From positions 140,486 to 204,485 of the forward strand of contig CAWAQY010000001.1 in assembly GCA_963784375.1 (NCBI GenBank): a DNA stretch of 64,000 bases, given 5' to 3'. A program made the translations under genes and the position numbers. The notes under the pieces are model-generated. The model had not been told where the DNA came from. It saw nothing but the letters and a program-made list of their open reading frames with translations, and did not search any database. The stretch comes from an uncultured Chloroflexia bacterium. GTDB lineage: Bacteria; Chloroflexota; Dehalococcoidia; GIF9; UBA5629. Positions 1 to 64,000 of the stretch are shown one piece after another. Every line of letters begins with the position of its first letter. The first letter of the stretch is position 1.

Positions 1-1
1 G

Positions 2-133
2 CCCCCAGTCCTGGGGGAAGAAGAGTTTACCTGGGGGACACCCCCAGACCCTCGGCAGGAAGAATCCTGCACCTCGATTATTTTTGAGATTTATAGCGAA
101 CCTGGCTAATCTCTAAGCCCCCATTCATGGGGG
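2..133. repeat. Cluster of three short C5/G5 palindromic hairpins in non-coding DNA
   Basis: cccccag..ctggggg at 2-17, ctggggg-aca-cccccag at 31-47, cccccat-tc-atggggg at 118-133, read directly. The window starts inside this stretch. Confidence 0.5.
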
Positions 134-210
134 AAAGAGAGATTTAATGAGATTTCTCCATCTCCTTAGTCCTCTTCCGTCAAGGAAGAGGAAAATCAAA
201 AGGCGTATTG

Positions 211-318
211 AAGGGATTCTTCTCCCGATTGCTTCGAGATCAAGAACGACAGGACGATTTTGTCGTCCTGAACGTAGTGAAGGATCTCCGTCCCGCTTTG
301 ATTGGAATGACGAATGAT
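211..318. repeat. Copy 1 of a ~108-bp intergenic repeat with an internal hairpin (caggacga-ttttg-tcgtcctg)
   Basis: aagggattcttctcccgatt...gtcgtcctgaacgtagtgaaggatctccg... recurs 159 bp downstream with a few substitutions. No ORF. Confidence 0.8.
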
Positions 319-369
319 CTCGCGGGTCAGGGATTCTAGATATACCTAATAATGAAAATGGTGATTGGA

Positions 370-477
370 AAGGGATTCTTCTCCCGATTTCCTCGGAATC
401 AAGAATGACAGAACGATTTTGTCATCCTGAACGTAGTGAAGGATCTCCGTTCCTGCTATGATCGGGACGACGAACAG
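370..477. repeat. Copy 2 of the ~108-bp intergenic repeat
   Basis: Aligns base by base with 211-318 (for example gtcatcctgaacgtagtgaaggatctccg). The substitutions keep the hairpin (cagaacga/tcatcctg region). Confidence 0.8.
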
Positions 478-487
478 AGCTGACGGG

Positions 488-1234
488 TTAAATTACGCCG
501 CCGTCAACCGCAATGACCTGTCCCGTTATGTAACTGGAGCGTTCACTGGCAAGAAAAGCCACGATTTCCGCTATATCCTCCGGCTTTCCAAAACGCTTCA
601 AGGCAATTCGCGATAATATCGAATCTTTGATTTCCTGAGGCAGCTTATCAGTCATGTTCGTGGTAATAAAACCCGGGGCAATTGCGTTCACAGTGATATT
701 CAACGACCCGACCTCCCTGGCTATGCTTTTAGTAAAAGCGATGAGCCCGGCTTTTGCAGCAGAGTAATTTGCCTGTCCCTCATTGCCTATCACACCGGCC
801 AGCGAAGAAATATTGATTATCCGGCCCCATCCCTGCCCAGTCAGAGAACGCAGGACCATTTTGGTACAAAGGTAAGCCCCCTTGAGGTTGGTATTGATGA
901 CGTCATCCCAGTCTTTCTCCGGCATTCTGAGTAGAAGGTTATCCCTGGTTATCCCGGCATTATTTACCAGGATATCGATTTTGCCCCATCTGGCAACGAT
1001 TTCGCGAACCATTGTCTTCACAGCCTCAGAATCAGAGATATTGGCCTTAAAGAGGATAGCCTCACCGCCGGTGGCGGTAATTTCCTGCAGCACTTTATTG
1101 GCCTCGTTTTCGCTTGCCAGGTAATTGACCACCACCCTGGAACCGAGGCTGGCTAATTTCACTGCAATCGCTCTCCCCAGCCCGCGCGAGGCACCGGTTA
1201 CCAGGGAAACTTTACCTTCCAGCTCCTTCACCAT
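488..1234 (-). CDS. fabG: 3-oxoacyl-ACP reductase (SDR)
   Basis: TGASRGLG Rossmann motif, NNAG, YSAAKAG catalytic motif, 248 aa. Starts 8 nt after the fabF stop, in a FAS-II operon. Confidence 0.85.
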   Translation of the reverse strand: MVKELEGKVSLVTGASRGLGRAIAVKLASLGSRVVVNYLASENEANKVLQEITATGGEAILFKANISDSEAVKTMVREIVARWGKIDILVNNAGITRDNLLLRMPEKDWDDVINTNLKGAYLCTKMVLRSLTGQGWGRIINISSLAGVIGNEGQANYSAAKAGLIAFTKSIAREVGSLNITVNAIAPGFITTNMTDKLPQEIKDSILSRIALKRFGKPEDIAEIVAFLASERSSYITGQVIAVDGGVI

Positions 1235-1242
1235 TTCATTCC

Positions 1243-2503
1243 TTATTGATATTTCTTTATGACGATACAGCAGTTCTGTCCGCCCATACCAAAAGAATTG
1301 GAAAGGCAGACGTTGACCGCCTGGTGTCTTGCCTTATTGGGAACATAATCCAGATCGCAATCAGGATCGGGGGTCTCATAATGGATAGTCGGCGGAATTA
1401 TGCTCATCTTTGATAGTCATAACTGCGGCAACGGCCTCAACAGCGCCCGCTGCACAGGCCAGATGCCCTATCATTGATTTGTTGGAACTTATCGGGATCT
1501 TATAAGCCCGATCGCCAAATACTTTTTTGATGGCTGCTGTTTCGACAGCGTCATTGAGCTTGGTACTGGTACCGTGAGCATTGATATAATCAACATCCGC
1601 TGGTGAAACGCCGCTGTCGTCCAGTGCCCGTTTCATAGCCATTGCCTGCTGTTCGGCATCCGGAGCAGTATCGTTATAGGCATCGAATGACCAGCCGGCT
1701 CCAGCTAGCTCGGCCAGTATCGGCGCACCGCGTTTCTGGGCATGTTCCAGAGTCTCTAAAATCAACATGCCGGCACCTTCTCCATAGACAAAACCGCTTC
1801 TGTTAAGGTCAAAAGGACGGCTGGCTTTTTCGGGATCGGTCTCCCTGGTTAAAGCTCCAACCCGTCCCAGCGGAGCTACGGAAACCTGGCTAATTGTAGT
1901 CTCGGAGCCGCCGGCAATCATCACATCAGCATGGCCAAGGTGCAGGTGGGCCAGAGCTGTCCCCAGAGCATCGCTGCCTCCAGCACAGGCACTGTTGATA
2001 CTAGTATTCGGACCTTTAGCACCTATCTCCAGACCTAGCTGGGAGGGAACCATGCTCGGGGCTATCTTATTTATGAGAAGCGGATCAACCCTCGAAGGGC
2101 GGTTTTTAATGACATCTGCCTGATCAGCTATTGAATGAATCATGCCCGTGGTGGATATTACCACTCCAACTCTCTGTGCATCTATTTTCGATATTTCCAA
2201 TCCTGCCGCTTTTAACGCCATCCTGGCTGCGGCTATGGCAAAATGGGTGCAAAGGGCGCTGCGGTCTACACGTTTTATATCCATGTAGTTAGTAGCCTCA
2301 AAGCCTTTAACCTCTGCAGCCAACTTTACCAGGAAGAGGCCCGGGTCAAAAGTGGTTATCGGGCCAACTCCATTTTTCCCCTGGACAAGTCCCTGCCAGA
2401 AGTCCTCAACCGTCAGCCCCAACGGCGTTATAGCTCCAAGACCAGTAATTACTATTCTGGGTTTAGTAAAAGTTGCATTTCTTGTCATATTAACTTTACT
2501 CAT
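1243..2503 (-). CDS. fabF: Beta-ketoacyl-ACP synthase II, reading frame broken near 1395-1402
   Basis: The 375-aa ORF has the KAS active-site context ([22 protein letters not shown]). The missing C-terminus ([50 protein letters not shown]) is read in another frame down to the stop at 1243-1245. Total length would be about 420 aa. Confidence 0.85.
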
Positions 2504-3261
2504 TTCGGTAAAACAGGCGAGATGGAAAAACCGCCATCGATTACAATTATCTGTCCCCGGATCATTGACGAGTCGTCACTGCACAAAAACGCAACCAGGT
2601 TGGCGACATCTTCCGGTTGCAGCATCCTTCCTGCCGGTGTCGTCTTCCAGACAGGCATGGGGATAGTGGGATCTGCGGTGTAGAATTTGAGTGCTTCTGT
2701 TTCAACTGCCCCTGCTGCAATCCCATTCACACAAATTCCCCGTGGTGCAAGTTCAATTGCCAGATAGCGGGTGAGCGCTTCTAAAGCAGCTTTGGAGACA
2801 CCCACCGCAGAATATGCGGGCAAAGCCATGCGTGAACCAAGGCTGGATATGCTCACCATTTTGCCACCATTTTTCATCAGCAGGGCAGCTTTCTGGGCAC
2901 AAAGCAAAAAGGCACGGGCATTTATATTCATGGTCCAGTCCCAGCTTTTGCTATCCAACGCCATGGCATCTCTGGCCACTCCGGAAGCAGCGTTATTTAT
3001 AAGAATGTCCAGACTACCAAATTTTTGCTCGATTTCACTGAACATCCGGTCGATATCGGCAGTCTCTCCAACATTAGCTTTTATGGTAAGTGCTTTAACG
3101 CCTTTCGATTGGATTTCCTCAGCCGTGGCATCGGCAGTACTTCGTTTTCGGAAATAGTTGATGATGATGTCAGCGCCTTCAGAAGCAAGCTTGAGGCTTA
3201 TGGCATGCCCTATTCCCCTGGAGCCACCGGTTACCAGAGCTACCTTTCCTTTTAATGACAT
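2500..3261 (-). CDS. fabL: Enoyl-ACP reductase, FabL-like SDR
   Basis: Long collinear matches to remembered B. subtilis FabL: NNAASGV, WDWTMNINA, VGVSKAALEALTRYLA.EL, TPAGRM, MIRGQ.I.VDGG. 253 aa. Overlaps the fabF start by 4 nt. Confidence 0.6.
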   Translation of the reverse strand: MSLKGKVALVTGGSRGIGHAISLKLASEGADIIINYFRKRSTADATAEEIQSKGVKALTIKANVGETADIDRMFSEIEQKFGSLDILINNAASGVARDAMALDSKSWDWTMNINARAFLLCAQKAALLMKNGGKMVSISSLGSRMALPAYSAVGVSKAALEALTRYLAIELAPRGICVNGIAAGAVETEALKFYTADPTIPMPVWKTTPAGRMLQPEDVANLVAFLCSDDSSMIRGQIIVIDGGFSISPVLPK

Positions 3262-3289
3262 AAATAGGCCTGACCTTAAAGTGAATTAT

Positions 3290-3529
3290 TTAGCCTTTTT
3301 TGGATATTTTCCCTTCTATGTAGGCAATGAACTCCTTAATATTAGCGATCTTCTGCATCTCTTCATCAACGAGTTCAATACCATAGGTATCCTCAATTTT
3401 AACCATCATCTGAACCACGTCAAGGGAATCCGCACCCATATCCTTAAATGTCATTCCCTCTTTGAAAGCCAGGTCCGTCTTATGCAAAATCTGGGAGGCA
3501 ATCTGTTTGATGGTTTCTTCAACTGTCAT
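3290..3529 (-). CDS. acpP: Acyl carrier protein
   Basis: 79 aa, GADSLD phosphopantetheine-attachment motif, acidic helix II, operon context. Confidence 0.85.
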   Translation of the reverse strand: MTVEETIKQIASQILHKTDLAFKEGMTFKDMGADSLDVVQMMVKIEDTYGIELVDEEMQKIANIKEFIAYIEGKISKKG

Positions 3530-3576
3530 CGGGTTATTCTCCTTTTGAAATTTAGATTCTAGATTTATCTTCGTTA

Positions 3577-3999
3577 TTATACCTTATTGTCGTCGCCTGG
3601 AATTTTAACTTGTGCATCTCCTATAATCACAGTTTCATCTTTCTGATTGCTGCATTTCAACTGGCAAGTTACCATGGTTGTACCATGGTCTTTCACTACA
3701 CTATCTATTTTCCCGGTGATAGTTACTATATCTCCGGGACGGGCTGGTGTCTTGAACCTGATCCCCATCTTGCCGCTGTTTAGCCAATTCCGACCGAAAG
3801 CTCCGGTCATCGTTTGGGAAACATAGCTCAGGATAAGCATACCGTGGGCAATAGTTCCTCCCAACGGTGTTTTCCTGGCAAAATCAAGGTCGATATGTAT
3901 TGGATTGAAATCCTTACTCGCCCGAGCATATCGGTTAATATTCTCCTGTGTAATTACCTTGCTAACCGAGGGTAAATCTTCTCCCTGTATCAGATCCAT
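3577..3999 (-). CDS. MaoC-like hotdog (3R)-hydroxyacyl dehydratase, catalytic subunit (HadB-like)
   Basis: Hydratase-2 motif S-K-D-F-N-P-I-H-x5-A (SKDFNPIHIDLDFA) with the catalytic D and H. 140 aa single hotdog. Confidence 0.7.
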   Translation of the reverse strand: MDLIQGEDLPSVSKVITQENINRYARASKDFNPIHIDLDFARKTPLGGTIAHGMLILSYVSQTMTGAFGRNWLNSGKMGIRFKTPARPGDIVTITGKIDSVVKDHGTTMVTCQLKCSNQKDETVIIGDAQVKIPGDDNKV

Positions 4000-4019
4000 C
4001 TTTATTCTCTGCGATTTTT

Positions 4020-4445
4020 TTAAGCTGCTCCGGGAGCAGTAGGCTCGGGCAGTATGAATTCTGTTTTTCCAGTAACTACCCCTTGCGCGTCCTTATCTAA
4101 GGCACGAAACTCAATGGCCAGCAAATTAAGCGGGCCGCGTTTTTGTTTTTTAATTACCTTTGCCTGGCTGGTAATTGTATCATCCACATGTACTTCTTTT
4201 AGAAACTCGACTTCCTGCGACACGTGGATAGCACCATAAGGAAACGAAACGCTTTGCGAAAGAGCAGCTATGGCTAAGGTTATGACAGCCATCGGTGGTA
4301 CCAGAAGAGTATTCCGATAAAGTGTACTGGTTTCTTCAACAGCTTCGATATAATCCCTTACCAGAGCAGCTTCCAGTTTGAAAATTGTGGGGTGGAAGGT
4401 ATACCCTTCATAGAGTTGGCTAAAGTCGATTTGCTGGTTTTTCAT
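4020..4445 (-). CDS. Hotdog-fold protein without the hydratase motif; probable non-catalytic partner (HadA/HadC-like)
   Basis: 141 aa, directly upstream of the catalytic MaoC gene. Size and hydrophobic pattern fit the MaoC N-terminal-like fold, with no D-x4-H motif. Confidence 0.5.
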   Translation of the reverse strand: MKNQQIDFSQLYEGYTFHPTIFKLEAALVRDYIEAVEETSTLYRNTLLVPPMAVITLAIAALSQSVSFPYGAIHVSQEVEFLKEVHVDDTITSQAKVIKKQKRGPLNLLAIEFRALDKDAQGVVTGKTEFILPEPTAPGAA

Positions 4446-4523
4446 GCCCTGGTGTCAGGATTCTAAATCATTCAGGTTAAGCTGCTTGTTAGAGAATAAC
4501 TCGTAATGCCAGGTTAGCAGCAA

Positions 4524-4552
4524 ATAATAGTATGATGGTTTATCTTTGTCAA
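4524..4552 (-). promoter_or_regulatory. Sigma70-like promoter of the FAS-II operon
   Basis: Minus strand reads TTGACA (4552-4547) - 17 nt - TATTAT (4529-4524), about 80 nt upstream of the first hotdog gene. Confidence 0.55.
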
Positions 4553-4583
4553 CAATTGAAGACCTGTGAATAAGAAAAAGGTG

Positions 4584-4612
4584 TTGACACACGGATGCGA
4601 CGGGTATATCTT
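4584..4612 (+). promoter_or_regulatory. Sigma70-like promoter of the molybdoenzyme gene
   Basis: TTGACA 4584-4589, 17-nt spacer, TATCTT 4607-4612. Leaves a leader of about 170 nt before the ATG at 4788 (RBS aaggagg). Confidence 0.45.
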
Positions 4613-4787
4613 AGTGTCACGCTCAAAAAAAGATAAGGATCAACTCACTACGGGTTGAATTGGCAAATCCCGGTGAGGAAATAAATATCCTGAAGCTTCG
4701 ACCGACCTTATGAAACTATCTCTGGTTTGAAGTTTGAACGAGGTCTCTTAGAAGAAGAGAAGAAAGGGAAAGCACAAGGAGGTAACG

Positions 4788-7410
4788 ATGGCGCAGAAAG
4801 ATAGGACTAAAAAAGGCCAGGAAACGCTGGTGAAAAGCACCGGTCTTATGAATTTCGGTGAATGTTCTAATATGGCTGCGGTCGATGTGAAGGGTGGCAA
4901 GATAGTAAGGTTTAGACCGTTTCCCTATGACTGGAAATATAAGCCCGAGGAATTTGAACCATGGGAGATAAAAGCGCGTGGTCAGTTTTTTAAAGCTCCG
5001 CTTAAGTCGATACTGTCCCCATTTACTCTGGGATATAAAAAGCGTATTTATTCTCCCAACAGAATTTTATACCCTCTAAAAAGGGTGGATTGGGACCCGG
5101 ACGGAGAAAGGAATACTCAGAACAGGGGTATTAGCAAATATGTGAGGATATCCTGGGATGAGGCGACGGATATCATCGCCAGGGAAATTAAAAGGATGAT
5201 TAAGCAGTACGGTCCCGAGGCGGTGCTTCTGCAGGCGGACGGGCATGGTGAAGAAAAAGTAGTGCACTCTTCCCACGGATGCTCCATCCGACTCATGAAG
5301 CTTTTAGGAGGTTTTACGCAGCAGGTCAGAAATCCAGATAGCTGGGAGGGGTGGTATTTCGGTGCCAAGCATGTCTGGGGCATGGAACCATGGGGTCTGA
5401 TGACGGCTCACCAGACCAACCTGTATACGGATATTGCTAAAAACACGGATATGATTCTGTGCTGGAGTTGCGACCCGGAGACCACATCAAAGGCATATGC
5501 CGGTGGGGGGCAGATGGTGAGCCGACTGTGTTACTGGTATTCCCAACTCGGAATTAAAACGATTTATGTCTGTCCGGATTTGAACTATGGAGCAGCTGTT
5601 CACGCTGATAAATGGATACCCATACTCCCAAATGCCGACGCGGCGATGCAGCTTGCCATAGCTTTTACCTGGATTATCGAGGATATCTATGATAAAGATT
5701 ATCTGGCTACGCACTCGGTTGGATTTGAAAAATTTAAGGAATACGTTTTAGGTAAGGAAGATGGGATACCCAAGACTCCAAAATGGGCAGAGGGTAAATG
5801 CGGAGTGCCGTCCCGAATAATCAAGGCCCTGGCAAGAGAATGGGCATCTAAGGCCACCACGTTACAGCATGGTTCAGGGGGACCCTTTGTTCGGGGAGCT
5901 TTCTCACATGAACCCGGCAGACTTGAGATTCTTCTGATGGCGATGCAGGGACTGGGGAAGCCTGGAGCTAACCACCTCACTCACGAATTTTCATTTGTTG
6001 CCTGCAGGTTCCTTAATCACCTGGTACATTCGATGACGCCCGGTGCTATTGTCAGGCCTTTCCCGCATCGAGCATATCGCGGGTACGAGCCCGGTAATCC
6101 CCTGGCCAAGCAAATTATCCCCAAGACCATGATTCACGACGCTATATTGAAGGGACATTTCGAGATTTACGGAAGTTCACACCAAAATGCTCCAACTGAA
6201 GACCAATTTAAGAAATATGTTTACCCCGTACCCGGCTGCTCGGAAGTACACATGCTGTGGACCGATACTCCCTGTCTGACAACGTGCTGGAATGATAGCA
6301 ATAGCATAACTGAGGCCTACCGCAGCCCCAAGATCGAATTTATGCTGGCTCAACACCCCTGGTTGGAGAACGATTGTATCTTCGCTGATATCATCTTGCC
6401 CGTCAATACCAAATTTGAGGAAGATGATATCGGAGCCGATACAGTCAGCATTCATTTCGATACAATTTTCCTTTCGGACAAGTGCGTCGAACCCATAGGT
6501 GAGTCGAAGAGCGATTATGAGGCAGTATGCGCTATAGCCGAGAAGATGGGCCTGTTGAAAGAATATACCGAGGGTAAGTCTATCGAGGAATGGATAAAAA
6601 CAGGCTTCGATAGTTCAGGTGTGCCGGAAGCAGGTCTGACTAACTGGGAAAAATTGAAGGAAAAACGGTATTACGTTATCCCCACTGATCCGGACTGGGA
6701 GAAATACCCGGCCGGTCTTTTGGAATTCCACGATAAACGCGGAAAAAGACCCTCTGCAGACACCGTCTGGAAAAATAGAGTTCTACTCCGAACGATTGGC
6801 TCAACATTTTCCTGATGATAAGGAGAGACCCCCGGTTCCCCACTGGATTGAAAAAAGCGAAAGTCACGACGAGAGGATATCCAGTGAGAGGGCTATTAAA
6901 TATCCGTTGCTCTGTATGTCCAACCACCCTCACTGGAGGGTTCATGCCCAACTCGATGACGTAAACTGGTTCCGTGAAGTTGATACATGCAAGGTCAAGG
7001 GCCCCGACGGATACCTTTATGAGCCTGCCTGGATTAATCCCCTGGATGCAGAAAGGAGAGGGATTAAAAACGGGGATATTGTGAAAGTATTCAACGAGCG
7101 CGGTGCTGTCCTGTGTGGAGCCTACGTGGCAGAGAGAGTAATGAATGGTGTGGTGGGTATTGAGCATGGAGCGAGGTATGACCCAATAGTTGTGGGAGAG
7201 TTGGACAGGGGCGGCGCTATCAATACCATTACCCCGCATAATATTACTTCTAAGAACTGTGCCGGAATGGTTACAAATGGGTTTCTGATAGAGGTCGAAA
7301 AGGTAAACCTCGACGAATTGAGGGAAAAATACCCTGATGCCTTTAACAGGCCGTATGATAGCGCATCAGGGTTGACACTGGAACGAATAATGTATAAGGG
7401 AGAAAAATAA
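4788..7410 (+). CDS. Molybdopterin (DMSO-reductase family) oxidoreductase, pyrogallol hydroxytransferase large-subunit-like; frame broken at the A5 run 6743-6747
   Basis: Collinear with remembered Pelobacter AthL: ISWDEATDI, NPDSWEGW, SCDPETT, YDKDY..GFE.F.EYVLGK.DG.PKT..WAE...GVP...I.ALAREWA, KYPL...S.HP, IDAE.RGIKNGD. Joined length of about 874 aa matches AthL. The second ORF continues as PLQTPSGKIEFYSERLAQHF. Confidence 0.7.
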
Positions 7411-7413
7411 TCG

Positions 7414-8730
7414 TCAATTCTTTTTGATTTTTATTACCAGCACCGAACTGACAATCAGGAACAGGATGTTCATCTCAAAAATAACCTGATACCCGAAATT
7501 ATTACCAAAGGTATTGAACAGGTCGATCAAAGGACCGGCAAGGGCTGCAAATGCGCAGGCACCGGCTGTTGCCAGGTTGGTAAGGCCAAGGTATTTTGCC
7601 TCCTCCCCTTCAGCAAGCAATTCTGTAGCCATAGCCCAGTTGGTACTCATAAAACAACCATTGGCAATGCCCAGAAATACACCGGCGAGAATAATCGCAT
7701 AATAGCTATGAAAGCAGAGCATAATAACAAACCCGACGGCAGCCAGCACTCCGGAAGCTATTAAAATGAGCTTTCTGCCAAACTTATCCGAAAAGTGCCC
7801 GGCAGGATATATCACTACCAGAAGGGAAATACCAACAGCCATCATAAGGTCAGAAGCGGCTGCTACCGGATCAGATAACCCCGCGACATCTCTGAGATAG
7901 TACATGCCAAAAGTCCTTAGTATGATTAACGGCATAAGGAATAGAAAGCGGGATAGTAAAAAGAAAAGGAAACTTGAGCTCAGATTACTATCGATGCTCA
8001 ACGTATTCCTCATAGTTTGCAGGAGGGAAAATGGCGTATTCCGGGAAAACGGCTTTTCCTTAACCAGTACTACAGTGGCTATCATGGAACTCGCAATAAC
8101 AGCAGCTATTATTCCCAGAGTTAAGAATAGTTTGACATTGGCTTCTCCGGCAAAACGCTGACTTAAGAAATATCCCGCTATTCCCAGCCCTGCAACAGCC
8201 CCTAAAGTCTCCAGTATTCCCTTTACCGCAGAAGCAGTGCCGCGTTTTCTTGCAGGTACCAGATCGGGTATAAATCCCTGCCAGGGACCATGAGCAAAAT
8301 TGCTGCTCACCTGCAATAGACAATAAATAATCAGGATAAAGATGATTCCATCAGCCAGCCCAAGAAGCATCAGGAGAATTATGGCTGCAAGCGAACCTGT
8401 CAGAATATAAGGACGTCTTCTTCCCCAACCAAAACCTGAATGGTCGCTGACTGCTCCCGCCACAGGTTGAACTACGATGGCCAGAATTAGTCCAACAAAG
8501 GTGATTAAACCAAGGTTAGTGTTTTTCTCAGACTCGGAAACAAAATTTAACATCAGAAGCGGCATGATAATGGCACTCATTGGAGTCCATAAAGTATTGA
8601 GGGCAAAGCCAAATAATGCAATCTTTATTGAGTTAAAAATCCCAAACCGAGTGGACCTGGAGGAAATCTCATTGCTAACTAAAGACACCATATCTGATTG
8701 AAGAATAACAGACGTACACGTTCGATACAA
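7414..8730 (-). CDS. MFS transporter
   Basis: About 12 predicted TM segments and a GRRRPYIL loop motif. Start uncertain: TTG at 8730 or ATG at 8691. Confidence 0.75.
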   Translation of the reverse strand: MYRTCTSVILQSDMVSLVSNEISSRSTRFGIFNSIKIALFGFALNTLWTPMSAIIMPLLMLNFVSESEKNTNLGLITFVGLILAIVVQPVAGAVSDHSGFGWGRRRPYILTGSLAAIILLMLLGLADGIIFILIIYCLLQVSSNFAHGPWQGFIPDLVPARKRGTASAVKGILETLGAVAGLGIAGYFLSQRFAGEANVKLFLTLGIIAAVIASSMIATVVLVKEKPFSRNTPFSLLQTMRNTLSIDSNLSSSFLFFLLSRFLFLMPLIILRTFGMYYLRDVAGLSDPVAAASDLMMAVGISLLVVIYPAGHFSDKFGRKLILIASGVLAAVGFVIMLCFHSYYAIILAGVFLGIANGCFMSTNWAMATELLAEGEEAKYLGLTNLATAGACAFAALAGPLIDLFNTFGNNFGYQVIFEMNILFLIVSSVLVIKIKKN

Positions 8731-8900
8731 ATAAGACAGAATGTAAAAATGGAAACAGACAAACTGGTTTAATAACTCTCCACTAAGTAATTGACACCAG
8801 CGCGAACTAACTATTAAAATGTGTCGACTTTCATCAGTTCCAATTAAGTAATTTCACCTCAATCTAATTCAAATACAAAACTGTAATACGGAGGGAAGCA

Positions 8901-9647
8901 ATGGCAGTAAATAAGATTTTAAAAAGTTTCGATGAAGCCGTAGCAGATATCCCTGATGGCGCTACTATTTTAATCGGAAATTTTGCCGGCCCAGGGGGTA
9001 CCCCTTTCTATTTGATTCAGGCATTGCGGAAAAAGGGCTCCCGTAATTTAACTGTTGTGGCAAACACCGCAGGCGGTATAGGGCTGACATTGGACTATGA
9101 TGATCACCGGATTCTTTTTGAAAACAAACAGGTTAAAAAAGTTATTGCCAGTTTCCCCTTTTCTGCATCCGCTTCAAAGCCTACCGCCGCCGAAAAACAG
9201 ATCCTGGCTAAAGAAGTGCAATTGGATTTGGTACCTCAAGGAACTCTCGCTGAGAGGATAAGATGCGGTGCGGCAGGTATTCCAGCCTTTTACACCGCAA
9301 CGGGATATGGAACAGTAATCGCCGATGGGAAGGAAACAAGAGAATTCGATGGCAAACATTATGTAATGGAACGGGCTATTAAGGCAGATTATGCACTGGT
9401 AAGAGCTTATAAAGCCGATACTAAAGGCAATTTAATCTTCAGGGGAACGATGAGGCAATTCAATCCAATAATGGCTATGAATGCCAGGGTTACCATCGCA
9501 GAAGTTGACGAAATAGTAGAAGCAGGAGGGATCGATCCTGAAGCAGTAGTTGTTCCGGGGATTTTTGTGAAGAGGATCGTCAAAATCGTGCAACCTTTAT
9601 CTTTCCCGCGTAATCTGAATCGTAATTTTTGGGTAAAAACTGCCTGA
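8901..9647 (+). CDS. 3-oxoacid CoA-transferase subunit A
   Basis: N-terminus DEAVADIPDGATILIGNF...GTP..L and family I CoA-transferase A pattern; followed by subunit B. Confidence 0.85.
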   Translation: MAVNKILKSFDEAVADIPDGATILIGNFAGPGGTPFYLIQALRKKGSRNLTVVANTAGGIGLTLDYDDHRILFENKQVKKVIASFPFSASASKPTAAEKQILAKEVQLDLVPQGTLAERIRCGAAGIPAFYTATGYGTVIADGKETREFDGKHYVMERAIKADYALVRAYKADTKGNLIFRGTMRQFNPIMAMNARVTIAEVDEIVEAGGIDPEAVVVPGIFVKRIVKIVQPLSFPRNLNRNFWVKTA

Positions 9648-9691
9648 ACTATGTACCATCGAGAAGTGAGAAAAAGCAAGGAGGCCTGTTA

Positions 9692-10366
9692 ATGAAAGAA
9701 CGTTTGAGCCGTGAAGTAATGGCCATGAGAGCAGCCAAAGAGTTATTCGACGGCGCTGTAGTAAACCTTGGCATTGGTATACCAACTCTGGTATCCAGTT
9801 TTGTTCCCGAAGGGATTGAAGTAATTTACCAAAGCGAAAATGGCATGCTGGGTTTTGGTCCGGTGGTTACTGCGGACGAGTCCGCTCAGATGGCAGATAT
9901 CGACCTGGTGAATGCCGGCGGCCAATACGTTACTCCGCTTCCCGGCATGTGTTTCTTCCATCATGCAGACTCCTTCCTTATGATCAGGGGCGGGCGCGTC
10001 GATATCACCATGCTCGGTGTTATTGAGATTTCGGAAAAGGGCGATCTGGCTAACTGGATGTTCCCGGGGAGAGGCGTGGGTAATATTGGCGGGGGTATGG
10101 ACCTTGCTTTTAATGCAAACAAAGTCATTTGTCTTACCGAACATACGACCAAAGACGGCAAGGTTAAACTGGTGAAAAAGTGTACGGTACCGTTAACCGC
10201 TCCCGAATGTGTAGATCTGGTCATCACAGATATTGCTGTTATTGAAGTAACCAAAAAAGGGCTTGTTCTGAAAGAAGTTGCGCCTGATTGGACCGCTGAA
10301 GAAGTCCAGGCTCTCACCGAGCCAAAACTGATACTTTCTCCTGATTTAAAGATGTATGAGCTCTAA
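9692..10366 (+). CDS. 3-oxoacid CoA-transferase subunit B
   Basis: VVNLGIGIPT.V and the SENG motif (YQSENGMLG, catalytic Glu). Start chosen at ATG 9692, preceded by aaggagg. Confidence 0.85.
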   Translation: MKERLSREVMAMRAAKELFDGAVVNLGIGIPTLVSSFVPEGIEVIYQSENGMLGFGPVVTADESAQMADIDLVNAGGQYVTPLPGMCFFHHADSFLMIRGGRVDITMLGVIEISEKGDLANWMFPGRGVGNIGGGMDLAFNANKVICLTEHTTKDGKVKLVKKCTVPLTAPECVDLVITDIAVIEVTKKGLVLKEVAPDWTAEEVQALTEPKLILSPDLKMYEL

Positions 10367-10385
10367 ATAGGCTTATACTACAGAA

Positions 10386-10423
10386 TGAGCCATCCATTGA
10401 TATAGCGGATGGCTCATTTTTTT
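10386..10423 (+). terminator. Rho-independent terminator after the CoA-transferase genes
   Basis: tgagccatcc (10386-10395), 11-nt loop, ggatggctca (10407-10416), then T7 (10417-10423). Confidence 0.8.
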
Positions 10424-10439
10424 AGCTTCTGAAATATAT

Positions 10440-11651
10440 CTAGACTGTATGTATCCTGCCGCAATGGGGACATTTCACCGTTGTGTTTCTGAAACCCGGG
10501 GGAATTCTCAACCTGGTACCGCAATCGCAGTCTATGGTTTTATAGTCGTGAAGATTCCAGACGGCATTTGATGTCTCTCGCGTTCTCTCTATCTGCTGTT
10601 CAATATTTTCTTTTTCTGCAGCTTCCTGAGTAGCTGCACGAATTGGAACTGCGCCTAAAGCCGTTCCTTCATAAGGAGAAATTATTCCGCTGCGAGACTT
10701 ATGCTCCTGCTGATATGCCTTATCATAATCGCCATATGATGCACCGGCCATTGAACGTAAAATTCGTATTCTCTCCGAAATAGGCGGATGGGTGCTGGTG
10801 ATATCGCTCGCAGCCATACCTTGCTTTCGGAAAGGATTAATAGTATACATGGGGGCGGTTGCCTGCGAAGCAGTCTGCAACTGATAGGTCGATGCTCCCA
10901 GTTTTTCCAATGCGGACGCCAGACCTTCAGGGTATCTGGTATAGAGAGCCGAGCAAGCATCTGCAAGATATTCCCTTTTTCGGGAAACGGCAAAGTAGAT
11001 AAGCTGCGCAAAAATGGGCGCCAGTATCATCAAAACAATAGCCACAACGAGAATTATTAACTGCGCCGAACCACCACCTGATGATGAACTTCTTCTGGAC
11101 CTGCCCAAACCTCCATAAAACATGAAACGCGATGCGTACCACGAAAGTATGACGATAGTCCCAAGTAGCACACTGCACATGGCCATAAGTAACACATCAC
11201 GATTGTTAATATGGGCTAATTCATGGGCAATAACTCCCTGAAGTTCATCCCGATTAAGTTTTTGGAGGAGTCCCGACGTAACGGCTACTGAAGCAGTTTT
11301 GCTATCACGTCCTGTGGCAAATGCGTTCATAGCAGGATCATCAACAATATAAATATCAGGCATTTTCCCCAGGCCGGAAGCAATTTTCATTTCTTCCACG
11401 ATGTTATAAAGGCGGGGATGATCGTCGCGGCTGATCTTTTTTGCTTTCGAAATAGAAAGAAGTATGCTGTCGCCCTGATAATAGGCAACAAGATTAAGTA
11501 TTATCCATAGCACCAGAGCAATGACAAGACCAGATTCACCGCTATCCAGAAAATATAAACCGAGCAAATAACCGAGTGCGAGCAGTAGTATGCCCATGGA
11601 AAGAACAAGTAGTATCGATCTATTCCGGTTAGACTGGATCTGGTGCCACAT
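10440..11651 (-). CDS. M48-family (HtpX-like) zinc metalloprotease with a C-terminal zinc ribbon
   Basis: HELAHINNRD (HExxH), TM segments, C-terminal CDCG...CPHCG. Confidence 0.75.
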   Translation of the reverse strand: MWHQIQSNRNRSILLVLSMGILLLALGYLLGLYFLDSGESGLVIALVLWIILNLVAYYQGDSILLSISKAKKISRDDHPRLYNIVEEMKIASGLGKMPDIYIVDDPAMNAFATGRDSKTASVAVTSGLLQKLNRDELQGVIAHELAHINNRDVLLMAMCSVLLGTIVILSWYASRFMFYGGLGRSRRSSSSGGGSAQLIILVVAIVLMILAPIFAQLIYFAVSRKREYLADACSALYTRYPEGLASALEKLGASTYQLQTASQATAPMYTINPFRKQGMAASDITSTHPPISERIRILRSMAGASYGDYDKAYQQEHKSRSGIISPYEGTALGAVPIRAATQEAAEKENIEQQIERTRETSNAVWNLHDYKTIDCDCGTRLRIPPGFRNTTVKCPHCGRIHTV

Positions 11652-11669
11652 AGCTTAAAAGGCGTTCGG

Positions 11670-12236
11670 TTAAGACGTGAAATTAACCTTTGGTGCTTCG
11701 CGTTCGATGCCCGCAGGTACTTCGAAAAACTCGCCTGTTTTAAAACCCGTCATACTGGCAATGATATTAGAAGGAAACATCTGTGTTTTGTTGTTATAGT
11801 TCAACACCGAGTCATTGAAGAACTGACGGGAAAAACTTATTTTGTTCTCTGTCGAAGTCAATTCTTCCTGAAGTGCCAGAAAATTTTGATTTGCTTTTAA
11901 ATCCGGGTAGCTTTCAGCTACAGCGAGCAACCTGGAAAGAGCAGAACTCAGATCGCCTTCTAATTTTGACCTTTCTCCGGCACCTGCAGATGCGGCCTGC
12001 TGCGCAAGATTGCGCGCTTTGGTAACTGCCTCCAGCGTTTCACGTTCATGTTTTACATAGCCTTTTACCGTCTCAATCAGATTGGGGATAAGGTCATAAC
12101 GCCTTTTTAACTGAACATCTATTTGTGCCCAGGCATTCTTCATCTGGTTACGTAATTTGATCAGGTCATTATAAAAACCAATGAAGATAAACAGTAGAAT
12201 TACGACAATACCGATAATGATCCAGATTGCTATCAT
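11670..12236 (-). CDS. lemA: LemA family protein
   Basis: N-terminal TM followed by YN.L..L.......[16 protein letters not shown], typical of LemA. Classic pairing with an M48 peptidase. Confidence 0.85.
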
Positions 12237-12325
12237 TTATTCCTCCTCAATCTTGTAGTCCTTAACTAATAATATTATTCTTTGGTTTAGATATGCAATT
12301 GAATTTCAAAACAGGATATTCTGCA

Positions 12326-12739
12326 TTATTCTTGTGATTTAAATACCTGTTCCATAAATCCAATAATTTGTTTCTGGGAATCGTCATCTGTATGCGCCTT
12401 AACACAAACTTGTTTTACCAGAGTGTTAATCTCTCCACCATCAAACCACAATCCGTCGCCCACGGGACAAACATCCAGGACTAGTGTTGGACAATCTTGC
12501 ACATTTGATTTTATCATCTTACGGTTGCAGATTGGGCATTTGCGTCGTTTTTCGGATGACTCAATTTCGGGGAAATTTCCGAAATTAAAGGATTCCATAT
12601 CCTCACCGATCGAACGTTCAAGAAAAAGATTTAGCTCCCCTTCGTCAAACCATACGCCCTGACAATTCGCGCAATAGTCGAGCTCAACTTTTTTATACTC
12701 GACCACAATCATATCATGTCTGCAGGCAGGACATATCAT
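12326..12739 (-). CDS. Double zf-TFIIB-type zinc-ribbon protein
   Basis: Two copies of CP.C...M......V.LD.C..C.G.WFD.GE. Confidence 0.6.
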   Translation of the reverse strand: MICPACRHDMIVVEYKKVELDYCANCQGVWFDEGELNLFLERSIGEDMESFNFGNFPEIESSEKRRKCPICNRKMIKSNVQDCPTLVLDVCPVGDGLWFDGGEINTLVKQVCVKAHTDDDSQKQIIGFMEQVFKSQE

Positions 12740-12883
12740 AAATAGTAAGTGTAATTTTAATGAGGAATTATGTCAACAACAACAGAGCTAAACCGGTGAA
12801 TACGTTTATACTCCTGGTCGATGAAAATAATGCCTGTACGTTGAAAGAAGGTTTAAGATTTTAATTGCACGAACGTGAATGAG

Positions 12884-13123
12884 TTAATCAATATCGTCTT
12901 GCGAAACTATTCGTTCCACAAAGCGAATTAAGTTATCTAAATTTGATGCGGCCAGAGAAAGGCCGAGTTGTTTTAACTCAATGTAGCCCAAACCTCTGAA
13001 TAAACGCTGACCTGCTACATTTGCCATCTCATCGTAAAGCGCCGGCCAATTTTTCCCCCGACGTTCAACGCAAAAGAGAACAAATTCTTTAAGTTGCGGG
13101 TCAAGACGATTCATGACTTTCAT
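12884..13123 (-). CDS. Hypothetical small protein (79 aa)
   Basis: ORF only; no clear RBS and no recognisable motif. Confidence 0.3.
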   Translation of the reverse strand: MKVMNRLDPQLKEFVLFCVERRGKNWPALYDEMANVAGQRLFRGLGYIELKQLGLSLAASNLDNLIRFVERIVSQDDID

Positions 13124-13177
13124 GAATTGTTAACGTCTGGAGTCAACAAAAAGTTTAGGCAAAAATCAGCAATTTAT

Positions 13178-13226
13178 AAAAAAATAACCACCCGCCTCTG
13201 CACTTTTGCAGAGGACAGATGGTTAT
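13178..13226 (-). terminator. Rho-independent terminator downstream of the 98-aa zinc-ribbon gene
   Basis: cctctgca-cttt-tgcagagg (13195-13214), extended by ataacca/tggttat. On the minus strand a T7 run follows (A7 at 13178-13184). Confidence 0.7.
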
Positions 13227-13254
13227 TTAAATAAATAGTTTTGTTGTTAATAAA

Positions 13255-13551
13255 TCAGGTTATTTTGGCGCTCGTGGATTTATTAAAGCAGTCGCTGCAA
13301 TAGACCGGTCTGCCGTCGCGTGGCTCAAACGGAACTTCGGTTTCTTTGCCACATTGAGCACAGGTTGCCGGGAACATTTCCCGCGATCTTCCGCCCGTAT
13401 TTCTCTGTGACTTTCTTGTCTGCCGGCATGGCTGACAACGTTTCGGCTCGTTAGTGAAGCCCTTGGTTGAAAAGAACTCTTGTTCCTGTGCGGTAAACGT
13501 AAACGTAGCTCCGCAATCAGCGCATTGAAGTGATTTGTCTTGGAAACCCAA
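13255..13551 (-). CDS. CxxC zinc-ribbon protein (two CxxC...CxxC units)
   Basis: CADCG...CQPC and CAQCG...CSDC. TTG start 7 nt after GGAGG. Confidence 0.65.
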   Translation of the reverse strand: MGFQDKSLQCADCGATFTFTAQEQEFFSTKGFTNEPKRCQPCRQTRKSQRNTGGRSREMFPATCAQCGKETEVPFEPRDGRPVYCSDCFNKSTSAKIT

Positions 13552-13821
13552 TGGATGACCTCCTAAAAATATTTTTGGTTCTGAGTTGCGGTCATCCAGG
13601 ACTTGAGTGAGTTTACAACTACCTGACTAAGTTTGTGATAACCTGAACCGAAACCAAACATATAAAATATACACCAAAGATTTAGTGTTTGCAATAGCTT
13701 CGCTGGAAAAAATTAATGTTATTTACTGAATAATTCCTTGCAGACTGTAAGTAATATCTTGTTATACAAGGTATATAATTGATATACTTAGCGAATTATT
13801 TTTTAAAATCTGGTAATACCC

Positions 13822-14074
13822 ATGACGCCGAAAATACATGTAGATAAACACAGATGCAAAGGTTGCGGTTATTGTGTTGAGTTGTGTCCCGATGAAGACT
13901 TTAAGCATGAGCAAAGAGATCGGACCGAAAGGTTATCACCTGGCAAAAGCCGATGATGAGAGTGAGTGCCTGGAGTGCGGATTGTGCGAGTCGATTTGCC
14001 CCGATTTTGCTTTAACAGTCACTTCCAATAATGAAGATTCGAACTCCACGAATGCGGTAGAAACTCAAAAATAA
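13822..14074 (+). CDS. 2-oxoacid:ferredoxin oxidoreductase delta subunit (2x[4Fe-4S] ferredoxin), frame broken near 13885
   Basis: The first cluster motif CKGCGYCVELCP is read from ATG 13822. The second, CLECGLCESICP, lies in the listed ORF frame. One indel joins them. Confidence 0.75.
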
Positions 14075-14096
14075 AAACGCAGGTCTGTTCTAAAAT

Positions 14097-15252
14097 ATGT
14101 CAGAAAATGCCTTTAACCTGGTACCTATTTTATAAATGGTGACGAAGCCTGCGCTGAAGGAGCTCTGAACGCAGGTTGTCGCTTTTTTGCTGGTTATCCG
14201 ATTACCCCGGCCACCGATATCGCCGAGAGGATGGCATTCCGCCTCCCGCAAGTAGGCGGAGTCTATATTCAGATGGAGGATGAGATCGCCTCTATGAATG
14301 CCATCCTGGGGGCTTCATGGGCAGGAGTAAAGTCTATGACGGCAACTTCCGGCCCCGGTTTCAGCCTCATGATGGAAAACTTGGGTCTTGGGCATTATGC
14401 TGGAGACCCCTTGTGTTCTGGCCAACGTCCAACGGGCTGGCCCATCCACCGGGCTCCCAACCATGGTTGGACAGGGAGATATAATGCAAGCACGATGGGG
14501 CTCTCATGGTTGTTACGAAATAATTGCTCTATCCCCGAATTCGCCACAGGAGATGTTCGACCTTACGATAGAAGCTTTTAATCTTTCCGAAAAGTATCGA
14601 GTTCCAGTACTTCTAATGTCCGACGAAGTCGTCGGACATATGAGCGAAAAGGTGGTTATCACGTCCCCAAATCCAGAATCGCTCATCACACCGGAAAAAA
14701 CCAACGGTCCATCCGGACGAATACCTGCCTTATAAGGCAGATTCCAGCCTGGTTCCTCCCATGGCAATCGCAGGAGAAGGATATCATTTCCACACCACGG
14801 GATTAACTCATGATGAAAGGGGTTACCCTTCAACATCAGTAGAGGTACAGGACCGGTTAGTAAGGCGCTTAGTAGACAAAATACGCCAGAATAAAAAGGA
14901 CATAATCAAGTACCAGGAAATTCAAATTGAAGATGCTGACGTAATCATCTGCGCTTACGGAATCACATCCCGGATCGCCCGGATGGTTGTCAGCATGGCA
15001 CGAGACCAGGGAATTCGAGCAGGACTAATCCGACCGATAACAATCTGGCCATTCCCCGAAGAACGCATCAGAGAACTGGCGTCTCAAGCAAAACTATTCG
15101 TTGTTCCGGAGATAAACTACGGCCAGATCGTATTTGAAGTAGAAAGATGCGCTGCCGGTAAAGCCAGAACGATTCTCGTACCTCATATGGGAGGCAGTGT
15201 GCACACTCCACAATCAATTCTGGAAAAAATAAAGGAAGCATTATCAGGATGA
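14097..15252 (+). CDS. 2-oxoacid:ferredoxin oxidoreductase alpha subunit, at least 3 frame breaks
   Basis: NGDEACAEGALNAGCRFFAGYPITPATDI, MEDEIASMNAILGASWAGVKSMTATSGPGFSLM, VQRAGPSTGLPT and the C-terminal domain are spread over three frames. One break sits at the A6 run 14695-14700. Confidence 0.8.
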
Positions 15253-16110
15253 GTAATCCCAAGTTACAAATGAAGTCGAGCGAAAAACTGTTAAGAACTG
15301 ACAGGTTACCGCACATCTGGTGTCCCGGCTGTGGAATCGGTTCAGCGTTAAGTTGTTTTATCAGAGCTATCAACGAATATTCAGATAAACCTGGACAAGC
15401 TGATAGTAGTATCGGGTATAGGATGTACGGGAAGAGTAGCCGGCTATTTAAAACTGGATTCATTCCACACTACGCACGGACGTGGAATTCCTTTTGCTAC
15501 AGGGTTGAAATTAGCAAACCCGGAATTGAAACTGGTAGTGTTTTCAGGGGATGGTGACCTTGCTGCTATAGGTGGGAATCATCTGATTCATGCCGCCCGC
15601 CGAAATATCGATATGACCGTAATCTGCGTCAATAATTTCATTTACGGGATGACCGGTGGACAAGTTGGCCCAACCTCACCATTAAATGTCCGTACCACTA
15701 CGACCCCATACGGAAATTTCGAACCGCCATTTAATTTGCCTTATCTAATGGCTGCCAGCGGGGCAAGCTATATAGCCAGATGGACGATAATTCATCTGAC
15801 TCAGTTGGAGAGTGCAATTAGTGAAGCTATGACCAGACCCGGTTTTAATTTTATAGAGGTTATCAGCCCATGCCCGACATTATTCGGACGTTTGAATAAG
15901 AAATCTGGAGGGGTTGAGTTCCTGCGTTACTACCAACAAGGAAGCGTAATCCGAAATGGAGCCGATCCCAAGGAAGCCGACATAGAATTTAATGGACCTA
16001 TCATTGTCGGCAAATTTGTTGACAAGAAGCGACCAACACTCGGGGAAAACCTGAGTCAGATGCAACTAAAAGCGAAAGAAATAAAGGAAAGGACTACTAA
16101 TCAGATTTAG
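15249..16110 (+). CDS. 2-oxoacid:ferredoxin oxidoreductase beta subunit (TPP-binding), frame break near 15385-15395
   Basis: WCPGCG, SGIGC (shifted frame), GDGD...NN.IYGMTGGQ. 4-nt overlap with alpha. Confidence 0.8.
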
Positions 16111-16130
16111 TCCGTAGAAATATTTCACAA

Positions 16131-16685
16131 ATGAGCAGAAAAGAAATTAGAATAGCTGGTTTTGGCGGGCAGGGAATCGTCCTTTCCGGTTCCATTATAG
16201 GCAAAGCAGCATCAATATATGATAGTGGTTTCGCTGCAATGACTCAAAGCTACGGTCCCGAATCGCGCGGCGGTTCCTGCCGAGCCGAAGTAGTTGTAAG
16301 CGATAAACCTATAGAATACCCTTATCTGGTAAAGCCCGACATACAAATAGCTTTATCACAGGAAGCTTATAATGAATTTGGAAAGAATGCTCCAAAGGAA
16401 ACTCTTCTGATAATCGATTCCGACCTGGTTAAAGTTGCTCCATCTCAGGAGGTAAAACCACTTTCTATACATGCTGATAAGATGGCGCAGGACCTGGGAC
16501 GGCCTGTGGTGGCTAACATTATCATAATGGGATTTCTGGCTGCATCAAGTGATATTGTCTCGGTAGATGCCCTTAAGAAAGCAGTGTTAGATTCAGTGCC
16601 GCCTGGAACCGAGGAATTAAATATCAAAGCTTTTGAAATGGGTTACAATTACGGCATAGAGCATAGTGCCGAAAAGAAAAATTAA
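16131..16685 (+). CDS. 2-oxoacid:ferredoxin oxidoreductase gamma subunit
   Basis: IRIAGFGGQGIVLSG...YGPESRGG, typical of the gamma subunit. 184 aa. Confidence 0.85.
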   Translation: MSRKEIRIAGFGGQGIVLSGSIIGKAASIYDSGFAAMTQSYGPESRGGSCRAEVVVSDKPIEYPYLVKPDIQIALSQEAYNEFGKNAPKETLLIIDSDLVKVAPSQEVKPLSIHADKMAQDLGRPVVANIIIMGFLAASSDIVSVDALKKAVLDSVPPGTEELNIKAFEMGYNYGIEHSAEKKN

Positions 16686-16863
16686 AATATTCAGTATCTT
16701 TATTGATAGTCCACAAATGTTCCGCTCACTATATATTTTTGTTCCCCGGAGTCATACAGTTTATGACAGGGTGCTTTTCCTGAAACCTTTTATTATTAAC
16801 CCCACTTCAAATACCTGATTATCAAATATATGGTAATTTCAAACAAATTTAGCAATAAATACT

Positions 16864-18152
16864 ATGCAAAATAAGATCGTTTCGCTATTGATTGCCGCTA
16901 TGGTAAGTTTATCCCTTGTGGCAACAATGCTGAATGGTTGCAGTAACGATGCTTCAAAATTAGAACCAATAAAAATCGGGGCTGTAGGCCCCATGAATTA
17001 TGATTCGGGTAAGCTCATTTTTGATGGATGCCTCATTGCGGCTGAGGAAATCAATGGGGAGGGCGGGGCAAACCTGGGAGGAAGAAAACGCCCACTAGAA
17101 ATTATAAAAATAGACACCAATGAGATGATGAGTGTAACTGACGCGGTGGCAGCGATCGAAAAAGCTATAGTCGTTGAAAAAGTAAATTGCCTTATCGGCA
17201 GCAATAAATTGGAATCAGCACTTGAAGAGCAGGATAAAGCTATGGACTACTCTACAATTTTTATCTCCACCGGTAATAATGGTGCGGAACAAAGCGTAAG
17301 GGTTAAAAGGGATTATAAGAGATACAAATACTGGTTTAGAACATATATCAATGAAGTGGATAATGCTTATTATTTAAACCTTCAAGCAGCATTTATAGCC
17401 GATATTCTTGGAAGGGAACTTGGTATCCGGGAACCTAAAGTTGCGATTGTGGCAGATAAAGGTTCTTCAGGTGACCAATGTGTAAACCTCTGGCAGAAGT
17501 CGCTACCCCAATCAGGAATGGCAATCGTAAATATTTTTCGTCCTTCAGCCACTTCGACCGATTTCAATTCAGTAATTGGAAGTTTAAAGGAAAATGGTGT
17601 GCAAATTGTAATACAAATGCTGACCGGGCCTGCGGGCACTGCTTTTGCCAGGGAGTGGGGTAAATCCCAGGTACCATGTGTATTGCTTGGCTTAAACGTC
17701 CCGGCTCAATCAAAATCAATAGTCGAAGCAACTGAAGGTAAAATGGAGTTTATGGCTACTGGGACATTAATTCCCAACGCTGCAATAACTGCAAAAACAT
17801 TACCTTTTTTCAGCAAGTTCACTGAAAAATACAAGGAATATCCTGGTTATGGAAGCACAAGCTATGATGCGGTCTGGATTTATAAAAATGCAATTGAAAA
17901 ATCGGTTCACTCGATTCAGAAACCCGTGTTACTGCATTGGAAAGCACAGATTTTGCGGGAGCTACTAATCGCATAGTTTTTGGAGATATAAATACACCTT
18001 TCCCCCATGACGTGCTTACGACTCAAACCAAAGGATACGCAATAGTTCCATTGGTCCAATGGATCAAAGGAGAACAATTATGTGTCTGGCCGCCTGACTT
18101 AAAAGGTAGCCAGAAATTTCAAATCCCCCCGTGGATGACTGTAACCAAATGA
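16864..18152 (+). CDS. ABC-transporter substrate-binding lipoprotein (type I PBP, Liv-like), frame break at the A5 run 17897-17901
   Basis: Signal peptide plus LNGC lipobox; IKIGAVGPM start typical of LivJ-like PBPs. The C-terminus continues in a second frame (GSLDSETRVTALESTDFAGATNRIVF). No permease or ATPase genes nearby. Confidence 0.65.
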
Positions 18153-18358
18153 CGTATAACTCAATATTGATCAATAATCTTTATCTATTTTCTTTATCAG
18201 CAATTGTTTCCTGTTTCACAATCACTTTAGTAAATAGATCGTGTTTTCTTTTTTCGGAGAAAAGTACTATAGTTGATGTCATTACATAAGAATACTCTGT
18301 ATATATTGACTTCTCTCTTCAAGACATGTATTCTTGCCATCAACCGGAATAAGGTAAG

Positions 18359-19861
18359 GTGAATAATTTGAAAATATTGTTAGTCTATCCCCAATATCCA
18401 GATACTTTCTGGAGTTTTAAACATGCCCTGAAGTTCATCTCTAAGAAAGCAGCTTTCCCACCTCTGGGACTGCTCACTGTGGCCGCCATGCTTCCCAAGG
18501 AATGGGATAAAAAATTAGTCGACCTGAATGTATCCACACTTAACGATAAGGATATCAAATGGGCTGATTATGTTTTTATCAGCGCTATGGCTGTTCAAAA
18601 GGAATCAGCTAAAAAGGTAATCAGCAGGTGCAAGAAACTGGAGGCCAAAACCGTTGTTGGCGGACCACTATTTACCGCCGAACGTGAAGAATTCCAGGAA
18701 GCAGACCATTTAGTACTTAACGAAGCAGAGCTCACACTTGCTCCTTTCCTGGAGGACTTAAAAAACAACTGTGCCAAACATGTGTATACTTCAGACATAT
18801 TCCCTGAGATAAATGATACTCCGATACCAGCCTGGGAGCTTATCAATCCCAGGAAATATTCCTCTTTGAGCCTGCAGTACTCACGAGGTTGTCCTTTTGA
18901 CTGCGAGTTTTGCGACATCGTAGTTCTCAACGGACACAGGCCCAGGACCAAAGATAAAGCTAATGTAATCAAAGAGCTCGATGCAATCTACAATAAAGGC
19001 TGGAGAAACAGCGTCTTTATCGTCGATGATAATTTTATCGGGAATAAGAAAAAACTAAAATCTGAAACCCTTCCTGCAATAATCGAATGGATGGAACAAA
19101 AAAAATATCCATTCCCATTTGTCACGGAAGCATCAATAAACCTGGTTGATGATGAAGAGCTTGTAGCATTAATGGTTAAGGCCAATTTTGACACGGTCTT
19201 CATAGGTATCGAAACACCAGATGAAGGAAGCCTTGCAGAATGCGGCAAATCTCAGAACGAAAATCGCGATATGGTGGCCGCCGTTAAGAAGCTTCAGAAC
19301 CTCGGTTTACATATATATGGTGGATTTATTGTTGGTTTTGATAATGATCCGGTTTCGATATTTGAAAATCAGATCAATTTCATACAGAAAAGTGGTATCG
19401 TCACCGCTATGGTCGGATTGCTAAATGCACCCAATGGTACCAAACTCTATAAGAGGCTTCAGAAAGAGAACAGGCTTGTGAAGAGTTTCTCGGGTAATAA
19501 CACTGATTTTTCTATGAACTTCATCCCCAAGATGAATTACGAAACATTGATAAACGGTTATAAAAATATTGTCCAGACCATCTATTCTCCAAAAAAGTAT
19601 CACGAGCGGGTTAAAAATTTCCTCAGAGAATATAAACCCCGGGCAGGTAAAGTACCCAATTTCCCCATAGAGTATATTCAAGCCTTTGCACAGGCGACCT
19701 GGATATTGGGTATAAAAGAAAAGGGAAGGCAATACTACTGGAAATTGTTAGCATGGACACTGTTTAAACATCCGCGTTCGCTGGTAATGTCAGTAACGTT
19801 AGCGATATACGGCTTTCATTTTCGAAAAGTAGCCGAGGGCTATGGTAAGAGCTCTCTATAG
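18359..19861 (+). CDS. B12-binding-domain radical SAM protein (class B, DUF4070-type C-terminus)
   Basis: N-terminal cobalamin-binding-like domain (ILLVYP...PPLGLL...), radical SAM CPFDCEFC (CxxxCxxC). 500 aa, GTG start after aaggtaagg. Confidence 0.8.
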   Translation: MNNLKILLVYPQYPDTFWSFKHALKFISKKAAFPPLGLLTVAAMLPKEWDKKLVDLNVSTLNDKDIKWADYVFISAMAVQKESAKKVISRCKKLEAKTVVGGPLFTAEREEFQEADHLVLNEAELTLAPFLEDLKNNCAKHVYTSDIFPEINDTPIPAWELINPRKYSSLSLQYSRGCPFDCEFCDIVVLNGHRPRTKDKANVIKELDAIYNKGWRNSVFIVDDNFIGNKKKLKSETLPAIIEWMEQKKYPFPFVTEASINLVDDEELVALMVKANFDTVFIGIETPDEGSLAECGKSQNENRDMVAAVKKLQNLGLHIYGGFIVGFDNDPVSIFENQINFIQKSGIVTAMVGLLNAPNGTKLYKRLQKENRLVKSFSGNNTDFSMNFIPKMNYETLINGYKNIVQTIYSPKKYHERVKNFLREYKPRAGKVPNFPIEYIQAFAQATWILGIKEKGRQYYWKLLAWTLFKHPRSLVMSVTLAIYGFHFRKVAEGYGKSSL

Positions 19862-19955
19862 CGGGTATAAAAAACCTATTACAGTAATTTAGACCAAAGG
19901 TTCCGCGTAATTAATTAGGACCTCACATTAACCACTGCCCTTTTTCAGCTTAATT

Positions 19956-20002
19956 TTGTCCGGACAATTACTCCCAACTAATGCTCTTAGTTGGTATTGT
20001 CC
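19956..20002. promoter_or_regulatory. Palindromes upstream of plsX (candidate operator)
   Basis: Perfect TTGTCCGGACAA at 19956-19967; ccaactaa-tgctc-ttagttgg at 19974-19994; another TTGTCC half-site at 19997-20002. Confidence 0.35.
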
Positions 20003-20050
20003 AAATTTTGGCGGTTAACATAAAACATTAATGATATGCTTTAAATAGTT

Positions 20051-20078
20051 TTGTAGTTAACAAACAGTGGGTTATAAT
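20051..20078 (+). promoter_or_regulatory. Sigma70-like promoter of plsX
   Basis: TTGTAG 20051-20056, 16-nt spacer, TATAAT 20073-20078. Confidence 0.55.
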
Positions 20079-20112
20079 CAAATATATCATTGAAGGCAAG
20101 GATTGTTAACGT

Positions 20113-21117
20113 ATGATAATAGCTGTTGATGCAGACGGCGGGGACTATGCTCCCCGGGAATTGGTCAGAGGAGCAGTTGAAGCTTCCGACGAATATGGCG
20201 TTGGTATTATCCTGATAGGGAAAAAAACTATTCTTGATATGCTGGGTAGACGTTACGGCAGAAAGAAAAGAAATATTACTATCATCGAAGCTACCCAGGG
20301 AATTGAATGCTCTGAATCACCCGTCCAGGCTGTGCGAAGTAAACCGGATTCCTCCATCGTTATCGGGACTAAATTGGTCAAAGATGGCAAGGCTGCCGCT
20401 TTCGTCTCGGCAGGCAGTACGGGAGCCGTTCTCGCCGCAGCGTTTTTGTTTCTGGAAAGAATTAAAGGGGTTCAGCGGCCAGCTCTTTGCGGGATAATTC
20501 AAATTAATCCGCAAAGTCCCGTTCTTCTCATAGATGTCGGAGCCAATGTCGATTGCCGCCCGAACCATCTCGTTCAGTTCGGTCAATTGGGAGCGACTTT
20601 TGCAAAACAATTCCTCTACATAGACTCACCAAGAATCGGACTACTCAATAACGGTTCAGAGGAAATTAAGGGCAACCTTTTGGCAAAAGAAAGCTACCAG
20701 TATTTGCTCAAATCAAATCTCAATTTCATTGGAAATGTCGAAGGCCAGGATATATTACAGAACAAAGCAGATGTTATTGTCACTGATGGTTTTACCGGTA
20801 ATATTGTACTTAAAGCACTTGAAGGATTCGGGGACACTTTCATGAGTGCACTTGGAATCGGTCGTTCTCTAAAAGTAGATCGTCAGCTTCAAGGTTCCGC
20901 CCTGGTTCACTACGTGGAATTAGCGTCAATGGTAAAACGTACAGATTATAAGGAATACGGTGGAGCCTGCCTGCTTGGAGTAAATGGTAATATCATCGTC
21001 GCCCACGGCCGCAGCCAATCGAGAGCCATAAAAAACGCAATACATCTCGCCCATCACGCCAGTGAAACAGGCGTACTGGATGCAATCAAAAATAGTAGCT
21101 ATATAGAAAGACAATAA
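20113..21117 (+). CDS. plsX: Phosphate acyltransferase
   Basis: IAVDA.GGD.AP, SAGSTGA, DVGAN.DC, VTDGFTGN..LK, GG..LLGV.G..I..HG.S. 334 aa. Confidence 0.9.
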   Translation: MIIAVDADGGDYAPRELVRGAVEASDEYGVGIILIGKKTILDMLGRRYGRKKRNITIIEATQGIECSESPVQAVRSKPDSSIVIGTKLVKDGKAAAFVSAGSTGAVLAAAFLFLERIKGVQRPALCGIIQINPQSPVLLIDVGANVDCRPNHLVQFGQLGATFAKQFLYIDSPRIGLLNNGSEEIKGNLLAKESYQYLLKSNLNFIGNVEGQDILQNKADVIVTDGFTGNIVLKALEGFGDTFMSALGIGRSLKVDRQLQGSALVHYVELASMVKRTDYKEYGGACLLGVNGNIIVAHGRSQSRAIKNAIHLAHHASETGVLDAIKNSSYIERQ

Positions 21118-21139
21118 CCAGTACACCGGTAAACAGTTT
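21041..21139 (+). repeat. Left copy of the 99-bp direct repeat (last 77 nt of plsX plus 22 nt downstream)
   Basis: 98 of 99 positions identical to 28541-28639; the only mismatch is at 21129. Weaker similarity continues for about 25 bp. Confidence 0.95.
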
Positions 21140-21362
21140 ATTTTGTGACACTTTTTCCCGTCTTACAGTTTGCTGCAGTCAAGATAATTAATCCTTATTT
21201 CAAATTTGCAAACGGTAAGCGCACCAAAACCAGGTAAAAGACGACCAGGACTCAATCGCCTTTCGACATCAGAGATATTTGCACACCTTTTAAATTAATT
21301 AATGTGAATAATGGATGTGAATAATTTGCTGTTGGATAAGTAGGCTTGTGGAATTATTGAAT

Positions 21363-21986
21363 TCAGAATCTATTCTTTTCAGCAATAGATTCACGAAAAA
21401 CGTTCCAAAGCCTTGAATATTTCTCTTCCAGATTAAAATCGTAGTTGCTCAACGACCAGATATTTACCAGCCCCTGGATCATTCCGAACAGAATTAGTGC
21501 GGCTGCTTCAATATCTACATCCTCTTTGACCTCTCCGGTCTTTATCCCTTCGGATAATAGATGTTTTAAGCCGATGACATAGTTATTTATGACCACAGAA
21601 ACCTTTTTGTTTAGCTTTTTTTCCCCAAAACTGATAATTTCAGCTATAACCTGAAAAGATATACCTTTTTTTTGCTGTATGCGTGACAAATGATTCTTTA
21701 AGACAGTATCTAGAAATTCCAGCGAAGTGGAGTTTGTATAAATATGCTTATTGATATCCCCCAGAAGGTCATCTGCAATACGGTCAGCCAATCCAGACAA
21801 AACGTCGCTTTTACTTTTAAAATGCCGATAAATAGCACCCTCAGATATACCAACTTCTTTGGCAATTTTCCCAACGGTTACGTGTTCGCTACCGTATTTA
21901 ACTACCAGCTTCCGAGAAGCATCTATTATCTGGTCTTTCCTGATTGCTGAACTCAAGTGTATTCTACCATCTCCACATCTAAACAC
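21363..21986 (-). CDS. TetR/AcrR family transcriptional regulator
   Basis: N-terminal HTH: VTVGKIAKEVGISEGAIYRHFKSK. About 200 aa, all-helical. Confidence 0.8.
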   Translation of the reverse strand: MFRCGDGRIHLSSAIRKDQIIDASRKLVVKYGSEHVTVGKIAKEVGISEGAIYRHFKSKSDVLSGLADRIADDLLGDINKHIYTNSTSLEFLDTVLKNHLSRIQQKKGISFQVIAEIISFGEKKLNKKVSVVINNYVIGLKHLLSEGIKTGEVKEDVDIEAAALILFGMIQGLVNIWSLSNYDFNLEEKYSRLWNVFRESIAEKNRF

Positions 21987-22014
21987 TTTTTATCCTTGAA
22001 TTACGACTTAAAAG

Positions 22015-22132
22015 CCTCTTGACAAATTTTCATTTTATGTTATTATTTATGTAAGTGAATAATTACTTATTAGTATGTTAATGTTTACTTATTATATATA
22101 TTTTTACTAGTTATTTGTCAAGTAGCAAGAGG
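22015..22132. promoter_or_regulatory. Intergenic control region: inverted repeat cctcttgacaaat ... atttgtcaag(tagca)agagg carrying two facing promoters
   Basis: Plus strand: TTGACA 22019-22024, N16, TATTAT 22041-22046. Minus strand: TTGACA 22121-22116, N17, TATATA 22098-22093. The two -35 boxes lie in the two arms of the inverted repeat. Confidence 0.4.
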
Positions 22133-22137
22133 TTTCA

Positions 22138-22420
22138 ATGATGGGATTATTTAAAAAGAAAATAATAAAGGAAATCCCTGGGGGAGCCTGGGGACATTTA
22201 ATATATGCACACAAAATGGACGTTGATATCCTCGCTAGAGATATACGCTGTGTCGAACGTGAAGGACTCCTTGAAGGTAAATGGAAGGTACGTTTTCTCC
22301 GAGTTTTCAGCTTATCAGAAACAAAGGAGAAGGGGATAGCAATTGAGCGGATGGGAGACTTTTGACCAGCATCCCGAGTTAATACTCTTCGAAGGCTATT
22401 GGCAGGAATATTACAAATGA
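22138..22420 (+). CDS. Hypothetical protein (about 93 aa), frame break near 22340
   Basis: The 75-aa ORF continues in another frame as GWETFDQHPELILFEGYWQEYYK*. Confidence 0.45.
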
Positions 22421-22486
22421 GGCAAATCTTCAACGGAAAAGAACAATTGAATAATTTGTTTTAGATTGAAAGGAGAACAGGAAAAA

Positions 22487-22670
22487 ATGTCACAACAAAA
22501 TACACCAGAACAAAAGAAGCCTGAAATAAAGGTTGGAGAAGAAATAAAAAAGTCAAAAGGGTTCTGGGGAAAATTTATGACATTTCTTGATGATGGGTGG
22601 GTTCATTGTGGTTCTTATTGTCGCTGTTGGGTTGATGATTGCCATTTCGTTGATATTTAAGTGCAAATGA
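22487..22670 (+). CDS. Small membrane protein, frame break near 22590
   Basis: ATG 22487 after aaggaga. The C-terminal hydrophobic helix MMGGFIVVLIVAVGLMIAISLIFKCK* is read in a shifted frame. Confidence 0.4.
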
Positions 22671-22942
22671 AGATGTTCATTATTGTTCCGGATAAACCAC
22701 TCATTGCTGAGATTGGATACATATGATTATTTACTAAAACCTGGATAAGTATGAGCGATAAAGATAAGTCATTGATTTTATTGAGTATTTTTCTGCATTA
22801 ATATGACACGAGAATCCTTGAGGGCATCTACGATTTCAAAATCGTTCGTTTCAAACAATTTCCCGTATTGAAATGACTGCTGATATCTACACCAGATAGC
22901 CCGTTTAATTGGAACACAAACCCCGGGGTTTACTAAAACATC

Positions 22943-22965
22943 CTACAATATATTAATATATGTAG
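22943..22965. promoter_or_regulatory. AT-rich palindrome abutting the otsA RBS (candidate TetR operator or mRNA hairpin)
   Basis: ctac-a-ATATATTAATATAT-gtag. The 14-bp core is a perfect palindrome. GAGGAG follows immediately and the GTG start is at 22980. Confidence 0.4.
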
Positions 22966-22979
22966 AGGAGAATAATTTC

Positions 22980-24455
22980 GTGGCCTGGACAAAAGATGAT
23001 TTACAGCAATTAGTAAAATCCAAGTTAGAGGATTACCTTTTTGTTGTAGTTTCAAATCGAGAACCTTACATCCATATTTCTACCAATGAGGGTATAAAAT
23101 GCCTGATTCCAGCCAGCGGATTAACGGTCGCTCTTGATCCCATAATGCGCACCAGCCATGGTACCTGGATAGCACATGGCAGCGGAGACGCCGACAAACA
23201 GGTGGTTGATATCCACAATAGAGTGATGGTACCACCTGAGGACCCGAGTTATACTTTACGCCGGGTGTGGCTTACAAACGAAGAAGAACAAGGTTACTAT
23301 TATGGTTTTTCCAACGAAGCTCTCTGGCCGCTATGCCACATCGTATACACAAGACCTCTTTTTGATGAAGGAAATTGGAACACTTACAAACATGTAAATC
23401 AACTTTTTGCGGATGCTATTTTAGATGAAATTGATGGCCGCAAGGCATTTGTTTTTATTCAGGACTATCATCTGTCCTTATTATCTCAGTTGATAAAAAA
23501 GGAAAATCCGAATGTAATCACAGCTCAATTCTGGCATATTCCCTGGCCAAATCGAGAAGCTTTCCGCATCTGCCCATGGCATGAAGAAATCCTCCACGGT
23601 CTATTGGGCAATGATCTCCTTGGTTTTCATCTCCGTTATCACTGTAACAATTTTCTGGATACTGTAGACCGGCTAATTGAAGCAAAAGTTGACTGGGAAA
23701 GATATGAGGTAACCTGCGGCGGAAAGAAGACAGCAGTGCGTCCATTCCCGATAAGCGCTGATTTTGAAAAAATCTCCGAGGCAGCAATACAAAAGGAAGT
23801 AACTGCGGAAATTGATGTTATACGCAATCAATGGAAAATTAAAAACGAAATAATTGGAATTGGAACAGACAGGATAGATTATACTAAAGGCATTCCTGAC
23901 AGGCTCAAAGCTCTGGACAAGTTGTTCCTAAACTACCCTGAATATAAGAATAACCTGGTCTTTTTCCAGCTATCAGCTCCTAGCCGCACAGACATCCAGA
24001 GGTATCGAGAGCTAAATGCTGAGATTGACAGCCTGGTTGAAGATATAAACGAAAGACACAAATCAGGAGATTGGATACCTATTATTCACATTAAAGGGCA
24101 TCAATCTCATCACCAACTTTTAGCATTCAACCGACTGGCTAACTTTTGCATCGTAAGTTCCCTGCACGATGGTATGAATTTAGTTGCCAAGGAATTCGTT
24201 TCCAGCAGAACCGACAATGATGGTGTCCTGATACTGAGCCGTTTCACCGGTGCCGCAAGGGAATTAGAAGAAGCTCTACTGATTAATCCTTATGATCTTG
24301 GCGATATTACCGAAGCGATAAGGAGCGCTATTGAGATGCCGAAAGAAATGCGGAAAAAACGAATGAAGAAAATGCGGAAAAAAGTGGAGGAAAACAACAT
24401 ATACAAATGGGCAGGTGATATTATCTCAGAACTAACCAGCCTCGGTTCTGCATAA
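22980..24455 (+). CDS. otsA: Trehalose-6-phosphate synthase (GT20)
   Basis: VVSNREPY, GGL..AL, FWHIPWP, LL..DL.GF, GVDR.DY.KGI, LHDGMNLVAKEF. 491 aa. Confidence 0.85.
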   Translation: MAWTKDDLQQLVKSKLEDYLFVVVSNREPYIHISTNEGIKCLIPASGLTVALDPIMRTSHGTWIAHGSGDADKQVVDIHNRVMVPPEDPSYTLRRVWLTNEEEQGYYYGFSNEALWPLCHIVYTRPLFDEGNWNTYKHVNQLFADAILDEIDGRKAFVFIQDYHLSLLSQLIKKENPNVITAQFWHIPWPNREAFRICPWHEEILHGLLGNDLLGFHLRYHCNNFLDTVDRLIEAKVDWERYEVTCGGKKTAVRPFPISADFEKISEAAIQKEVTAEIDVIRNQWKIKNEIIGIGTDRIDYTKGIPDRLKALDKLFLNYPEYKNNLVFFQLSAPSRTDIQRYRELNAEIDSLVEDINERHKSGDWIPIIHIKGHQSHHQLLAFNRLANFCIVSSLHDGMNLVAKEFVSSRTDNDGVLILSRFTGAARELEEALLINPYDLGDITEAIRSAIEMPKEMRKKRMKKMRKKVEENNIYKWAGDIISELTSLGSA

Positions 24456-24468
24456 ACAGGCATTTTTT

Positions 24469-25270
24469 ATGCAATATCTTTTAGATGCTTGGGAATATAT
24501 TAGTAATAGAATAAAAAATGCCCGGCAAACGCTCATCGTCTTTGATTTTGATGGAACCTTAACTCCCATAATGGACACACCTGAAATGGTGAAACTAAGT
24601 GAAGATATGAAGGAGCTCCTGAGAAATCTAGCAAAACACCGTGGTTTTACAGTTGCTATTGTGAGCGGTAGAGCAATCAATGATATTCGGAACAAAGTAG
24701 CAATTTCGGAAGTGATCTATGCTGGTAATCATGGACTCGAGATTGTTGGGCCTAATATGAGTTTTGTTCACCCTATCGCTGAAGAAATCAGGCCAATATT
24801 GCGAATTTTAGGGATTATTTTAAAAAAAACACTCGGTGCATTCAAAGGGACTGCGGTCGAAGATAAAGGTGTTACTCTAACCGTTCACTATCGCCTCGCC
24901 AGATGAAGATCAATTGGACTATATAAAAAGTACGGTAAATAATACAGTTGGACCCGCTAAAGTGCTCGGCAAAGTGAGGACTAGTACGGGCAAGAAAGTG
25001 ATTGAAGTCAGGCCCGCGGTTCCATGGGATAAAGGGAAAGCGGTAAAATTCATTATGAAACGCAAGGCCAGAGGAGGCAGAGAGAGCGGACTTCTTCCTA
25101 TTTATATTGGTGATGATTTGAGCGACGAAGATGCTTTTGAAGTTATTGAACGCTATGGTGGTATTGCTGTGTATGTTGGCCAAGAATACACCCATTCAAT
25201 AGCAAACTATTTTCTAAGATCAACTTCAGAAGTAGAAGATTTCATTAGAAAATTACTGTCATTAAATTAA
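24469..25270 (+). CDS. otsB: Trehalose-6-phosphate phosphatase (HAD), frame break near 24899
   Basis: FDFDGTL (DxDxT), AIVSGR, EVRP..WDKG.A, GDD.SDEDAF. The two ORFs join as ...HYRLA-DEDQLDYIK.... Confidence 0.8.
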
Positions 25271-25279
25271 GGAATTAAC

Positions 25280-26653
25280 ATGGTTGAATGGTTGAACGAA
25301 AATTGGACAATTTTAACTGTACCCATTGTTGTATTTCTAGCTTTCTGCATTATTGCTATATGGGCCAGGAAACTCTTGTACGATTACTTAAACATTTGGT
25401 CTGTTAAAACCAAGTGGGAAGGCCGCTACGTAATTCTGGAAACGCTGAGAACTCCATTCTTTCAATGGTGTTTGCTTCTGGGTGCTTATATTGCAATGCT
25501 GCTTTCTACCCTGTCACAAGAAGGCAAAGACCTTGCAAGCACAGTTCTGGCTTCGCTCTTCATCGTTTCTTTAGGATGGTGCATCCTTTCAATTGCGGAA
25601 AAGCTCATTCGAATTTATGTTAATCGTTTGAAAATTCCGCCATTGTCAATCAGATTAATAATCGGCATAGTGCGGGTTATTATCCTGTCAGTGAGCCTAC
25701 TCATGATTATTGATGTTTGGGGAGCTCCAGTGACCTCATTGCTGCTGCTAATTGCCGCCTTAATATTGATAGCAGTGGTTGCCTCGCGCGATACTTTACT
25801 TAATATTTTCGCAGGACTGCAGCTAGCTACAGGTGATGCGATTAAGACTGGTGATTACATCAAGTTAGAATCTGGAGATGAGGGTTATGTAATGCAAATA
25901 GCATGGAGAAGCACGAGAATCAAAACTCTCGATGACAAACTTATATTATTACCTAACAGCAAATTAATCCAGAATACAGTTGTCAATTATGGGCATCCGC
26001 TTAAGAAAGCAACTCAACCATTCAAATTTTATACCAGGTTCCACTTGAAGGAATTGACCGGCCTTAAAGCCAACAGCCTCTCGCAACTTAAAACCATATT
26101 AGAAAAAGCTCCTGACGCTGCGATCTATTATCATACTCACCATTTTTTAGAAGAATTCAAATATTTGGAACCTGAACCTGCTAATGATTTTGCTTTGTGG
26201 GTGGATGATGCCCTCGGAGATGCAGTCCTGTCAGAAAAGTTGGCAAGTATCGATACCTTTCAGTTTTCAACCATAAATTCTCTTAAACGGAGGATAACCG
26301 AAGTAATCGGGGAATATCTGTCCACCAAACCGGATGAACATATTGCACCTCAGGGTAATGAATTCCACTTTATTAAATCAATAAGTATCGTCCTGCCCAC
26401 GCCTTATGTGGCTCACGATTTAAGAGAATTTGTCGAAGTATTAAGGAAGGTAACTATATATTCCATCTATTTCCATGTCTTCGAAGCTCGCCTTAGATTG
26501 CATACAGGTAATAACGATTTTTCTGCATGGTTTCGAGATAGTTTAGGAGAGAATGATCTGGCTGACAAGATTTCAGAACTTGACCCATATGCCCGATCGT
26601 TGGAATCGTTGAGATCCATGATTATTCAGCAGATCGAGAAACGTATTAAATAA
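25280..26653 (+). CDS. MscS-type mechanosensitive channel fused to a tandem pair of ~105-aa domains of unknown function
   Basis: MscS TM3/beta-domain pattern (NIFAGLQLATGDAIKTGDYIKL..G.EGYV..I..RSTRIKT.D...I.LPNSKL). Residues from about 245 to 457 form two mutually similar units (F.F...L.E....L......IY.H....NDF..W..D.LG...L...I...D....SL..LR..I). Confidence 0.7.
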   Translation: MVEWLNENWTILTVPIVVFLAFCIIAIWARKLLYDYLNIWSVKTKWEGRYVILETLRTPFFQWCLLLGAYIAMLLSTLSQEGKDLASTVLASLFIVSLGWCILSIAEKLIRIYVNRLKIPPLSIRLIIGIVRVIILSVSLLMIIDVWGAPVTSLLLLIAALILIAVVASRDTLLNIFAGLQLATGDAIKTGDYIKLESGDEGYVMQIAWRSTRIKTLDDKLILLPNSKLIQNTVVNYGHPLKKATQPFKFYTRFHLKELTGLKANSLSQLKTILEKAPDAAIYYHTHHFLEEFKYLEPEPANDFALWVDDALGDAVLSEKLASIDTFQFSTINSLKRRITEVIGEYLSTKPDEHIAPQGNEFHFIKSISIVLPTPYVAHDLREFVEVLRKVTIYSIYFHVFEARLRLHTGNNDFSAWFRDSLGENDLADKISELDPYARSLESLRSMIIQQIEKRIK

Positions 26654-26665
26654 AGGAATTGAATC

Positions 26666-27907
26666 ATGACAACAATGACAAACCTCCCAGCTAAAATACA
26701 GGATTATCAACCCATTGTGGGCAAAAATACCATTGACGAATTACGTATGCTTGCAGATAAGCTCAGAGGGAAGGTCATTAACAATATAAATTCAACATTT
26801 TCCGGTGGAGGTGTTGCTGAGATTTTAACCCGCATGGTTCCGCTTCTAACTCAACTGGGAGTCGACGCACGCTGGAACATTATCCAGGGAAATGCTACAT
26901 TTTTTGAAATTACCAAGAAATTCCACAATGCTTTTCATGACAGAACTGAGAATATAACAAAGGAAGACTTTTCGATTTTTCTGGAAGTTACCCAGAAGAA
27001 CATCGAAGAACTTAAATTGCACGGAGACGTATTTTTTATTCATGATCCACAACCGGTGGCTTTAATAAGTAATAAGGAAAAGCTAGGCGGCAAATGGATT
27101 TGGAGATGCCATATAGATATTTCCAAACCACAACAAAATGTGTGGGAATTCTTCCGTAATTATGTAATTAAATATGATGCTGCGGTATTTTCAGCCCCCA
27201 GTTTTGCTCAGCAATTGCCCATCCGGCAATTTATGATATCGCCTTCTATTGATCCGTTGAGTGATAAAAACAAGGACCTGTCTCAGGAAGCAATAGATGC
27301 AGTGCTTGATAACTATGGACTGGACGCAGCGAAACCAATGATCGTGCAAATATCTCGGTTCGACTATTTGAAAGATCCGATTGGAGTAATCGAAGCTTTC
27401 GAAACTGTCAAGAAAACTATAGATTGCCAACTAGTCCTGGCGGGAGGCACTGCCGACGATGACCCGGAATCAGCTAAAGTATTATCAGAAGTTAAAAACC
27501 GGGCTGCTGATAATCCAGACATACACATTTTGCTGATTCCTCCCGATAGCAACATCGAGATTAATGCCCTGCAAAGAGCAGCCACCGTTATCATACAAAA
27601 ATCACTTAAAGAGGGTTTCGGATTAACAATTAGTGAAGCGTTGTGGAAGGGTAAACCTGTAATAGCCAGTGCGGTAGGCGGTATACCTCTTCAAATTAAA
27701 AATCGACTTACAGGTCTACTGTGTTATAGTACTGAGGGTGCAGCTTACGGGTTGAAGCAACTACTAAGCAATCCTGAATATGCTAATAGGCTGGGGAAAA
27801 ATGGACACGAACATGTAAAACAGAATTTCCTGATAACACGACATCTTAAAGAATATATGCTTTTATTTTTAGTACTGGATAATGCATCCGATGTTATTTG
27901 TTTGTAA
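26666..27907 (+). CDS. treT: GT4 glycosyltransferase, trehalose glycosyltransferring synthase (TreT)-like
   Basis: NST..GGGVAEIL...VPL...LGVDARW.II.G...FF..TKK.HN resembles remembered archaeal TreT. C-terminal GT-B E-x7-E region (EGFGLTISEALWKGKPVI). Confidence 0.65.
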   Translation: MTTMTNLPAKIQDYQPIVGKNTIDELRMLADKLRGKVINNINSTFSGGGVAEILTRMVPLLTQLGVDARWNIIQGNATFFEITKKFHNAFHDRTENITKEDFSIFLEVTQKNIEELKLHGDVFFIHDPQPVALISNKEKLGGKWIWRCHIDISKPQQNVWEFFRNYVIKYDAAVFSAPSFAQQLPIRQFMISPSIDPLSDKNKDLSQEAIDAVLDNYGLDAAKPMIVQISRFDYLKDPIGVIEAFETVKKTIDCQLVLAGGTADDDPESAKVLSEVKNRAADNPDIHILLIPPDSNIEINALQRAATVIIQKSLKEGFGLTISEALWKGKPVIASAVGGIPLQIKNRLTGLLCYSTEGAAYGLKQLLSNPEYANRLGKNGHEHVKQNFLITRHLKEYMLLFLVLDNASDVICL

Positions 27908-27985
27908 GTAAATAGAAAATTGGCTTGATACATGTATTGGATAGTTGCGAGACAATGATTAATAATTGGATAGGAGGTAAATACT

Positions 27986-28201
27986 ATGGCAAGTATTGTC
28001 CGTTGGTATGATAAAAAGATAGAAAAGTTAAGACAGTTACCAAAATGTCACCTCCTCCTATTAATAGCGGTCAAGTTTCTCGCTGGGGTGGCATTAGGTT
28101 TGCTGCTGGCAACGTGGTTGCCAATATGGATATGGTGGATATTTCTTGCTATAGCTCTGATAATAGCTATTCCACTTTATAAGACGATTTTCAGCAAGTA
28201 A
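27986..28201 (+). CDS. Small two-TM membrane protein
   Basis: taggaggt RBS 7 nt upstream of the ATG; two hydrophobic helices. Confidence 0.5.
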   Translation: MASIVRWYDKKIEKLRQLPKCHLLLLIAVKFLAGVALGLLLATWLPIWIWWIFLAIALIIAIPLYKTIFSK

Positions 28202-28540
28202 AGTGGCGTTAGTCATAGCGGCTCGAAAAACGTATATTTATTCATGGGGCTAGCGGCGTTCTCTCCTCATCTCTTTGGGTCTACATTTTCCCAACCCACA
28301 TGTTTTTAACATCTAGTGAACAAATAGCTTATTTAAGAGTCGATCCACCAGATTAGCCACAACACATCTCTTAAGCACATCGTCAGTCTCAATGCCTTTA
28401 TATATCTCCTAGTCATCTTCAAGGTTGTATGTTCTAACCTATTGTAACTAAAGCCTCACTAGGTGGAACTAGAGCACTGTACGTTAGTCTCTTTGCGATT
28501 TGAAGAGCCAACTGTGTAAACAAAACGACACACAAATTGC

Positions 28541-28639
28541 TACATCTCGCCCATCACGCCAGTGAAACAGGCGTACTGGATGCAATCAAAAATAGTAGCT
28601 ATATAGAAAGACAATAACCAGTACACCGATAAACAGTTT
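28541..28639 (+). repeat. Right copy of the 99-bp direct repeat (orphan plsX 3' fragment)
   Basis: Same sequence exactly 7500 bp downstream. The frame upstream of it hits a stop at 28501-28503 and shows no plsX similarity. Confidence 0.95.
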
Positions 28640-28672
28640 TTTTGTATTTTTTTTTCCCTCTGATAATCAGGC

Positions 28673-28701
28673 TTGCATGTCAGTATCTCTAGGTATATAA
28701 T
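28673..28701 (+). promoter_or_regulatory. Sigma70-like promoter upstream of the permease gene
   Basis: TTGCAT 28673-28678, 17-nt spacer, TATAAT 28696-28701. Confidence 0.5.
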
Positions 28702-28852
28702 GCCCATGTTTTTTGACTTTGTCCTGATGACCGAATTTTTCCACTTAAATATGAAGGCTCGTAGATATACTGATAATGCCCATTTCAAAACACTATAATA
28801 ATAATATTCCGGTCTCTTTTTCGAAGAGGCTGAGGAAAGGTGAAGGTGATCA

Positions 28853-30214
28853 ATGCTCACATTAAGCCAGATTCTTGCCATCGCTATATTCCTGATAATG
28901 TTTGTCGTCATTACGATTGGCAAAGTACACCGCTACATCCCCGCTCTGATCGGCGGTGGCGTTGTGGTGGTAGTTGTTTTTCTGGGAGTAATGCAGAGCC
29001 CTGAAGCCGTGACCAATACTTTCAACCTCGGTCAACTTGGCCAACTCAGGTTCTGGTTTCCAGGCCATGAACCTCTTGAATCAAGGGGAATAAACTGGCA
29101 AACTATCGTCTTCATCGCCGGCATGATGCTCATGGTGGAGGGACTTGCCATTGCGGGTTTCTTCCGCTGGTTATGCCTTTACGTAGCCAGAATTTGTAAA
29201 TATCAGGTTATACCCATATTTATCGCCTTCATTATACTTTCCGGTTTTCTTTCCATGTTCATTGATAGTATCACCGTCATGCTGTTTCTTGCCTCAGTTA
29301 CCATCGAACTGGCTCGTTTGCTTAAATTTGATCCCATACCAGTCATAATCGCCGAGATTTTTGCCTCTAATACCGGTGGCAGTGCCACAATGTCTGGTGA
29401 CCCCCCAAATATAATTATCGGAACCGCCTTCGGTTACACGTTCACCGATTTCATTACCAATACCGGGCCGATTGCCTGGGCAGGGATGATCGTAGTTGTT
29501 ATTTTCTTTTATTTCTGTTTCCGCAAAATTCTTGCACCTCCAAAAAATGTAACAGGTGACTCGAAGAAAACATATCCCCAACCCAGAGAAGCCATTACCA
29601 ATCCTCGTCTTTTTGTCCTGAGTACCTGCATTTTCATCCTGTTAATAGTATTGCTGGTCACCCATGCTCAAACTGGATTGTCGGTAGCCACCATAGGCGT
29701 CATTGCGGCTGTGCTCACTTTACTGAACTCAGGCAAGGGAGCATCTCATATCATTAAGAAATTTGACTGGCGAACCGTGCTGTTTTTTGTGGGCTTATTT
29801 GTTTGTGTCGGTGGACTTGAGGAAACGGGAACATTGAAAGTAGTGGCTAAAGTCATCGGAGAAGCATCCGGAGGAAAAGCCACTCTGGTAATACCAATAA
29901 TCCTCTGGTTATCCGCAATTGTCTCAGCTCTGGTAGATAATATTCCACTTGCTGCGACGCTCGTACCTGTAATCAGCAACCTCGCCCAGACTACCGGAAT
30001 AAGTCTACAATCATTAGCCTGGACTACTGCCCTGGGCACAGACATCGGCGGTAATGCTACTCCTATAGGGGCTTCTGCTAATGTGGTGGGTACAGCAGTG
30101 GCCGAGAAAGAAGGTTATCCCTGTGGATGGGGCAGATATTGTAAATATGCCATTCCGGGAACTATTCTCGTGGTTGGTGTTTGTCACTTTTTGCTCATAT
30201 TATTACATACTTAA
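28853..30214 (+). CDS. ArsB/NhaD-superfamily (citrate-transporter-like) permease
   Basis: 453 aa, 10-12 TM segments, internal repeat architecture, motifs SNTGGSATMSGDPPN and GGNATPIGASAN. Confidence 0.7.
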   Translation: MLTLSQILAIAIFLIMFVVITIGKVHRYIPALIGGGVVVVVVFLGVMQSPEAVTNTFNLGQLGQLRFWFPGHEPLESRGINWQTIVFIAGMMLMVEGLAIAGFFRWLCLYVARICKYQVIPIFIAFIILSGFLSMFIDSITVMLFLASVTIELARLLKFDPIPVIIAEIFASNTGGSATMSGDPPNIIIGTAFGYTFTDFITNTGPIAWAGMIVVVIFFYFCFRKILAPPKNVTGDSKKTYPQPREAITNPRLFVLSTCIFILLIVLLVTHAQTGLSVATIGVIAAVLTLLNSGKGASHIIKKFDWRTVLFFVGLFVCVGGLEETGTLKVVAKVIGEASGGKATLVIPIILWLSAIVSALVDNIPLAATLVPVISNLAQTTGISLQSLAWTTALGTDIGGNATPIGASANVVGTAVAEKEGYPCGWGRYCKYAIPGTILVVGVCHFLLILLHT

Positions 30215-30272
30215 TTTAGTTAGAAGATTGAGTTCCATAAAAGACATTTACTTTTAGGGAGGATACAGAAAT

Positions 30273-31150
30273 ATGTTTGAGAAGATATTGCTGCCACTGG
30301 ACGGCTCTAAAATTGCTGAACAGGCATTTCCTTACGTTGTAGAATTAGCAACCTCTTTCGATTCTGAAGTAATATGTGCGGGAATTTGCGAACTTGAAGA
30401 AAAGGATCAAAGCTCAAACCTGCCAGTTGTACCAGAACAGCCAGGCCGACCTGTTGAAAAGTAAAATTGGAGCAAAAGCTAAAATTAAATCCGTTGTTTT
30501 ACCGGGCAAAGCCTCTGAAGAGATATTAAAATATGCTAAAGCAAACTCTATTAATCTACTGGTAATGACATCTCATGGACGTTCCGGTATTAAGCCATGG
30601 TCGTTGGGCAGCACGGTAGATAAGATATTACACACAGTTGATGCCCCTTTACTGATTGTTAGGGCTTTTGAAAAATCTGCAGTGGCAGGGAAGTCCGGAT
30701 TATTCAATAAAATAATAGTTCCGTTAGATGGCTCTGAAACAGGAGGAGCCGCTATACCCTATGCTGCTGAACTAAATAAGAAATTGAAATCAGAAATCAT
30801 TCTTTTCCAGGTGGTGGCCACGGGCAAACATGTTCACACTGTCGGCGGCCTCAACTATCGTCAATTTCCAGGATCTTGATTTAAATGCTTCCAAAACTCG
30901 CGCCAGAGAATATCTTAACAACATAAGCAAAAAACTTGCTGAATCAAACATCGTCAGCAAATTTGAGGTCAAATCTGGAGAGGCTGACCGCGAGATAGTT
31001 AAGTTTGCCAAGGATTCCAAAGCATCACTTATTGCTCTCTCAAGCCATGGGCATACCGGAATTGAACGTTGGGCTTACGGAAGTGTAACCTATAAGGTAT
31101 TACAGACCACGGATAAGTCGTTGCTTTTAGTTCCATTTGCTAAGGATTAA
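30273..31150 (+). CDS. Tandem universal stress protein (2 Usp domains), two frame breaks (about 30400-30460 and 30857-30862)
   Basis: KILLPLDGS...MTSHGRSG......GS...K.L......LLIV, then KIIVPLDGSE...LSSHGHTGIERWAYGSVTYKVL......LLLVP. Confidence 0.75.
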
Positions 31151-31201
31151 ACTTAGAGGTTCAGGATAATACCGATAGGGCAATGGTCTGACCCCATGAC
31201 T

Positions 31202-31939
31202 TCAGGCATGATAAATGCCCGAGTAACCGATTTTATTAAATTCTCGTGTCACAAAGAAATAGTCGATCCTCCAGCCTACATTTCTATCACGCGCACGGGT
31301 TTTCATGTCCCACCATGTATAGTTATTCGGCTCTTGATTCAATTGACGGAATGTATCCCTAAAGCCACTGGCTATAAATTTATCCATCCAGGCTCTTTCT
31401 TCGGGCAGAAAACCAGAATTTTTTTCATTCTCTTTCGGCCTTGCCAGATCTATTGCTTCGTGTGCCGTATTTAAATCACCGCAAATTATTAGCTTTTTGT
31501 CTTTATCTTTCAGGGAATCAGCAAAACTAAGAAAAGTTTCATAGAAACGCATTTTGTAATCCAACCTATGCCTGCGATCTTGCGCCGTATCCCCTTTGGG
31601 AAAATATACGTTGAATAAGGTAAATTCAGGATATTTTGCGATAATAATTCTTCCTTCAACATCATATTCTTTAATTCCAAATCCATAGTGGATATCAAGA
31701 GGTTTTTGCTTAGAGAATAAAGCCACCCCGCTATAACCCTTTATTTCCTCAGGATAGTTCCAATAAGTCGTATACCCAATCGGCTCAACCAGATTATTAC
31801 TTAATTGTCCAGGCTGTGCCTTAGTTTCCTGTAAACATAGGATATCGGGATTTTCTTTCTTCAACCACTCGCTAAAACCCTTTTTCTCAACGGCCCTGAT
31901 ACCATTTACATTCCAGGATAATAATTTCAATTCTTTCAT
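31202..31939 (-). CDS. xth: Exodeoxyribonuclease III
   Basis: LLSWNVNGIRA, CLQETK, GDLN.AH..ID, W.....R......GWRIDY. Start chosen at ATG 31939 after agaggt. Confidence 0.9.
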   Translation of the reverse strand: MKELKLLSWNVNGIRAVEKKGFSEWLKKENPDILCLQETKAQPGQLSNNLVEPIGYTTYWNYPEEIKGYSGVALFSKQKPLDIHYGFGIKEYDVEGRIIIAKYPEFTLFNVYFPKGDTAQDRRHRLDYKMRFYETFLSFADSLKDKDKKLIICGDLNTAHEAIDLARPKENEKNSGFLPEERAWMDKFIASGFRDTFRQLNQEPNNYTWWDMKTRARDRNVGWRIDYFFVTREFNKIGYSGIYHA

Positions 31940-32076
31940 TGCAACATTTACCTCTACCTTATATTTTCCCAAATAATTTTCGGGCAAACCTAAAAATATT
32001 CAATTCCTCCCAAAAACATCCACATTGATTCAGTTATTTACCTGAATAGCGAGCAACTATTGTATATAATAGTATA

Positions 32077-32105
32077 TTGACAAAACGTTTTTAAACGTTA
32101 ATAAT
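32077..32105 (+). promoter_or_regulatory. Promoter with an operator-like inverted repeat in the spacer, upstream of the repeat-peptide gene
   Basis: TTGACA 32077-32082; AACGTTT-tt-AAACGTT at 32084-32099 fills the spacer; TAATAAT begins at 32099. Confidence 0.45.
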
Positions 32106-32282
32106 AATAGTCATTAAATTATCTTATAATTGCTCTCGCGCAAATTTACGTTTAAGCAATAAAGATGGCGGCGAAGGGCAGCAAGTGATAGAATAAAAGA
32201 TAAAAGGGGGTAAAAGGAGAAATCAAATAGACGTAAGATTTCACTTATTTCACTGGATCAATTAATGATTAAGGAAGGAAAA

Positions 32283-32582
32283 ATGAAAAAAGTAATTATT
32301 TTAGTTGTCTGTTTAGTTGTTGCCGCTGTTATCATATTACCCACCGCTATACTTGCTGCAACCTGTGACGGCATCCCCTGGGTGAGCGGCGTAGGCAAAT
32401 ATGAGGGTATTCCCTGGGTCAGTGGTGTGGGTAAGTATGATGGTATTCCCTGGGTCAGTGCTGTAGGCAAGTATGATGGTATTCCCTGGGTCAGTGCCGT
32501 TGGCAAATTTGACGGTATTCCCTGGGTTAGTGCCGTTGGCAAATATGATGGCATTCCCTGGATCAGCGGCGTCTGCAAGTAA
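32283..32582 (+). CDS. Small secreted (possibly lipid-anchored) protein made of six tandem 12-residue repeats DGIPWVSGVGKY
   Basis: aaggaagg RBS 5 nt before ATG 32283. Signal-like N-terminus KKVIILVVCLVVAAVIILPTAILAATC. The repeats differ mostly at synonymous sites. A strong terminator follows. Confidence 0.7.
   Translation: MKKVIILVVCLVVAAVIILPTAILAATCDGIPWVSGVGKYEGIPWVSGVGKYDGIPWVSAVGKYDGIPWVSAVGKFDGIPWVSAVGKYDGIPWISGVCK
32367..32582 (+). repeat. Six head-to-tail 36-nt coding repeats
   Basis: Units start at 32367, 32403, 32439, 32475, 32511 and 32547. The last ends GVCK* instead of GVGKY. Confidence 0.95.
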
Positions 32583-32695
32583 CCTGGAAATCGCAAGCGA
32601 ATAAAAAATTTTCATATTCGCTATTTTTCCTGGCTAGTAAGATTAAACAAGCAATTATTGCCGGGCTATTAGTTTTTTAGATACGAATGTGCTCG

Positions 32696-32737
32696 TTATC
32701 CCTCCCTCATTTGCAATCAGGGAGGGATAATTTTTTT
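32696..32737 (+). terminator. Rho-independent terminator of the repeat-peptide gene
   Basis: 12-bp stem ttatccctccct / agggagggataa, 11-nt loop, T7 at 32731-32737. Confidence 0.85.
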
Positions 32738-32756
32738 GTTGGCTGATCGCGCTTGT

Positions 32757-33074
32757 TTAAGATTTAGTCTCAACAGAGATATTGAAATTCTTACTACCAT
32801 CAACGCCTTTGAGAGTAAGAATTAAACCGGACAAAGTGCTCGTGATAACCTTTATGGGAAATTCAGTTAAGGCAATTTCCTTGCCATTTACAATAATAGT
32901 CATATCCTTATCATTTTTATGAATTTCCATTCTCTTCACGTCGTCCACACCTTTAAGTGCACTGACCGCTCCAACCGAAACACGAGCCAATAATTCTTCT
33001 ACAAATGGAATCATTTCGATAGGTTTATTATCTACCAGCAATTTGGCTTGAAATTTTTCTCTCAACTTATCCAC
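32757..33074 (-). CDS. Hypothetical protein (105 aa)
   Basis: ORF with a GTG start after aggga. An internal duplication-like pattern (ALKGVDD... / TLKGVDG...). No family recognised. Confidence 0.45.
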   Translation of the reverse strand: MDKLREKFQAKLLVDNKPIEMIPFVEELLARVSVGAVSALKGVDDVKRMEIHKNDKDMTIIVNGKEIALTEFPIKVITSTLSGLILTLKGVDGSKNFNISVETKS

Positions 33075-33212
33075 CTTTTTCCCTAACTTGTCTCAAATCA
33101 TAAATGCTATTTTATTCTAGCTCTGTCAGAGCATAAATTCAAAAAGAAAATGTCTATTTCCATGGCTCGTCTTTGACCAAACAAGTCTATATTCAAGAGA
33201 TTCCATTTATAA

Positions 33213-33434
33213 TTAAATCTCTTCAAAATCCAGGACTTCACTCAAATCTAATTTAGCGGTGTTGTCTTTAGCAGGCACAAATTCTTCGATAACATTGTGG
33301 AATATTTTAACCTCACCGCATAGCTTACATACACCTTTGCTTGTCGCCTTTTCAGGTGTTTCAATAACCCAATAATGTTTACACGTACTTCGAGTACCAA
33401 TTTTGTCTAATACTGCTCCTCTCTTGGATTCCAT
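33213..33434 (-). CDS. Small Cys/His protein (73 aa), C-x-H...C-x2-C putative zinc site
   Basis: ATG 33434 lies 6 nt after GGAGG. Motif CKHYWVIETP....SKGVCKLCG. Confidence 0.55.
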   Translation of the reverse strand: MESKRGAVLDKIGTRSTCKHYWVIETPEKATSKGVCKLCGEVKIFHNVIEEFVPAKDNTAKLDLSEVLDFEEI

Positions 33435-33489
33435 CAAAGTCCTCCTTTTCTAAACAAAATATATTTTAAACCAGGAACTATCGATTTTA

Positions 33490-33505
33490 TGCGACTTTTG
33501 TCTCA
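33490..33505 (-). promoter_or_regulatory. Crp-type box TGCGA-N6-TCTCA upstream of the 73-aa gene
   Basis: Centre at 33497.5, 32 nt from a TAAAAT -10 (33468-33463 on the minus strand) and about 63 nt from the ATG. This is class-II geometry. Confidence 0.45.
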
Positions 33506-33615
33506 AATTCAGGATAAAACTTTTAGCCAGATATCAGAAATATATTAGACTGGGGAAGCGATTTTTGGAACAGTCAGGAAATTGTGTGGAAAGAGAATCT
33601 CAAAAGAAAAAGGAG

Positions 33616-33822
33616 CTATGTTTCTTCGATAACAATCTCAAAAGGGCAAGATATGGCGCCGGTAGGACATACTGCTTCACATTGAGTGCACCAGCCGCAA
33701 TCATTCACTTCTAAATAGGTAATTACATTGCCGATTACTTCAAGCGCCTTGCAACGGCATACTTTTACGCATAGGCCACAGCCATTGCATTTCTCAATGA
33801 TAATTACCGGCATTAAACTCAC
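33616..33822 (-). CDS. 2x[4Fe-4S] ferredoxin (68 aa)
   Basis: CNGCGLCVKVC and CGWCTQCEAVCP motifs. Confidence 0.8.
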   Translation of the reverse strand: MSLMPVIIIEKCNGCGLCVKVCRCKALEVIGNVITYLEVNDCGWCTQCEAVCPTGAISCPFEIVIEET

Positions 33823-33874
33823 TGGATAACTATCTCCAATATCTTCATGTTATCACCAGATTTCTTCAACTGTA

Positions 33875-33890
33875 TGTGACCTTTGTCTCA
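33875..33890 (-). promoter_or_regulatory. Crp-type box TGTGA-N6-TCTCA upstream of the ferredoxin gene
   Basis: Centre at 33882.5, 31 nt from a GATAAC -10 (33854-33849 on the minus strand) and about 60 nt from the start codon. Confidence 0.5.
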
Positions 33891-33906
33891 AAAAGAAGAG
33901 CCGATT

Positions 33907-34560
33907 CTATTGTTGAGGGCTTGCTTTATTACGAATCACAATTCGGTTACGGTCCAATTTAATAATACCTTCATCTTCAAGTACTTTAAGCGATCTACCC
34001 ACTACTTCTCTGGCGGTCCCAGCCATCGCAGCCATATCCTGCTGGGTAAGTCTGGCTCCGAAGCTTGAACCATTCGCAGCATTTTCCAACAGTATTTTAG
34101 CAACCCTGCCTATCACATGCCTGAAAGATAGATCCTCAACAAGCGAAACGAGTTGACGTACTCTGCCCGCCAGAACATTGATTATATTTCTGGCAACAAG
34201 GGGGTACTTCCTTATTATAGTTTCCAGTTCTGTCTTTCCAATCTCGTAAACAGTTGCGGGACCCAAAGCTTGTACACTGACATGGCTGGGTTCATTGTCG
34301 AAAACAGGAGCATCGTTAAATGAATCGACGGGATGCACGATACTGAGTATTTGTTCTTTGCCATCAGATGACGTTTTAAATACCTTTAATGCGCCCGAAA
34401 CAAGAAAAAATAAAGCCTTAACTGAATCACCTTCCAGAACAAGAACGTCATTCCTTCCAACCGTTCTTTCAGTAATAAATTTCTTTATCGGCTCCAGTTC
34501 GACTTCAGACAACCCGACAAAATAGGGTAATTTCTTCAGGAATTCCAAATCAACAGTCAT
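33907..34560 (-). CDS. Crp/Fnr family transcriptional regulator
   Basis: cNMP-binding beta-barrel plus C-terminal HTH. Its recognition helix TAREVVGRSLKVL has the R-E-x3-R pattern of E. coli CRP (RETVGR). Confidence 0.85.
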   Translation of the reverse strand: MTVDLEFLKKLPYFVGLSEVELEPIKKFITERTVGRNDVLVLEGDSVKALFFLVSGALKVFKTSSDGKEQILSIVHPVDSFNDAPVFDNEPSHVSVQALGPATVYEIGKTELETIIRKYPLVARNIINVLAGRVRQLVSLVEDLSFRHVIGRVAKILLENAANGSSFGARLTQQDMAAMAGTAREVVGRSLKVLEDEGIIKLDRNRIVIRNKASPQQ

Positions 34561-34580
34561 AATTTACAGGTCAGTCTTCT

Positions 34581-35387
34581 TTACTTAATCCGCGCTTCTA
34601 CGATCCTGGCAAAAAATTCAAGTTCTTTCAAATCGGATAATGTCCCGATATTAACAAAAACGTTATTTTTTCTGAACCTTATTGCATAGGTAGTGGGATA
34701 ATTCTGATCAATGCCAGGAACCTTCATGATATATCCCTCATCCCCGATTACAATAATATTCGGCAAGCTTCCTCTGGCATTTGCTTTAGTTTCTATATAG
34801 TGATTCCCCGTGTCTGCTACGGTGGCATAAATTGATACTACATTATCTAATATTTCATCAGCAAATGCATTGCCCTTTCGAAAAAAAGTTACCGAATACG
34901 TTGATATCGTGTTATCCATTTTCGGTTCTGTATTTCTTCGGAAAATAAATCCCGCGGATTTAACATCATCGTCAGTCAAAGCTATTTTTGAGGCATTTGT
35001 ATTTTCATAGATAGTAATCGCAGTCGTCCTGAAAACAACGCCACCGGCATTACTAGCCGTCATTTTAAAGACCGTATTTTGGGATAGTACAAGCTTTCTT
35101 GTTCCGTTTGCAGATACTTTACCGATGCCCTGATCGATATCAATTGTATCAGCGCCAGTCACTTCCCATCGCAATGTTACTTGCTCGACAATGGTCGCCT
35201 TGGGCGGAGTTATTTCAAAAACAACAATGACAGGTGGCTTCACTTTAGGTGGTTCAGGCATTGATGCAGAACTAGATCCCTGTATTTTGGGGCTTGGCGC
35301 AGCTTCTGAACAAGCTATCGCCAGGCCAACAGACAAAATAAGCAAAACTCCAAAAAGATAGTTTCGCACAGGACTACAGTTCTTCAT
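34581..35387 (-). CDS. Lipoprotein of unknown function with an Ig-like N-terminal domain
   Basis: Signal peptide plus LAIAC lipobox, S/P-rich linker, beta-rich body. The crp gene starts 20 nt downstream. Confidence 0.6.
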   Translation of the reverse strand: MKNCSPVRNYLFGVLLILSVGLAIACSEAAPSPKIQGSSSASMPEPPKVKPPVIVVFEITPPKATIVEQVTLRWEVTGADTIDIDQGIGKVSANGTRKLVLSQNTVFKMTASNAGGVVFRTTAITIYENTNASKIALTDDDVKSAGFIFRRNTEPKMDNTISTYSVTFFRKGNAFADEILDNVVSIYATVADTGNHYIETKANARGSLPNIIVIGDEGYIMKVPGIDQNYPTTYAIRFRKNNVFVNIGTLSDLKELEFFARIVEARIK

Positions 35388-35492
35388 TCTAATCTCACTA
35401 ATTTATGCCATCCGATTATACATCCATAAGATTCAAAATTAAATATGCGGTTATACCAGACTACTGAATTTTGTTACAATTGAATCCACGAA

Positions 35493-38400
35493 ATGACTTA
35501 TTCTCTGGGAGTCGATATCGGCTCCGTAAACGTAAAAACAGCACTTATTGATGACAACTGCAATGTTGTTTTTTTAGATAGTGAAAAAATCGCTTCCGGG
35601 CCAAAAGCAGCTATCAATTCGCTATTAATCAAAATAAGTAAGAAGTTCAATCACGAACAAATTACCAGTGCGGGTGCATCCTGTTCAGGGAAAACTATAA
35701 TTCCTAAAGAACTCAACTGGGCTGAGAACAGCAGTTCACTATCAATTTCCGCAGGGCTAATCCACTTCCATCCTGACGCAAAGACAATCATACAGATAGG
35801 TGGACAGAGCTCAATTGTCATCGCATTGGAAGACGGGTTGAAGAAACCCTGGAAAACGTTCTCTAATCCCCTCTGTGCAGCAGGTACAGGACGATTTATG
35901 GAACAGCAGGCATACCGATTGGGGATTAGTATGGAGGACTTCGCCACTATGGCTTTAAAATGTCAAGAAAGTCCTCCAAGGATCGCGGCCAGATGTAGTG
36001 TGTTTGCCAAAACCGACTTAATTCACCTGCAGCAAAAAGGTGTTGCCGTCGAAAACATGCTTTATGCACTTTGTGAAAGTATTTCCCGAATGGTTTCTTC
36101 GTTAAACAAAGGAGCTTTTGAGCCTCCTGTATACTTTTTAGGCGGGGTTGCTTCAAACAAAGCCGTGGTAAAAGCACTGAGTGAAGTACTTTCTGCCAAG
36201 AACAGCCATCCACTACAGGTGATTGTACCCGAAAATCATCTCTATATTGAGGCAATAGGGTCGGCATTGCTTTCCAGGGGAAAGCGAGCACAAACTATTT
36301 TGATTCCAGAATCGGACCGGCTGCAAAAGTATTTTGAAATGCCCAAATTGGAAGTGATCTCAGAAAAAAATGATGATTTTGATAAGCTCATAGAAAAACC
36401 GGGCATAGGATACCTGGGAGTTGATGTCGGTTCCACGAGCACTAAAGCCGTCATAGTTGACGATAAAGGTAATGTAATCGCCAAGCACTATCTGATGACA
36501 GCGGGTAGACCGGTTAATGCGGTGAAGGAGGTATTCACAGGCTTACTTAAGAAGGGAGCAGGGAAAACGGAAATTGCGGGCGCAGGGGTTACCGGGTCGG
36601 GAAGATACCTGATCGGTTCCTTGATTGGAGCAGACCTGATCAAAAATGAGATCACGGCACAGACTAGAGCCGCTGCGGATATTGATTCTGAAGCAGATAT
36701 CATAGAAATTGGCGGACAAGATTCCAAGCTAGTCCTTAAAAAAAACGACATCGTCTTCGACTACCAGATGAATAAAGCATGCGCTGCCGGCACGGGGAGT
36801 TTCATAGATGAACTCGCAGAAATGCTCAATATTTCAGTAAAAAACGGGGAATTTGCCAAACTTGCGTTTGAAGCACCCTATACTATTGATTTAGGAACCA
36901 GATGCGCTGCGTTTATGGGACAGGCTGTTTCGCTAGCCCAACAAGAGGGAATTCCATTATCAGTGATAACAGCGAGCCTGGCGAATTCTATTGCCAAGAA
37001 CTATCTATCCAAAGTTGTAGGTAATAGGAAATTGGGGAATAAAGTTATTTTAACTGGTGCCGTTTTTTACAATCAGGCTGTAATTTCTGCATTCAGGCAA
37101 CAGCTTAAAGGAAAAACATTCACGGTAGCCGAACATAAAGAAGTCACCGGAGCTATTGGAGCAGCTTTACTGGCAAAAGAAGACCTGTCAGGGCGTAAAT
37201 CAAATTTCAAAGGATTCCAGGAGGTAGTTGACAGCGAATGTAACCTCTCCTCATTTACCTGCAAAGCATGTGACAATAATTGTACCATCACTCGTCTTGA
37301 AACCAATAAGGAGAAACCAACATTCTACGGGAGCAGATGTGACCGGTATGAAAGTGCTGCAAACCAGAAAAAAACGACTACGTTCTTCGATGAACGAGAA
37401 AAGCTTCTCTTCCGCGAATATATAGAAAATAAAGGGTCTGGACCAAAAGTAGGAATCCCAAGGTCATTATTGATATACGACTATGCCCCGCTTCTTATTG
37501 GTTTTCTCAACAAGCTCGGTGTCAGAGTAAATTTTTCCGGTAAAACAACCAAAGAGATAGTAGAGAAGTCGACACAGCTAAGTTACACCGATAGCTGTTT
37601 CCCTCTTAAGCTTCTTCACGGACACACAGCCAGCCTTTTGGAAAATGACTATATCCTTTATCCCTGCATCATCAGACTTGGGGAAAAAGAAGGAGAGGAA
37701 AATCAGAAATATGCCTGCCCCCTGGTTCAGGCATCACCTTTTATAGTAAATCAGGTACTGGAATTAAAGGGAAAATTATTGGCACCGATATTCGATTTCA
37801 GTCATGGCAATTCTGCAGTCATAAATACGCTTGCAAATACAGCTATTAAAATGGGATTCAACAAGAAAGCAGGAATTCAGGCAGCGCTTGCCGGGATTAA
37901 AGCACAACAGCAATTCGAACTGGATAAAACAGCCCTTGGAGAGAGACTAATTAAACAACTCCACCAAAACAAACAATTAGGAGTCGTAATTTTTGCCCGT
38001 TCTTATATGTCCCAGGATGCAGGAGCAAACCTCAGCATAGCAGAAAAATTGGCTCAGCTGGGAGTTGTTCCCATCCCTCTAGATTTTCTACCCCTTTCAA
38101 CTGTTTCCGCAAATAGATATTCCGATAGGCCTTACTGGCTCTACGAGAACAAACAAATAGCTGGAGCGGTGATAACCAAAGCTGATCCTCAATTGTATGG
38201 TTTAATATTGACAAATTTTGGTTGCGGGCCTAACTCATTTATATTAAGGCTGGTAGAAGATATTATGGGTGATAAACCGTTGGGGCAATTGGAAATAGAT
38301 GAACATGCTGCCGAAGCTGGAATCGTCACCCGCCTCGAAGCCTTCGTTGATACCATCAGCAATTTTGACTCCACGAGGAACTCTGAGGTCCCTTTAACAA

Positions 38401-39623
38401 ATATTTACCGTGGAACGTCAGCATTGATTAATTCTCAAAAGACGCTTCTGATCCCTAAAATGGCTCCTCATTGTGAGGTCATATCGGCTTCAATGGAAGC
38501 GTTTGGAGTCAGGACAATAGTATTGCCGGAACCCGACGAACGCAACCTCCTCTATAGCGAAAAGGTAACTTCGGGAACTGAGTGTTTGCCCTATCGGATT
38601 ACATTAGGCGATTTCATCAGGTTCCACCACGAACACGGACCCGATACCCGAAACTTCGAGGGGTTCGCTGCGGGCTCATACGGCCCTTGTCGATTGGGCA
38701 AGTATTCGATAGAGCAAATCAAAATACTTAAAAACATGGGATTCGACCTGCCAATTCGCACCACCGTATCAAATAACGCCTACAGAGATTTAAACCTCGG
38801 GCCCGGTTTTGAGCGAATCGCCTGGCGCGGTATTGTAGCGATAGATTGTCTCGAAAAATTGGTATGGCGCACCCGTCCTTACGAGAGAATAATAGGGGCA
38901 TCAGAATTACTATTTGCCGAATATGTTAGCAAAATCGCAGAACGCATTCGACTTAAGGAAACTTTCCATAGCGTGTTGAAACAGGCCACCGCCGAATTCA
39001 AAAAGCTTATTTATCTTGATCAACCGCGAAAACCTCTTGTTGGCATTAACGGCGAAATCTACCTACGATCTAATAAATTCAGTAACAGGAATTTGGTAAA
39101 AGTCTGTGAAGATGCCGGACTTGAGGCTGTTGTTTCTCCCCTGGGGGAATGGTTTAAATATACATCGTTCCGGAACTTTGAAGATGCCTGCATCGACCGA
39201 AATTTTAAAAAAATAGTGATCAGTGGTATCAAAAAACATATTCAGGAACATGATGAGCATTCTATCTCTATGGATTGCAGGGCAATCCTGGACACTGAAG
39301 AACCTTCTACATCTGAATTGCTTCGCCTGACAAGTCTCTACCTTTCTCCGAAATGCGGTAGTGAAGCAGTCCTCAGCATCGGTTGCGGGATCAACTGGCT
39401 GGAAAACCCTCGGTTTGCTGGAGTAATTTCAGTGATGCCACACGGTTGCATGCCAGGGGGAATCGTGGCAGCCATGGCAGAAAAATTCAGCTCGCTTTAT
39501 CACAAACCCTGGATCAGCCTTACTTATGATGGCTTTATGGAGACCAACAACCAGTCAAAAATAAACAGTTTCGCTGAGGTAATAAAATATTGTTCAAAAG
39601 AGGTTACTGGGGCCGCCAGATAA
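35493..39623 (+). CDS. Fused 2x BadF/BadG/BcrA/BcrD-type ATPase (HgdC-like activase) plus Cys cluster plus DUF2229/HgdB-like dehydratase-related domain
   Basis: Two ASKHA ATPase units (LGVDIGS.N.K / LGVDVGSTSTK), each with CAAGTG and a second cluster Cys (RCSVFA / RCAAFM). C-x7-C-x2-C-x3-C lies at about aa 583-598. A long C-terminal domain follows. 1376 aa, uninterrupted. Confidence 0.8.
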   Translation: MTYSLGVDIGSVNVKTALIDDNCNVVFLDSEKIASGPKAAINSLLIKISKKFNHEQITSAGASCSGKTIIPKELNWAENSSSLSISAGLIHFHPDAKTIIQIGGQSSIVIALEDGLKKPWKTFSNPLCAAGTGRFMEQQAYRLGISMEDFATMALKCQESPPRIAARCSVFAKTDLIHLQQKGVAVENMLYALCESISRMVSSLNKGAFEPPVYFLGGVASNKAVVKALSEVLSAKNSHPLQVIVPENHLYIEAIGSALLSRGKRAQTILIPESDRLQKYFEMPKLEVISEKNDDFDKLIEKPGIGYLGVDVGSTSTKAVIVDDKGNVIAKHYLMTAGRPVNAVKEVFTGLLKKGAGKTEIAGAGVTGSGRYLIGSLIGADLIKNEITAQTRAAADIDSEADIIEIGGQDSKLVLKKNDIVFDYQMNKACAAGTGSFIDELAEMLNISVKNGEFAKLAFEAPYTIDLGTRCAAFMGQAVSLAQQEGIPLSVITASLANSIAKNYLSKVVGNRKLGNKVILTGAVFYNQAVISAFRQQLKGKTFTVAEHKEVTGAIGAALLAKEDLSGRKSNFKGFQEVVDSECNLSSFTCKACDNNCTITRLETNKEKPTFYGSRCDRYESAANQKKTTTFFDEREKLLFREYIENKGSGPKVGIPRSLLIYDYAPLLIGFLNKLGVRVNFSGKTTKEIVEKSTQLSYTDSCFPLKLLHGHTASLLENDYILYPCIIRLGEKEGEENQKYACPLVQASPFIVNQVLELKGKLLAPIFDFSHGNSAVINTLANTAIKMGFNKKAGIQAALAGIKAQQQFELDKTALGERLIKQLHQNKQLGVVIFARSYMSQDAGANLSIAEKLAQLGVVPIPLDFLPLSTVSANRYSDRPYWLYENKQIAGAVITKADPQLYGLILTNFGCGPNSFILRLVEDIMGDKPLGQLEIDEHAAEAGIVTRLEAFVDTISNFDSTRNSEVPLTNIYRGTSALINSQKTLLIPKMAPHCEVISASMEAFGVRTIVLPEPDERNLLYSEKVTSGTECLPYRITLGDFIRFHHEHGPDTRNFEGFAAGSYGPCRLGKYSIEQIKILKNMGFDLPIRTTVSNNAYRDLNLGPGFERIAWRGIVAIDCLEKLVWRTRPYERIIGASELLFAEYVSKIAERIRLKETFHSVLKQATAEFKKLIYLDQPRKPLVGINGEIYLRSNKFSNRNLVKVCEDAGLEAVVSPLGEWFKYTSFRNFEDACIDRNFKKIVISGIKKHIQEHDEHSISMDCRAILDTEEPSTSELLRLTSLYLSPKCGSEAVLSIGCGINWLENPRFAGVISVMPHGCMPGGIVAAMAEKFSSLYHKPWISLTYDGFMETNNQSKINSFAEVIKYCSKEVTGAAR

Positions 39624-39667
39624 TATTCTTTAGAAATTATAGGGAATATCTTTTAGAAAAATTAGCT

Positions 39668-40303
39668 ATGGTCGATACTATTCACGATGCAGAATATCAA
39701 CAAACAGCTAAAATAAGTAAACGTTACTTATTACAAACGAGCCATTTGTGGTATCTTTTACTCGGTACCACTTTATTCGTTTTTTCACTCATCATCGGGT
39801 TAAATTCCTCCTCTGATTTAAGCGGCGGAACTTTGGAAGACCTTGTCCAAACTCTTAAACCTATAATTGAGTTCTTAGGCGCCTTCGGCCCATTAGCGTT
39901 GATACTTTTTATCTTTCTGAACAATGCTATTAAAGCTTTGTTGGCAATGGTTCTGGGAATTTTGCTGGGGTTACCAACACTCTTTTTCATTGGCAGCAAT
40001 GGTTTCATTATCGGTATAACAGTTGCGGCATTAAAATATCAGGTAGGATACGGGGTAATCGCAGCCAGTCTGGTACCACATGGCATAATCGAAATCCCGG
40101 TACTCCTCTTGACTTCAGCGCTAGGGTTAAAGATAGGCGCAGAGTCAGTGAGATTCCTGATCGGTCAAAAAAGTTCGGTAAAATCGGAATTGGGTAAGAG
40201 CATGAAAATATACCTGAAATGGGGGCTTGCCAGCTTATTTATCGCAGCGATTATCGAAGTGGTTATTACTCCATTTATAATCACACTTGCTGGCGGAAAA
40301 TGA
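39668..40303 (+). CDS. SpoIIM/DUF95-like integral membrane protein
   Basis: FLNN....L.....G........NG...G and PHGI.E.P motifs. Start chosen at ATG 39668, downstream of the giant gene's stop. Confidence 0.55.
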   Translation: MVDTIHDAEYQQTAKISKRYLLQTSHLWYLLLGTTLFVFSLIIGLNSSSDLSGGTLEDLVQTLKPIIEFLGAFGPLALILFIFLNNAIKALLAMVLGILLGLPTLFFIGSNGFIIGITVAALKYQVGYGVIAASLVPHGIIEIPVLLLTSALGLKIGAESVRFLIGQKSSVKSELGKSMKIYLKWGLASLFIAAIIEVVITPFIITLAGGK

Positions 40304-40337
40304 CTGTTATGATTCAAACCTCACCCAGAATCATAAG

Positions 40338-40979
40338 TTATTTTATACCTTTATCATTTGTGTCCGATTTACCTGAATTCGATGGGACCACTTTAACTTC
40401 CCCCAGACTTAGAGCATGCACGTAAATCTCTGCCGTCTTTTCCAAAATTTCACAATTGGTAAAGGCTTCTGTTATGTCTTTACCTACACTCAAGCAACCA
40501 TGATTTGCCATTATCACCGCATTTTTGTCTCCGAGAGATCGAACCACATTCCCCACCAATGCCTGACTCCCGGCTATCGCATACTTAGCGATCCTGATAT
40601 CGCCACCAAGAAAGATAACCTGATCATCAAGAATACTGGGTATTTCTCTGCCTACTACTGCTATAACGCTGCAATACAATGGATGGGCATGGATAATTGC
40701 ATTAACATCTTTTCGATTTTTATAAACTTCAACATGCAGCATCGTTTCCATTGAGGGTTCAAATCTCCCCTCCACCTTCGAACCATCAAAGCCTACAATG
40801 ATCATATCGTCCGGGTCCAATGAATCACAATTACGTCCACTGGGTGTAATCGCCAATAGCGTATTTACATTTGAGTTTACAATACGCAGGCTCACATTTC
40901 CCTCGTTGCCAATCACTAGCCCGTTTGCTATCATTTTCCGTTTGGTCTCAAGAACCAATTTCTTTTCTAATTCCCACAT
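40338..40979 (-). CDS. Class II aldolase/adducin-family protein (FucA/AraD/MtnB-like)
   Basis: GNEGNVS, ITPSG, E..MH..VY, HAH (zinc His), ANHG. Start at ATG 40979 after gggga. Confidence 0.8.
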   Translation of the reverse strand: MWELEKKLVLETKRKMIANGLVIGNEGNVSLRIVNSNVNTLLAITPSGRNCDSLDPDDMIIVGFDGSKVEGRFEPSMETMLHVEVYKNRKDVNAIIHAHPLYCSVIAVVGREIPSILDDQVIFLGGDIRIAKYAIAGSQALVGNVVRSLGDKNAVIMANHGCLSVGKDITEAFTNCEILEKTAEIYVHALSLGEVKVVPSNSGKSDTNDKGIK

Positions 40980-41223
40980 TGTTCTATTCCCCAATTGATT
41001 CCTTTAATATTTTGAGAGTATGTTAGAACGAAGGTAAACAACTGTCAAGAGAAACTCGAGGAACACCATCCGGGTTCAGTCCCACCTTATTTACACTCTA
41101 ATATTAATTCTGACACTATGGATTTCAACGTCCCAAAATCAACGTTTTGAGTCTAAATATTGTGAAAAGTCTAACTTTTAGCTGCCTGATATATTAAAAC
41201 GGAGTTGTGCAGATGGGTATAGA

Positions 41224-42252
41224 TTACTTCTGAGGTTCAACAATTACTTTAATGCAATTCTGGGCACTGGAGACAAGCTGGAAACCCAACCCTATCTGTG
41301 CCATGCTTAAGCGGTGGGTGATCATTGGGCGCACAGAAACACTGCCAGCCTTTATTAGCTCCAATGCGGTCTGGTAGTCTGCTGGACTACCGGCATATGA
41401 GGTAGTAAGTGTTACGTCATTACGCCAAAAAAGCTCATTTACTGAAATTGGAATTGTAACGTTTGGACCAGTGGGAGCAAACAGGAGAATAGTGCCTCCA
41501 CGCTCGACTGTTTGCATTGCTTGAACGATAGCAGTTGTGGCACCTGTACACACTATTACTAAATCCGCCAAGCGACCATCATTAACTTTGCGTAACAAAC
41601 CAGGCAACTCCTCTGCAGCAGAGACGGCGATATTGGCTCCGGATTGGCGTGCCGCTTCTAACCGATAGTCGCTGACATCAGTTGCCATAATCAAGCGCGC
41701 TCCGAGCGTGCGCGCCAATTGTATATGGAGTAACCCAGCAATGCCACTCCCGATAACCAGAATACTATTTCCAGGTCGCATATTCGCCCGCCTCTGTCCA
41801 CGCAGGATACAGGCTAGCGGTTCAATAAACGTCGCTTCCTCATAAGACATTTTATCTGGTAAGACAAATACCCCGCGATCGACATTAATGACTGGAAGTC
41901 TAATATATTCAGCAAAACCGCCTGGGTCAAAGTTCGTCATGCGCAGAGTATCGCAAACGGTATGGTTACCGCTGAGACAGTAATGGCATGTATTGCAGGG
42001 AACATGATGCGCCACCGTTATCCGATCGCCTTCTTTAAAGCGTTTCACCCCTTCCCCTATCGCTATAATTTGACCGCCAACCTCATGACCCAGTACCAGA
42101 GGAGCCCGATCAAGGCGGTACCACTCCATTACATCACTACCGCAAATCCCGCTGGCTTCTACTCTTACCAGAAGCTCTCCAGGCCCGATCTGCGGGATTG
42201 GAGCCTCCTCGACTCGTACATCATGGTTGTTATACCAATTGGCGACGCGCAT
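41224..42252 (-). CDS. Zinc-dependent alcohol/polyol dehydrogenase (MDR family)
   Basis: GICGSD..., GHE..G, structural zinc CxxCxxCxxxxxxxC (CNTCHYCLSGNHTVC), GSGIAGL Rossmann motif. Confidence 0.85.
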   Translation of the reverse strand: MRVANWYNNHDVRVEEAPIPQIGPGELLVRVEASGICGSDVMEWYRLDRAPLVLGHEVGGQIIAIGEGVKRFKEGDRITVAHHVPCNTCHYCLSGNHTVCDTLRMTNFDPGGFAEYIRLPVINVDRGVFVLPDKMSYEEATFIEPLACILRGQRRANMRPGNSILVIGSGIAGLLHIQLARTLGARLIMATDVSDYRLEAARQSGANIAVSAAEELPGLLRKVNDGRLADLVIVCTGATTAIVQAMQTVERGGTILLFAPTGPNVTIPISVNELFWRNDVTLTTSYAGSPADYQTALELIKAGSVSVRPMITHRLSMAQIGLGFQLVSSAQNCIKVIVEPQK

Positions 42253-42271
42253 CGTCTTCTGCTTTACTCAA

Positions 42272-43072
42272 CTACGATTTCTTTAATTTCTTTTCTCCGT
42301 CATATATCTCTTGAGCCGCTTTGGGAGTAGCTTTTTGGTGAATAATGGCCCGTATTCCTTTAATCATCCCTACTGGAAAAGCATTTTGCCAGATATTTCT
42401 TCCCAGATTTACTCCAATAGCTCCTTTTTGCATTCCATCGTAAACAAATTCGAATACTTGAAGCTCTGTATCGACCCGCGGTCCTCCCGCCATTACCACC
42501 GGAACAGGGCAACCTCTTACCACTCGATCAAAGTCCTCGCACCAGTAGGTTTTCACCACGCGAGCGCCCAACTCGGCCGCAATGCGACTAGCAAGTGCAA
42601 GGTAGCGAGCATCCCTCTTCTCCAGTTCTTTGCCAACAGCAACAACCCCCATTACTGGAATACCATACTTTTCGCCCTCATCAACGAGTTTTGCAAGATT
42701 TAGTAATGATTCTTTTTCATAATCACTACCCACAAAGACGGAAATGCCAACAGCGGAGGCATTAAGGCGGATAACCTCTTCCATGCACGTAGTAATACCT
42801 TCATTAGCTAGGTCTCTCCCGACCACGCTGGCGCCACCTCCTACCCTTAGGATAATTGGTTTAGTCTTGTCAGGATCAACACACGAACGTAATACACCTC
42901 TGGTAATAAAAAGGGCGTCGGCGTAACGTAGAAGCGGCTCAATGGTTTTACGTGGTTCCTCCAACTTAGTGGTAGGACCTTGAAAATAACCGTGGTCTAC
43001 AGGCAAAAACAAAGCATGCCCATCGGGCTGTATCAACTGCGCCATTCGATTTGCCATTCCCCATTCCATCAT
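42272..43072 (-). CDS. Class I aldolase of the DhnA/FbaB/LsrF family
   Basis: LPVDHG, later VK.. (Schiff-base Lys region VVKTYW), GG....D. 266 aa. Confidence 0.7.
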   Translation of the reverse strand: MMEWGMANRMAQLIQPDGHALFLPVDHGYFQGPTTKLEEPRKTIEPLLRYADALFITRGVLRSCVDPDKTKPIILRVGGGASVVGRDLANEGITTCMEEVIRLNASAVGISVFVGSDYEKESLLNLAKLVDEGEKYGIPVMGVVAVGKELEKRDARYLALASRIAAELGARVVKTYWCEDFDRVVRGCPVPVVMAGGPRVDTELQVFEFVYDGMQKGAIGVNLGRNIWQNAFPVGMIKGIRAIIHQKATPKAAQEIYDGEKKLKKS

Positions 43073-43437
43073 AATATGTTCTCCTTCAGATTTATAATTC
43101 CTTGCCTATGTTATGAGTAAATTCCAGCATCTGTGGGCGATGTAACTTTCTGATGCTACTATGCGGTGAAGGTATTATACTTCAAAATGCGAATTGGCCT
43201 CTACTTAATCAAATAGCCTCCACGGACGGTTATAAATCATTATAATAAAAAATAATTTAGCTGTTCAATATTCGCTGGTATCGTAGGCATGAAACAAGTG
43301 TTCCGGCAATAACACAAAAGATATGATTAGAACATGAAGTGACTTATCGGCATGTCTGGTGGCAAACGGTCAAAAATAGTTCCAAACGCTATACTTTTGG
43401 TAAATGCCTATGCCATAATACAGCAACGGAGATAAAG

Positions 43438-44565
43438 ATGAATTTCAACTTAACAGAAGAACAAAAAATTCTGCAAAATATGGCAAGGGATTTCACTGCC
43501 CGTAACATAGAACCTATTGCCGCACAGATAGACCGTGAAGGCAAGCTGCCGGATGATTTAATAGTTAAACTAGCGAATGTCAAGCTATTAGGCATGACTA
43601 TTCCACAAAGCTATGGCGGCAGTGAAGCAGGTACTTTGGATTGTTCTCTGGTAATCGAGCAAATAGCATATTCAGGAACTGGTGCCTGGTGGTTAGTCGC
43701 GTTCAATAATAGTATCCCGGAAGTCATTGTTCGTTATGGTTCAGAAAACCTTAAACAAAAATATTTAAAACCGCTCTGTGATGGCAGCTCCTATGGAAGT
43801 GTCCAGTTTACAGAGGAAGATACCGGCTCTGACCCGGAAGCGCTTACTACCAGAGCCAAATTGGATGGAGATACCTATGTCATAAACGGTATGAAGCGGT
43901 TCAGCACTTTTGGTGCCAGGGATGGTTATGCGATCCTCTATGTTAAAGATGAAAATGGGGGCTGCACCGCTTTTGTGGTCAAGAAAAACCAGAAGGGCTA
44001 TTCAACCGAAAAAAACTGGGATTTGATGGGTGCCGGAGGAATAGAAGCAGTTGATGCCTTTTTCCAGAACTTGCAGGTTCCCAAAGATAATATCCTGGGC
44101 AATAAAGGAAAAGGCTTTGATATCCTTTTGCACTGGATTGCTATAGAAAAGATAATGCAGTGCAGCGCCAACGTTGGAATAGCTCAAGCTGCATTGGACG
44201 AAGCTATAAAATATGTTAAGGCCCGAAAATCAAGGAAAAAACCGATCGCCAGTATGCAAGGGATAAAATGGATGCTGGCAGACATGCAATGCAAACTAGA
44301 AGCGGCGCGATTTCTCACCTACCGGGCGGCTTTTCTCTACGATCAAAAAGCCGCGACCTGGAAAAATGAAGCAGCCTGTGCAAAACTATTTGTCATCCCC
44401 ACTACTCTTGAAATCCTTGATGTAGCGAGACAGCTGCACGGGTGTTACGGATATACCAGAGATTTCAAGATAGAGCGGTTATTCCGCGCTGCCGCTGGTG
44501 CTTCAGGTATAGCTACCAGCATTGAAATCAACCGCTCTATCGTAGGTAACTGGCTTGTTGATTAG
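43438..44565 (+). CDS. Acyl-CoA dehydrogenase
   Basis: LTEEQ..L....R.F, FTEE..GSD, YGYTRDF.IERL.R. Start at ATG 43438 after acggag. Confidence 0.85.
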   Translation: MNFNLTEEQKILQNMARDFTARNIEPIAAQIDREGKLPDDLIVKLANVKLLGMTIPQSYGGSEAGTLDCSLVIEQIAYSGTGAWWLVAFNNSIPEVIVRYGSENLKQKYLKPLCDGSSYGSVQFTEEDTGSDPEALTTRAKLDGDTYVINGMKRFSTFGARDGYAILYVKDENGGCTAFVVKKNQKGYSTEKNWDLMGAGGIEAVDAFFQNLQVPKDNILGNKGKGFDILLHWIAIEKIMQCSANVGIAQAALDEAIKYVKARKSRKKPIASMQGIKWMLADMQCKLEAARFLTYRAAFLYDQKAATWKNEAACAKLFVIPTTLEILDVARQLHGCYGYTRDFKIERLFRAAAGASGIATSIEINRSIVGNWLVD

Positions 44566-44664
44566 CGCCAGGTTCGTGGTTTGACTTTTTCCGAAACTGA
44601 ACGGTATTCTAGATTACCAACACAATAGCAATAATCAGTAAATCGATTATAAGGATTAATTAAA

Positions 44665-45456
44665 ATGAGTAAGTTTATAGATAAATTGGTACGCATCTAC
44701 AAGACGTCAGCCCCGTCCCTTGGTTTCAGAAAGGCCACAGAAGAAGTAGACATTCCTTCAATGGCCATTATTGCCGACATAACCAAGGCAACTGTAAAAA
44801 AGGCAAAAAGTATGGCTGGTGATAAGGTGGACGCAGCAATTGTGAATAGCGCAGGTGTTGATACAAATCGTTTCAATGAACTGAAAACCGCTTTAGGCAC
44901 TCTACCGCTGGGTGTTTTTATAAGTGAAAATAGTGAACCTGATCACATTGGAAAGATTATTAAATTAGATTGGGATTTTATCGCCTTCGGGCTGCAAACC
45001 CCTTTAGAGATTGTAAGTAAGGAAGAAAAGGGTAAGATTTTAATAATCGAGCCCTCCACTGCTCCCGCTTTGGTCAGAACAATTAATGAGTTAAATTTTG
45101 GCATCGATGGGATTTTTATTGCCAACAATAATCCTTCCGCTACCGTAGGGTTTTTACTAACGTGCCAGCTTTTCACCAGCTTGATTAACAAACCATTGTT
45201 AGTAAACTTAGATTCATCAATCAGCTCTGAGGGATTAAGCAATCTTCATGCCGCTGGAGTAAAGGGGTTGATTCTCACGGAGGGAATGCCGCCGAAATCT
45301 ATTGCTGAACTTAAAAAAGAAATCAGCGGACTACCCAAAACCAACAAACGCAAAACCGGAACGGGCGCTGCAGTTCTCCCCCACATTGGTCTCCAAACAG
45401 AAGCCAGCGTGGAAAAAGTTGAAGAGGAAGACGATGGTGATGGTGAGGATATCTGA
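44665..45456 (+). CDS. Hypothetical protein with an acidic C-terminal tail
   Basis: 263-aa ORF with no recognised motif; ends EEEDDGDGEDI. Confidence 0.45.
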   Translation: MSKFIDKLVRIYKTSAPSLGFRKATEEVDIPSMAIIADITKATVKKAKSMAGDKVDAAIVNSAGVDTNRFNELKTALGTLPLGVFISENSEPDHIGKIIKLDWDFIAFGLQTPLEIVSKEEKGKILIIEPSTAPALVRTINELNFGIDGIFIANNNPSATVGFLLTCQLFTSLINKPLLVNLDSSISSEGLSNLHAAGVKGLILTEGMPPKSIAELKKEISGLPKTNKRKTGTGAAVLPHIGLQTEASVEKVEEEDDGDGEDI

Positions 45457-45458
45457 AT

Positions 45459-46078
45459 ATGACAGCAAGCTTCGGTTTGTTTTTACTTTCAGCGATAGGT
45501 ATATCGCTTTCCGGAGTCATGGCACCCGGTCCGCTCACAGTTGCGACTATAACCAAAGGGTACAACGATAAATATGCCGGCATATTTATTTCGCTGGGGC
45601 ATGGAATCATTGAACTGCCTATCATGGCACTGATATATTTCGGATTTGCTAATTTTCTTGCTTCACCTGAAGTAAAAAGAATTGTCGGTTTAGCTGGCGG
45701 CCTCATGCTTGCTTTTCATGGGCTTGATGCTATTCCGAAATATGAACAAGACTATGGGAAAAGCTGCTGCCGATCTACCCTATAATTCTCTAACCACGGG
45801 AATTAGTGCTGACCGGAGCAAACCCTTATTTCTTTTTATGGTGGGCAACAATAGGTATCGCCTTAATTTACGGTGCTGCTGAATTCGGAATCTACGGACT
45901 GGTAGTATTTGCTATCGTTCACCTGGCAAGCGATCTGGTATGGGAGCAATTAATCTCATTTACGGTATTTAAGACAAGGCACTTATGGACAGCTAAAGTT
46001 CAGAAGGTCGTATTTGCAATTTGTGCACTTGTATTGATCGGATTTGGAATCTGGTTTTGCGTTTCAGTCTTTTCCTAG
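45459..46078 (+). CDS. LysE/RhtB-type amino-acid exporter, two frame breaks (about 45718 and 45800)
   Basis: N-terminal PGP motif helix (SGVMAPGPLTV). The C-terminal part NPYFFLWW... is typical of LysE. The middle is read in a third frame. Confidence 0.6.
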
Positions 46079-46090
46079 ACAGCAAATCAC

Positions 46091-47236
46091 TTAGCAAGCA
46101 CGCTGCATAGCCTGAAAATACTTACCCTCGGTTTTAATTGAAGGAGCTATTACCATCTTAGCCTTGTGCATGTCCTTGAGAGTAAGCGCACCGCAAACTC
46201 CCATGCACGTGCGAAGAGCACCTATAAAATTCTCACTTCCATCAGTCATCGAAGTAGGGCCAAAAAGCAGCTGCTCTATGGTAGCATTTGTCCCGACCTT
46301 TACCCGGGTGCCTCTCGGCAACTCCCGATGTGAATGGGCCATACCCCAGTGATAACCTTTACCCGGAGCTTCTTTTGTCTTAGAAAGAGGTGAACCGAGC
46401 ATTACTGCATCCGCTCCGGAAGCAAAACATTTACAAAAATCGCTACCTATCCTTATTCCACCGTCAGTGGCAACCATTACATATTTACCGGTCTCCTTAA
46501 AGTAAGTTTCTCGAGCGCAGCGCAATCGATAGTTGCCGTTACTTGAGGTACTCCAATACCAAGTACTTCTCTGGTAGTACAGGCAGCACCCGGGCCCACA
46601 CCCACAAGAATACCATCCACCCCCTCTCTCATTAATTCCAAAGCCGCTGTATAGGTAACACAATTGCCAACCACAACAGGCAATTTTATCTCTCTCACCA
46701 GCTCCGAGAAAATCAATCCATGGTAGCTTTTAGATATATGTCTCGCTGTCGTGACTGTAGACTGAATTACAAGAATATCAACTCCTGCTTCTTTAGCAAC
46801 AGGGGCAAATTTCTTTGCTGTGGCAGGAATTACGGAAACGGCACATATGGCTCCAGCCTTCTTTATGGTTTTTATCCGCTCGGCAACAAGGTTTTCTTTA
46901 ACAGGTTGAGCATATATTCTTTGAAGTAATGCGGTAACGTCTTTATCTGAAGCTGCTAGAAATCTCAGCCAAAACGTCTTCGGGGTTTTCATATCTTGCC
47001 TGAAGTCCATCAAGGTTAAGGACGGCTAATCCGCCCAGTTTATTAAACCTTATGGCCATTTTTGTATCGACAACAGCGTCCATTGCCGATGCCATGACCG
47101 GAATAGAGAAAGTAAAATTGCCTATAGTAAAATTGGTATTCGCTTGATCCGGGTTGACGCTTACATCTCCAGGCACAATAGCAACTTCATCAAAACCGTA
47201 AGCACGTTCCATTTCTTTAAATTTTGGGATTTCCAT
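46091..47236 (-). CDS. IMP dehydrogenase-related protein (GuaB3-like, no CBS pair), two frame breaks
   Basis: Y.FDEVAIVPG, IPVMASAMD, LVIQ, GILVGVGPGAACTTREVLGIGVPQ, DGGIR.G.D..K....GADAVMLGS. Three overlapping fragments are collinear with GuaB3. Confidence 0.7.
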
Positions 47237-47345
47237 ATTGACCTCTCGAAGTTGGCAGAAACTATAGCAAAGGCACTAGGTAATGTCAAATATACGTTTT
47301 ACTAGATTAGTTACTGCCCTTACGATATAATGTTACAATCACATT

Positions 47346-48158
47346 GTGTCCGCACTTTATATTATTGCAACCCCTATCGGCAATCTGGAAGACATCTCCT
47401 TACGGGCTTTGCGTTTACTAGGTCAGGTTAAATTGATTGCTGCAGAAGATACACGTACTACCCGCCATTTGTTAAATGCTTATAACCTTAAAACAAAGGT
47501 TACCAGCTATTACGAGCACAACAAAATAAGCAAACTTGATTATATACTCGGTCGCCTCAAAGAAGGTGATGTAGCTTTAGTTTCCGAGGCTGGAATGCCC
47601 GGATTAAGTGATACAGGATATGAACTCATTTCAGCTGCGATCGAGCAAGGCATCCCCGTTGTGCCTATCCCCGGGGCCTCAGCACCAATTGCCGCCCTGG
47701 TATCTTCCGGTTTACCAGCCGACCAGTTTCTCTATGTCGGTTTTTTCCCACGCCGCAAATCGGATAGATTGCGTCTTTTGCAATCGATCAGTGACGAAAC
47801 AAGAACTATCGTCGCTTTTGAAGCACCCCATCGGCTATTAGAGACACTGAAAGAGAGTATGGTAATCCTTGGAGACAGGCGAATTGCAGTTTGCCGGGAG
47901 TTGACCAAAATATACGAGGAGATATTCAGGGGCACCATTAATCAAGCTATTTCACACTTTACTCTACCCAGGGGTGAGTTTACATTGGTAATACAAGGTT
48001 GTGAAATGAAAAAACCGGTAGTTAATCATTCCGTTGAGAAAAATTTAAATGATCTATTTAAGCAGGGGTTTACTGCGAAAGATGCTGTATCCCAGCTGCA
48101 CGATTACGAGCGGCATAACAAAAAAGACGCTCTATCAGGCCTGGTTAAAACTTACTAA
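47346..48158 (+). CDS. rsmI: 16S rRNA (cytidine1402-2'-O)-methyltransferase
   Basis: LYIIATPIGNLEDIS.RAL..L.....IAAEDTR.T..LL, SEAG.P..SD.G. GTG start. Confidence 0.9.
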   Translation: MSALYIIATPIGNLEDISLRALRLLGQVKLIAAEDTRTTRHLLNAYNLKTKVTSYYEHNKISKLDYILGRLKEGDVALVSEAGMPGLSDTGYELISAAIEQGIPVVPIPGASAPIAALVSSGLPADQFLYVGFFPRRKSDRLRLLQSISDETRTIVAFEAPHRLLETLKESMVILGDRRIAVCRELTKIYEEIFRGTINQAISHFTLPRGEFTLVIQGCEMKKPVVNHSVEKNLNDLFKQGFTAKDAVSQLHDYERHNKKDALSGLVKTY

Positions 48159-48170
48159 AGGAGATTGATT

Positions 48171-48380
48171 ATGCGACGCGGATGTATAACTATAGGTATT
48201 GTTAAATGCAACAATTGCGAGCGGATCATAGAACATGGTGAACGCTATTTGCTTATATCAGAAGACAGCGATGCTGAAGATCAGAAACAGCGTATTTGCG
48301 TGGATTGTTGCGTGAGCAAAAAGTACGCTCGCAACATTAAAGAAAAAGGGGAAGAGATTCTAACCTTTTTCGTTGAGTGA
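48171..48380 (+). CDS. Small zinc-ribbon protein
   Basis: C-x2-C ... C-x2-C (CNNC...CVDCC). ATG 7 nt after aaaggag. Confidence 0.45.
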   Translation: MRRGCITIGIVKCNNCERIIEHGERYLLISEDSDAEDQKQRICVDCCVSKKYARNIKEKGEEILTFFVE

Positions 48381-48433
48381 TAGCCTCAAGATTAAATCAC
48401 GAGTATTTTATTTCTTTCACGAGAGGTAATTAA

Positions 48434-50098
48434 TTGGCTGAGCATATTCTGGTTGCCGTTGCATGGCCTTACGCAAACGGCTCACTGCATCTTGGACATG
48501 TGGCCGGCGCCTATTTGCCAGCAGATATTTTCGCACGATATCACCGCCTCAAAGGTAATAGAGTATTGATGGTATCCGGAAGCGATCAACATGGAGCACC
48601 TATTACAATACGCGCTGAGCAAGAGAATAAGTCCCCTCAAGAAATTGCTTCAAAATACCATCAGGAGTTTCTTGAGAGTTGGCGAAAACTTGGCATTTCT
48701 TTTGATCTATTTACCAGCACTGGAACACCGAACCATGCAGAAGTCGTTCATGATATCTTCTTAAAGTTGCTGGATAAGGGATACCTGTATAAAAATACTA
48801 CTCCTCAAGCCTATTGCCCGCAGTGTAGCCGTTTTTTACCCGACCGCTATGTTGAAGGGACATGCCCAAACTGCAAATCCCCTAACGCCCGGGGAGATCA
48901 ATGCGATGAGTGCGGCAGAACTCTTAATCCCAATGAATTAATCAATATACGCTGTCGGATATGTTCTTCGGCTCCGCGTTTTCAGAGCTCCGAGCACTTT
49001 TTTTTGCGTCTGAGTGCCTTTGAAGAAAGGCTGAAATCATGGGTCAAAGAACAAAACCACTGGCGTCAAAACGTACAGAATTTCACCATGGGCATCCTTG
49101 AGGGAGGGCTGAAAGACCGTGCCATTACCCGAGATATTGAATGGGGTATAACAGTACCCCAACCCGGATTTGAACATAAGCGAATTTATGTGTGGTTTGA
49201 AGCAGTTATAGGTTACCTTTCAGCGAGCATAGAATGGGCACACTCTCAAGGTAACGACTCCGCCTGGAAACCCTTCTGGAACAACACTGGACAAAGTTAT
49301 TATTTCATTGGAAAAGATAATATTCCATTTCATACTATTATCTGGCCAGCAATGCTTATGGGTTATGGTGGTCTCCCCCTGCCAAGCGACGTCCCCGCGA
49401 ATGAATTTTTAACAATCGAAGGGAAAAAACTATCAACCAGCCGTAACTGGGCAATATGGCTACCCGACTATCTTGAAAGCTATGACCCTGATCCGCTGCG
49501 TTATGTAATGTCTATTAATATGCCTGAGACTGGTGATACCGATTTTTCATGGCATGAATTCCTCCGCCGCAACAATGATGAACTGGTTGCGACTTATGGT
49601 AATCTTGCAAATAGAGTGCTTAGCTTTACAAACCGGAACTTTGGTGGTGTGGTTCCAGATGCCGGCGACCTTGACAGTCAAACTACTGAACTGATTGCCA
49701 AGTCTGAAGACGCGCTGAAAAACGTGGATAAATATATCTCCCAATGCCATTTCAAAGACGGCATCAAAGCATGTATGGCACTAGCCCAGGAAGGCAACAA
49801 ATATCTTGACGCGAAAGCCCCGTGGAAAACAATAAAGGAAGATAAAAAGTCTGCAGCCATGGGCATTTACGGTGCAATGGTCGTCCTTTCAGCTTTGAAG
49901 ACGATGTTTTATCCATATTTACCTTTCAGTTCACAAAAACTTCACAATTTTCTCGGTTTTAAAGGAGAGATAGAGGACGGCTGCTGGGAATTGCTTCTAC
50001 CGGAAATAGGTAGTACTCTACCTCCGCCACGACCTCTATTTACCAAATTAGAGCCGGATATCATAGAAAAAGAAATGAACAAACTTGTGAAAAAGTAG
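48434..50098 (+). CDS. metG: Methionine--tRNA ligase
   Basis: AWPYANGSLHLGHVAG (HIGH), zinc knuckles CPNC/CDEC, KLSTSRN (KMSKS). 554 aa, TTG start. Confidence 0.95.
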   Translation: MAEHILVAVAWPYANGSLHLGHVAGAYLPADIFARYHRLKGNRVLMVSGSDQHGAPITIRAEQENKSPQEIASKYHQEFLESWRKLGISFDLFTSTGTPNHAEVVHDIFLKLLDKGYLYKNTTPQAYCPQCSRFLPDRYVEGTCPNCKSPNARGDQCDECGRTLNPNELINIRCRICSSAPRFQSSEHFFLRLSAFEERLKSWVKEQNHWRQNVQNFTMGILEGGLKDRAITRDIEWGITVPQPGFEHKRIYVWFEAVIGYLSASIEWAHSQGNDSAWKPFWNNTGQSYYFIGKDNIPFHTIIWPAMLMGYGGLPLPSDVPANEFLTIEGKKLSTSRNWAIWLPDYLESYDPDPLRYVMSINMPETGDTDFSWHEFLRRNNDELVATYGNLANRVLSFTNRNFGGVVPDAGDLDSQTTELIAKSEDALKNVDKYISQCHFKDGIKACMALAQEGNKYLDAKAPWKTIKEDKKSAAMGIYGAMVVLSALKTMFYPYLPFSSQKLHNFLGFKGEIEDGCWELLLPEIGSTLPPPRPLFTKLEPDIIEKEMNKLVKK

Positions 50099-50099
50099 A

Positions 50100-51066
50100 A
50101 TGGACCTGAATACTATTTATCGGGACATAAAAGACGATATTGACAAAGTGGAACAAAGCCTTGAGTCAGTCTCCAATTGTTGATATTGCCCTGCTGTCGC
50201 AATTGATGGAATACCTGCTGAAGAATGGCGGCAAAAGGATCAGACCGTCACTTACATTGCTCGCCGGGAAATTTTACAACTACGACTTAAATGTGCTTAT
50301 ACCGATGGCTACAGCGGTAGAACTTCTACACAATGCGACCCTGGTTCATGACGATATCGTCGACAATGCCCCTATCCGGCGCGGCAAACAATCAGTCAGC
50401 CTCGCCTGGGGAGAAGCCAGCGCCCTTCTATTGGGTGACTACCTTTTTGCCAGGGCAGGCAGGCTTGTGGCCAGCACCGAAAATCTGAGGGTGGTTAAAT
50501 TGTTTGCTCGAAACTCTCATGACTATTTCCAGCGGCGAATTAGCTCAAATAAATGTTCTTTTCGATAGGAAACGGGCACTTGAGCACTATTATAATTGGA
50601 TAAGTGCTAAAACGGCATGCCTGTTCTCCATGGCTACCGAGTCAGGAGCAGTATTGAGCCAGGCACCAGAAGATATGGTAAATGCCCTGAAAGATTACGG
50701 GCACAATTTCGGTATGGCGTTTCAGGTAATCGATGATGTCCTGGATTTTACTGGCACGCGAAGATGAACTGGGAAAGCCTGTTGGATCAGATCTGATTGA
50801 AGGCGCAATAACATCTGCCCGCAATCCTCTTTGTCGAATCGAACCCGGATGGTAAGTATCTCAAGGACATAGTCGAAAATAAAGATACCAAGAAAATAGC
50901 GCTTGTCGTCGAGAAGATCAAGAACTCGCCGATTATTGACAGGTGTCTGGCAATAGCATCTGAATTCTGTTCTAAAGCCCGCAAATCGCTGGAGAAACTA
51001 CCTGATAACAACACCCGAAAGGCATTAATCGATCTGGCTACATATATTATCCAGCGCAGAAAATAA
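50100..51066 (+). CDS. Long-chain polyprenyl diphosphate synthase (IspB/HepT-like), at least 4 frame breaks
   Basis: GGKRIRP, LLHNATLVHDDIVD (FARM), VIDDVLDF (SARM), GKP.GSDL.EG. Pieces lie in alternating frames. Confidence 0.8.
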
Positions 51067-51079
51067 ACTGCTTGCCAAG

Positions 51080-53023
<1,944 letters not shown>

Positions 53024-53173
53024 ACTACATATTTTCCTTTGAATCTAAATTATAGCAGAAATTCGTGTATTCGTGAAAAATAACCGACTATATTCATAAC
53101 TAAGAATGAAAATTGTCTCTCTATATTCACCAATTAAACACCAATTTAACCCACCAAAATACAATCAATTTAC

Positions 53174-53202
53174 TTGTAAAAAAGCTATAAATTCACTATA
53201 AT
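53174..53202 (+). promoter_or_regulatory. Sigma70-like promoter of rsfS
   Basis: TTGTAA 53174-53179, 17-nt spacer, TATAAT 53197-53202. Confidence 0.55.
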
Positions 53203-53236
53203 CTGTCAATAGACAGACCGGCAGGGAGAATTAGTT

Positions 53237-53581
53237 CTGGAATCAATAGAAATTGCACATAAAGTAGTAGAAGCCGCTTCCGATAAACAAGCTGAAAATA
53301 TCATTATGCTTGATGTTAAAAAAGTATGTTCCTTCGCCGATTATTTTGTTATATGTACTGCTAATAGTGACCGCCAAACCGAAGCAATTCGTGAAGAAAT
53401 AAATAAATCACTTAAACTGGCGGGGTCGGCTCCATTTCGCACGGAAGGCACGGCCGATTCAGGATGGATCCTCCTGGATTTCGGCGGGGTCATTGCACAC
53501 GTATTTTCTCCTGAAAAACGCAATTACTATAAACTTGATGAACTATGGAGCGCCGCCCCTCCGGTAATCAGGATCCAGTAA
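53237..53581 (+). CDS. rsfS: Ribosomal silencing factor
   Basis: D.....ADYFVICT..S.RQ..AI, GW.L.D.G..I.H.F. RsfS-like sequence (LESIEIAHKVVEAASDKQAENII) extends upstream of ATG 53306, where no canonical start exists. CTG 53237 is a guess. Confidence 0.75.
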   Translation: MESIEIAHKVVEAASDKQAENIIMLDVKKVCSFADYFVICTANSDRQTEAIREEINKSLKLAGSAPFRTEGTADSGWILLDFGGVIAHVFSPEKRNYYKLDELWSAAPPVIRIQ

Positions 53582-53607
53582 CCCAACTGTCTATATTCCT
53601 GGTATAT

Positions 53608-54021
53608 TTAAAAATCTCTTCCGGCGAAAAAAATATTCCTATTTCTTTTAGCTGCATTTTCTGGAGAATCTGATCCATGGACAAGGTTATACTGGAGATC
53701 TATCGCAAAATCACCTCTTATCGTGCCTGGTGATGCCTTTGCCGAATTAGTCACACCCATAGTCTGCCTTACTACTTCGACGGCATTTTTGCCTTCAAAA
53801 ACGGCTGCAACAATAGGGCACGCTGTGATAAACCTCACCAAATCATTAAAGAATGGTTTCTCCCGGTGAACAGCGTAATGAAGTTCAGCAAGGCTTTTAT
53901 CCATATGAAGCATTTTTAGGGCAATAATCCTGAGTCCACGCCGTTCAAGACGTTCAATAATAGTTCCTGCTAATCCTCTCTGAATAGCATCCGGTTTCAC
54001 AAGTACCAAAGTTTTTTCCAT
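53608..54021 (-). CDS. ndk: Nucleoside diphosphate kinase
   Basis: EKTLVLVKPDA, GTIRGDF, N..HGSDS. Confidence 0.9.
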   Translation of the reverse strand: MEKTLVLVKPDAIQRGLAGTIIERLERRGLRIIALKMLHMDKSLAELHYAVHREKPFFNDLVRFITACPIVAAVFEGKNAVEVVRQTMGVTNSAKASPGTIRGDFAIDLQYNLVHGSDSPENAAKRNRNIFFAGRDF

Positions 54022-54071
54022 TACTGCTCCTCACTCAATAACATTTCCCGAATATAATAAGTAATAATAAG

Positions 54072-54752
54072 TTACTTGACTTTGCGCAAGGTAATCGGCG
54101 GCGGACGTAAGTATAGTGGTTGCATGTTTGCTACATTATCCTGTATACCAGCCTTCAAACGTTGCAGTCCCAACATTATAATAAAGCTTGAACGGCGTAA
54201 CCGGTTTACCGCTGAAGGTATTATAGCTTTTTCACCCAATTTCATCCGCAATTGTTCCATAATTGCTTGGGAAATTTCACCGCAAAAAACTGTTTCCTTC
54301 TTTATTTTGCCGCATAAATCGTCAACCGTGGTTAAATGCTCTGCCTCCAGGCACCGCCACTCCATCCGTTTCTGTTGATAAAAAGCAGTCGCAATGTCGC
54401 TGCGACCAGCATTTTGAATAGGACAAAGTAATAATTCCGTAAAAGCAAAAGGATAAGCAGCTATTTCCAATGTACTAATTCCTACCAATGGGATATTTAA
54501 AGTAAAAGCGATCCCTTTTGCTACACTAATACCTACTCTAAGGCCGTTAAAGCTACCCGGCCCTTTGGCTACAAAAACCGCCCCCAGAGCTTTCTTATCC
54601 ACCTTTGCCAGTTTTAGAAGACGAGCAATATTTGGCACTAACTCAACTGTATGATTCTGCCCCAGAGACCAGGACAGCTCTGCCAATATATTTCCCCTGT
54701 CAGCCAGTGCAATGCTGGCAAAGGTACTTGAGGTATCCAGTGCTAGTTCCAT
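54072..54752 (-). CDS. tsaB: tRNA t6A biosynthesis protein TsaB (YeaZ)
   Basis: LALDTS....SIAL, GPGSF.GLRVG.S.AKG.A. Located next to tsaE. Confidence 0.8.
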   Translation of the reverse strand: MELALDTSSTFASIALADRGNILAELSWSLGQNHTVELVPNIARLLKLAKVDKKALGAVFVAKGPGSFNGLRVGISVAKGIAFTLNIPLVGISTLEIAAYPFAFTELLLCPIQNAGRSDIATAFYQQKRMEWRCLEAEHLTTVDDLCGKIKKETVFCGEISQAIMEQLRMKLGEKAIIPSAVNRLRRSSFIIMLGLQRLKAGIQDNVANMQPLYLRPPPITLRKVK

Positions 54753-54767
54753 GTCTTCAACTTCGGT

Positions 54768-55229
54768 TCAAGAGATTTTATCAGCGCGCAAATAACGCTT
54801 GCCACTGGGTTCCAATTTAAGGGAACGGTCGGTAAGCGAAAGATAATCTAAAGTTATATGCAAATTCTCTGGTGGGAGTAAATCAATTCCCTTTTCCGCC
54901 CACTCAATAACGCAAAGACCAGTTGAATTTAGATATTCTTCCAGATAGAGGTTCTCGATCTCTTTAATATGTTCAAGCCTGTACAAATCTATATGATACA
55001 AAGGTAACCTTCCATGATATTCCCTGATTAATACAAATGAGGGACTAAAAGCATACTCGTTAACGTCCAATCCCCAGGCAATACCCTGTGTCAGTGAAGT
55101 TTTACCGCTCCCAAGATTACCGCTAAGAAGAAAAACATCCCCTTCACAGGCCAATTCACCGAGGTATCTTCCCAGTTTTTGTGTCTGTTCGGTGCTCTGA
55201 GATTTTAATTTTATACTATTATCTGGCAT
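54768..55229 (-). CDS. tsaE: tRNA t6A biosynthesis ATPase TsaE (YjeE)
   Basis: L.G.LG.GKT...QGIA, SP.F....EY, HIDLYRL. Confidence 0.85.
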   Translation of the reverse strand: MPDNSIKLKSQSTEQTQKLGRYLGELACEGDVFLLSGNLGSGKTSLTQGIAWGLDVNEYAFSPSFVLIREYHGRLPLYHIDLYRLEHIKEIENLYLEEYLNSTGLCVIEWAEKGIDLLPPENLHITLDYLSLTDRSLKLEPSGKRYLRADKIS

Positions 55230-55232
55230 CGC

Positions 55233-56245
55233 TCACGCTTTCGATTTGAAATGCTCCCAACCTGTGTATGACAATGGAACAACATTTCCACCGTTATCAA
55301 CCAATGTCACCCTTTGTTTGAGATCATCAACTATTTCACCGATGGTAGTAACAGGACAATCCAAAGCTTGTTTTACATCTTTTAATGATAGAGTCAGGGG
55401 CTGTAAACAATAACTCATAATCTTCACCGCCGGTTAATACCATTTGCAAAAAGTCTTTTTTAAAATTAGTCCTTATCAAGGGATGAATGGGAAGGAGATC
55501 CAGGTTTATCCTGGCACTTGTATCGCTTTTATCGCATATGTGGGACAAGTCAGCCACCAATCCGTCACTGATATCAATAGCAGATTTAACTCCACATTGC
55601 AATATAGTTTGCCCTTCATTGATTCTGGGAACGGGCTTTAGATGAGCCTTCTTGAAAAATAGCTGATGCTTCTGTATCAAATTGAAGTTTGTGCTTGAGC
55701 ATTTGCAGCCCGGCTGCTGATAACCCTGTGTACCCCGTAATAGCTATTTTATCGCCAACTTTGGCAGCAGAGCGAGTTAACATATCTTTGTTTTTCAACG
55801 TGCCCATGACTGTGATACTGATCATTACCGTATTCGCTGACGAAATATTTCCTCCTGCTATGGCTACTCCAAATTGGTTGCTGATTTCCATCATCCCTCT
55901 ATATAAGTTGGACACAGATTCAACTTCAATCTCACCCGGCAAAGCCAGAGATACAAGGACGTAACTCGGGATCCCTCCCATAGCTGCAATATCGCTCAGG
56001 TTTACCGCGATAGCTTTCCATCCAAGCTCATCCCATGTAGAAGTGTTTAGATCAAAATGTATCCCTTGAATTAAGCAATCCGTTGTTGCCAGATGGAAAC
56101 AGGCATCGTTCTCCCATACAGCAGCGTCATCGCCAATTCCAATGAGCAGATTTTGCCACGCTGCGTCTCGTGGATTTTTGTTCTTTTCAATAATTTCCTG
56201 GAGAACCCGTAGTAATCCAAACTCACCTATATCAGAAACTTTCAC
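55233..56245 (-). CDS. thiL: Thiamine-monophosphate kinase, two frame breaks
   Basis: GEFGLL, IGDDAAV, DL.DIAAMGG.P, GGNIS, GEDYELLFT, GW.HF. GTG start at 56245. Confidence 0.8.
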
Positions 56246-56369
56246 GGCTGGATTATAGCATAGGCTGTAATACTCAAGGTAAACTAAAATAGTAGTGAGA
56301 ACCCTCAACCCTTGTATATAGCAAATACAAGTTATATAATGCCTATAAGAAAGAAAAAGGGGTGATACT

Positions 56370-56979
56370 ATGCAACAGATGGTTAACTGCCCTAGTTGTT
56401 CCTCGCCGATGACAGTGGGTCAGAAATTTTGCGGAGTGTGCGGGCTTAACGTTGCAGCCATGGCACAACAAAAGCCAAATGCATGTCCTACCTGCAGTAC
56501 CCCGATCTCCCCGGGGCAGCTATTTTGCGGGGTATGTGGAACAAACCTGGCGAGCCTTAACCAGCAACAACCCCCAATGGCTCAGCAAGCTCAGAATGCA
56601 GCGAATATATCCAGAGGAGCGCCGTCTATGGCTGCAACTGGAGTTGCGTCAGCAGCGAATGCGACTTCAACCTCCAAAAAAGGCCCGACAACCCCAGAGA
56701 TATGGTATTTTAAGCACTGCCGCTACGCTTTTCCAGATATTTGGCTGGATCGTATTGATATTTGGAATAGTATTCTCAATTTTTATAGCTATATGGCCGC
56801 TTATGGGTGGAGAAGTTAAATCGCTTATACCGGGAATAACCTTCGATACTCTCACGGTTATAGGGATGGCTTTCTGTGGAATTATTATTTCTCTGCTCTA
56901 TGGCTTTGGCATGCTGGCTTTTGCAGAAATTTGTTATGCAGCCATTGATTTTAGGAAGAGCCTGGCAGAACCCAAGTAA
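56370..56979 (+). CDS. Double zinc-ribbon membrane protein, frame break probably at the A6 run 56686-56691
   Basis: CPSC...FCGVCG and CPTC...FCGVCG, a Q/A-rich linker, then two TM helices read in the second ORF frame. Confidence 0.5.
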
Positions 56980-57162
56980 GGGCCTATATTCTTCGTTAAC
57001 ATATCATAAAGCCATTATTGCTTATCCAGAACTTTTTGATTACGTTATAAGCTCTGGAAATATCAAATTTTTCGAATCGTGATCAAATAAAATATGTCCC
57101 TCCTTTTTGCAAGTTATGTTAAAATAGGCAGATTTCGAACCTAAATTTGCAGGAGACCTACC

Positions 57163-57930
57163 TTGTCGAAGAAAAAGAAGACCCACAAGGCAAAAAACTT
57201 TCACTCCAAGCACCAGCAGGCTAAATCAGGAAGAAAATGGACTGCTAAAAATTACTTGTTCTTAATTGGTATCGTTATTATAGTAATTGCTGCAGGTTAT
57301 TTCGGACTTCAATACCTTACCGGTAAAGGTACCGATGCTTCAGCCAAGCCTACAACAACAGGTTCTATTCCAAATCAGCCGGCAGCAAGTACTAAAGACG
57401 GCAAAATTATGGAATGGTCAAGTCCACCGCCAATGAGCATCAATCAAAATAAAGAATACATGGCAACAATAAAAACGAACTTCGGGGATATTTCAGTTCG
57501 ACTTTTCCCGAAAGAAGCGCCCATTACAGTAAACAACTTCGTTTTCCTGGCTAACCAGGGCTTTTACGACAACCTGAAGTTTCACCGGATTATGAAAGAC
57601 TTTGTTATACAGACTGGGGATCCGCGGGGCAACGGTACAGGAGGTCCGGGATACAAATTTGTCGATGAAAAAATAACCCGGGATTATGTTAAAGGAACAC
57701 TTGCTATGGCTAACTCGGGTCCAAATACAAATGGAAGTCAATTCTTCATCACTCTGGCTGATTTGACTAAACAACTTCCTAAAAACTACACAATCTTTGG
57801 CGAGGTAAGTAGTGGACAGGATGTTATTCAGAAGATAGGGAATGTACCCGTCAAAGCGTCTTTTACCGGCGAGGTTTCTGTTCCAACCGTAGACGTGTTA
57901 ATGGTTGGAGTCACGATTAGTGAGAAATAG
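57163..57930 (+). CDS. Membrane-anchored cyclophilin-type peptidyl-prolyl isomerase
   Basis: FHRI...F..Q.GDP.G.G.GGPGY.F.DE, MAN.GPNTNGSQFFIT. TTG start 6 nt after aggaga. Confidence 0.9.
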   Translation: MSKKKKTHKAKNFHSKHQQAKSGRKWTAKNYLFLIGIVIIVIAAGYFGLQYLTGKGTDASAKPTTTGSIPNQPAASTKDGKIMEWSSPPPMSINQNKEYMATIKTNFGDISVRLFPKEAPITVNNFVFLANQGFYDNLKFHRIMKDFVIQTGDPRGNGTGGPGYKFVDEKITRDYVKGTLAMANSGPNTNGSQFFITLADLTKQLPKNYTIFGEVSSGQDVIQKIGNVPVKASFTGEVSVPTVDVLMVGVTISEK

Positions 57931-57942
57931 TCGGTTCAAGGA

Positions 57943-58344
57943 CTATTCTATATCCCAATCCCTGTAACCTTGCTGAATCACCGCCAGGTATTCAGGAGAT
58001 ATTTTCGTTTCGGGAAATTGAATTTTCTTGATATAAGTGACAGCTTCTGCTTGATCTCCATCATCAGTCCAGACAATCACATTCATATGATCGTAAGTTG
58101 TGGGATAATCTTCATATTTATCCAGCTTTTTTAAGTCGCTTTCCGATAGTTCATAGCAAGCACCTTTCACTTTCTCTCCTCGAAAAGGTTTGATGCTGGC
58201 TGTACCACCTTTCCATTGTCGGGACCATCCATTAAATATTAACTTGTAGTTAGGCAAAACAGCGCTGAATTTTGGCTTACCGCCGGGACATCTTTCCGCC
58301 ATTTGTTTTTTACTAAGATTGGAACCATAGGCAAAATAGTACAT
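57943..58344 (-). CDS. Gamma-glutamylcyclotransferase (AIG2/GGACT-like)
   Basis: YFAYGSNL....M..R and a conserved Glu region (GACYELS). Confidence 0.7.
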   Translation of the reverse strand: MYYFAYGSNLSKKQMAERCPGGKPKFSAVLPNYKLIFNGWSRQWKGGTASIKPFRGEKVKGACYELSESDLKKLDKYEDYPTTYDHMNVIVWTDDGDQAEAVTYIKKIQFPETKISPEYLAVIQQGYRDWDIE

Positions 58345-58468
58345 TGACTTCTCCCCTTTTATATTAATCTGCTAATCGAAATTGTACATCACTTTCGATA
58401 ATTTTTTTACAAGAGGTACCCAGATAATTATTTAACAAAAATATCGTTAAAATGATATAGTTTACGAA

Positions 58469-59200
58469 ATGCGATATGCAATCCTGGGAGATATACATAG
58501 TAATCTGGCGGCTCTTACAGCTGTTCTCGAGGATTTAAACAAAAGAGGTGGATTTGATAAAATTTGGTGCCTGGGAGACATCGTAGGTTATGGGCCTGAA
58601 CCCCATGAATGCATCGAACTTTTAAAGCAATTCAATCATCTCTGTGTCGCTGGCAATCATGATTGGGCAGCTATAGGCAATATCGACACAAACGATTTTA
58701 ACGAAGATGCCGCTCTGGCCAATAACTGGACAAGCAATCAGCTAATCCCTTCCGACAAAGACTATATCAAATCACTGGAGTTGATCGTTGTCGAGGGCGA
58801 TTTTACACTTGTCCATGGAAGTCCCAGGGAACCTATCTGGGAATATTTGATCTCAACTAAGATAGCCCAGGACAATCTTAAATTTTTTGAAACACGTATC
58901 TGCTTGGTAGGGCATTCCCATATCCCGTTGGTCTTCGATATTTTTAGATGATAAGGCAGATTTGCAAGAGCTTGGCGACGAAGTTTCAATACTGGGGACA
59001 AACATCGTTTAATCCTTAATCCAGGGAGTGTAGGACAACCTCGAGACAGTGACCCGCGCGCCAGCTATGCGATTTACGACAGCGAATCAAAGACCATATA
59101 TCATTATCGAGTCGATTATGATATAAAAGCTACACAGGGGAAAATGACCGAGTTGGGTTTGCCCGAATTTCTTATCCAGCGTCTCGGCAACGGTTTATAG
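58469..59200 (+). CDS. Metallophosphoesterase (YfcE/MJ0936-like), compensating frame breaks at T5 58941-58945 and G4 58994-58997
   Basis: LGDIHSN, GDIVGYGPEP, GNHD, GHSH, NPGSVGQPRD. The outer parts share one frame, interrupted by tga taa at 58949-58954. The middle reads FLDDKADLQELGDEVSILG in a shifted frame. Confidence 0.75.
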
Positions 59201-59235
59201 CTTGAAACCAGTGAAGCTCCGTAGTAATATTTATC

Positions 59236-59506
59236 TGGGTCGTGCTAGACGGGGAACCAGCGGTGCCCTGTACCCGAAATCCGCTATAGCGGGGTTGAAT
59301 TCCGGTTCGAGGTTTTACTTCCTGGGACTGTTTTAATTAAGTGGTGTTGAAGGTTGGGTCTTGCGCGGCAGAGGGCTATGAACCCCGTCAGGTCCGGAAG
59401 GAAGCAGCGGTAAATAGTAAACTCTGGGTGCCACAAGGTTACCTGGTCGGAGCTGGCTGGTTGGAGTAAGCTGAGAAGGAAAATCGAGAGACTGGTGCAC
59501 GGCCCA
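59236..59506 (+). ncRNA. ffs: Signal recognition particle RNA, long (Bacillus-type, with Alu domain)
   Basis: Collinear with remembered B. subtilis scRNA: GGGUCGUGCUAGACGGGGA..AGCGGUGCCCUGUACC, GUCAGGUCCGGAAGGAAGCAGC (domain IV), closing GGUGCACGGCCCA that pairs with the 5' end. Confidence 0.9.
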
Positions 59507-59563
59507 TATTTCACTACGAAAACCTGTGATAGCACCTCTGAGAGAAGCCGATAAAAACAAAGT

Positions 59564-60416
59564 ATGCCTAAGATAAGAAGTTCGCCATCGTCTGAAATCA
59601 AGAAATCGCTCCGCCAGTCCGGCCTCAAAGCGAAAAAATGGCTGGGACAAAATTTCCTGATCGATCAGTCGGTCTTAGATATTATTGTTTCAGCAGCTGA
59701 TCTTACATCAACGGATTTTGTTATCGAGGTAGGACCAGGACTCGGCATACTGACTTCAGAGTTGGCAAAAAAAGCCGGCAACATTGTCGCCGTTGAGCTG
59801 GATACGAAACTAAGTCTTCAACTTAAACACAAACTGTCGTTCAAACCCCAACGTGACTATTGTCAATGCAGATATACTTGAGGTTAATATTTCTGATTTA
59901 GTTGGTGATAAACAAGCATATAAAGTGGTCGCCAACATACCTTATTATATTACTTCGCCTATTCTCCATTACTTTGTGGAAGCGCCTCTAAAACCATCCT
60001 TGATGGTAGTTATGATGCAAAAAGAAGTCGGCGAAGCGATCGTAGCCGAACCCGGGAAATTATCCATGCTCGCAATTAGCATGCAAGTATTCAGTAAACC
60101 GAGAATAATTTCATACGTATCTTCACAGAGCTTCTATCCACAGCCCAAAGTGGAGTCAGTCATTGTCCGTTTTGACATTCTTCCAGAACCATCAGTCAAA
60201 GTCAATGATATTAACCTCTTTTTGTCATTTGTTAAATGCGGCTTCAAGTCACCCAGAAAACAACTGCGTAATTCTCTGGCTCGAGGACTGGAGAGGGAAC
60301 CGGCTGAAATCGCTACATTATTGGATAGCGCAAGTATTGAATCACAGCGCCGTCCTGAAACGCTTACCCTCACAGAATGGCAAAGGCTATATGAATTGCA
60401 GTATCATCAGGGATAG
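59564..60416 (+). CDS. rsmA: 16S rRNA (adenine1518/1519-N6)-dimethyltransferase, frame break near 59835-59850
   Basis: LGQNFL.D, EVGPG.G.LT, NIPY.I..P. The two ORFs join at ...[12 protein letters not shown]. Confidence 0.85.
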
Positions 60417-60427
60417 TAACAATCACC

Positions 60428-61290
60428 ATGATAAAAGCAGCAGCACCTGCAAAACTTAATCTTGTACTGGAAGTCCTGGGCAAACGCAGTGACGGTTACC
60501 ATGAAATCCGAAGCCTGATTCAGACTATCAATCTATACGATATCCTTTCATTTGAGCCATGCGACCGAGATTTCCCTGGAATGTTCCGAACCTGCTTTAC
60601 AGATTCCTGATAATCTGATAATTCGTGCCGCTGAGTTGCTCAAGAAAACATATAATTTCAAATCTGGAGTAAAAATAAGTCTCAAAAAACAAATCCCCTG
60701 GAGCGCCGGACTCGGTGGGGGCAGCAGTGATGCCGCTGCCACACTATTAGCTCTCAATAAATTATGGAACATTGCAACTTGAGACCATAGATTTAGTAAA
60801 CCTGGCAATTCAACTGGGATCAGATATTCCTTTTTTTTTATATGGGAATGCAGCGATAATAGAAGGTAAAGGAGAAAAGGTTACGCCGTTACCGGCATTA
60901 TCGCCAAACTGGTTTTTGATATTAATGCCGCCGTTGACAGTACCGGATAAAACTAAACAGGCATACTTGCGCCTGAACGCCCGGTATTACACGGATGGTA
61001 CGTTCTGCCGCCGAGCAATGGAAACGTGGTCGGAAAGCGATAAAATCGACCCCTCTTCACTATTTAACGTTTTTGACCGCGTTGCTTTTGAAATATATCC
61101 GGTGCTAAAGCCCTACTGGGAAAGTTTGGAAAAGGTCGGGGTAGCCAATATCCATTTAGCAGGCTCAGGACCTGCGCTGTTTGCTCCTGTTAAAGACGAA
61201 AAACATGGCAATGAATTGTGCCATCGCCTGAAAGAGTTCGGCCTTACCGGGTATACAGTATCCACTCACCTGGATTCCATGTTTAATTAA
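60428..61290 (+). CDS. ispE: 4-diphosphocytidyl-2-C-methyl-D-erythritol kinase, two frame breaks
   Basis: [43 protein letters not shown]. Confidence 0.85.
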
Positions 61291-61342
61291 ACCTGGCACA
61301 CGATTCTTTATCAATAAAAAGGCAGACTGTACATGGGTCTGA

Positions 61343-62602
61343 CTAAACGTGTTTAGACCGCTTTCTCAGCAAGTTAAGTACCAATCTCTCCTCATCCGCC
61401 TTTGTTCTAACCTCTCCATCCAGTTTTGCTTTACGCAGTGAATTCAACATCTTACCCAATTCAGGCCCCGAAAATACTCCGATTTGCTTCAAATATTCCC
61501 CATTGAGTATCGGCTTGATATTCCGAAGTTTGGTCAAATACAACCGAATTCTTTTTTTTATGATATCTGATTGTGCCGCCAGCATATTGGCTTCAACAGC
61601 CGGAATAGGGTACTGATGAAGCATCTGATATACATCGCTGGATTTTAGCGCGCGCTCCTCCAGGAAATTGAGTTTGTTTTTTAGCACCAATGTCTGGCGC
61701 ATGGCTTCTGCCAAGGTTTTAGAAAAGTTAAGCCGGCCTAAAAATTCATCATTTTGATTTCGAGTCAAGCGGTAGATCAGCAAATTTAAATAAAGCGGAA
61801 TAAGTGAACTTCGCTTTTGTACAAGTCTTGCTTTCTTAAATTTCTCGGTCAGCCATTCATCACCTGAAAGAGAACAATGCAGTTCCTTTAATACGCCGAA
61901 TTGCCCGGCTCGAATTAAAACCCGCTCGGGAAATTCCTCCATCAACGTCAGCATAAGCTCATGCCTGAGACGGTCGCCGCTAATGGTTTTAAGCATGCCA
62001 ATATTTCGTTCCAGAAGTTTAGCAGTGTGCGATTCTAAGGAAAAACCTAATCTTTGTTCGTAACGAAATGCCCGGAAAATCCTGGTGGCATCGTCCCGAA
62101 AGCTGTTAACGTGCAAAACACGAATAAGACAATTCTTAATATCGTCCTGACCGTTGTAAATATCAATAAGCTCACCAAACCTTTTTGGGTTAAGAAAAAG
62201 TGCCATAGCATTAATGGAGAAATCCCTGCGAAACAGATCTTCGGCAATGCTGCCCGGTTGGACATCGGGCAAGGCACCGGGACACTTATATGTTTCCCGC
62301 CGAGCAGTAGCTAAATCAAGACTAAAGTCAGTAAAATTGAGTTTAGCAGTCACAAAACGAGGATGAACTACCAGGGACACCCCACAGCTTTTTGCCAGTT
62401 TCTGTGCCAGTTCAATGGCATCACCCTCAACAACTAAATCAAAATCAAGGTTCACACGCCCCAGAAAAATGTCGCGAACAACTCCACCAACAAGATATAT
62501 CTTCTGTCCCGATTTCTCAGCCTGGCCGCCAGCTTTCCTCAGAAGTTCTAAAATCGGTTGTGGGAAATATGACTCTAATCGTGAAGCTAAAGTTTTCGTC
62601 AT
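61343..62602 (-). CDS. cca: tRNA nucleotidyltransferase / poly(A) polymerase family protein (CCA-adding enzyme)
   Basis: YLVGGVVRD..LG....D.D.VV, RRD..INA. 419 aa. Confidence 0.75.
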   Translation of the reverse strand: MTKTLASRLESYFPQPILELLRKAGGQAEKSGQKIYLVGGVVRDIFLGRVNLDFDLVVEGDAIELAQKLAKSCGVSLVVHPRFVTAKLNFTDFSLDLATARRETYKCPGALPDVQPGSIAEDLFRRDFSINAMALFLNPKRFGELIDIYNGQDDIKNCLIRVLHVNSFRDDATRIFRAFRYEQRLGFSLESHTAKLLERNIGMLKTISGDRLRHELMLTLMEEFPERVLIRAGQFGVLKELHCSLSGDEWLTEKFKKARLVQKRSSLIPLYLNLLIYRLTRNQNDEFLGRLNFSKTLAEAMRQTLVLKNKLNFLEERALKSSDVYQMLHQYPIPAVEANMLAAQSDIIKKRIRLYLTKLRNIKPILNGEYLKQIGVFSGPELGKMLNSLRKAKLDGEVRTKADEERLVLNLLRKRSKHV

Positions 62603-62684
62603 AATAATGTTTCCGTTTTCGCTTATTAGGTACTCCCCAAATTATAGCTAATTCCAATAAATATAGCTGCATTCCTCATAGTGG

Positions 62685-63374
62685 TTATTTCTTTTTTAAG
62701 CCTTGCAACTTCTTTTGAACCGGTCCACTCGTCAACTCCCTAATAGCATCAGCTGCAATCCACCGGGCACTGTTTGAATCCATTTTTTGGATTTCTTGGG
62801 CAGTGACAATAGATTTACTATTTAAACGCTTACTCCGCTTTCCAATTTGTCTCAATGCCCAGTTGACTGCCTTTTTGACATAGTTTCGTTCATCTGAGGC
62901 CCCGCGCTTTATTAACTCAAAGAATGCTTCGAATCGGTCATCAACTGCCTTTTTATCGCTGACGGCCAACCGCGCCATGAGAACAAATCCAGCCCTCTTA
63001 ATGAACTCCTCGTCTCTGGAGCTCCATTCAGCTGCCTTTTCATAGGCAAATCCGGTATCTTCAAAAAGGTTCATGCAACATTGGTCGCAAACATCCCAGG
63101 AGTCGAAATCTCTGACCCAAGCCTCCATCTGCCCTTCGTTTACTTTCTTTGGGTCGTCGATCATACTCGCCAATATCCGCGCCTCATGTATACCTGATGC
63201 CCAAAGGAGTTGAGCCATAGTGTGGTTGACTCCGATGTCCTTTGCCATCTTCCTTAGATTGGGAATAGAGACTCCGTATGTGTTGTGCGGATTAATACCG
63301 TACCGCGCCATACCTTCCACCGCTTTCGGATTTGATAAAGCTTTGAGTCTTTCCATAGTTTCGGGGTAATTCAT
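62685..63374 (-). CDS. DNA alkylation repair protein (AlkD-like HEAT-repeat family)
   Basis: YG...P.LR..AK........LW.S...E.R..A, W......WD..D. 229 aa. Confidence 0.7.
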   Translation of the reverse strand: MNYPETMERLKALSNPKAVEGMARYGINPHNTYGVSIPNLRKMAKDIGVNHTMAQLLWASGIHEARILASMIDDPKKVNEGQMEAWVRDFDSWDVCDQCCMNLFEDTGFAYEKAAEWSSRDEEFIKRAGFVLMARLAVSDKKAVDDRFEAFFELIKRGASDERNYVKKAVNWALRQIGKRSKRLNSKSIVTAQEIQKMDSNSARWIAADAIRELTSGPVQKKLQGLKKK

Positions 63375-63475
63375 TTTCCCATCATGTCCTGTTTTTTATA
63401 TCATAAGCCCAAAATTCCAAACCCACCCTTAATTATAGTACCACCACACTAATTATGGGTTAAAGCAAATACTGT

Positions 63476-63499
63476 CTTATTGCAACTAGTTGCAATAAG
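63476..63499. promoter_or_regulatory. Perfect 24-bp palindrome upstream of the metal-binding lipoprotein gene (candidate metalloregulator operator)
   Basis: CTTATTGCAACTAGTTGCAATAAG equals its own reverse complement. It lies 49 nt before ATG 63548. Confidence 0.5.
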
Positions 63500-63547
63500 A
63501 AAGCAGTTTAGATATACTTGTTTATCGCTATCAATTAAAGGGGATTC

Positions 63548-64000
63548 ATGAGAATACTTAATTTCTCAACCAGATTATTTCTATTGTTAAGCCTTTTAGC
63601 CACAATTTTGGCAGGCTGTTCGGGAGCTAATGCTTCTAAATTAAAAGTAGTTACCAGCACATCTTTGCTGGCATATATCGCCCAACAGGTCGGTGGAGAG
63701 AGAGTGGATGTAACGAACCTTATTCCGGCAACACAGCACCCCGGCGACTTTAATGCCACACCCGGCGATATCGAAAGGCTGGCCAGTGCGAAACTTTTTC
63801 TCCTGATGGGCGCCCCGGGAGAGGTTTGGGCTGATAAACTTATTACTTCTGCCAACAATCCCAATCTTACCGTAATCAAGGCTAATATAATAAGTGCAAA
63901 CCTGACACCATCTTTACAACTGGCAGCAACAGATAAGGTTTTGAGTGCATTAATCCAGGTTGATAGCAAAAATACGTCATCATACCAAAAATCAGGTGAT
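63548..64000 (+). CDS. Metal ABC-transporter substrate-binding lipoprotein (ZnuA/TroA family), partial; runs off the window
   Basis: Not in the ORF track because it has no stop. ATG 63548, open for 151 codons. Signal peptide plus LAGC lipobox; KVVTSTSLLAYIAQQVGGERVDVTNLIP...HP is typical of cluster-9 SBPs. Confidence 0.7.
   Translation, partial: MRILNFSTRLFLLLSLLATILAGCSGANASKLKVVTSTSLLAYIAQQVGGERVDVTNLIPATQHPGDFNATPGDIERLASAKLFLLMGAPGEVWADKLITSANNPNLTVIKANIISANLTPSLQLAATDKVLSALIQVDSKNTSSYQKSGD

Follow-up and report, generated by a model that had tools for sequence, protein, structure and literature searches.

A trehalose operon without a linked recombinase gene, inserted at the 3' end of plsX in a Dehalococcoidia genome

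The plsX locus and its cargo genes

In the 64-kb window, by which we mean the whole stretch of Dehalococcoidia DNA analysed here, an intact plsX gene is followed by a block of cargo genes and then by a permease gene, with a copy of the 3' end of plsX at either border of the block (Table 1). The homologs of the encoded protein, 99-60% identical to it and named PlsX, come from Dehalococcoidia/Chloroflexota MAGs.

Table 1. Features of the plsX locus (positions in the window; L001 is a second, independent assembly from a different strain)
Feature	Position	Strand	Remarks
plsX (phosphate acyltransferase), intact target gene	20113..21117	+	334 aa; Pfam FA_synthesis, E=1e-93, residues 2-321
Left repeat copy (attL-like)	21041..21166	+	near-perfect 21041-21139; degenerate T-rich tail 21140-21166, ending ...CTTAC
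TetR-family regulator	21363..21986	-	convergent with plsX; Pfam TetR_N + TetR_C_4
Small ORF	22138..22365	+	shortened by a frameshift in the window; 111 aa in L001 (L001:12003-12338)
Small ORF, 60-64 aa	22466..22660	+	poorly conserved (70% aa identity between the two strains)
otsA (trehalose-6-phosphate synthase, GT20)	22980..24455	+	Pfam Glyco_transf_20, E=1e-125; NCBIfam trehalose_OtsA, E=4e-129
otsB (trehalose-6-phosphate phosphatase)	24469..25270	+	Pfam Trehalose_PPase on both halves
MscS-type mechanosensitive channel-DUF5752 fusion	25280..26653	+	Pfam MS_channel_2nd + DUF5752
TreT-like GT4 glycosyltransferase	26666..27907	+	Pfam TreT_GT1 + Glycos_transf_1
Predicted two-helix membrane protein, 71 aa	27986..28201	+	91.5% aa identity in L001
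Non-coding right end of island	28202..28540		no ORF, no RNA-family match
Right repeat copy (attR-like), orphan plsX 3' fragment	28541..28663	+	near-perfect 28541-28639; degenerate tail 28640-28663
Right flank, outside the island	28664..30214	+	promoter 28673-28701 and CitMHS/ArsB-superfamily permease gene 28853-30214; directly 3' of plsX in empty sites

Pfam confirmed the cargo that an earlier note on this DNA had listed, with the corrections that the first small ORF is frameshifted in the window and that otsB is broken there into two ORFs by a 1-nt indel near 24901, the gene being intact (266 aa) in L001. The closest curated model for the TetR protein is the Bacillus-type FadR/YsiA, even though the score against the NCBIfam FadR model, 90 bits, is below the cut-off of 200. 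The first small ORF has no match in Pfam, NCBIfam or PHROG, and the 71-aa membrane protein has only SLATT-like matches, all of them sub-threshold. The TreT-like protein scores 361 bits against the NCBIfam TreT model, below the equivalog cut-off of 775, and could, by sequence, make trehalose itself or else activate the synthase. The non-coding segment at the right end of the island is similar to no fetched locus other than L001.

The otsA, otsB, channel and TreT-like genes are co-oriented and adjacent, as identified by Pfam, and thus constitute a trehalose operon with GT4 and MscS partners. The fusion of the channel with DUF5752 is an architecture common to 773 homologs, and all six contexts examined around a homolog of the channel gene have the four genes in the window order, with the channel gene between otsB and the TreT-like gene (five fetched loci, three of them cut by a contig end, and one contig known from its gene calls). 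The nearest contigs with the operon have it at other chromosomal places and without tetR. Judging from the families to which the proteins belong, trehalose would be made as a compatible solute and released through the channel on osmotic downshift, probably under the control of the TetR regulator.

The direct repeat and its two copies

A repeat search of the window returned one family that joins 21041-21143 to 28541-28643 (103 nt, 98% identity, spacing 7500) and which, besides two local repeats, is the only long dispersed one; its 48-nt core occurs exactly twice, as compared to 0 occurrences expected from 100 shuffles. Upon alignment, the near-perfect parts of the copies match at 98 of 99 positions, the lone mismatch being 21129 G versus 28629 A. 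The left copy consists of the last 77 nt of the intact plsX and 22 nt 3' of the gene, whereas the right copy is an orphan fragment, with an in-frame stop upstream at 28501-28503 and no PlsX similarity found in frame upstream of it. The repeat, its offset and mismatch, the orphan state of the right copy and the degenerate similarity of about 25 nt beyond the 99 nt had all been described in the earlier note and were reproduced here. With these tails included, the full duplicated segment is about 125 nt long (the 77-nt end of plsX and about 48 nt 3' of the gene). Its edges are dissimilar, the 5' edge being abrupt and the 3' edge decaying gradually. The coding parts of the copies do not differ at any of the 77 nt, and there is only one difference over the 99 nt, whereas the tails differ at 8-9 of about 30 positions (about 27%). 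Since duplication of the target in situ would yield uniform divergence, the incoming DNA apparently had its own version of the segment.

Occupied and empty sites in related genomes

When considering a repeat of this kind, the quality of the assembly has to be addressed: was the second copy, or the whole junction, produced by misassembly of noisy long reads? The window does contain many gene-splitting single-base indels, so that base-level errors in the assembly are frequent. However, errors of this kind do not make a 7.5-kb insertion with coherent genes, and in L001, which is 96.3% identical to the window over 21 kb and has different frameshifts, both repeat copies are present at the same places together with the diagnostic G/A difference. 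Because an independent assembly contains the two-copy structure, it is not an artefact; to the contrary view we assign a negligible probability.

An empty site as envisaged in the earlier note, in which plsX with a single segment copy is followed by the sequence from 28640 onward and the permease gene, was found in two relatives. In the locus L149 (PlsX 99% identical in amino acids; about 93-95% identity in nucleotides), which aligns with 95.4% identity to window positions 20018-21166 and with 92.5% identity to 28541-29511, plsX and one copy of the segment are followed by the CitMHS promoter and gene. In the more distant L087 (PlsX 84%), plsX and the CitMHS gene are 265 bp apart, and the conserved sigma-70-like promoter of the CitMHS flank, TTGCAT-N17-TATAAT, is identical to that in the window. 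The tail in L149 is unlike either window tail, which rules out that window-like reads were collapsed in its assembly. Hence, the 7.5 kb are an insertion, and the ancestral order in this lineage is shown to be plsX, a short spacer, and the CitMHS promoter and gene. No second copy of the plsX 3' end was found at any other fetched plsX locus (about 150).

As a separate observation, the gene downstream of plsX is different in almost every relative.

Conversely, the block could be ancestral at this place. The orphan copy would then be what is left of a second, decayed plsX or of a tandem duplication at the locus, and the relatives without the block would have undergone a deletion from one repeat to the other. 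Such a deletion would yield exactly the junction seen in L149, and in two other loci, L145 and L146, CitMHS-Usp comes directly after the trehalose operon, the order found in the window, so that the adjacency of block and CitMHS is not unique to this genome. However, a decayed paralog would fade gradually, whereas here the identity of the copies is 99%, the 5' edge is abrupt and no decayed plsX similarity lies upstream; the tails, moreover, are too different for duplication in situ. Furthermore, L087 already has the plsX-CitMHS order although the identity of its plsX 3' end to the two copies is only about 75%; a repeat that old could not have stayed 99% identical, and the duplication therefore must be far younger than the plsX-CitMHS adjacency. 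More distant relatives have neither the block nor CitMHS 3' of plsX, and the window CitMHS tracks the PlsX phylogeny (86% identity to L002 versus 73% to L145). Taken together, these data make an ancestral block improbable.

Composition and the search for mobility genes

The GC content of the block is 39.3%, as compared to 43.0% for the window and 45.4% for the whole of plsX, so the low GC suspected in the earlier note is there, but its spot values (57% in plsX) overstated the contrast. The windowed analysis that it had proposed revealed a slight deviation: the block is the lowest-GC 7.4-kb segment among 113 sliding segments of the window, it ranks in the top 4.4% by tetranucleotide distance, and its GC3 is 0.365 versus 0.425 (Mann-Whitney p=0.003). 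Thus, the composition of the block differs from that of the surroundings weakly but consistently, and is mildly foreign.

No recombinase, integrase, excisionase, relaxase or transposase, or a remnant of one, was found in the island ORFs (Pfam, NCBIfam and PHROG) or in the 58 window ORFs scanned, a set that comprised all but five of the ORFs of at least 110 aa, those five being well outside the island; this agrees with the earlier note. Neither the block nor the 58 ORFs contain phage or plasmid genes, and the ORFs of at least 30 aa listed in the non-coding ends of the island include nothing of gene size. Searches for phage or plasmid records resembling the island, and for viral contigs with the plsX 3' segment, returned nothing, and neither the 64-kb window nor the 21 kb of L001 yielded ICE/IME relic genes or a neighboring or tandem element. 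Since the island holds only cargo, its descent from an ICE, IME or prophage would be an assumption.

Two kinds of element can be set aside. In a self-encoded integrative element (prophage, ICE or IME), a gene for a tyrosine, serine or DDE recombinase would adjoin the att site, and none was found in the block or in the 58 window ORFs scanned. A composite transposon or IS insertion is at odds with the lack of a transposase and of terminal inverted repeats, and with a duplication of about 100-125 nt with non-identical tails.

Possible sequence exchange at the 3' end of plsX

Over positions 20986-21133, which cover the end of plsX, the window and L149 have 0 mismatches in 148 nt against a background of 4.4%. 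This uniformity of the plsX 3' end between lineages is consistent with sequence exchange at the site. The three available versions of the tail, from L149, the left copy and the right copy, are about equally distant from each other (7-9 differences). The crossover point cannot be placed, and a short common core with flanking inverted repeats is not identifiable. A tract of 2.9 kb (21.23-24.11 kb) is only 81-95% identical between the window and L001, against a background of about 99%.

Origin of the island

The direct repeats, the empty site and the composition jointly mark the block as an attL/attR-bounded island at a gene 3' end in the broad sense. Of the site-specific integration suggested in the earlier note, the insertion at the plsX 3' end and the identity of the repeats with its junctions hold up, whereas for the enzymatic part no recombinase or remnant was found in the block or the scanned window ORFs. 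We use attL and attR for these repeats as a description of the layout rather than of a demonstrated mechanism, because no recombinase was found and because RecA-dependent integration of the Campbell type would give the same footprint.

The explanation that we prefer, and to which we give about an even chance of being correct, is that a small island without a recombinase (from about 21140/21167 to 28540/28663), carrying a trehalose osmoprotection operon, entered as a circle at the plsX 3' end through a crossover that was most likely the work of a site-specific recombinase whose gene no longer accompanies the island. The circular molecule would have arrived already carrying a segment similar to the plsX 3' end, the equivalent of attP, and a single reciprocal crossover with the chromosomal plsX 3' end would leave plsX intact and place one copy of the segment at each junction. 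The recombinase could have been lost by decay or could have acted in trans from a co-resident element that was integrated in tandem and later left, as described for cis-mobilizable elements.

What counts against an integrase is that the 99-nt identity is long enough for RecA-dependent recombination, which needs none. Accordingly, a less probable but serious competitor is a recombinase-independent insertion of the Campbell type, in which the repeats are ordinary homology and not att sites: a fragment from a related donor, extending from 77 nt before the plsX stop through tetR to treT, would be closed into a circle by illegitimate end-joining and inserted by a single RecA-dependent crossover within the 99-nt homology. 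The lack of a recombinase in the island and the scanned window ORFs fits such an event, as does the shape of the repeat, with its abrupt 5' edge resembling an illegitimate circularisation junction and its decaying 3' edge resembling the orthologous spacer of a related donor. Being FadR/YsiA-like, the TetR protein could plausibly be encoded natively next to plsX in a donor lineage, and the divergent 2.9-kb tract indicates that homologous recombination is active at the locus. However, no TetR homolog adjoins plsX in any other fetched locus, and a donor with a spacer that is about 27% divergent should show several synonymous differences in the coding part of the repeat, where none is observed. 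For a piece of chromosome first to circularise and then to cross over within only 99 nt would be a rare two-step event, which moreover leaves unexplained the uniformity of the plsX 3' end relative to the rest of the gene.

Relationship to known genomic islands

Genomic islands of this kind are known already, and the one at plsX is a small one. Cis-mobilizable elements (CIMEs) are defined as decayed integrative elements that have kept attL and attR but lost the genes for integration and transfer (PMC5704250). The plsX island resembles them in having direct repeats at its borders, with the functional end of a housekeeping gene (its 3' end) as one of the copies, in carrying cargo only, with no integrase or transfer genes found, and in having an empty site in relatives. 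At the level of structure, it thus has attL and attR without integration or transfer genes, but neither descent from an ICE or IME nor a tandem partner is seen in the 64-kb window or the 21 kb of L001. Also, the founding CIMEs, those of Streptococcus thermophilus, have fda repeats of 27 bp, shorter than the repeat here with its 99 near-perfect nucleotides and about 125 nt in total.

The genomic islands at ssrA in Dehalococcoides likewise lie between direct repeats of their target's 3' end, and 15 of them are devoid of an integration module and were interpreted by their authors as possible cis-mobilizable elements (PMC3146451). These islands share with the present one the class Dehalococcoidia and the use of a single-copy essential gene as the target, with insertion at its 3' end and a direct repeat of that end. 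They differ in the target (the tmRNA gene ssrA with a 20-bp repeat, as opposed to the protein-coding plsX with a 99-125-nt repeat), in the cargo (reductive dehalogenases as opposed to osmoprotection), and in having a DsiB-type serine recombinase and a tandem island array, neither of which was found here. With plsX as the target, no tmRNA or tRNA genes in the window and no serine recombinase found, membership in the ssrA island family can be rejected.

Long att identity segments that rebuild the 3' end of the target are known from integrative elements such as the actinomycete plasmid SLP1, in which the segment is about 112 bp. Here too, the element carries about 100 nt of the target 3' end and the target gene is intact after integration, but elements of the SLP1 type use tRNA genes as targets and have genes for a tyrosine integrase and an excisionase of their own beside attP.

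As for the cargo, an operon of Thermoproteus tenax with genes for trehalose synthase, a glycosyltransferase and a mechanosensitive channel was proposed to be a stress-response unit (PMC3634074). Both operons combine trehalose-6-phosphate synthase and phosphatase, a GT4 glycosyltransferase and an MscS-type channel. The archaeal one, however, has a TPSP fusion in place of separate otsA and otsB, while the island version has a C-terminal DUF5752 domain in its channel and an attached TetR regulator.

plsX as a possible attachment site

A more far-reaching and rather doubtful possibility is that the last 100-150 nt or so of plsX are in active use as an attachment site in this group of Dehalococcoidia, at which integrase-less operon cassettes such as the trehalose module are shuttled between related lineages, be it through a recombinase with its gene elsewhere in the genome or through the homologous recombination of the host alone. 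If true, this would explain the lack of differences in the segment between lineages whose plsX genes otherwise diverge by 4-5%, and would also explain the existence of three different versions of the adjacent T-rich tail and the variable gene downstream of plsX.

Occupied and empty sites at the 3' end of plsX

Comparison with related genomes indicates that the trehalose gene block is an insertion of ~7.5 kb between plsX and the promoter of the CitMHS permease gene, with two copies of the plsX 3' end at its ends and no linked recombinase found (see the table).

Features of the island and its flanks (positions in the window)
Feature	Position	Strand	Remarks
plsX	20113-21117		stop 21115-21117; Pfam FA_synthesis, E=1e-93
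Left repeat copy	from 21041		77-nt 3' end of plsX, then downstream sequence
TetR regulator	21363-21986	minus	closest curated model Bacillus-type FadR/YsiA, under cut-off (Pfam, NCBIfam)
Two small ORFs	between tetR and otsA		no family match
otsA	22980-24455		Pfam/NCBIfam
otsB	24469-25270		split by 1-nt indel at ~24901; Pfam/NCBIfam
MscS-DUF5752 fusion	25280-26653		Pfam/NCBIfam
TreT-like GT4 glycosyltransferase	26666-27907		under NCBIfam equivalog threshold
71-aa membrane protein	27986-28201		
Non-coding DNA	right end of island		340 nt
Right repeat copy	from 28541		same frame reads ...HLAHHASETGVLDAIKNSSYIERQ*; unrelated sequence before it, in-frame stop 28501-28503
CitMHS/ArsB-superfamily permease	28853-30214		right flank
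Universal stress protein (Usp) gene	after the permease		right flank; frameshifted too
Exo_endo_phos gene	right flank	minus	

Two relatives have an empty site. In L149, a 1997-bp short-read contig with a 99% identical PlsX, sequence aligns at 95.4% to window positions 20018-21166 and at 92.5% to 28541-29511, and a single copy of the repeated segment is shared by both alignments. Since the T-rich tail of this segment differs from both tails in the window, L149 did not arise by a collapse of window-like reads in assembly. In L087 (PlsX 84%), plsX is followed by a 265-nt spacer, which contains the same TTGCAT-N17-TATAAT promoter as window positions 28673-28701, and then by CitMHS. Both contigs show plsX followed by the CitMHS side, exactly as the earlier note had predicted for an empty site, and so support its main inference that the block was inserted at the plsX 3' end with the repeats as junctions. 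The plsX 3' end of L087 is ~75% identical to the repeat, whereas the two copies in the window are 99% identical to each other, which argues that the adjacency of plsX and CitMHS is old and the duplication young. By these comparisons, the block is to be regarded as an insertion and not as an ancestral feature lost elsewhere; given the empty sites, the divergence of L087 and the uneven distribution of differences within the repeat (see below), an ancestral or duplication origin is unlikely.

An assembly artefact is unlikely as well, because an independent contig has both copies. The exact PlsX protein of the window is also encoded on the ENA metagenome contig L001 (ERZ25039554 contig_88473), which represents a second strain, has the same gene order and matches the window at 96.3% identity over 21 kb; in a four-way alignment, the G/A difference between the left and right copies is common to both strains. 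The two assemblies differ in their single-base frameshifts, which affect otsB, Usp and the first small ORF in the window, and tetR and the CitMHS 5' end in L001, so that the split genes probably reflect errors at the base level in long-read assemblies and not pseudogenes. Indel-split or truncated genes occur window-wide (e.g. at 24901, 30859, 4788-7410 and 52145-53023) and in L001 (11250-11842, 18887). The two strains also differ in a 2.9-kb tract from tetR to mid-otsA (~21230-24114; L001 11100-14000), with 81-95% identity against a background of ~99% and a sharp right edge near 24114. It follows that the left half of the island has at least one further, diverged version in the population, and that this version has entered by recombination; the tract is probably an imported diverged allele, and a third, more distant lineage probably has the same tetR-otsA arrangement.

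The PlsX homologues bear the names of Dehalococcoidia, Dehalococcoidales or Chloroflexota. The order of an upstream B12-radical-SAM gene and then plsX is kept in all close relatives; the gene 3' of plsX is different in almost every one. Exo_endo_phos lies directly 3' of plsX in L153 (PlsX 84%), L008 (81%) and L080 (79%), and behind DUF2807 in L009 (75%); the place is taken by rpsU-yqeY in L150/L151 (88%) and by archease-rtcB in L005 (71%), and in L002 (88%) CitMHS and Exo_endo_phos are inverted on the far side of a ferredoxin/oxidoreductase cluster. Judged from the gene orders of these loci, L087 and L149, the plsX 3' flank behaves as a hot spot of synteny breakpoints in the clade. In L002, an inversion breakpoint lies downstream of plsX, and ~3.4 kb downstream of plsX (11000-14364) contain almost no called genes (one 137-aa ORF); this gene-poor stretch could consist of pseudogenes or be another inserted element.

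Structure of the repeat

For this region, a repeat search yielded a single dispersed family, located at 21041-21143 and 28541-28643, with 103 nt at 98% identity and a start-to-start distance of 7500, in the exactness of which we see no significance. A 48-nt core of the repeat occurs exactly twice in the 64-kb window, with no third copy there, and in none of 100 shuffles. The earlier note had described this repeat accurately, including its coordinates, the 77-nt plsX end, the orphan right copy, the degenerate tail, and the sole mismatch in the first 99 nt (G21129 versus A28629). Past 21139/28639, the T-rich tail is still alignable for ~25-30 nt, with 8-9 differences. In a self-comparison of ~140 fetched plsX loci of at least 3 kb, a second plsX-3' copy was seen elsewhere only in L001. 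A decayed second plsX was ruled out, since no similarity extends beyond 28541 on the upstream side. When both copies were folded on either strand, z-scores ranged from -1.1 to +0.3, so that an RNA element in the repeat was rejected, and no Rfam match was obtained over 20900-29000 even at E<=1.

Two other repeats were observed in the window. A 105-aa ORF at 32265-32582 (+), with a homologous repeat gene in L002 (558-872), begins with a signal-peptide-like N-terminus, after which come six tandem 12-aa units (DGIPWVSAVGKY); these are encoded by a 36-nt tandem repeat at 32376-32566 (86% matches). An 84-nt direct repeat (211-294 and 370-453; 90% identity, 159 nt apart), with a hairpin-forming inverted repeat in each copy (GACAGGACGATTTTGTCGTCCTG), is situated at a short-chain dehydrogenase gene region, either upstream of it or inside its end.

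The differences between the two plsX-3' copies are unevenly spread: 0 in the 77 coding nucleotides, 1 in the next 22 non-coding ones, and then 8-9 in ~30. Had the target been duplicated in situ, the copies would have been identical throughout at first, and the unconstrained one would then have decayed evenly; the observed pattern argues against this. The pattern instead suggests that the incoming DNA already held a plsX-3'-like segment of its own, which was near-identical for 99 nt and divergent after that, and the alignments indicate that the two copies have separate histories in their tails. They would relate to each other as attP to attB, or as the orthologous sequences of a donor and a recipient. 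The three versions of the tail (in L149 and in the left and right copies) stand at similar distances from one another, with 7-9 differences pairwise; in pairwise alignment the empty-site tail has no clear preference for either copy, so that the alignments favour neither side of the tail as the place of the crossover. Between the window and L149 there are no mismatches over 20986-21133 (148 nt), whereas the rest of plsX is 4.4% different; the chance of a mismatch-free stretch of such length anywhere in plsX is ~7%, and that it falls on the repeat hints at an exchange or homogenisation of the segment between lineages.

Possible mode of integration

As the earlier note had stated, no integrase, excisionase or transposase is found in the block: searches of its ORFs and small ORFs against Pfam, NCBIfam and PHROGs yielded no such protein, nor any other recombinase or phage-like protein. 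From a list of 63 window ORFs of at least 110 aa, 42 further ones gave only housekeeping genes in Pfam. Five listed ORFs of 201-438 aa (10440-11651, 11670-12236, 12326-12739, 14761-15252 and 15505-16110) were judged by their L001 counterparts, which belong, by precomputed Pfam assignments, to Peptidase_M48/M56, LemA, zinc ribbon, and POR and TPP-enzyme subunits, with no recombinase family among them; apart from these five, the scan covered all listed ORFs of more than 144 aa. No terminal inverted repeats or transposon ends were found at the island, and the repeat shows no obvious short common core with inverted repeats at its sides. A phage or plasmid origin found no support: the whole island gave only an 82-nt otsA match by blastn against plasmid and phage collections, and one exact and one codon-degenerate scan of viral contigs did not find the plsX-3' segment.

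The island would have entered as a circle, by one reciprocal crossover at the plsX 3' end. Its layout matches that of integrative islands which rebuild the 3' end of their target gene; as it lacks integration genes, it comes nearest, among named categories, to the cis-mobilizable element (PMC5704250), a reading to which we give an about even chance. There is a precedent in the same bacterial class, namely the ssrA islands of Dehalococcoides: a repeat of the 3' end of ssrA flanks them, and 15 lack an integration module and were suggested by their authors to be cis-mobilizable (PMC3146451). The main rival is a Campbell-type route, in which RecA would integrate a fragment that came from a close relative and had circularised. 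This route would fit the abrupt 5' edge of the repeat, the gradual loss of similarity at its 3' edge and the lack of an integrase; it agrees less well with 77 coding nucleotides that are perfectly identical beside a 27%-diverged tail, and we consider it possible but rather doubtful.

Composition and cargo of the island

Windowed GC and tetranucleotide comparisons, as proposed in the earlier note, reveal a mild deviation of the block. Among 113 sliding 7.4-kb segments it has the lowest GC content (39.3%, against 43.0% for the window); in tetranucleotide distance from the remainder of the window it falls in the top 4.4%, and its genes have a mean GC3 of 0.365 versus 0.425 in 31 other genes (Mann-Whitney p=0.003). 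The lower GC of the block noted earlier thus holds, but the 57% quoted for plsX came from a single line, the whole gene having 45.4%. Such a deviation would fit a donor belonging to a related lineage that is slightly richer in AT.

At E<=1e-30, 773 homologues share the architecture of the MscS-DUF5752 protein. To our knowledge, DUF5752 has no described function, and a literature search found no paper mentioning it; an exact-match look-up of the window's TreT protein returned no record. The order otsA-otsB-mscS-treT is kept in the nearest contigs, at other loci and without tetR. This four-gene order is found in L144 (channel protein 79%); in the P0122 contig (82%) GYD and kdpC follow, and in L147/L148 (69%) the genes lie between a fur-znuABC cluster and a PALP gene, without CitMHS-Usp. 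L145/L146 (68%; 7713-15243) have the locus of L147/L148 with CitMHS-Usp added after treT, so that the trehalose operon and this gene pair have become neighbours more than once. That this adjacency arose independently at least twice suggests a functional link. The CitMHS protein of the window (86% to L002 versus 73% to L145) tracks the PlsX phylogeny, and its gene occurs in empty sites; the gene is therefore part of the flank and not of the island. The gene set of the island resembles in its logic an operon of Thermoproteus tenax that was proposed to be a stress-response unit and encodes a trehalose-6-phosphate synthase/phosphatase, a glycosyltransferase activating this enzyme, and a mechanosensitive channel (PMC3634074); by family membership, the cargo would act along the same lines.

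Implications

Taken together, the data describe a small, cargo-only genomic island, with no recombinase found, for which an integrase may, as a toss-up, have been the crossover agent, RecA being a tentative candidate. It is no new kind of element or mechanism, and its cargo operon is widespread. A literature search found no paper joining plsX to genomic-island integration, and the island adds this protein-coding gene to the insertion sites of the class, the islands of Dehalococcoidia described so far being at the tmRNA gene. As a clean case of att-like ends with no recombinase found, it bears on how cargo-only islands move. For the uncultured Dehalococcoidia lineage, it represents the recent gain of a complete osmoprotection module, with the states before and after the gain both available from public data.

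Follow-up and report, generated by a model that had tools for sequence, protein, structure and literature searches.

A candidate family of exported, cysteine-bracketed 12-residue tandem-repeat peptides in uncultured Chloroflexota

Introduction

Repeats of the choline-binding type (Pfam CW_binding_1) span about 20 residues each and accompany catalytic or other domains in the same protein, and their copy number sets the binding valency. The Tenebrio molitor antifreeze protein (TmAFP) requires about 7 coils, every one of them with a Cys ladder. HMW glutenin subunits contain elastomeric, polymerising repeats rich in Gly, Pro and aromatic residues, and their terminal Cys residues could link chains. 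Tandem units also occur in secreted multi-copy precursors, specifically in the fungal Kex2-processed repeat proteins, which include the ustiloxin precursor (PMC7329392). In the sponge PRMP precursors, conserved flanks (FMP...KKQ) surround cores that are often hypervariable (PMC10945851).

Chloroflexota of soil and sediment are abundant and mostly uncultured, and their cell envelopes are poorly understood. Here, we analyzed a small gene located in a 64-kb stretch of DNA from this phylum (the whole stretch is referred to as the window). Like the fungal Kex2 repeat proteins, yeast alpha-factor and PRMP, its product appears to consist of a secretion signal followed by short head-to-tail units.

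Results

The coding sequence for 99 amino acids and a stop codon lies on the + strand of the window, with the ATG at 32283 and the stop codon at 32580-32582. The features of the locus are listed in Table 1. A second, upstream ATG at 32265 was also given by the ORF finder, and 32283 was adopted as the start because of the Shine-Dalgarno sequence AAGGAAGG and the starts of all homologues. The protein is encoded identically on ENA contig L002. The first-pass annotation of this DNA described six 36-nt units (DGIPWVSGVGKY), of which the final one closes with GVCK, and our translations match its listing exactly. Tandem Repeats Finder located the array at 32376-32566 with a period of 36 and 5.3 copies (86% matches, score 256).

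Table 1 Features of the repeat-peptide locus in the window.
Feature	Position	Strand	Basis or remark
Sigma-70-type promoter, TTGACA-17 nt-AATAAT	32077..32105	+	11/12 consensus positions
5' untranslated leader, about 170 nt, inferred	32112..32282	+	-10 box to ATG distance
Shine-Dalgarno-like element (AAAAGGGGGTAAAAGGAGAA), no ORF behind	32203..32222	+	60-80 nt upstream of start codon
Ribosome-binding site AAGGAAGG	32271..32278	+	4-5 nt before ATG; kept in homologues
Coding sequence, 99 aa and stop codon	32283..32582	+	
Predicted Sec-type signal peptide, 25 aa: MKK, 16 hydrophobic residues, PTAILA	32283..32357	+	Architecture by inspection
N-terminal bracket Cys, residue 28	32364..32366	+	Unit position 12 of a virtual "unit 0"; directly precedes array
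Five full 36-nt units, [DE]GIPWVS[GA]VGK[YF]	32367..32546	+	Starts 32367, 32403, 32439, 32475, 32511; Tandem Repeats Finder and translation
Terminal truncated unit DGIPWISGVCK, C-terminal bracket Cys 32574-32576	32547..32579	+	Orthologous across genomes
Proximal terminator-like hairpin with UAUUUUU	32596..32629 (hairpin 32596-32622)	+	-13.8 kcal/mol, z -2.8
Strong intrinsic terminator, 13-bp GC-rich stem then U7	32695..32741 (hairpin 32695-32731)	+	-21.2 kcal/mol, z -3.6

The excess of synonymous change in the + frame indicates a genuine coding sequence, in agreement with the annotation of a gene for a small exported protein made only of repeats. When the pairwise differences between the five full units were summed, the ratio of synonymous to non-synonymous changes was 44:17 in the + frame, compared with 30:32 in the best antisense frame and 7:98 in the other. 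Third codon positions account for 9 of the 12 variable columns of the array. The Nei-Gojobori values within the window array were pS 0.61 and pN 0.07, and the pS/pN values within two other arrays were 0.57/0.07 (L004) and 0.72/0.04 (L015). Units 1 and 2 differ at 9 nucleotides, of which 8 are synonymous and 1 is non-synonymous, exactly as the first-pass annotation had counted, and its suggestion that the peptide rather than the DNA repeat is conserved is borne out by the difference between pS and pN. The gene is real and protein-coding, and its peptide is under purifying selection. The third codon positions of units 1 and 2 share 18% identity over 11 sites; selection for codon scrambling is not claimed, as this value is not significantly below saturation with 11 sites.

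Units 3-5 share 85-94% DNA identity with one another, while the identity of units 1 and 2 to the other units is only 73-88%, and the first two units were considered older because of this difference. The last unit of the window array is 91% identical in nucleotides to that of L003, which in turn is 91% identical to the last units of L012 and L014. This Cys-bearing end unit is the sole unit that is orthologous between genomes (88-100% nucleotide identity). The inner units have no genome-to-genome correspondence, i.e., they are subject to turnover. A 24-residue super-repeat, visible in L003, L015, L010 and P0012, was rejected, as odd copy numbers exist and the synonymous sites do not support duplications of two units. 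Covariation between unit positions was uninformative, and the idea of recognizing hairpin pairing from it did not hold up.

The gene has its own promoter, ribosome-binding site and strong terminator, as annotated, with two hairpins that are each followed by a U tract. None of 200 shuffled sequences folded as well as the hairpin at 32695-32731. A simple terminator scan found none because the loops are longer than 8 nt. TTGACA and a TATAAT-like -10 box are present at the same place in L001, L003, L004, L005-7, L010, L012 and L015, giving near-consensus promoters at the window locus and nine other loci; none was shown on the L014 and L009 contigs. The 5' leader has no Rfam match, and its fold is unremarkable (z -0.8). 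Of 11 loci examined (the window locus plus 10 others), 10 have the motif GAAGG(G/A)GGTGA at a distance of 68-85 nt upstream of the start codon; these include the window and distant family members, and no start codon follows the element at suitable spacing. The element at 32203-32222 may be an mRNA stabilizer similar to STAB-SD, a sequence that is complementary to the 3' end of the 16S rRNA and lies far ahead of the start codon with no ORF behind it (Agaisse & Lereclus 1996, as cited in PMC7509114); it resembles STAB-SD in these respects. With the promoter, this element, the strong ribosome-binding site and the strong terminators taken together, the gene looks highly expressed.

Inspection of the N-terminus, previously annotated as signal-like, revealed the features of a Sec substrate for signal peptidase I: a charged n-region, an h-region and small residues at positions -3 and -1. 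The 3+16+6 architecture of the leader is uniform in 19 of the 20 tabulated members, and the remaining one has a 15-residue hydrophobic stretch. Pro20 and Ala25 are invariant in the family, and PxxxxA is present in all 20. The last three residues of the leader are ILA, ANA, ASA, ALA, AFA and similar (AxA-like), and cleavage after Ala25 is predicted by the -3/-1 rule. A proper lipobox ([LVI][ASTVI][GAS]C) is absent from all 20 tabulated members; the residues preceding the bracket Cys are AAT (window), ESK, DSN, EGS, AAP or QSN, and several members have no Cys there. The leader of the window protein contains a third Cys.

One Cys before the array and one closing it had been annotated, and both were confirmed. 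The N-terminal Cys occupies exactly the same position in 15 tabulated relatives and in P0093 and P0094, and the C-terminal Cys is the penultimate residue of the window protein, at position 10 of the last unit. The bracket is found at the same unit positions in the window protein, L001, L003-L006, L010, L012, L014-L016, P0005, P0009, P0011, P0018, P0093 and P0094. One or both Cys are missing in about a quarter of the members (P0012, P0022, P0026, P0067, P0088 and L009a), and a disulfide therefore cannot be essential throughout the family.

Exhaustive searches yielded about 25 relatives, all of which are metagenomic, stand-alone proteins of 41-101 residues. They share the leader (MKK, 16 hydrophobic residues and PxxxxA) and units of the form [DE]G[AI]PWxxG[VT]Gx[YF]. 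The three matches in genome collections were each to a Chloroflexota MAG. The exhaustive phmmer search, which covered 1.8 billion representative proteins, gave 86 matches, most of which are unrelated low-complexity 12-mer repeats; P0002-P0004, P0007, P0008, P0013 and others, many of them eukaryotic-looking, were discarded on reading their sequences. P0038, which has 10 copies of DGVTWYTNEGGA ahead of a lipocalin-like domain, is a possible analogue only. The metagenome pattern match L013 was a false positive, and P0090 (572 aa) is unrelated, though it falls in the 90% cluster of P0017. Domain fusions were found neither in this search nor in two profile searches, one of them with the repeat only.

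Scans of the window protein and 8 relatives against Pfam, NCBIfam and PHROGs returned noise only. In particular, Pfam including CW_binding_1 (PF01473) gave no match at E<=10 for the window protein and at E<=1 for the 8 relatives, and the match to NCBIfam TIGR04429 (Phr_nterm) had E=1.1 and 9.9 bits against a 25-bit cutoff. A PDB profile search gave 0 matches at E<=10, a viral-contig scan gave 0 matches, and a literature search on the motif strings and on Chloroflexi repeat proteins gave no match. The earlier impression that no described family has this repeat is consistent with these results. Judged by its sequences, the family is an undescribed one, seen only in uncultured Chloroflexota.

Variation of repeat number among relatives, which the first-pass annotation had proposed to look for, was found: the arrays contain 1 to 6 units. 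Proteins with identical or near-identical leaders have one (L016), two (L005-L008), three (L001) or four (L014) units, and outside these near-identical strains n is 4-6. The proteins flanking the gene are 100% identical between L016 (n=1) and L005 (n=2). Some low copy numbers might reflect collapsed assemblies, which is unlikely for arrays of <=144 nt.

Structure prediction, also proposed at that stage, gave no confident fold. Two AlphaFold2 runs with alignments of 2 and 15 sequences had pLDDT values of 49 and 47 and inconsistent secondary structure. The pLDDT of the array was below 50 in both; regular strands appeared in the first model and the second was mostly coil. In the leader region, residues 2-26 were modelled as a single helix.

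The gene lies among genes for exonuclease III, Usp, a CitMHS transporter, a MobB-C-like 105-aa protein, ferredoxin and Crp. In the window, L003, L005 and L016 it has a syntenic chromosomal position with housekeeping genes around it. The absence of an adjacent maturation enzyme, noted earlier for the window, was confirmed there and in other contexts; no maturation genes adjoin the gene in five different genomic contexts. Co-occurring genes for radical SAM enzymes, peptidases or exporters, suggested as something to seek among relatives, adjoin it in no context, and a lone radical SAM enzyme (B12/DUF4070) lies 12 kb away in the window, beyond housekeeping genes. A receptor, a Rap/RNPP regulator, a TPR/Rap neighbour and a two-component sensor were likewise not found adjacent. 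In some lineages one neighbour is an uncharacterised 345-aa lipoprotein, in three arrangements; the 64-kb window lacks it. This lipoprotein, a DUF1847 protein and a Grx-PDZ protein were not retained as candidate partners, as they are near the gene in the L005 lineage and absent from the window; the Grx-PDZ protein, whose sequence shows no evident signal peptide, was for that reason also dropped as a candidate extracellular oxidase. The hosts look anaerobic, encoding a BcrAD-type activase and ferredoxin oxidoreductases.

Discussion

Our preferred reading, to which we assign a probability of about 0.4, is that the gene produces an abundant extracellular peptide that is cleaved by signal peptidase, closed or dimerised via its two Cys residues, and displays n GxPW motifs, with the valency set by gain and loss of repeats. 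An abundant mini-protein would be exported by Sec, and cleavage by signal peptidase I after the invariant Ala25 would leave the repeat array alone as the mature form, a roughly neutral 74-residue peptide of 7.8 kDa. A disulfide would then join the Cys ahead of unit 1 to that at position 10 of the last unit, either closing the whole array into a loop or stapling two chains antiparallel. In the antiparallel register given by Cys positions 12 and 10, Trp would face Trp, G2 would face G8, and G10 would face Y12, and this register would hold at any copy number. The chance of accidental Trp self-pairing in the Cys-set register is about 1 in 12. Since AlphaFold was not confident, the arithmetic of the Cys positions is the sole basis of the loop or antiparallel-dimer model. 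In addition, extracellular disulfides may be unstable in the habitat of anaerobic hosts.

The functional element would be GxPW...GxGxY, presented n times on an extracellular, protease-resistant peptide rich in Gly and aromatic residues, with a structural, adhesive or ligand-binding role in the cell envelope or matrix. The array would not be cut into 12-mers. Through unequal recombination between units, arrays would gain or lose copies, with a corresponding change in length or valency, and would remain functional; the anchored first and last units would preserve the Cys bracket. Tolerance of n=1-6 fits a variable-valency loop, dimer or polymer, and not a fixed globular fold.

Two readings had been offered in the first-pass annotation, a multi-core RiPP or pheromone precursor cut into identical 12-mers and a 12-residue solenoid. 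The former is weakened and the latter is not supported. As a multi-core RiPP, the protein is weakly supported because its Lys is not conserved, processing motifs are lacking and the gene has no maturase next to it. Bacterial RiPPs do not typically have a Sec leader. In a more general form, which we consider unlikely, the protein would be a multi-copy pro-peptide: unlinked extracellular proteases would cut the exported array into identical 12-mers with a pheromone or other bioactive function, and the copy number would set the dose, a scheme that follows Bacillus Phr peptides, fungal Kex2-processed repeat proteins and sponge PRMP precursors. Cutting after Lys would give Y[DE]GIPWVSGVGK, and cutting after Pro would give WVSGVGKYDGIP, possibly cyclised head to tail. 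Trypsin digestion would by itself also yield the Y[DE]GIPWVSGVGK 12-mers. Such a precursor would account for a signal peptide followed by head-to-tail units whose peptides are near-identical despite near-saturated synonymous divergence, with eukaryotic precedents (PMC7329392, PMC10945851), and for the tolerated variation in copy number. None of the tabulated proteins extends far past its last PW motif (those with the Cys bracket stop at unit position 11), and unit positions 6, 7 and 11 vary between proteins and are mostly uniform inside one protein, resembling pherotypes, which also favors processing.

However, Lys11 is present in only 62% of the units and is otherwise T/Q/E/A/D, and neither a dibasic or other spacer nor conserved flanks around a variable core, as in the sponge precursors (PMC10945851), are found. 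Units differ within a single protein in L010 and P0012, and a complete internal unit is lacking in the n=1 allele. The orthologous Cys-bearing end unit is left unexplained by processing, and the gene has no adjacent peptidase, exporter, Rap/RNPP regulator or two-component sensor. The 345-aa lipoprotein adjoining some relatives could be a processing enzyme or receptor, but it is missing from the window, and the Phr_nterm match is at noise level (E=1.1). The most ambitious version is a shade less likely again, namely a first bacterial Sec-dependent multi-copy peptide signal or bioactive system. There, an unlinked extracellular protease would cut the array after the invariant Pro or at another fixed position, releasing n-1 identical 12-mers that might be cyclised. 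Leader and follower would be the Cys-bearing ends, copy number would set the dose, positions 6, 7 and 11 would confer strain specificity, and the same lipoprotein could be the processing enzyme or receptor.

A Sec-dependent, disulfide-looped antimicrobial (bacteriocin-like) peptide for competition between strains is improbable. The mature products of the relatives are predicted to be small (16-76 residues, 1.7-8.4 kDa), Gly- and Trp-rich and furnished with Cys near both ends, and strain-level variation, a strong promoter and a narrow, patchy family of about 25 members among the 1.8 billion proteins are in line with such a role. Nevertheless, with a pI of 4.1-8.0 in 19 of 20 members (9.3 in P0012 alone), the mature peptides range from neutral to strongly acidic and are not cationic or amphipathic, and the traits of class IIa or Sec-dependent bacteriocins (YGNGV box, cationic mature peptide, adjacent immunity gene) were not found; nor is there an adjacent transporter gene. 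The syntenic site among housekeeping genes in four loci and the absence of any PHROGs or viral-contig link also argue against it.

Slightly more doubtful is an uncleaved hydrophobic N-terminus that would serve as a signal or lipid anchor and tether the array for surface display. The hydrophobic stretch of residues 4 to 25 is long enough to span a membrane, and residues 2-26 were modelled as a single helix, but an invariant, helix-breaking Pro lies 6 residues ahead of the invariant Ala, and the ANA, ASA, ALA, AFA and ILA ends match signal peptidase I sites. For a lipid anchor, the residue before Cys is T/K/N/S/P/G and position -3 is not L/V/I, unlike a lipobox. The mature part of the Cys-free members starts directly with GAPW or DAPW.

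We regard as very improbable a beta-solenoid in which each unit forms one 12-residue coil, as in the Tenebrio antifreeze protein, and the array a rigid surface rod. The period of exactly 12, the Gly residues fixed at positions 2, 8 and 10, the possible aromatic ladders and the regular strands of the first AlphaFold model agree with this idea, but alleles with one to three units, which include close relatives, cannot form a solenoid, an internal Cys ladder is lacking, the array pLDDT was below 50 twice with a second model that was mostly coil, and the PDB profile search gave 0 matches. Judging from the TmAFP structure, the interior of a 12-residue coil is too small for the Trp, Tyr and Ile/Val side chains of each unit. 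Finally, we give almost no credence to a non-coding repeat or a true gene in a minus-strand frame (32258-32596 or 32337-32615): both antisense frames stay open over the array in the window and homologues, which is to be expected when one stop-free unit is repeated, but change is concentrated at third codon positions in the + frame only, and it is the + strand that carries the promoter, ribosome-binding site, leader peptide and terminators, all of them conserved.

An exported, Cys-bracketed peptide of Trp/Gly/Tyr repeats could serve these organisms as an envelope or matrix component, an adhesive or a signal. The natural alleles correspond to synthesisable peptides of 16, 28, 40 and 52 residues. 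Self-assembly via Trp pairing and terminal disulfides, if it occurs, would make the peptide a new minimal building block; processing into 12-mers, if that is its fate, would bring to bacteria the eukaryote-style logic of a signal peptide plus tandem cores. The family merits a database model, as its members are now labelled "hypothetical" or left uncalled.

As in the Kex2 repeat proteins, alpha-factor and PRMP, relatives differ in copy number and keep the peptide sequence. Kex2-type and PRMP precursors have explicit processing motifs between their cores (dibasic KR and FMP...KKQ, respectively), whereas the units of the window family abut with none. The lone basic residue is unconserved, two conserved Cys flank the array, and the host is bacterial. 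Bacillus Phr pro-peptides are similar in their small size, Sec leader, lack of a cytoplasmic maturase and possible extracellular proteolysis; they yield a single active peptide from a gene beside rap, in contrast to an array with no rap/RNPP neighbour. The choline-binding repeats are likewise short, extracellular tandem units rich in Gly, Trp and Tyr with variable copy number, whereas the window family has a period of 12, is stand-alone and has no Pfam match. TmAFP shares the period of exactly 12 residues; in the window family, by contrast, the units number 1-6 and the Cys residues only two in total. HMW glutenin also has one Cys at each end of repeats rich in Gly, Pro and aromatic residues; this is an analogy only, with no sequence relationship, and the window family is far smaller than such elastomeric proteins. 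Tryptophan-zipper hairpins provide a further likeness, again by analogy only, as the Cys-defined register would allow Trp-Trp pairing across strands.

Reading frame and composition of the repeat gene

Translation of the repeat gene gave exactly the protein listed in the first-pass annotation, in which MKKVIILVVCLVVAAVIILPTAILAATC precedes six in-frame 36-nt units. Tandem Repeats Finder reported a period of 36 with 5.3 copies, 86% matches and a score of 256, by far the top repeat of the window. A recount reproduced the 9 nucleotide differences between units 1 and 2, 8 of them synonymous, and third codon positions make up 9 of the 12 variable columns of the array. Pairwise differences summed over the five full units were synonymous to non-synonymous at 44:17 in the + frame, and the Nei-Gojobori values of the window array were pS 0.61 and pN 0.07. 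This synonymous excess and the pS/pN values identify the + frame as coding and show purifying selection on the peptide, as had been proposed. The two antisense frames, both open, gave 30:32 and 7:98, which, set against 44:17, indicates that they are by-products of a repeating stop-free unit. It is hardly credible that the + frame does not hold a gene.

Coordinates of the repeat gene and of features in the window and at related loci (L handles, contigs with relatives of the gene).
Feature	Location	Strand	Remarks
Repeat gene	window 32283-32582	+	ATG start, 99 codons
Open antisense frames	window 32258-32596 and 32337-32615	-	span whole array; also open in homologues
Promoter TTGACA-17-AATAAT	window 32077-32105	+	11/12 matches
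Direct repeat AAACGTT-TTT-AAACGTT	window 32084-32099	+	in promoter spacer
GAAGG(G/A)GGTGA element	window 32203-32222	+	also L001, L003-L007, L009, L010, L012, L014; no ORF after
Ribosome-binding site AAGGAAGG	4-5 nt before ATG	+	read from sequence
Hairpin then U tract	window 32596-32622	+	-13.8 kcal/mol
Hairpin then U tract	window 32695-32731	+	-21.2 kcal/mol; no shuffle folds as well
B12-binding radical SAM, DUF4070	window 18359-19861	+	only radical SAM gene in window; synteny kept in L003, L005
Trehalose block	window ~21300-28600
BcrAD/DUF2229 ORF	window 35493-39623		1376 aa
Fragmented housekeeping genes	window 50787-53023 (-), also 55616-56308, 59853-60416, 60772-61290
Large-type bacterial SRP RNA	window 59240-59502	+	Rfam RF01854, 189 bits
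~345-aa lipoprotein	L016 4044-5081, L006 1532-2569, L012 841-1188, L017 10-1059	- (each)
Corrinoid-ferredoxin fusion	L004 5186-6331 (-); L015 546-1697 (+)		CdhD-like domain with NVWCA[SA]TGG, transmembrane segment, 2x[4Fe-4S] tail
Two divergent tandem paralogues	L009 1270-1554 and ~1719-1979	+	beside DDE transposase
Transposase/integrase-like ORF, 390 aa	L003 8557-9729	-	between exonuclease III gene and repeat gene; insertion vs window/L005

Family members and their architecture

Relatives were gathered by a word-indexed search, an exhaustive phmmer search over 1.84 billion representative proteins, a genome scan, a degenerate pattern scan of metagenome DNA and a cluster look-up, which together yielded ~25 distinct relatives. 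On reading, the majority of the 86 phmmer matches turned out to be unrelated low-complexity 12-mer repeats, many of them eukaryotic-looking, and were dropped. The true members are all stand-alone proteins of 41-101 aa, and a dedicated search found no domain fusions of the repeat. Matches in the genome collection came from three MAGs labelled Chloroflexia, Dehalococcoidales and Chloroflexota. The window DNA, which carries anaerobe-type metabolism genes and an SRP RNA, is 94-97% identical to an ENA contig (L002) encoding the identical repeat protein.

The 25-residue leader consists of MKK (rarely MKR, MRK or MNK), 16 hydrophobic residues (15 in one member) and P-x-x-x-x-A, with Pro20 and Ala25 invariant and AxA-like endings (ANA, ASA, ALA, AFA and ILA). 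This is a predicted classical Sec/signal peptidase I architecture, and no lipobox was found in the family leaders. The mature part starts 0-5 residues past the leader and consists of the array alone (16-76 residues, pI 4.1-8.0, one at 9.3). Across 58 units, the consensus positions are D/E1 (71%), G2 (100%), I/A3, P4 (84%), W5 (94%), G8 (91%), T/V9, G10 (94%) and Y/F12 (92%); positions 6, 7 and 11 are variable, with Lys11 in only 62% of units. The last unit is always shortened, and in roughly three members out of four its end reads G-[VIL]-C-[KQP]-stop; apart from the database protein P0088, these members also have a Cys directly before unit 1. This Cys bracket is missing from P0012, P0022, P0067 and the L009 paralogue L009a (P0006), and P0026 has a single stray Cys; the Cys-free members are a minority branch.

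Repeat number and turnover

The variation in repeat number among relatives that the first-pass annotation suggested looking for was found, with arrays of one to six units: n=6 in the window, L003, L004, L010, L015 and P0012; n=5 in P0018; n=4 in L012, L014, P0005, P0009, P0011, P0093 and P0094; n=3 in L001; n=2 in L005-L008 and P0088; and n=1 in L016. The leader MKKIVIITVALIVAALVLTPAIILAQESKC is identical in n=1, 2 and 4 alleles, and that of L001 is one residue away. Flanking proteins are 100% identical between L016 and L005, and three samples each gave an independent assembly of the n=2 allele. Assembly collapse of the short alleles is unlikely because arrays of up to 144 nt fit inside single reads.

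DNA identity matrices indicated that the Cys-bearing terminal unit is orthologous across genomes. Unit 6 of L003 shares 91% identity with unit 6 of the window and with the final unit of both L012 and L014; unit 4 of L014 and unit 2 of L006 are 100% identical. Inner units resemble adjacent units of their own array (units 3-5 of the window share 85-94% identity with one another). Judged from these orthologous ends and neighbour-like inner units, unequal recombination would create and remove inner units between anchored ends. Because pS is high (0.57-0.72) and pN low (0.04-0.07) within the arrays of the window, L004 and L015, old duplicates evidently keep the same peptide.

Expression signals

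In agreement with the promoter, ribosome-binding site and strong terminator first assigned to the gene, a near-consensus promoter, the binding site and two U-tract hairpins were located. With loops longer than 8 nt, both hairpins escaped a simple terminator scan. TTGACA with a TATAAT-like -10 box is present in the window and nine other loci, with a 5' leader of 150-200 nt in most; no such promoter was seen on the L014 and L009 contigs. The GAAGG(G/A)GGTGA element lies 68-85 nt before the ATG in 10 of 11 loci with no start codon behind it, and L015 has a short leader without it. The element is similar to STAB-SD, an mRNA stabiliser known from Bacillus cry genes (Agaisse and Lereclus, 1996, as listed in PMC7509114). 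The combination of promoter, stabiliser-like element, strong ribosome-binding site and terminators suggests that the mRNA may be stable and abundant. The direct repeat in the promoter spacer of the window is missing from homologous promoters and could be a lineage-specific operator.

Genomic neighbourhood

Gene order is shared by the window, L003, L005 and L016, at ~70% amino-acid identity: CitMHS/ArsB transporter, Usp, exonuclease III (divergent), repeat gene, variable stretch, Crp/Fnr, lipoprotein and BcrAD/DUF2229 activase. Directly downstream of the repeat gene in the window is a convergent gene for a 105-aa protein resembling the MobB/FeS C-terminal domain; a 74-aa protein with two CxxC motifs, which had no family match, and a 2x[4Fe-4S] ferredoxin are also encoded downstream. 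Other members occur in unrelated contexts. L010 is surrounded by small ORFs, and of the two L009 paralogues one is Cys-free, ending in ...GADW, and the other Cys-bracketed (P0018). Neighbours in L004 and L015 are a fused CdhD-like corrinoid/ferredoxin protein, a methyltransferase, a FecR-domain protein and a PAS-GGDEF protein. The fusion is HgcA/HgcB-like and, in these Dehalococcoidales-type loci, adjoins the SAM methyltransferase and is itself directly beside the repeat gene.

In the window and L002, the genes for PlsX and the CitMHS transporter are separated by a block encoding TetR, trehalose-6-phosphate synthase and phosphatase, an MscS-type channel and TreT. Since these two genes are adjacent in L003 and L005, the block is regarded as an osmoprotection island that a single lineage has gained or lost. 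Several housekeeping genes of the window are fragmented: an FtsH-like gene extends over at least four ORFs, and AIR-synthase-like, rRNA adenine dimethylase and GHMP-kinase genes are represented by short pieces. On L002, a near-identical contig, it is the BcrAD/DUF2229 ORF that is broken, into 516 + 744 aa. These patterns suggest either pseudogenes or indel errors of the kind that long-read assemblies often contain.

In none of the contexts examined does the repeat gene have a radical SAM enzyme, peptidase, ABC exporter, Rap/RNPP regulator or two-component system as its neighbour, which upholds the original remark that a neighbouring maturation enzyme is lacking. The radical SAM gene of the window is 12 kb off, with PlsX, the trehalose island, the transporter, Usp and the exonuclease in between, and is probably unrelated. 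The proposed survey of co-occurring genes did reveal, in some lineages, a recurrent ~345-aa lipoprotein encoded close to the repeat gene in three different arrangements (L005/L006-8/L016/L003, L012 and L017); neither the 64-kb window nor the remaining contexts contain it. Its conserved motifs are PPHLLVISPR, ELGGFG, VEEWLHQ, MNETL and RKLNQAYFAF, and no Pfam, NCBIfam or PDB match was obtained. This lipoprotein may be a partner of the repeat peptide, as receptor or processing enzyme.

Nature of the mature product

Conservation of the export signal, GxPW...GxGxY, the fixed Cys positions and the tolerance of any copy number mark the entire mature array as the likely functional species, closed or linked via its two Cys. 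The bracket Cys occupy unit positions 12 and 10, and antiparallel pairing that joins both would give an intramolecular hairpin at n=2 or a doubly stapled homodimer at any n. In this register paired positions sum to 10 modulo 12, placing Trp5 opposite Trp5, G2 opposite G8 and G10 opposite Y12, and the two Cys stand in for exactly one Y12:G10 pair per end. This arithmetic is suggestive only, because the chance of coincidence is ~1 in 12. Our preferred reading, with a probability of about 0.4, is an abundant extracellular Gly/aromatic-rich peptide, disulfide-looped or stapled, that would have a structural, adhesive or binding role in the envelope or matrix and a length or valency tuned by repeat gain and loss.

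The first-pass annotation had offered a multi-core precursor cut into 12-mers. Cutting outside the cell, as in Phr/KEP-like multi-copy pro-peptides, is possible but fits poorly and is considered improbable: a conserved cleavage motif is absent and Lys11 is variable, the units are not alike within some proteins, nothing would come from the n=1 allele, and the Cys-bearing end unit, the most strongly conserved part, would serve no purpose. Bacterial RiPPs generally rely on cytoplasmic maturases and dedicated exporters; a classical RiPP is unlikely here because the leader is a Sec signal and no maturase is linked. A Sec-dependent antimicrobial peptide is quite doubtful, and membrane-tethered display of the array slightly more so. 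The 12-residue solenoid, the other structure initially put forward, is very improbable, since arrays running from 1 to 6 units are incompatible with a solenoid or a closed globular fold, and AlphaFold pLDDT was <50 across the array in two runs. The remaining probability belongs to explanations outside those named.

Comparison with known systems

The family is unannotated and without a detectable relative in curated libraries or the PDB: Pfam, NCBIfam and PHROGs scans and a profile search of the PDB gave no match, and no mention of the repeat motif strings was found in the literature searched, so the initial statement that no described family has this repeat stands. An unrelated-looking secreted protein of 377 aa (P0038) has ten 12-residue 'DG[VA]TWY..EG..' repeats between a signal peptide and a lipocalin-like domain, and could be distantly analogous to the D-G-x-x-W 12-mer, which would there form a stalk. 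We regard the family as a real and solid curiosity that is cheap to test, and not as proof of a new mechanism. As a Sec-exported short tandem-repeat protein it is of an already-known kind; the combination of repeats only, a fixed Cys bracket, n=1-6 among close strains and a conserved stabiliser-like leader is not a known one.
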